Below, piece after piece: positions 1 to 20,000 of a stretch of 20,000 bases of DNA; positions within the stretch are counted from its first letter, which is position 1, and each line of letters starts with the position of its first letter. This stretch comes from an uncultured Clostridia bacterium (lineage in GTDB: Bacteria > CAYTYR01 > UBA6262), in contig CAYTYR010000012.1 in assembly GCA_964441745.1 (NCBI GenBank), positions 55,866 through 75,865 of the forward strand, given 5' to 3'. The notes below the pieces were generated by a model, which ran no database searches, was not told where the DNA came from, and saw only the letters and a program-made list of their open reading frames with translations. Both the position numbers and the translations under genes were made by a program.

Positions 1-591
1 TTCTGCCGCCTGGCCGACATCAGCTGCCAGCAGGAAACTTACTTTCTTATAGGTGATCTTGATCACCATTGAATTGTCATTAGGATTATTAAATCTTTTT
101 GGCGATGGATTGAGCGCCAGGACCTGCAAGGAAGGTCCGAAATCCAGTTTATCTCCGGCACTGGCCAGGCGATACCTGATATTTTTCTCCTTCACTATCT
201 GCAACAGCTTAATATATTCATCATCTGTAACCCCGCCCCCGCCTTCCAAGGTATCGACAAATTCCCCTACTGGATAAGCAGATAGGACATCGATCAAACC
301 ATCCATGTGGTCGGTATGGCCATGAGTCAGGATCACAATATCCAGTTTTTTGATTTTTTTCTTCTGCAGGAAGGGATTGACTATCCTGTCCCCAATACGA
401 TATGACAGCTTCCGGTAGGCTGGTACGCCGCCGCCGTCAATGAGGATATTTTTCCCATCAGGGGCCTCTACCAGAATACTGTCACCCTGGCCGACATCAA
501 TAAAAGATACGACCAGGTCCCGGGCAAAAGCAGAGGAGAAGTACAGGAGGGAAAGCAATACAGCGATCAGTAATTTATTTCTTCTGGGCAT
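1..591 (-). CDS. Secreted ComEC/Rec2-type metallo-beta-lactamase-fold hydrolase (stand-alone MBL domain), 3' end outside window
   Basis: Not in the ORF track; translated by hand from ATG at 591-589: MPRRNKLLIAVLLSLLYFSSAFA-RDLVVSFIDVGQGDSILVEAPDGKNILIDGGG...LDIVILTHGHTDHMDGL...NPNDNSMVIKITYKKVSFLLAADVGQAAE, open to base 1. DVGQGD, LIDGG, HxHxDH and NDNS are hallmark motifs of the ComEC/Rec2 MBL domain. The N-terminus looks like a Sec signal peptide ending AFA. Confidence 0.88.
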   Translation of the reverse strand, partial: MPRRNKLLIAVLLSLLYFSSAFARDLVVSFIDVGQGDSILVEAPDGKNILIDGGGVPAYRKLSYRIGDRIVNPFLQKKKIKKLDIVILTHGHTDHMDGLIDVLSAYPVGEFVDTLEGGGGVTDDEYIKLLQIVKEKNIRYRLASAGDKLDFGPSLQVLALNPSPKRFNNPNDNSMVIKITYKKVSFLLAADVGQAAE

Positions 592-811
592 TTTTCTTCA
601 GCAGTTCAGCTTGCAGGTCTTTGATTTTTTTCTTTTGCGTTTTTTCAACTTTTTTATTCAGGGCCATAGCGATATCAATACAAGCGCCCTCATAAACTCT
701 TAAAGGCAGGTTAGCCACTGGAATTACCAGCTCTCCCCCGCCTCTGATCCTGATCACCGCTATTCTGCCGTCCTCTATCCGGTCAACAATGCCTAACACC
801 TGGAACTCCAA
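575..811 (-). CDS. DUF3006-like small protein
   Basis: 78 aa, TTG start. GIVDRIEDGRIAVI...IPVANLPLRVYEGACI plus a charged C-terminal helix matches the DUF3006 pattern (vDRiEg..avl...lP....EGd.l). It overlaps the MBL gene start by 17 nt, a commonly seen pairing. Confidence 0.75.
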   Translation of the reverse strand: MEFQVLGIVDRIEDGRIAVIRIRGGGELVIPVANLPLRVYEGACIDIAMALNKKVEKTQKKKIKDLQAELLKKNAQKK

Positions 812-818
812 TCCTGAG

Positions 819-879
819 GCGTATAGCGTATAGCGTTTAGAAAGGCTTTCCTATACGCTTAACGCTACCCGCTAAACGC
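819..879. repeat. Inverted array of heptamer tandem repeats forming a long imperfect hairpin
   Basis: GCGTATA-GCGTATA-GCGTTTA (819-839), centre GAAAGGCTTTCC (840-851), then TATACGC-TTAACGC-TACCCGC-TAAACGC (852-879). The right arm is the degenerate reverse complement of the left and abuts the proB stop codon. Confidence 0.85.
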
Positions 880-1986
880 TTACAATATTACCAAATTGTC
901 CCGGTGAATCACTTCATCGTAATCCTTGTGCCCGATGATTTTCATGATCTCTGAAGTCTTCTTGCCTTTGATCTTCTCTATCTCATCGCTGGAGAAAGAC
1001 ACCAAGCCGCGGGCGATCTCATCCCCGTCCGCATCTACCACAGTGACCATATCTCCCAAATGGAAAGTTCCCTCTACATCAGTAATACCACTCGGCAGTA
1101 AGCTTTTGCCCATTTTCAATAGCGCTTTAGCTGCTCCGGCATCTATATATAACTTACCGCTGGCTTTATTGGCAAACGCGATCCACTTCTTCCGGCCGCT
1201 GATCTTTTCATGGCGCGGCAGGAACTTGGTCCCGATATCGTCACCCTGGAATACTTCAGTCAGGATACCCGGTTTCATGCCATCAGCGATCACTACCATC
1301 ACGCCGCTGGTCGTGGCAATTTTGGCTGCCTGGATCTTGGTATACATGCCGCCAACACCGCGGGTACTGCCGGTGGATTTCAAAGCGATCTTTTCCACCT
1401 CTTCATCGATCACATCTACAGTGTGGATCATCTCTGCGTCTTTATCCTTGCGCGGGTCAGTGGTATATAAGCCAGCCACATCACTTAGGATGATCAGCAG
1501 GTCAGCCTCCACCTTGCTCGCCACCAAAGCTGACAAGGTGTCATTATCGCCAAATCGTATTTCATCCACCGCGACCGTATCGTTTTCATTGACGATCGGT
1601 ATTACTTTATATTCCAGTAAGGTCATGATCGTATTGCGGACATTCAAGTAGCGTTCCCGGGTGCGCATATCTTCCTGGGTCAATAATATCTGCGCCACAT
1701 TCAAGCCGTTTTCACTGAACAATTCCTCGTAATGATGCATCAGATAAGTTTGCCCCACTGCAGCTGCCGCCTGTTTTTCGCGGACACTTTGCGGCCGGGT
1801 TTTCAATCCCAATTTGCCCATACCGGCGCCAACCGCGCCGCTGGTCACCAGGATGACTTCCCGTCCCTGGCGGGACATCTCCACCACTTGCTCCACCAGG
1901 ATGCGCATATGCGGCAGGTTCAGATGCCCATTTTCATCTGTCAATGTGCTCGTCCCTATTTTTATCACAACTCTTTTGTAATGCAT
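880..1986 (-). CDS. proB: Glutamate 5-kinase with C-terminal PUA domain
   Basis: 368 aa. KRVVIKIGTSTL, LVTSGAVGAG, KQAAAAVGQ, IPIVNENDTVAVDEIRFGDNDTLSALVA, GGMYTKIQAA, and PUA domain GKSLLPSGI...EVIHRDNLV. SD GAGGAG upstream; usual position after obg. Confidence 0.98.
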   Translation of the reverse strand: MHYKRVVIKIGTSTLTDENGHLNLPHMRILVEQVVEMSRQGREVILVTSGAVGAGMGKLGLKTRPQSVREKQAAAAVGQTYLMHHYEELFSENGLNVAQILLTQEDMRTRERYLNVRNTIMTLLEYKVIPIVNENDTVAVDEIRFGDNDTLSALVASKVEADLLIILSDVAGLYTTDPRKDKDAEMIHTVDVIDEEVEKIALKSTGSTRGVGGMYTKIQAAKIATTSGVMVVIADGMKPGILTEVFQGDDIGTKFLPRHEKISGRKKWIAFANKASGKLYIDAGAAKALLKMGKSLLPSGITDVEGTFHLGDMVTVVDADGDEIARGLVSFSSDEIEKIKGKKTSEIMKIIGHKDYDEVIHRDNLVIL

Positions 1987-2015
1987 GGAAAACTCCTCGG
2001 CAACGACTCGAGACT

Positions 2016-3278
2016 CTATTCGCTATATTCAAATTCTATCTTGCCAATATGCACCATATCACCTGGCTTGATCCCTTTATCCTGCAGGGCCTTTTCCAAG
2101 CCGATCTTCTTAAAGATATTATGCATCCGCACCAGGGCTTCTTCCTCTTCCTTCCAGGTCATGGCGGCTATCTTTTCTATATGCTTGCCGCTGATCACAA
2201 ATTCACCATCGACTATTTTAATGGTAAAGGAATGCGTCGGGGTAAATTCCTGCACTCGTTCCGTCATTACTATTGGCTCAGGTTCAGGAGCATTTTCCAG
2301 CTCTTTATTGACTGCCCCCATAAGCTCTTTCAGGCCAATGCCAGCCATAGCTGAAATAACATATATTGGCTTTTTTTTCAAATGTTTTTTAAACTGTTTG
2401 ATTTGTTCATCAGCTTCCGGCAGGTCTGACTTATTCAGAGCTATCACTTGCGGCTTCTTGGCCAGTTTTGGGCTGTATAATTTCAATTCCTTGTTAATGG
2501 ACTGGTAATTTTCCCAGGCGCTTTTGTTATCAAAACCAAACACATCAATAATATGGACTACTACTTTGGTGCGTTCAATATGCCGCAAAAACTCATCACC
2601 CAGGCCGACGCCGCTATGCGCGCCATCGATCAAGCCGGGAATATCTGCTACGACAAAACTGGATCCGGCGCCGAAACTCACGACGCCTAAGTTGGGAGTG
2701 ATGGTAGTAAAAGGATAATCTGCGATTTTTGGTTTAGCTTTGGAAATACGGGAGAGCAGCGTGGATTTACCGGCATTGGGATACCCTACTAAGCCGACAT
2801 CAGCCAGCAGTTTTAACTCGAGATTGAGGGTGATCTCAGCGCCAGGTTCACCGCGTTCGGCTATCCTGGGAGCCTGGCGGTTGGCAGATTTAAATTTGGC
2901 ATTGCCCCGGCCGCCGCGGCCGCCACGGGCGACCAGTAATTCCTGTCCGTCTTCTGCCAGGTCAGCTAAGACTTGGCCAGTACTAGTATCCTGGACCACT
3001 GTCCCGATGGGCACATAAATAAATAAAGGCGGAGCACTCCTGCCATATCTGTTATTACCTTGTCCGTTCTTACCGCTCTCAGCCTCATAATGCGGCCGGA
3101 TCTTCAGGTCAAACAAGGTACGCAAGGTTGCCCTTGCTTTAACAATGACATCTCCACCTTTACCGCCATCGCCGCCGTCCGGCCCACCCAGGGGCACAAA
3201 CTTCTCGCGATGGAAACATATACAGCCATCGCCGCCGTTCCCGGCTTTGACGAATATTTTACTATGGTCAACAAACAT
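2016..3278 (-). CDS. obgE: GTPase ObgE/CgtA with C-terminal OCT (DUF1967-like) domain
   Basis: 420 aa. Gly-rich Obg fold (AGNGGDG, FHREKFVPLGGPDGGDGGKGG), G1 GYPNAGKST, G2 DYPFTT, G3 DIPGL, G4 NKSD. C-terminal IGLEKALQDKGIKPGDMVHIGKIEFEY is typical of the OCT domain. Confidence 0.98.
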   Translation of the reverse strand: MFVDHSKIFVKAGNGGDGCICFHREKFVPLGGPDGGDGGKGGDVIVKARATLRTLFDLKIRPHYEAESGKNGQGNNRYGRSAPPLFIYVPIGTVVQDTSTGQVLADLAEDGQELLVARGGRGGRGNAKFKSANRQAPRIAERGEPGAEITLNLELKLLADVGLVGYPNAGKSTLLSRISKAKPKIADYPFTTITPNLGVVSFGAGSSFVVADIPGLIDGAHSGVGLGDEFLRHIERTKVVVHIIDVFGFDNKSAWENYQSINKELKLYSPKLAKKPQVIALNKSDLPEADEQIKQFKKHLKKKPIYVISAMAGIGLKELMGAVNKELENAPEPEPIVMTERVQEFTPTHSFTIKIVDGEFVISGKHIEKIAAMTWKEEEEALVRMHNIFKKIGLEKALQDKGIKPGDMVHIGKIEFEYSE

Positions 3279-3300
3279 CTAAAGTCCCTTGGAAGCCTTA

Positions 3301-3564
3301 CTATTTCGACAAGGGGAGGACGGAAATCTGTCTGGCTCCGCCTTTAGTATACTTGAATTCCACTTTACCATCGATCAAGGCAAAAAGAGTATCATCTTTG
3401 CCAATACCCACGTTCAAGCCGGGATAAAACCTGGTGCCACGCTGCCTGACTAAAATATTGCCACCCTTGACTATTTGCCCGTCTCCTCTTTTTACGCCTA
3501 ACCGCTTGCCGGACGAATCCCGGCCGTTTACGGCTGAACCGCCGCCACTCTTATTCCCTGACAT
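3301..3564 (-). CDS. rpmA: 50S ribosomal protein L27 (bL27), short type with atypical N-terminus
   Basis: 87 aa. [58 protein letters not shown] 6 nt before the ATG; lies between rplU and obgE. Confidence 0.98.
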
Positions 3565-3595
3565 TTAATTCACCTCTAATTTTTTATTATCTGTG

Positions 3596-3623
3596 CTGCG
3601 CCCGCCGACGCATTAGTGGCGGG
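3596..3623. repeat. 28-bp GC-rich palindromic element in the rplU-rpmA spacer
   Basis: CTGCG-CCCGCC-GACGCATTAGT-GGCGGG. CCCGCC (3601-3606) pairs with GGCGGG (3618-3623). Flanked by ATCTGTG and TAATCAG in otherwise AT-rich DNA. Confidence 0.7.
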
Positions 3624-3632
3624 TAATCAGTT

Positions 3633-3944
3633 TTACAAAGATATTCCGGTTATTTTTAATCTCGTAAAATCCTGCCTGTGCCCTTTCATTAAGGCATAGG
3701 ATTTCTTGGATTTGTACTTATAGACCACTACTTTTTTCTTCCGGTCGTCTAATACGACTTCCGCGTTTACCGTAGCTTTATCCAAAGAAGGTTTGCCAAC
3801 GCTGATCTTGTCCCCGTCAGCTACCATTAATACTTTGGCCAGTTTGATTTTGTCGCCTGGTTTTTTTTGCATTCTGGGCACATCAACAATATCGCCTTCT
3901 TTGACGCGATACTGGAATCCAGCTTCTTCAATAATTGCGTACAT
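3633..3944 (-). CDS. rplU: 50S ribosomal protein L21 (bL21)
   Basis: 103 aa. MYAIIEEAGFQYRVKEGD, KVLMV...VGKP, KKVVVYKYKSKK...KGHRQDFTRLKITGI. SD GAGGAG upstream. Confidence 0.98.
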   Translation of the reverse strand: MYAIIEEAGFQYRVKEGDIVDVPRMQKKPGDKIKLAKVLMVADGDKISVGKPSLDKATVNAEVVLDDRKKKVVVYKYKSKKSYALMKGHRQDFTRLKITGISL

Positions 3945-3959
3945 GTCTTGCTCCTCTCA

Positions 3960-4020
3960 TTTTTAATCTGTGTAATCAGCTTTTTAATCTGTGTAATCAG
4001 CTTTTTAATCTGTGTAATCA
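3960..4020. repeat. Direct tandem repeat, 21-bp unit x 2.9
   Basis: TTTTTAATCTGTGTAATCAGC at 3960-3980 and 3981-4001, plus a 19-bp third copy at 4002-4020. Copies are identical, with no spacers. Confidence 0.95.
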
Positions 4021-4044
4021 TTTGCTATGCTAAGCATAGCAAAT
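4020..4044. promoter_or_regulatory. Perfect 11-bp inverted repeat (RNA hairpin or dyad operator) upstream of rplU
   Basis: ATTTGCTATGC-TAA-GCATAGCAAAT. The structure is seen directly; its function is not determined. Confidence 0.55.
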
Positions 4045-4076
4045 AAATAAAAGCAATAAGAGAGCCTCTTATTGCT
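4041..4076 (-). terminator. Intrinsic terminator-like hairpin with U-rich tail
   Basis: Minus strand AGCAATAAGAG-GCT-CTCTTATTGCT (4076-4052) followed by TTTATTTATTT, about 57 nt after the giant gene's stop. The stem is AT-rich for a terminator. Confidence 0.6.
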
Positions 4077-4083
4077 CTGTATA

Positions 4084-4112
4084 TATATATCCTATTTAAC
4101 CGTTTTTGTCAA
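4084..4112 (-). promoter_or_regulatory. Candidate sigma70-type promoter for the rplU-rpmA-obgE-proB operon
   Basis: Minus strand perfect -35 TTGACA (4112-4107), 17-nt spacer, then TATATA (4089-4084). The -10 matches TATAAT at 4/6 and lacks the conserved last T. Confidence 0.5.
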
Positions 4113-4133
4113 TAACAAACTTCAACCAAAAAA

Positions 4134-7100
4134 TTACCTTAAACGGGCCATTTTCTTCTTGATTACCTTTTCCTGGCCATTACCACGGATGATCAAACGA
4201 TATATATATACTCCATTGGCTATATCTTCGCCATATCTGTTCTTACCATTCCAGAAGGTTTCATTATAGCCAGCTTCCCTGGCTCCATCTCCTGTTTCAT
4301 ATATAAGCTCACCATTAAGATCATACACTTCTATTCGTACTTCATCGGCAGTACTGGGAAGGACATAAGTAAATTTAGTATCTTCTTTGAACGGATTAGG
4401 ATAGTTAATAACTTTTTCAGCGTTAATCTCATCTGAAACCAGGAAAATTATCTCTTGGCTGACAGTTTTATTATTGGCCCGGTCATAAGCTTCTACTTTA
4501 GCAGAGTATGTGCCATTAGGTAACTCATTATCAGGACAATAACTGCCCTTCCAATCAGGTGCGGCTATTTCCTGCACTAAGCAAGTTTTGGCTTCACTAT
4601 TTAATATAACCTTTACCTGATTAACATCAATACCGCTGGTCTGGTCAAACAAACCAAATTTAAGCTCCGGCCTGGCGGAAACATAATCACCATTTATAAA
4701 GTTATCCTGTATTTTAACATTACTGATAGCCGGAGCAACTGTATCGATCAGGAACGACCAGCTAACCGCTGCCTGGTTGCCATTCAAATCCTTTACCTGT
4801 ATTTCTGCAGTATGCCAGCCTTCGCTCCAGCCGCTCGCCAATTGCCCTTTTACTTTTTTAATATTACTTAGTACTGTATTAACCTTCTCCACTGATTTAT
4901 CATAGGCAAAAGCATTAGCTTTACCGTCAATTTTCAAAGATACGCTGGTCAAATCGATCCCAACGCCGGTATCCTGAATGAGCGCGCTAATATCAGGATT
5001 GGGATTATTTAGGAATACCCCATTAGCCGGAGTAATCTCGCTTATTACCGGCGGAGTAGTATCAACTGCTGTATTTTTATCAAAGGAAGCTGTATTCCCG
5101 GCTATATCCTGTACGGTAATAGTGAACTTAAGGATACCATTAACCAAAGTTTCTGTTGGTTGATACAGCAATTGCCCGGTAGCTGTTTCATAAGAGCAAG
5201 TGATTGGCTGATCATTGTATTTTACCTTTATGGTCTTAGGATCAATACCGCTAAATGAATCAGTCAAACTGAAAAGCAGGATTGGCTTATCGACAGCTAT
5301 GCTGATCCCGTCTTCATTGACCAAGTTGGATATAGCCGGAGGTGTAAGATCGACCTTAAATGACCACTTTAATGCAGAAGTATTCCCGGCATTATCCTGG
5401 CATAGTACGATAAATTCGTGGTTCCCTTCCTGCCAGGTCACGGCATTGCTCAAAGTCACAGTCCCGTTATTGTCATAAGTGCAATCGATTGGATTACCAT
5501 CGAGTTTGGCCTGTAATCCGGTTCCCGTTGTACCGCTAATACTATCTGTAATTCTGACAAAAGCAGCCTTCGCGCCATTATAGAAGCTATCCGGCAGCGG
5601 ATAATATTGCTCTGCTACCGGCCCTTGTGTATCTATACTGAATTTCCAATCTACAGTGATCTGTTCCCCTACTATATCTTTGCCCTTCAGCCTAACATTA
5701 TGCAAGCCGTCTATCAGGCTATTGGGAATATAAACCATCCGGCCGGAAAGTTCATCATAATGAGATGCCACTTTATTATTATCCAGATATAATTCGACAG
5801 TTTGTGGGTCTATTCCGCCGCCCACATCTGATAATAAGCAGGAAATAACCGGTTTACTGACATTGGTAATAGTATTATCCGCCGGGGTTAGCGTGGTCAC
5901 TTTCGGCGCTTCGTTATCTACGGTAAATTCCCATTTGAATTCAGTCTTATTTTCAACCACATCTTCGGCATAGACTGACACTGTATGCTTTCCCGGCGCC
6001 AGCATTTCAATCGGGGTATAATTTAATTGCCCGCGGAAATATTCTGAAGATGAGTAAATATGTTTGACTACCTGCCCATCCAGTTTCACAACTATGGTAT
6101 CAGGATCGATACCAGTTCCCATATCTTCTACTGTGGCGCTGATTTCCGGCGTAAAATCTTTGGTAGCCGTATTTTGCTCAGGCTGTAATTTAATAATCTT
6201 AGGCGGATTCTGTTCTGCAAACACCGCAAATTTGCCTACCCTGGTCGGGACCGCTACCATGGCTTGCTTATCAGGATCGTAAAAACTGTCTTTCAAGACT
6301 TCCCACCGGCCAGGCTGTGTGACTGTGCCGTTGGCGTCTTTTTCTTCTTCAACAAACCCGTATACTTTCATTTTTGAAGTTACTATGGTGTACTTTTCAT
6401 CAGGATCAAGGGTTTCTCCTCCGCCGCCATAACTCCGGTTCAACAAATTATCCAGCGCTGCCATATCAATACCCATTTCGAGGATAGGGGTACCGTTAAG
6501 AGTGACTTTGGACAGATCAAATCCCGGATCGTATCCCCCACCAGCAGTATTCCATATTTCCGGGGGCGGGCCTGTTCCCGTGTTTAAATTTATATTATAA
6601 CTTTGTCCAACCATCACTATCCCAGGATGATACTTGCTCATATCTATGGTTACCGGCTGGACTGTCCCTTCGGAAACAACTGCCGGAACTTCTTCGTACT
6701 CATTGGTGACATAGTACAAATACCTGGGAGCTTCAATAGTACTTGGAGCACCAGGCCCTTGCGGAATGACCGGCTGAACTCCAGCCGGAATGATAAGTTC
6801 AACTTTTTTATCGACACTGGTTACCTTGCCGCCTGTGGCCACTGGGATGTCCGCAACTGCTAAACCAGTCTTGGTCTCCACCACCTCACCGATGGTTAAA
6901 TCCGGGCTAAACACAGTAATATTAACTTCCCCATTGTAATAAGAAAGCTGTTGAGGCAGGTAGGTAACATACTTAATTTCATTTTTCTGGGTGGTTGGAT
7001 TATATACTTCCAAAGCATCAACGTTTACTGTCACCGGCGGCGGCATTACTCCTTCTGCATCAGGCGAAGCGCCAGGGAAATCAAGCACTAATTTGATAGT

Positions 7101-10100
7101 CTTGGGTGGAGTAAAATATGTTTTATTACTGGTGAAATTCTCCAGCATAATATAATCAGGATTAGGCACAGCTTTAAATTTGATCTCAGTTTTAATGGAA
7201 TCAACAAAGATATCAGTATTGGCGGATAAACTGCTTTCGTTGCCAGCTGTGTCATAAGCTTTGGCAGCATAAAAATATTTGCCGTCAACGCCAGGAACAT
7301 CCACTATGAATTTAGCATTTTCTGCCACATCATTAGATTGCGCTCCAATATTATTGGCTCTCGGATCCAGCGCAGTCATACCAGTAGTATTCAGGACTGG
7401 AGTTAAAGCTCTATAAACTTTATAAGAGCATCCGGTCTCTTGTTCCTCCCAATACACTTCCACTACTCCCAGTTTTAAGACCTTGGAACCTATGTTTTGC
7501 GGTGATGGCGGCGGAACCGTATCAACCACAAATTTGCCGCCCGTAGAAGCGTATGTAGCAGTAATTCTTTCGCCCAGGTAATGCTCCATATAACCGTCAG
7601 AGTATTCAGAGCTATGGTCATATTCATACCGCACGCCTTCTATTTCTGTAGATTCCACCCGTTGACGGTCAATCCCATGGAAATAGAAACTGCCTTCTCC
7701 ATTGGCGCTATTTTCCTGTATCGTGATCTTTCCTTCCCAGGTATCACCGAAGCCGCTCATTTTGACCGGAATTACCAGCTGGTCATTAAGTTCATAGGAT
7801 AATTCAGGTATATCGGAAAGAGGCCTGGAAGTTTTCAATAATATCCGGTAGTCTCCTGCTTTCAAAGCTTTGGTAACCAGTTTATTTTCCTCAAGATTTG
7901 GCACTTGCTTGTAAATTTCAGGAATTATAATAGTGGCAATTGCCCTGGTAGTATTGATAGTAAAAGTATGGCCATAAGCGATCTTATCGGAAGTATTATT
8001 GTTTTCATCCGTGCCCAGGTAGGAAAATTCCGCTAAACCATCACCAGTATCCTTGGTAATAGTCATTTTCCCCTGCCACAGACAGCCTGAGCCAGTTAAT
8101 AACACTTCGATCGGCTCTTTACTTAGCGGTGTATATTTCAATAGCGGAGCAGTTGACAGCGGTTTGGAGGTTTCCAGGTCCACCACCACTTCTCCTTCAC
8201 CAACGATGGAAGTATTCATAATTCCCGAGTATTGGTCATGCAAAGAAATTGTCGCTACAGGTATATTATGGATAGACTGTGCGGAAACACAACTGCTTAA
8301 ACCGCTTTGGTTAGTGGCCCGGTCTATTCCAACAAGCGCATAATAATACGTACCGTCTTTAGGCGGTATATCCACATATTCATATATTGGTAATATTGCC
8401 GGAGCATCCATTTTATAGATCATCACTGCCTGGTCAACAGTAGTGAAAATCTGCTCCGAACGATAAATCTCGTAATAATGGGTTATTTCACCGGTAGGCG
8501 GTTTCCAGGTTATCTTGATCGCGCCAGAAGTGTTTTCGTTATAAGCAACAGCCTCTAATGGCAGAGGGGTTGCCGGCGCTACTGTATCCACAACAAAATA
8601 ATCAGTGAAATTGCCATTTGGCTCAATGATGGTGCTGGCCAATCCATCGGCGTCTACGCCAACCCACTTAAAAGTTGCCACACCATCTCCAAAATTAGTA
8701 TCCACATTAAACTCTCCATACCAGCTTTGCCCATTATTCTTCAGGTCAACCGGTAGAGGAGCTTTGTCTAGCGGATTAACTGTTAACTGAGGCGGATTGT
8801 TCGGATCCAAAGGTTCATTTACATCAAGTTTTACATTATATATACCACTTTTTAAGATATAGGTACCATCCACGCCATAAGCAATATTTCCGGCCAGGGA
8901 TAGCTTGGCTTTGACCGGATAATTAATGTACTTATATTCAAAAACAACCTTATTGGAATAAGCGCTCTCGTTGCCATATTTATCCACTGCGGTTACCGTG
9001 AAGCTGTAGAGCCCGTTCTCCTGGGGACAACCGTAAATTTCTGTCCAAATAATACCAGAATTGAAAGATTGCATATTGCCGCTAATATCACCTTTAGCGC
9101 TGATTTGGACATTATAATAGAATGGTGTTTCGCCTTCCGGCTTTTCCCAGGTCAGATGTAAAACACCGGTAGGTAAAGTTGAAACGCTAAGATTGACCGG
9201 CGGCAAAGGCACCGTCCTGACTGTCTGTAGCGGACTTTCTAAACAAGTAACGGCGCTCTTATTTCCAGCTTTATCTACAGCTGCGATAGCATAATAATAT
9301 TCAGCATCAGTCGGGGGAACATCCCAGGTAGGATATGGCAATGGGCTAAGGCCGTTTACATTGTCGACCTTCTCCCTGGTCCGATACACCTGGTAATAAT
9401 CTCCCGCTTGCGCTGTCGGCGCTTCCCAGCCAAATTCTATGCCATGCAGGCCTCCGCTATAGTCTGTGGCTTGAGCTACAAAATTAATGGGCGCTTCTGG
9501 CGGAACCGTATCAATCTTGAACACTTTCCCGGTATTTATTTTCTCTTCTATATTGCCAGCCTGATCAGTACCCCGGTAATTGAATATTGCCAATCCATCA
9601 CCAGTCAAAGTAGAAATATTAACATAGCCGACCCATTGATTGCCTGACCCGGTCAGGGGTATCATTATTTTATCATTACCAGAAGGGATGAAATCAAGAT
9701 ACGGAATGTCTTTCAAGTCTTCTGAAGTGGTAAGCGTAACTTTTGTCTTGCCCGCGCCAGCGGCTGTATTAGGTTGAGTCAAATCCAGTTTAATATTTGC
9801 TACCGGTCCAACTGTATCAATGATGAAGGTTTGTCCTTTACTGATTGCAGTACCAGTCAAACCGCTCTTGCCTTTCCCTGAAAAAGCAAAAGTTGCCACG
9901 CCTTCTTCAATGGCCACGGGTATATCCACCTGGCCGTGCCAATTACAGCCACTGCCAGTGAGGGAGATATTCTGGGCCGCTGTCTTCTCCGGAGTCAGGG
10001 CTAATACTGGCACTTCAGCCATTTCCTCCGAAGTGATCAAGGTAATATCCAGCAATCCGGCTCCAACCGGTGAGTTCCGCGAGATTATTATCTCTGCCTG

Positions 10101-13100
10101 CGGGAATGTTGACCAGAACTGCAAAGACTTGCCGGCTGTCATAATACTGGCATTGCCAACTTTATCCAGGCTAACTAACTGATATGTATATAAACCATTC
10201 AATACAGTGGTATCAATATATTCATTGCCATTAGTTTCGGTTAAGAATGCGCCATTGCGGAAGATCTGGTATTTTTCCGGCATTTCTCCCAGTGGGGACT
10301 GCCAATCTATTTTTATTCCCTCATTTACCTGCCAGAGAGATACCTCACGCGGACTGCCTGGCGCTACACGGTCACTACTGCCGGCAACACTTGCTGAAAG
10401 CTCACTCTCCTGGCCATCAGCATCAATAGAGGTTACGGCATAATAATAAAGACCATCACTGATAGGAAGATCCGTGAAGCTTAATACAGTCAAATTTTGC
10501 CGATAAAGATTCTCCGTCATCTTGACGGTCATTGGATACTGGGCCCGGTAAATGTTATAACCTTGGAGGTTGTAATCCTGCGGCGGAGTCCAACTCACCA
10601 CCATCGCCCCGCTTTTAGCGCTATTGACGAGGATATTAGACGGGGCAGCAGCAGGAAGGTTGTCGATCATGAACTTATCGCCAGCGGCAATTTCTGTCCC
10701 ATAATTATTCAATAGGTCCTTGCCAGCAAAGGAAAAATAGGCATAGCCGCTTTTCATGTCACTGGTTATATCCACCACGCCCTGCCAATTGCGGCCAGCG
10801 CCAGCCAAAGTAACTGGCAGCGGCAAACCGCCCATAGTAGTCAAGGTTAAGAGCGGGGTTTCTACCAGGTTTTCACTAGCAGTCAGGTTAACCGTTACTT
10901 TGCCTGTATGCACGGGTGAGAATGGGCTGATGGTTATTTGACAGGAAGGCCCGCCGCGGTCAATGATAAAAGTGCTCCCGGTAGCAATAACATGGCTCAC
11001 CAGTCCGTCAGTATCAGCGCCTTCATATTCAAAGGTTGCCACACCATCCAGCGCCTCTTTGCTTATTTCCAGACTGCCGACCCACTTATTGTTTTCCTGG
11101 TGCAAAGTGATCACTGGATTAACATAAAAATCACGCATCGTCGAATTATTAACACTGCCATAACTTCCAGCGGGGAAATGGCAGACCAGCTTGGGCGCCT
11201 GAGCCAGTTGTTTGTCGCAACTCAGGGTAATATTAATACCGGTACTGACCGGTGAAGGCGGATCAATGGCAATATTGGCCACTGGCAGGTATTGCACAAA
11301 ATCAATTTGCGGACAATTCGATAATAGGCTGGCATTACCAGCTTTATCTTTGGCAATGACTGCATAATAATAAGTATTGCTGGCGTTAGGGACATCCAGT
11401 GCACTAAGACAATAATATGTTCCCAACTTTTCATTGGATGAAACTGCAGTTATTAACGCAGCACTGCGATACACTTCATAACAAACAGCGCCATCAACCG
11501 CATTCCAGTCCAGCTTAACCGACTTTCCTTGCTGATCAGTCAGAGTTAATAGCGGCGAAACCGGCGCTGTACGGTCTGATATTCCTTTAATCCAGGCAGT
11601 AGGTTTGCTAATGTTATTGCAGGTATCTTCAGCAATTAGAGCATAATAGTATTCACCATCAGCAGGTGGCAAATCAGTCAAACTGTTGCTGCTGAATTTC
11701 GTCACTGGTACTAAACCATCCATAGTTTGCGCCGGTGCAATTTCGCGGTACAGGTAATAATTCTTGACTTTTTCCGTAGCATACCAGCTAAACTGCACAT
11801 ACCCGTTAGCGTTGCTGGCAGCGGCAAAATCATCGATAAACGGAGCTACTGTATCTATTACCACTTCATCTATATAATTAAGGTTTATATTTGTGATTAA
11901 TATATTACCAACGTTTTGCGCCAGGTCCTCACCTCTAAATTCAAAATCAGCAGTGCCATTGCAGGTCCCGGTAGCAATAGAGATCTGGCCGGTCCAATTT
12001 AAGCCGCTCCCATTAAGAGTTATGTCCTGTTCATCTCCATTGGCAAAGACCAGTTTCAAACTTGGTTTAGCCATCAGCAATTCGCTAACAGTTAAAGTAA
12101 CCTGGGTTTCACCCACTCCGATACTTGATTTACCAATGCTCAGTTGAGCAGTTGGGCATTCTATATCGACTTCGCTATTCACTTCGTTAGAAGCTTCACT
12201 TTCATTTTGCGCCAGGTCAATACCCGTGACTTTATAGTAATATTTTCCTGATTTGACCAGGGTATCCACAGTAGCCAGACCGGCCACCCCTACCCAGGCC
12301 GGAGCAGTATTAGCAATTAAGAAACCAGGTATGTCACTGCGATAAATATTATAGGCTACCGGAATTTCGCCACTGGCTGGTAGGTCCCAGCTCAGATAAA
12401 CTTTTTTATCCGCGCCAATAACCGCTTTCAGGTTTTGCGGCGCACTGGGGATCGAACTGTCACTGGTGACTGAAGCTTTCCTGAAGTCAGCGCCAAGATT
12501 ACCGGCTTTATCCTTTGCAATTATGAAATAGAAATAATCGCCGTCCGGCACTGATGGGTCTATCCAGTTCAATCCGGAAACAACTGGGCTGACCGGAGCT
12601 AAACCAACCAGGGTCACCACATCAGCAGTACTGCGATAGATTTGATAAACAGCATCTTGTTCGCCTGATGGTGGCAGCCAGGACAACTTTACTTGCCCTG
12701 CTGGTTGGGGATCAGCTTTGAAATAAGCGCAAGCTCCAGGCAAAATATTATCTATGACGAAAGTTTGACCAGTCGATATTTCATTCCCGCTATTATTAGT
12801 TTTGTCCGTAGCCTGGAAGATAAAATTAGCCGGTCCATTGTAATTACTTGGTATATCTATATTCCCTTCCCAATGATCAGTGGCAGTACTCAAGTTTACT
12901 TCTACTGGTTCATTTAAGCCCCACTGGCATTTCAGCGAAGGAGTGCCTTCAATCGGCTCTGAAACATACAATTTCAATGGCATAACTCCGGATTTCACAG
13001 GAGAAGGAGTTGCCAGCTGAATGGTCGCTATCGGACCATGGGTATCCCGGAAAATATCAGCGCTGGCAAACTGGCTGTTTTCGTTATTGCTTATATCTAC

Positions 13101-16100
13101 ACTGGTAACCGCATAATACACCTGTCCGTCGAAATTCGGAATATCCTGGTATTCGTTAACTGTGACATTCTTGGCTAATACTGATACATTATTGATATTG
13201 GTAATCTGATTATTGGAACGGTAAATGTTATAAGTGACATCTGGTTCACTGGTCACTGTGTCCCAGCTAAGCTTGATAGCTTCACTGGTAGCAGTCAAGA
13301 TCAGGTTCTGTACCGGCTCAGGTGGCGTATTATCAGTCAGGGTAGAGACTAAATTTGAGACCAAAGATTCGTTACCCGCCTGGTCTTCACTGCAGACATG
13401 GTAATAATATCTTTGTTCAATGGTGGGCTGGTCCATGAAACTCAGGCCGGTGATGCTGGTGATCCGGGTCATATCATTCTTACCTGTTGGGGTAAAGGTT
13501 GAGCGATAAATATTAAACACATTAGCTGCCTCGCCCACTGGATTTCCCCAGAAAAGCTCAACCTGGCCATTCATGCCGGGAGTGGCTGTTAATCCAGTTA
13601 AAGCCGGCGGCGGAACCGTATCAATGACAAAACAAGAACCCGCGGTAATGATGGTTCCGATATTGTCTTTTATATCTGTCCCTTCAAAGGTGAAAACTGC
13701 CGGGCCATTCTTTGTACTGCTGGTGATAGTGACTTGGCCATGCCAGCTTTTACCGTTGCCATTTAAGCTGACTTCCTGCGGATTATCCCCTAAGGGCGTG
13801 CAAATCAATTTCGGCGCTGAAACCAGATTTTCACTGGCATTCAACTGGACTTGTAATAATCCGGCTTTGACGGGTGAAGTCGGAGAAATAGTTATGGACG
13901 CAGAGGGTGGAGTAAAATCCCACAGGATCGATTGGCTAGCCGAAATATCGCTTTCATTGCCGATACTGTCTTTAGCTGTGACCACATAATAATACATATT
14001 ATCTGCAGAAACTTTATCGTTATAGGCCGTTTGAATATTATTTTCTTTGATCAAATAGGCAGGATTGACGCCAGAGATTACAGCAGTTGACCGATATATA
14101 TTATAGGCTGACGGAATTTTACCAGCTCCTATATTCCAGCTTAGTTCTATCTCGCGATCAGCATTAATCATTACTAATAAATCCTGGGGCGCTCCTGGAG
14201 CCACCCGGTCGCTTAATACCGGCCCCATAGTATTTATTGCGCTCTCGTTGCCAGCCAGGTCAATAGCGCTGACTGCATAGTAATATTCTCCATCCACTGC
14301 AGGCGAATCAGTAAATAACAGCGCATTGAGATCTGTTTCTATTAAAAGTTCAGGATCAAGCTCTGCTATCGCTTGGGTACTGCGATAGATATTATACCCT
14401 TTAACCGGCTCGTGATCAGGCGCCTGCCAATAAAGCTGTATCGTACCTTGGCCTTGGGAAATTCCTTGTAACTGATTTGGCGGATTACTGGCTTGAGTAT
14501 CAATTATTATTTCCTTATTAACCGCTATCTTAGTACCGGCATTTCCCAATATATCAACACCTGAATATTGGAAAGAAGCCAAGCCATTAACAGTATTAGT
14601 AGAAATATCCAGGTTTGTCTTCCAAGTAGCACCGTCTTTGACCAGAGGCAAGTTAATAGTAGTGGAATCAGCTAAGATCAGATCTAATTGTGGTATATCC
14701 TGGACAGCTTCATTCAGCGCTAAAGTGATATTCACAGGTCCGGCCCTGACTGGTGAAGCTGGCGACAACGTGATCTGGGCTACTGGCCCCAGGGTATCAA
14801 TAATGAAGGTACTACCAGAGGTAATGCTGTGAGAGGTATTACCCAGGGCATCAACAGCTTCAAATTCAAAATGCGCAGTTCCGTTAGCAGCAGATGTGCT
14901 GATACTGACAGTCCCGGCCCAGTTCAGTTCACTGCCGCTTAAGGTTATTTCCTTGGTTAGATTGGCTGAATCAACCCATTTCAATATCGGTGTTGCTGGC
15001 GGCAATTCATTAAGAGTAAGATTGACCTGGACATCCCCATCTTTATACGGCGGTGTTCCGCTTAACACAATACTTGCGCTCGGCCCGGCATTATCAGGTA
15101 TCGCCCAATCTATATTAGAGATTACGCTCTCATTACCGATATTGTCGATGGCCGTAACTGCATAATAATATTTGGTATTAGCATAGAGTTGGTCCACATA
15201 ACCTAAAAATACGACATTAGTGGCTATGGGCGTAAGCGCGGCAGTATCGATATTTTCTACTATCGAACGGTATACTTTATAAGATGCCGGAGCATCCCCT
15301 GTGGGCGCATCCCAGGTCAAGACTATTTTCCCGGCAACCTGCGCACTGGCATGCAGATTTTGTGGCGGTTCTATCGAGCCGTCATCAGCTATACCTATGA
15401 CACAATTGGAAATATCGCTTTCATTACCGGCATAATCAATAGCTGTAGCAACATAATAATAACTACCTTTGACTCCGGGATTATCTATCACGCTGGTAGA
15501 GCTAATATTAACCAGCGCCGGAGTTGAACTGGCAACAGCATAGATGGTTTCAGTCGAACGATAAATCTTATAACTGGCAACATCTTCCTGAGTTGGTTTA
15601 TTCCAAGAGAGCTGTATTTTGTTGGCCGCTAATGTGTTAGTCGCAAGATTATCTGGTGGATTAGATTTACCCCGGTCAGCAACGATCGCAGGGACATAGG
15701 CAATCCCACTTTCATTTCCCAAAGCATCCAAAGCTGTAACTGTATAACAATAATAGCCATCTTTTAGAGGCACATCAATGATCTCGGTTGCGGTGGTCTG
15801 GGCGACTTCAATATATCCGGTTGGAATTATATAATTATCACGATAAACTTTATACAGGACAGCATCGGTTACGGCTGACCACGCTATTCTAATATTTGCC
15901 TGTGGTTCAGCAGTCAGCGTGAAGCTAAAATAATCCGGTGGTTTTCTGTCACTTACTGCGGACAGAGCGTTTATAACTTGGCTTTCATTGCCAGCTATAT
16001 CTTTAGAGGTAATACCGTAATAGTAAGCGCCATCTACTGGCGGCAAATCTGAACATGACAGCAAACCGCTATTAGTGGAAACAAACAAAGCAGGATCCGG

Positions 16101-19100
16101 TTGCGTAAAAGAGTAGGTAGAGCGATAGATATTGTATCCGGCAATATCCGGATCTGTCGCCGACTGCCAAGCCAGGTCAATATATCCACCCTTCTTGCTG
16201 GAGGCATTGCCGCCAGCCACTGCGGCTGGAGCAGTAAAATCTACACTGCAATTCTGGTATATTAAATAAGAGGCATTATCCACCTCATCTACAGCCGCTA
16301 ACCTGATGTCTATTAAAGCATTTTCTGCAATATTATCAATATCCCATAGGATGCTGTAATCCGCATCGCGTGAATCTGCATCCGCACCGATCAAGATCCA
16401 GTTGTTTTCCCCGGACAGAGAATATTCTGCCTGGAGCTTGACTAAAGTTGTATCAGCAGCATAGGCATAGTCTTTACCAGCAGCGGCATGAATCAAAAGA
16501 ACATTGTTTTTCTGGAATACGAAATTATCTTTGAGCTCAAGATTATTATTGATTAATCCGTTTTTCGCGCTAACTGGGGCCATAGGCGAGTTCAAGTCAT
16601 AACTGAATCCGGATATTCCCTGGGTGACTATAGTAGTTTCATCGGTTTTCGTTATCACTAATCGTACATATTTAAATGTTTCATCTTGAGGCGACCAATT
16701 TACGCTGTAATACTCATTTTCAAGAATAAAATCAGAACTATTCTCAGCAGTACCTTCCAGCGGTATCCAAATCCCATCCCAACCGTCACTCGAATCACTC
16801 GACTTTTCAAACCTGACACTTTTCACGTTGGCATCTGTGCAATAAGCTTTGGCCGGATAATTCTTGCCAACTTTGCTGTTTTTAACCGGCGCTGTCAGCA
16901 TTACATTGCCTGTTGCTGAAAAGTCCAGGGTATAACCAGTCAATATATCGCTGTAAGTATTATTATTAGCTGAATCGACTACTCTTAAACGCAAATAAAT
17001 TTCATTCGGCAAAGGATACCAACTGCAAACATAATCTTTTGTGCCAGTACCGGCAACCCGGCCAATTTCCTGCCAGCTAACCCCATCAATTGACTTTTCA
17101 AAAGACACATAAGTTAGGTCTGTATCACCTTCCGCGGTTATGACAAATTCTCCGCTGGAGATCACACTGGCCGCAGTCGGGGACATTATTACAGGTTTCA
17201 GCGGCGGGATAGTATCAACCTTAAATTGATTTTTCGAATCCGGGAACATTGGTATATTATTGACTCCGTCCCGGGCACCGGAAACGCCAATAAAAGCATC
17301 GCCATTATCACTACTGGTTTCAATATTTACTTCGCCTGTCCAAACAGTATTAATATAGCTTTTCTGTATTAAAGGATATTTAGTTGATTTTCCCATTACT
17401 TGATAATATACATTAGGGTTGACCGCAGTATTCATGGGCCGGTCAAAAACTATACTTGCAGTTAACGCTCCTACGTTCATTGGTGATTGTTTGCTCAAGG
17501 TTACCGAGGTAACCTTGGGAGTAAACTCATATTGGGATTTAAATTTTTGAATCCTGTGGGTGGAATATTCCGTAGTATAAAGTATATTATTATCAATGAA
17601 CATGCCAAAAACTCCATAGCCAGTACCACCAAATTGCCCTGGCCCGCTTCCTCTCGTTCCCAAACTACAAACCAATATTCCTTCTGGCGTATAAACATCG
17701 ACACTATAATTATAATAATTGCTTACATAAACATACCCGTTATTGTCTATTTTAATGCTGGTAGCATAATTGAACGGCCCAAAACTAAATAAATATTTAT
17801 TGTCCTGGTTAAGGTCGAAAACAGCCACATTGTTATAACATGCTACATAGGCTTTATTATCATTACTAATAGCAATATCATAAGGGTAAGTTGCATAACC
17901 ATTGCCAAACTCACCGAGATGATTTCCGTTTAAGTCGAAAATCGCGACCTGGCTATTACTATGGCTAGTCACATAGACTTTATCATTCTTTATTAGAAGC
18001 CCTTCAGGGTTTATTAAGATCGAAGTACCAAACTTACGCAAGAAAATACCATCTTGATTATATACACATACTTCACTACTGTTATAATTTCCTACATAGA
18101 TATTACCCAAGGCGTCTTTAGTAATACCGACCGGATGGTTTAGTTCAGATTGGCCAATATAACATACAAAATTACCGGTCTGGTCCATCTCCACTACACG
18201 ATTATTTGCTCCTTCAACTACATAGAGATGGCTATTATTACCTAAGCAAATACCATAAAGTGTATTTAGCTGCCCATATTGGGATCCAGTATAACTGTCA
18301 AATTCTTCCAGATACTGCAATTTACCCTTGGAAAAGGTTATAAGTTCCTTTGCTTCGACTCCGTACGTATCCTTGACCGTTAGCTTTAACTGGTAGATAC
18401 CTTCTTCGGTTTCCGGTAAGGTCAGGGTTCCCAGTAAACCATTCTCTACTGGTATCGTATATGTCCCAATCTCCTGCCACGTTCCATATCGCGCGTATTC
18501 CAGCTTGTAACTCGCAAAATCAACTCCCGCCGCGGTACCGGTAATATTAACTATATCTGAGACTACATTATAATCACTGGGTGAAGTGATAGCAGCAACC
18601 GGACTGGTCACAGATAACTTGTATTTCTGGATATTGCCACCTGAATAGTCTATGGCATAAAAACAATCAGACAGAATACAGGTCCTGTACAAGTAGCTGA
18701 AGGTCCCAGGTACTGTATTAGGAGAATTTATCCCAATCTTGTATAGTAAGACCCCATCTGTGGTGTAGACCTTAATATGATACATATTGTTTATATACAA
18801 AAGACCATCAGGCCCTTTCTCAATACCTATGAAACCATAATTAGGATCATCACTGGTGAAAGACCCAAGATATTTGCCCTGGTTGGAAATGTCAAACATA
18901 GATACAGTAATACTCCAATTAACAGTATAGGCTATATTCCCCACAATCGCGATGCCGGTCTGCGCCTTGCCTTGCGCAAAGGTATAGACATAATTCCGGT
19001 CCTTATCAAAGACCATCACATTTAAATCAAGCGAATTAGTCACATAGATATTACCCTGGCTATCTAATTCGATGCCATATGGACTGGTCAGTTGTCCAGT

Positions 19101-20000
19101 ACCAAAACTGCTACTGTAATTACCAGACGGATCAAACACTGCTATCACCTTGTTACCATAATCGCAGACATAAATATTGCCAGTTGTGTCTTTGGCCATG
19201 CCAAGAATATTCGCTGATAATATCCCCTCTCCTACGTATTTGATCAGATTAAAGTTAGTATCATATATAGCAACCCGGGAGTTAATGTTTTCTGATACCC
19301 ATAGATTACCGACATTGTCCTCAACCATGTCAAAAGACTTAAGCGGAATATTTTCCTTGTTCAGTAACTGTATCCTGCCTTTAGAAAATGTTACTTCCCG
19401 GCTGCGGCTGATATTGTATTTGTCAGTTACAGTTAACCGTACCTGATATATTCCTTCTTCTGCTTCCGGTAAGGTTAGGGTTCCCAGTAAACCATCAGTG
19501 ACCGGTGTGGTATAGGTCCCGATATCCTGCCATACTCCATACCGCGCATATTCTAACTTGTAACTGGCAAAGTCAACTCCAGCCGCGGTACCGCTGATCG
19601 GTACAATATTACTGGTCAACAGTGTATTCTTAACCGGAGCAGTCAATGCTATCTGCGGTGCGCTGAGCGCCCTGATCTTAAGCTTCTGGACGCTTTGGTT
19701 GTTCTGGTCGGTAATATATAACAAGCCATTATGGAAACTGATATCATTAATACCGGAGAACCGGCCAGGCGCACTACCTCCTCCGCCGAAACTATATAGC
19801 AGCTGCCCTTCAGGATAATAAATATTAATAGTAGTATCAGGATAGTAGCTAAAAACATATAAGAAACCTTCAGGACTCGACACCATACGATTAACATAAC
19901 CACTAACACCAAAGCTCCGCACATATTCTCCCTGCCGCGTTAGATCATATATATATATGGCATTGTAATCAGCTATATACGCCTTGTCCTGGATTACTGC
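4134..20000 (-). CDS. Giant (>=5288 aa) modular secreted/surface protein: NHL beta-propellers, Ig-like and FN3-like repeats, ZU5-like region, C-terminal FlgD-Ig/T9SS-like sorting domain; 5' end outside window
   Basis: Single stop-free frame from the TAA at 4136-4134 to the window edge. The 26 codons upstream of the track's GTG at 19922 read AVIQDKAYIADYNAIYIYDLTRQGEY, which is a propeller blade homologous to later blades, so the gene continues beyond 20000. Confidence 0.95.
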   Translation of the reverse strand, partial: AVIQDKAYIADYNAIYIYDLTRQGEYVRSFGVSGYVNRMVSSPEGFLYVFSYYPDTTINIYYPEGQLLYSFGGGGSAPGRFSGINDISFHNGLLYITDQNNQSVQKLKIRALSAPQIALTAPVKNTLLTSNIVPISGTAAGVDFASYKLEYARYGVWQDIGTYTTPVTDGLLGTLTLPEAEEGIYQVRLTVTDKYNISRSREVTFSKGRIQLLNKENIPLKSFDMVEDNVGNLWVSENINSRVAIYDTNFNLIKYVGEGILSANILGMAKDTTGNIYVCDYGNKVIAVFDPSGNYSSSFGTGQLTSPYGIELDSQGNIYVTNSLDLNVMVFDKDRNYVYTFAQGKAQTGIAIVGNIAYTVNWSITVSMFDISNQGKYLGSFTSDDPNYGFIGIEKGPDGLLYINNMYHIKVYTTDGVLLYKIGINSPNTVPGTFSYLYRTCILSDCFYAIDYSGGNIQKYKLSVTSPVAAITSPSDYNVVSDIVNITGTAAGVDFASYKLEYARYGTWQEIGTYTIPVENGLLGTLTLPETEEGIYQLKLTVKDTYGVEAKELITFSKGKLQYLEEFDSYTGSQYGQLNTLYGICLGNNSHLYVVEGANNRVVEMDQTGNFVCYIGQSELNHPVGITKDALGNIYVGNYNSSEVCVYNQDGIFLRKFGTSILINPEGLLIKNDKVYVTSHSNSQVAIFDLNGNHLGEFGNGYATYPYDIAISNDNKAYVACYNNVAVFDLNQDNKYLFSFGPFNYATSIKIDNNGYVYVSNYYNYSVDVYTPEGILVCSLGTRGSGPGQFGGTGYGVFGMFIDNNILYTTEYSTHRIQKFKSQYEFTPKVTSVTLSKQSPMNVGALTASIVFDRPMNTAVNPNVYYQVMGKSTKYPLIQKSYINTVWTGEVNIETSSDNGDAFIGVSGARDGVNNIPMFPDSKNQFKVDTIPPLKPVIMSPTAASVISSGEFVITAEGDTDLTYVSFEKSIDGVSWQEIGRVAGTGTKDYVCSWYPLPNEIYLRLRVVDSANNNTYSDILTGYTLDFSATGNVMLTAPVKNSKVGKNYPAKAYCTDANVKSVRFEKSSDSSDGWDGIWIPLEGTAENSSDFILENEYYSVNWSPQDETFKYVRLVITKTDETTIVTQGISGFSYDLNSPMAPVSAKNGLINNNLELKDNFVFQKNNVLLIHAAAGKDYAYAADTTLVKLQAEYSLSGENNWILIGADADSRDADYSILWDIDNIAENALIDIRLAAVDEVDNASYLIYQNCSVDFTAPAAVAGGNASSKKGGYIDLAWQSATDPDIAGYNIYRSTYSFTQPDPALFVSTNSGLLSCSDLPPVDGAYYYGITSKDIAGNESQVINALSAVSDRKPPDYFSFTLTAEPQANIRIAWSAVTDAVLYKVYRDNYIIPTGYIEVAQTTATEIIDVPLKDGYYCYTVTALDALGNESGIAYVPAIVADRGKSNPPDNLATNTLAANKIQLSWNKPTQEDVASYKIYRSTETIYAVASSTPALVNISSTSVIDNPGVKGSYYYVATAIDYAGNESDISNCVIGIADDGSIEPPQNLHASAQVAGKIVLTWDAPTGDAPASYKVYRSIVENIDTAALTPIATNVVFLGYVDQLYANTKYYYAVTAIDNIGNESVISNIDWAIPDNAGPSASIVLSGTPPYKDGDVQVNLTLNELPPATPILKWVDSANLTKEITLSGSELNWAGTVSISTSAANGTAHFEFEAVDALGNTSHSITSGSTFIIDTLGPVAQITLSPASPVRAGPVNITLALNEAVQDIPQLDLILADSTTINLPLVKDGATWKTNLDISTNTVNGLASFQYSGVDILGNAGTKIAVNKEIIIDTQASNPPNQLQGISQGQGTIQLYWQAPDHEPVKGYNIYRSTQAIAELDPELLIETDLNALLFTDSPAVDGEYYYAVSAIDLAGNESAINTMGPVLSDRVAPGAPQDLLVMINADREIELSWNIGAGKIPSAYNIYRSTAVISGVNPAYLIKENNIQTAYNDKVSADNMYYYVVTAKDSIGNESDISASQSILWDFTPPSASITISPTSPVKAGLLQVQLNASENLVSAPKLICTPLGDNPQEVSLNGNGKSWHGQVTITSSTKNGPAVFTFEGTDIKDNIGTIITAGSCFVIDTVPPPALTGLTATPGMNGQVELFWGNPVGEAANVFNIYRSTFTPTGKNDMTRITSITGLSFMDQPTIEQRYYYHVCSEDQAGNESLVSNLVSTLTDNTPPEPVQNLILTATSEAIKLSWDTVTSEPDVTYNIYRSNNQITNINNVSVLAKNVTVNEYQDIPNFDGQVYYAVTSVDISNNENSQFASADIFRDTHGPIATIQLATPSPVKSGVMPLKLYVSEPIEGTPSLKCQWGLNEPVEVNLSTATDHWEGNIDIPSNYNGPANFIFQATDKTNNSGNEISTGQTFVIDNILPGACAYFKADPQPAGQVKLSWLPPSGEQDAVYQIYRSTADVVTLVGLAPVSPVVSGLNWIDPSVPDGDYFYFIIAKDKAGNLGADFRKASVTSDSSIPSAPQNLKAVIGADKKVYLSWDLPASGEIPVAYNIYRSDIPGFLIANTAPAWVGVAGLATVDTLVKSGKYYYKVTGIDLAQNESEASNEVNSEVDIECPTAQLSIGKSSIGVGETQVTLTVSELLMAKPSLKLVFANGDEQDITLNGSGLNWTGQISIATGTCNGTADFEFRGEDLAQNVGNILITNINLNYIDEVVIDTVAPFIDDFAAASNANGYVQFSWYATEKVKNYYLYREIAPAQTMDGLVPVTKFSSNSLTDLPPADGEYYYALIAEDTCNNISKPTAWIKGISDRTAPVSPLLTLTDQQGKSVKLDWNAVDGAVCYEVYRSAALITAVSSNEKLGTYYCLSALDVPNASNTYYYAVIAKDKAGNASLLSNCPQIDFVQYLPVANIAIDPPSPVSTGINITLSCDKQLAQAPKLVCHFPAGSYGSVNNSTMRDFYVNPVITLHQENNKWVGSLEISKEALDGVATFEYEGADTDGLVSHVIATGSTFIIDRGGPSCQITISPFSPVHTGKVTVNLTASENLVETPLLTLTTMGGLPLPVTLAGAGRNWQGVVDITSDMKSGYAYFSFAGKDLLNNYGTEIAAGDKFMIDNLPAAAPSNILVNSAKSGAMVVSWTPPQDYNLQGYNIYRAQYPMTVKMTENLYRQNLTVLSFTDLPISDGLYYYAVTSIDADGQESELSASVAGSSDRVAPGSPREVSLWQVNEGIKIDWQSPLGEMPEKYQIFRNGAFLTETNGNEYIDTTVLNGLYTYQLVSLDKVGNASIMTAGKSLQFWSTFPQAEIIISRNSPVGAGLLDITLITSEEMAEVPVLALTPEKTAAQNISLTGSGCNWHGQVDIPVAIEEGVATFAFSGKGKSGLTGTAISKGQTFIIDTVGPVANIKLDLTQPNTAAGAGKTKVTLTTSEDLKDIPYLDFIPSGNDKIMIPLTGSGNQWVGYVNISTLTGDGLAIFNYRGTDQAGNIEEKINTGKVFKIDTVPPEAPINFVAQATDYSGGLHGIEFGWEAPTAQAGDYYQVYRTREKVDNVNGLSPLPYPTWDVPPTDAEYYYAIAAVDKAGNKSAVTCLESPLQTVRTVPLPPVNLSVSTLPTGVLHLTWEKPEGETPFYYNVQISAKGDISGNMQSFNSGIIWTEIYGCPQENGLYSFTVTAVDKYGNESAYSNKVVFEYKYINYPVKAKLSLAGNIAYGVDGTYILKSGIYNVKLDVNEPLDPNNPPQLTVNPLDKAPLPVDLKNNGQSWYGEFNVDTNFGDGVATFKWVGVDADGLASTIIEPNGNFTDYFVVDTVAPATPLPLEAVAYNENTSGAIKITWKPPTGEITHYYEIYRSEQIFTTVDQAVMIYKMDAPAILPIYEYVDIPPKDGTYYYALVGIDRATNQSGLSSCVSAQSIHNIPVATISLHDQYSGIMNTSIVGEGEVVVDLETSKPLSTAPLLKYTPLSKEPIEVLLTGSGCLWQGKMTITKDTGDGLAEFSYLGTDENNNTSDKIAYGHTFTINTTRAIATIIIPEIYKQVPNLEENKLVTKALKAGDYRILLKTSRPLSDIPELSYELNDQLVIPVKMSGFGDTWEGKITIQENSANGEGSFYFHGIDRQRVESTEIEGVRYEYDHSSEYSDGYMEHYLGERITATYASTGGKFVVDTVPPPSPQNIGSKVLKLGVVEVYWEEQETGCSYKVYRALTPVLNTTGMTALDPRANNIGAQSNDVAENAKFIVDVPGVDGKYFYAAKAYDTAGNESSLSANTDIFVDSIKTEIKFKAVPNPDYIMLENFTSNKTYFTPPKTIKLVLDFPGASPDAEGVMPPPVTVNVDALEVYNPTTQKNEIKYVTYLPQQLSYYNGEVNITVFSPDLTIGEVVETKTGLAVADIPVATGGKVTSVDKKVELIIPAGVQPVIPQGPGAPSTIEAPRYLYYVTNEYEEVPAVVSEGTVQPVTIDMSKYHPGIVMVGQSYNINLNTGTGPPPEIWNTAGGGYDPGFDLSKVTLNGTPILEMGIDMAALDNLLNRSYGGGGETLDPDEKYTIVTSKMKVYGFVEEEKDANGTVTQPGRWEVLKDSFYDPDKQAMVAVPTRVGKFAVFAEQNPPKIIKLQPEQNTATKDFTPEISATVEDMGTGIDPDTIVVKLDGQVVKHIYSSSEYFRGQLNYTPIEMLAPGKHTVSVYAEDVVENKTEFKWEFTVDNEAPKVTTLTPADNTITNVSKPVISCLLSDVGGGIDPQTVELYLDNNKVASHYDELSGRMVYIPNSLIDGLHNVRLKGKDIVGEQITVDWKFSIDTQGPVAEQYYPLPDSFYNGAKAAFVRITDSISGTTGTGLQAKLDGNPIDCTYDNNGTVTLSNAVTWQEGNHEFIVLCQDNAGNTSALKWSFKVDLTPPAISNLVNEDGISIAVDKPILLFSLTDSFSGIDPKTIKVKYNDQPITCSYETATGQLLYQPTETLVNGILKFTITVQDIAGNTASFDKNTAVDTTPPVISEITPANGVFLNNPNPDISALIQDTGVGIDLTSVSLKIDGKANAFAYDKSVEKVNTVLSNIKKVKGQLASGWSEGWHTAEIQVKDLNGNQAAVSWSFLIDTVAPAISNVKIQDNFINGDYVSARPELKFGLFDQTSGIDVNQVKVILNSEAKTCLVQEIAAPDWKGSYCPDNELPNGTYSAKVEAYDRANNKTVSQEIIFLVSDEINAEKVINYPNPFKEDTKFTYVLPSTADEVRIEVYDLNGELIYETGDGAREAGYNETFWNGKNRYGEDIANGVYIYRLIIRGNGQEKVIKKKMARLR
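4137..4420 (-). other. C-terminal FlgD-Ig / T9SS type-A-like sorting domain of the giant protein
   Basis: VINYPNPFKEDTKFTYVL...VRIEVYDLNGELI...AGYNETFWNGKNRYGEDIANGVYIYRLII...KKMARLR. It shows the YPNP start, the I.vYDl.G motif, W.G....G...ANGVY and a basic terminal strand. Confidence 0.85.
4440..6215 (-). repeat. Six tandem Ig-like repeats (~95-105 aa) with a D-x-x-[ST/G]-GID motif
   Basis: Units begin EQNPP (~6215), DNEAP (~5919), DTQGP (~5633), DLTPP (~5351), DTTPP (~5063), DTVAP (~4745). Cores are DMGTGIDPDT, DVGGGIDPQT, DSISGTTGTG, DSFSGIDPKT, DTGVGIDLTS and DQTSGIDVNQ; most end W.F.vD. Confidence 0.8.
7200..16241 (-). repeat. Stalk of ~18 fibronectin type III-like domains interleaved with 12 Ig-like domains (~97-100 aa each)
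   Basis: FN3-like units: P..P.nL...i.l.W..P......YniYRSt...D.p..dg.YYYaVtaiD.aGNES. Ig-like units: P.A.I.lsp.SPv..G...v.L...E.l...P.L....v.L.GsG..W.G.v.I....nG.A.F.f.G.D..gN....I..g..F.IDT. Counted by eye. Confidence 0.85.
17538..20000 (-). repeat. Tandem [six-bladed NHL-type beta-propeller + Ig-like spacer] units, period ~351 aa
   Basis: Partial propeller 20000-~19675, spacer ~19660-19375, propeller ~19370-18615, spacer ~18605-18325, propeller ~18320-17538. Blades read GI..D..GNIYV.dy.n..V.vFD, six counted in each complete propeller. Last blades start with GsgPGqF-like motifs and end IQKF/VQKL/IQKY. Confidence 0.85.

Follow-up and report, generated by a model that had tools for sequence, protein, structure and literature searches.

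The window, that is the whole 20,000-nt stretch of DNA analysed here, carries on its minus strand a gene that is real and truncated, and that encodes a bacterial surface protein of >5,288 residues. We consider it fairly probable that this protein is a giant non-enzymatic surface fibre of a double-membraned bacterium, probably of the Elusimicrobiota, with a sorting or tethering element at its C-terminal end and binding propellers at its N-terminal end. This reading is carried by the order of the domains, among which no enzyme is recognisable, by a sorting-type domain scoring above threshold, by a layout conserved in relatives, and by PorV-family genes that neighbour a homologous gene at a related locus (L001).

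Open frame and module order

A single frame stays open on the minus strand from position 20000 to a stop at 4134-4136 and runs off the window; no plausible true start codon lies in the part of the gene within the window. The original prediction had called such a frame, and the same 5,288 codons were recovered here. At this composition, chance cannot explain 5,288 stop-free codons. The composition of the gene resembles that of the flanking housekeeping genes. Since the largest direct DNA repeat inside the gene is just 194 nt long, at 77% identity, collapse of near-identical repeats is unlikely. In addition, two independent sequences run parallel to it: residues 1-2085 are colinear with the L001 homologue (70.9% identity), and the last 1,157 alignment columns are colinear with the relative P0150 (45% identity). 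Both relatives oppose a chimera, which had been named beforehand as an outcome that would undo the prediction. Rfam found no RNA family across the whole window. The features are as follows.

4134..20000, minus strand: giant open reading frame of 5,288 codons and a stop, truncated on its 5' side at the window edge
19686..20000, minus strand: partial NHL propeller, C-terminal part (residues 1-105), truncated at the window edge; NHL repeat E 0.0054
19371..19673, minus strand: Ig-like spacer 1 (residues 110-210), which separates two propellers and shares 61-63% identity with spacer 2
18606..19358, minus strand: complete NHL propeller (residues 215-465); NHL 27.9 bits, cut-off 20
18321..18593, minus strand: Ig-like spacer 2 (residues 470-560)
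17517..18308, minus strand: complete NHL propeller (residues 565-828); NHL 58.1 bits
16215..17516, minus strand: neck, one B-type Ig module (residues 829-934) and three unassigned Ig-like modules (935-1262); no Pfam family
7194..16208, minus strand: stalk (residues 1265-4269), 18 FN3-like A and 12 Ig-like B modules
6231..7193, minus strand: U module (residues 4270-4590, ~320 residues); no Pfam family; C-terminal half possibly ZU5-like
4440..6230, minus strand: base, six Big_13 C modules (residues 4591-5187); Big_13 138.3 bits; own HMM E 1e-37 to 1e-44
4137..4406, minus strand: C-terminal sorting-type domain (residues about 5199-5288), FlgD_ig or T9SS type A-like
4050..4078, minus strand: terminator-like hairpin by consensus match only, 13-pair stem and T-rich tail, 56 nt past the stop

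The N-terminal part in the window consists of NHL propellers separated by Ig-like spacers, and Pfam NHL (PF01436) scores 55.6 bits on the giant protein (cut-off 20). The partial propeller is 29-35% identical to the other two in the window, and the one at residues 215-465 is 70.5% identical to propeller 3 of the L001 homologue. Spacer 1, which gave just weak PKD, He_PIG and Y_Y_Y matches in Pfam, is 76% identical to residues 650-745 of the L001 giant. Residues 555-835 match the solved NHL domains of TRIM2/3/71, Brat and Thin at E 1e-23 to 1e-16, Thin and TRIM3 standing at 1e-23; against Brat (4zlr), positions 12-228 of the 281 in the query were aligned to 14-242 of 282. With a score above the Pfam cut-off and an alignment across the whole solved NHL domain, this is a six-bladed NHL-repeat propeller, and the earlier count of at least three holds (one partial, two complete). 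Of the 42 solved matches of residues 555-835, the best 31 comprise TRIM/Brat/Thin NHL domains together with designed 'Pizza' propellers, and the PknD sensor comes next (2e-12). The solved structures closest to the window propeller are thus modules for binding and not enzymes. Pfam and NCBIfam revealed no catalytic domain in the window protein at E<=0.01, nor were LPxTG, SLH, RTX or autotransporter families among the matches at that threshold, in agreement with what had been noted from the letters.

The neck is followed by a stalk in which A and B modules alternate in the order AAAA BB AA B AA B AA B AA BB AA BB AA B A BB A. These modules, and the C modules of the base, were defined by HMMs built from the giant protein itself, which detect 18 FN3-like A, 13 Ig-like B and six Big_13 C modules; each stalk module is found at E<=1e-21, and Pfam fn3 reaches 56 bits. 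Two of the 13 B modules match Pfam Big_12, and a B-module profile found nothing in the PDB at E below 0.1. Together with the two Ig-like domains between propellers, the three unassigned neck modules and the terminal domain, the beta-sandwich modules number 43, so that the roughly 40 modules of several classes predicted before are borne out. An extended beta-sandwich module spans roughly 3.5-4 nm, and all 43 would span about 150 nm if extended.

C-terminal domain, the L001 locus and the host

The terminal Ig-like domain scores 44 bits against FlgD_ig (PF13860, cut-off 27) and 29 bits against TIGR04183 (cut-off 23), the latter score being that of a T9SS type A-like sorting-type domain at the extreme C-terminus. 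Pfam Por_Secre_tail (PF18962, cut-off 27) gave 27.3 bits with the isolated piece and 20.6 bits with a long piece. The best solved match of the terminal domain is the C-terminal domain of PorU (6za2, E 1.7e-7), FlgD reaching just E 4e-3. With TIGR04183 and 6za2 pointing the same way, the T9SS-like terminal domain that had been proposed can be specified as type-A-like. Between the window protein and P0150 it is the best-kept module, at 63% identity compared with 30-54% for the others. The stretch Y-D-L-N-G-E-L occupies the place of the Lbeta3beta4 loop F-D-M-N-G-R-R of RgpB and has a similar D-x-N-G motif; a portion of the text of PMC11285876 describes that loop as secretion-relevant.

Other assignments of this end were rejected. 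A T9SS type B or SprB-like domain would match TIGR04131, for which nothing was found at E<=0.01, and CHU_C (PF13585) scored 20.5-25.9 against a cut-off of 27. A FlgD hook-cap protein combines, within about 200-300 residues, the Ig-like domain with a FlgD domain at its N-terminus; here the Ig-like part alone matches, and the FlgD equivalogs score 16-32 bits against cut-offs of 230-383. A type I secreted giant adhesin of the RTX kind was dismissed as well, there being no RTX or T1SS-signal family at E<=0.01 in Pfam or NCBIfam. The FlgD_ig fold itself occurs widely, and its presence does not have to mean sorting.

A scan of genome contigs gave 48 pattern matches and two confirmed stretches, which led to the one related locus, L001. 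A 62% match of query residues 4-571 at this locus was rejected as the true register, being an alignment shifted between repeated propeller-Ig units. The L001 homologue starts with a typical signal peptide ending in A-F-A before E-P-Q and passes directly into a propeller, so the catalytic N-terminus that might have reduced these domains to accessories is absent there. Signal peptide and head are known from this relative only, as the N-terminus of the window protein lies outside the window. The homologue (71% identical) has five propellers in a cassette arrangement different from that of the window protein. Between the two proteins the propellers are 65-70% identical and the four neck modules 79-90% (86%, 88.5%, 90% and 79%), three of the latter being the most conserved of the modules compared in full. 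Such a difference agrees with a conserved shaft that carries a variable binding end.

The neighbours of the homologue, which belong to the L001 locus and not to the window, include an intact PorV/PorQ-family gene 1.3 kb upstream of the giant gene (170.9 bits, cut-off 90), and the protein encoded by it matches the solved PorV 6h3i (E 1.9e-4). The giant gene itself overlaps by 4 nt the stop of a further PorV/PorQ-family open reading frame, which is the C-terminal piece of a split gene. These genes stay below the equivalog cut-offs (PorV 63 against 250, PorQ 102.8 against 220). The locus also contains a run of N in addition to the split in the second PorV-family gene.

The best named match of the Obg protein encoded in the window is 84% identical and labelled Elusimicrobiota. 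In an Obg tree (single gene, labels as given in the source), all 12 Elusimicrobiota-labelled rows share a clade with the window (support 98/95), and the 17 Firmicutes-labelled rows lie beyond a 100/99 branch. Judging from this gene, the host organism probably belongs to Elusimicrobiota; a Firmicutes origin, at which Atlas rows for Obg had hinted, was rejected by the tree.

The U module and its relatives

The U module has no Pfam match in the window protein. One of 11 U relatives showed a weak match to Pfam ZU5 (PF00791, E 0.14), and in a comparison of U with the Atlas the nearest cluster with a Pfam family was ZU5 (0.84), the best matches being unnamed clusters (0.89-0.90). Two structure models built from 11 and 20 rows were poor (both pLDDT about 54). 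The top Foldseek matches of both are ankyrin ZU5 tandems, at E 2.4e-4 and 0.041 with TM-scores of 0.2-0.49, and judging from these poor models U may resemble the eukaryotic ZU5 (ankyrin, UNC5, ZO-1) and GAIN domains. With phmmer, U found no PDB sequence at E below 1, and it matched no solved ZU5. These leads are weak yet mutually consistent, and they weakly suggest that U may be ZU5-like. PIDD-type ZU5 domains cleave themselves at an H-F-S motif; this motif was not seen at the corresponding strand of U.

Among 1.84 billion representative proteins, U, the signature of the family, was found in just 24. An A module stands directly before U in 18 of these, and C modules follow U in 16 of the 18. 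The window protein has the same layout, with A before U, C after it and the alternating A/B stalk upstream. Three of the 24 (P0150, P0151 and P0152) end in a terminal domain like that of the window protein. In 6 of the 18 stalk-U proteins the sorting domain is replaced by a hydrophobic 19-mer (Kyte-Doolittle 1.29-2.87) with a basic tail, an end that would place the C-terminus at the membrane. The original idea of a rod tethered at its C-terminus gains support from these relatives. The heads vary as well: P0165 carries discoidin, PPC and Sad1/UNC domains, and NHL is lacking from all 24 U-containing proteins. Six relatives were scanned and showed no other catalytic family.

A characterised full-length homologue, which had been mentioned as decisive against the prediction, was not found in the head, tail or U searches. 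The head search (1,146 scored candidates of 2,908-9,254 residues) returned seven matches at 22-31% identity, none of them full-length, and the tail search (1,202 candidates) returned 20 matches at 23-38% identity, via Big_13 modules only. The family is an uncharacterised variant of giant adhesins known from other bacteria.

Proposed display and comparison with known systems

A Sec signal peptide, seen only in the homologue, would direct the chain into the periplasm. The C-terminal Ig-like domain would serve for sorting in the manner of T9SS type A signals, and outer-membrane proteins of the PorV/PorQ family would take the protein through the outer membrane and retain its C-terminal end on the cell surface. 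The base nearest the cell would consist of the six Big_13 modules and U, and the 30-module FN3/Ig stalk and the neck would serve as a spacer. At the distal N-terminal end the NHL propellers would bind a ligand, for which another cell, the surface of a host or of prey, and a polymer are candidates. Adhesion, or contact with a host or prey, may be the role of such a fibre.

A different reading takes the FlgD-type terminal Ig domain as a structural module, with export by another route and the protein either released or incorporated into a sheath or S-layer-like coat instead of being tethered at its C-terminus. FlgD_ig does outscore the T9SS models (44 bits against 29 and 20.6-27.3). According to PMC11285876, no phyla but those of FCB have T9SS genes, whereas the Obg of the window groups with Elusimicrobiota; literature searches yielded no paper tying Elusimicrobia to T9SS or PorV, and the few papers with both terms draw no connection. 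Nevertheless, the window protein, P0150, P0151 and P0152 all end precisely in this domain, it is the best conserved module and nearer to the PorU C-terminal domain than to FlgD, the homologue is flanked by PorV/PorQ-family genes, and other relatives carry a membrane anchor at the same position. We regard the purely structural reading as unlikely.

It seems improbable that the propellers are enzymes of the lyase, lactonase or amidating-lyase type and the protein a giant surface-displayed degradative enzyme instead of an adhesin. Some NHL-fold propellers are indeed enzymes, sub-threshold scores were obtained for Vgb_lyase (28.2 against 50), SGL (23.6 against 26.3) and a ScyF NHL protein (146.7 against 350), and streptogramin B lactonase (2qc5) matches the propeller at E 4.7e-4. 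All these enzyme-family matches lie below the curated cut-offs, reflecting the common fold, and the lactonase ranks last of the 42 solved matches, behind TRIM/Brat/Thin, Pizza and the PknD sensor; no other catalytic family accompanies the propellers in the window protein or the six relatives. Least credible, and very improbable indeed, is the view of the frame as an artefact of assembly, as a chimera or as a functionless pseudogene in decay. The gene is repetitive and lies on an assembled contig, and the related locus has its own split gene and run of N; but the frame has no stop in 5,288 codons and no long near-identical DNA repeat, its composition is like that of the flanking housekeeping genes, it is colinear with L001 over 2,085 residues and with P0150 over the last 1,157 columns, and the same module order recurs in 18 independent representatives.

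The non-enzymatic, C-terminally held fibre can be extended to a bolder proposal, which we advance tentatively and hold to be rather unlikely in its entirety: a T9SS-like route in Elusimicrobiota, made of the C-terminal domain and PorV-family proteins, would display an undescribed family of giant fibres with a conserved FN3/Ig stalk, a membrane-near ZU5/GAIN-like U, and exchangeable heads (NHL, or discoidin and PPC) as well as exchangeable anchors (either a sorting domain or a membrane helix). By analogy with ZU5 and GAIN in animal adhesion receptors, U might be a force-bearing or cleavable joint.

Among known systems, the T9SS type A cargos of Bacteroidota (RgpB, HBP35 and PorU/PorZ of Porphyromonas gingivalis) have a like C-terminal Ig-like domain of ~90 residues, that of the window protein scoring above the TIGR04183 cut-off and finding its best solved match in PorU; PorV-family genes adjoin the L001 homologue, but they miss the equivalog cut-offs. 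The window protein is 5-10 times longer than these cargos, and its host groups with Elusimicrobiota, not with FCB. SprB, the giant gliding-motility adhesin of Flavobacterium johnsoniae, is a filament of several thousand residues with repeated beta-sandwich modules and a type B C-terminal domain. As SprB is generally described, the giant beta-sandwich filament and the C-terminal export domain are alike; in contrast, the window protein has an NHL head instead of SprB repeats, its terminal domain is not of type B, and there is no sign of gliding. LapA, SiiE and the ice-binding adhesins are secreted by type I systems and present distant ligand-binding domains on chains of Ig-like spacers. The likeness to this class lies in the long spacer chain holding binding domains far from the cell, but no RTX or T1SS signal was found here and the polarity would be reversed, with the C-terminus proximal and the head N-terminal.

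Elusimicrobiota are listed, in part of the text of PMC11573180 and bioRxiv 10.1101/2023.11.21.568195, among the phyla enriched in proteins of >5,000 residues with functions unassigned, and the portions of these surveys considered here contain no description of such an architecture and do not mention NHL, FlgD or type IX. The window gene encodes one such huge protein, and for it a readable anatomy and a polarity (C-terminal base, N-terminal head) can now be supplied, the small set of relatives separating constant parts from exchangeable ones. Type IX-like secretion would extend beyond its known range should the sorting domain and the PorV-family neighbours indeed cooperate. Should the propellers bind other cells, the fibre would offer a handle on how these bacteria, mostly uncultured and in many cases associated with hosts, attach. 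Failing all of this, the gene encodes one more giant adhesin-like protein, of annotation value and unsurprising. Further upstream in the L001 locus lies another large Big_13 protein with a like terminal domain.

Module anatomy of the giant protein

The giant gene is a single stop-free frame on the minus strand, 5,288 codons long, which runs from the last base of the window to a stop at 4134-4136; it runs off the window, as originally noted, and no credible start codon was found for it within the window. Pfam and NCBIfam, run on two overlapping halves of the protein (E<=0.01), matched the families NHL, fn3, Big_13, Big_12, Big_3_x, FlgD_ig, Por_Secre_tail and CHU_C. No enzyme, RTX, LPxTG, SLH or autotransporter family was matched in these searches, as had been read from the sequence by eye. 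Modules were counted by self-comparison and then with HMMs that each started from one module of this protein, which gave 18 FN3-like (A), 13 Ig-like (B) and 6 Big_13 (C) modules. The total of beta-sandwich modules is 43, where about 40 had been predicted, and the predicted three or more NHL propellers are seen within the window as one partial propeller and two others. The parts are arranged as follows, with residues counted from the window-edge end of the frame:

Residues 1-105: partial propeller, at the N-terminal edge of the protein as seen in the window
Residues 110-210: first Ig spacer
Residues 215-465: second propeller
Residues 470-560: last Ig spacer
Residues 565-828: third propeller
Residues 829-1262: neck, one B module and three unassigned Ig-like modules
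Residues 1265-4269: stalk, AAAA BB AA B AA B AA B AA BB AA BB AA B A BB A
Residues 4270-4590: U, a 320-residue module without Pfam match
Residues 4591-5187: six C modules
Residues about 5199-5288: terminal domain

Big_12 was matched by two of the 13 B modules, and the B-module profile gave no match below E 0.1 to PDB sequences; the B modules appear to be a poorly modelled Ig class.

The U module had been called ZU5-like. Two AlphaFold2 runs on U (11 and 20 aligned rows) gave models with mean pLDDT of 54.2 and 53.9, with some confidence only at residues ~121-150 and 240-335. Against the PDB, Foldseek placed ankyrin ZU5-ZU5-UPA at the top for both models (E 2.4e-4 and 0.041), with TM-scores of just 0.2-0.49 overall; the next matches of the first model were further ZU5 domains and adhesion-receptor GAIN domains. 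ZU5 was also the nearest ESM Atlas cluster with a Pfam family (0.84, rated as a lead only), Pfam ZU5 was reached at E 0.14 in one of 11 relatives, and U contains the stretch A-T-G-G-K-V-T-S-V-D-K-K-V-E-L-I-I-P-A-G, which we take to resemble a ZU5 domain start. Since the models are weak, the TM-scores low and the matches of lead grade, the ZU5-like assignment is plausible but unproven.

Relatives with a shared shaft and different ends

Homologue searches were limited to proteins of 2,908-9,254 residues, and no close full-length homologue was found in that range. With head and neck as the query, 7 of 1,146 scored candidates passed (22-31% identity); with the last 1,119 residues, 20 of 1,202 passed (23-38% identity), through the Big_13 modules. 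When U was compared with 1.84 billion representative proteins, 24 matches reached E<=1e-3, and 14 of these also E<=1e-10. Mapping of our own A, B and C models placed A immediately before U in 18 of the 24 and C after U in 16 of 18. One match is a U-only fragment.

Five further matches are something else, a short stretch being matched repeatedly: P0166, P0167, P0169, P0171 and P0173 are unrelated and match only U residues ~177-246, three to five times each. This stretch therefore either resembles a short repeat elsewhere or is compositionally biased (P, G, T-rich).

The fragment P0150 (1,124 residues) aligns colinearly with the window protein over the last 1,157 alignment columns (45%), through A, U, six C modules and the terminal domain; of these the terminal domain is the most conserved, at 63%, where the others reach 30-54%. 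The same terminal domain ends three of the 24 proteins (P0150, P0151, P0152), and a hydrophobic 19-mer (Kyte-Doolittle mean 1.29-2.87) with a basic tail ends six (P0158, P0159, P0162, P0164, P0168, P0170). No NHL match to the propeller of the window occurs in any of the 24; the head of P0165 carries discoidin, PPC, Sad1/UNC and Big_5 domains. No enzyme family was found at E<=0.001 in the six relatives scanned. The A-U-C layout shared between proteins with differing heads and ends marks a family with a constant shaft and base, swappable heads and swappable C-terminal anchors; with anchors of this kind the C-terminus would sit at the cell, and the head at a distance from it. Both this swapping and the rare combination of A/B stalk, U and Big_13 base that identifies the family are of moderate interest.

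The L001 locus and the head of the protein

A scan of 185,579 species genomes yielded one related locus, L001 (contig CAZFDO010000017.1). Its giant ORF (L001:7424-16336, 2,971 residues, 3' end open) runs colinear with window residues 1-2085, to which it is 70.9% identical. A catalytic N-terminus had been named as a point to check; the L001 protein starts with a typical signal peptide followed directly by a propeller, and no catalytic domain lies between them. Five propellers are present, with Ig spacers between. If the window protein resembles L001, some 540-885 N-terminal residues (approximate) would be absent from the window.

Compared module by module, the two heads depart from simple colinearity. 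In the window, the first spacer and second propeller are closest to the second spacer and third propeller of L001 (76% and 70.5%), and the last spacer and propeller to the last ones of L001 (78% and 65%). No window propeller pairs best with the fourth propeller of L001, and the partial first propeller of the window is only 28-32% identical to every L001 propeller. In the neck, three of the four modules are 86%, 88.5% and 90% identical and the fourth 79%; stalk modules are 66-91% identical. These identities, together with the unmatched propellers, indicate that the binding end changed faster, and did so through cassette gain or loss; the head evolves via duplication, loss or exchange of propeller-spacer cassettes. 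Between window 17517-20000 and L001 7424-12565 the cassettes differ in number and order, the window set being a mosaic. The three neck modules (within window 16215-17516), which have no Pfam family, show the top conservation against L001 among modules compared in full.

Upstream of the L001 giant gene lie:

L001 3-4290: large Big_13 protein, at least 1,254 residues, interrupted by 10 N
Upstream of the giant gene: LysM protein
5' of the giant gene: intact PorV/PorQ-family gene (170.9 bits vs 90; solved PorV 6h3i, E 1.9e-4)
L001 6535-6840 (N-terminal ORF) and 6900-7427 (C-terminal ORF): second PorV/PorQ-family gene, split

The split comes from a frameshift, which reflects either genuine decay or faulty assembly. 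The last PorV-family piece ends, stop included, 4 nt inside the giant ORF. The protein at 3-4290 combines Big_13, CarboxypepD_reg and internal FlgD_ig/CHU_C-like modules with a terminal FlgD_ig as in the giant protein. Because it shares tag type and locus, tagged surface proteins cluster here with PorV-family genes.

Proposed sorting, alternatives and the organism

The T9SS-like C-terminal domain of the original prediction was recovered: the terminal domain scores 29 bits with the type A sorting model of T9SS, TIGR04183 (cut-off 23), and among solved structures it best matches the T9SS sortase PorU, in that protein's C-terminal domain (6za2, E 1.7e-7). FlgD_ig gives 44 bits (cut-off 27), and Por_Secre_tail 27.3 against a cut-off of 27 for the isolated piece and 20.6 in the long piece; CHU_C stayed below cut-off, and the T9SS type B sorting model had no match in the giant protein. 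The next solved matches are FlgD Ig domains (~4e-3) and PorZ (0.13). Y-D-L-N-G-E-L stands at the position of the RgpB loop F-D-M-N-G-R-R, which with its glycine is described in PMC11285876 as required for secretion.

The best-supported reading, in which we infer export route, tethering, shape and ligand alike, is a Sec-exported fibre with a sorting domain at its C-terminus. Sec would carry the protein out, the C-terminal domain would sort it, and the C-terminal end would keep it on the surface, with the Big_13 base and U near the outer membrane. A beta-sandwich module is ~3.5-4 nm long, so the 43 modules, if extended, would reach roughly 150 nm and present three or more NHL propellers at the tip as putative binding surfaces. 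The overall interpretation originally proposed is largely borne out and the finding is real; the protein is uncharacterised and belongs to a kind already known, giant modular surface adhesins that carry a C-terminal sorting domain.

The evidence weighs against three other explanations. That the terminal domain is purely structural, the protein being released or incorporated into a coat, is the most serious of them and still improbable; the FlgD_ig score, higher than that of TIGR04183, speaks for it, and the PorU match, better than those to FlgD Ig domains, speaks against it. Enzymatic propellers are considerably less probable; streptogramin lactonase does appear among the 42 solved matches to the third-propeller region (residues 555-835), in last place; the other matches there include NHL domain structures from Thin, Brat and TRIM2/3/71, at E 1e-23 to 1e-16, and, at E 2e-12, the PknD sensor. 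Least credible, and very improbable indeed, is an assembly artefact. No direct DNA repeat in the gene exceeds 194 nt, and the one of that length has 77% identity; the remaining repeat families are 26-54 nt, nearly all copies being 60-85% identical. Such short and divergent repeats indicate that the protein repeats are old and diverged, and make collapse of near-identical repeats unlikely. G+C content is similar in the gene (0.39-0.48) and in the downstream housekeeping genes (0.46-0.51).

The best named match of the window Obg (84% identity) is an Elusimicrobiota-labelled record. A maximum-likelihood tree of this one gene had 40 rows (the window, 31 labelled matches and 8 unnamed top matches, chosen from 120 listed), with taxon labels as given by the sources. 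In it, all 12 rows labelled Elusimicrobiota share a clade with the window (support 98/95), and a 100/99 branch separates them from the 17 rows labelled Firmicutes. Since the giant proteins are 71% identical, the L001 contig carries outer-membrane beta-barrel genes and the window Obg groups with Elusimicrobiota, the Clostridia label of L001 is doubtful, and label or binning may be wrong. Elusimicrobiota are described as among the phyla richest in proteins >5,000 residues, there without functional assignment (PMC11573180), and likewise in bioRxiv 10.1101/2023.11.21.568195; PMC11285876 describes T9SS genes as absent outside FCB phyla. Our literature search found no paper linking Elusimicrobia to T9SS or PorV. 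Likewise of moderate interest is that a lineage without known type IX secretion combines a T9SS-like tag with neighbouring PorV-family genes.

Only the downstream side of the giant gene is shown by the window:

Before rplU: terminator-like hairpin
Same strand (-): rplU, rpmA, obg, proB, the DUF3006 gene and a ComEC-type metallo-beta-lactamase fragment
575-811 (-): DUF3006 gene
1-591 (-), running off the window: secreted metallo-beta-lactamase-fold protein, like the C-terminal part of ComEC/Rec2

Between the hairpin and the rplU start, window 3960-4020 is a 21-nt tandem repeat without mismatches (2.9 copies, 100% matches), and Rfam matched no family on the window, ribosomal-protein leaders included. 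In Firmicutes a Prp protease gene usually lies between rplU and rpmA, and L27 is extended. Here rplU and rpmA (window 3301-3944) are direct neighbours, separated by 68 nt that hold no gene, and L27 has no N-terminal extension, which agrees with the non-Firmicutes placement in the Obg tree.
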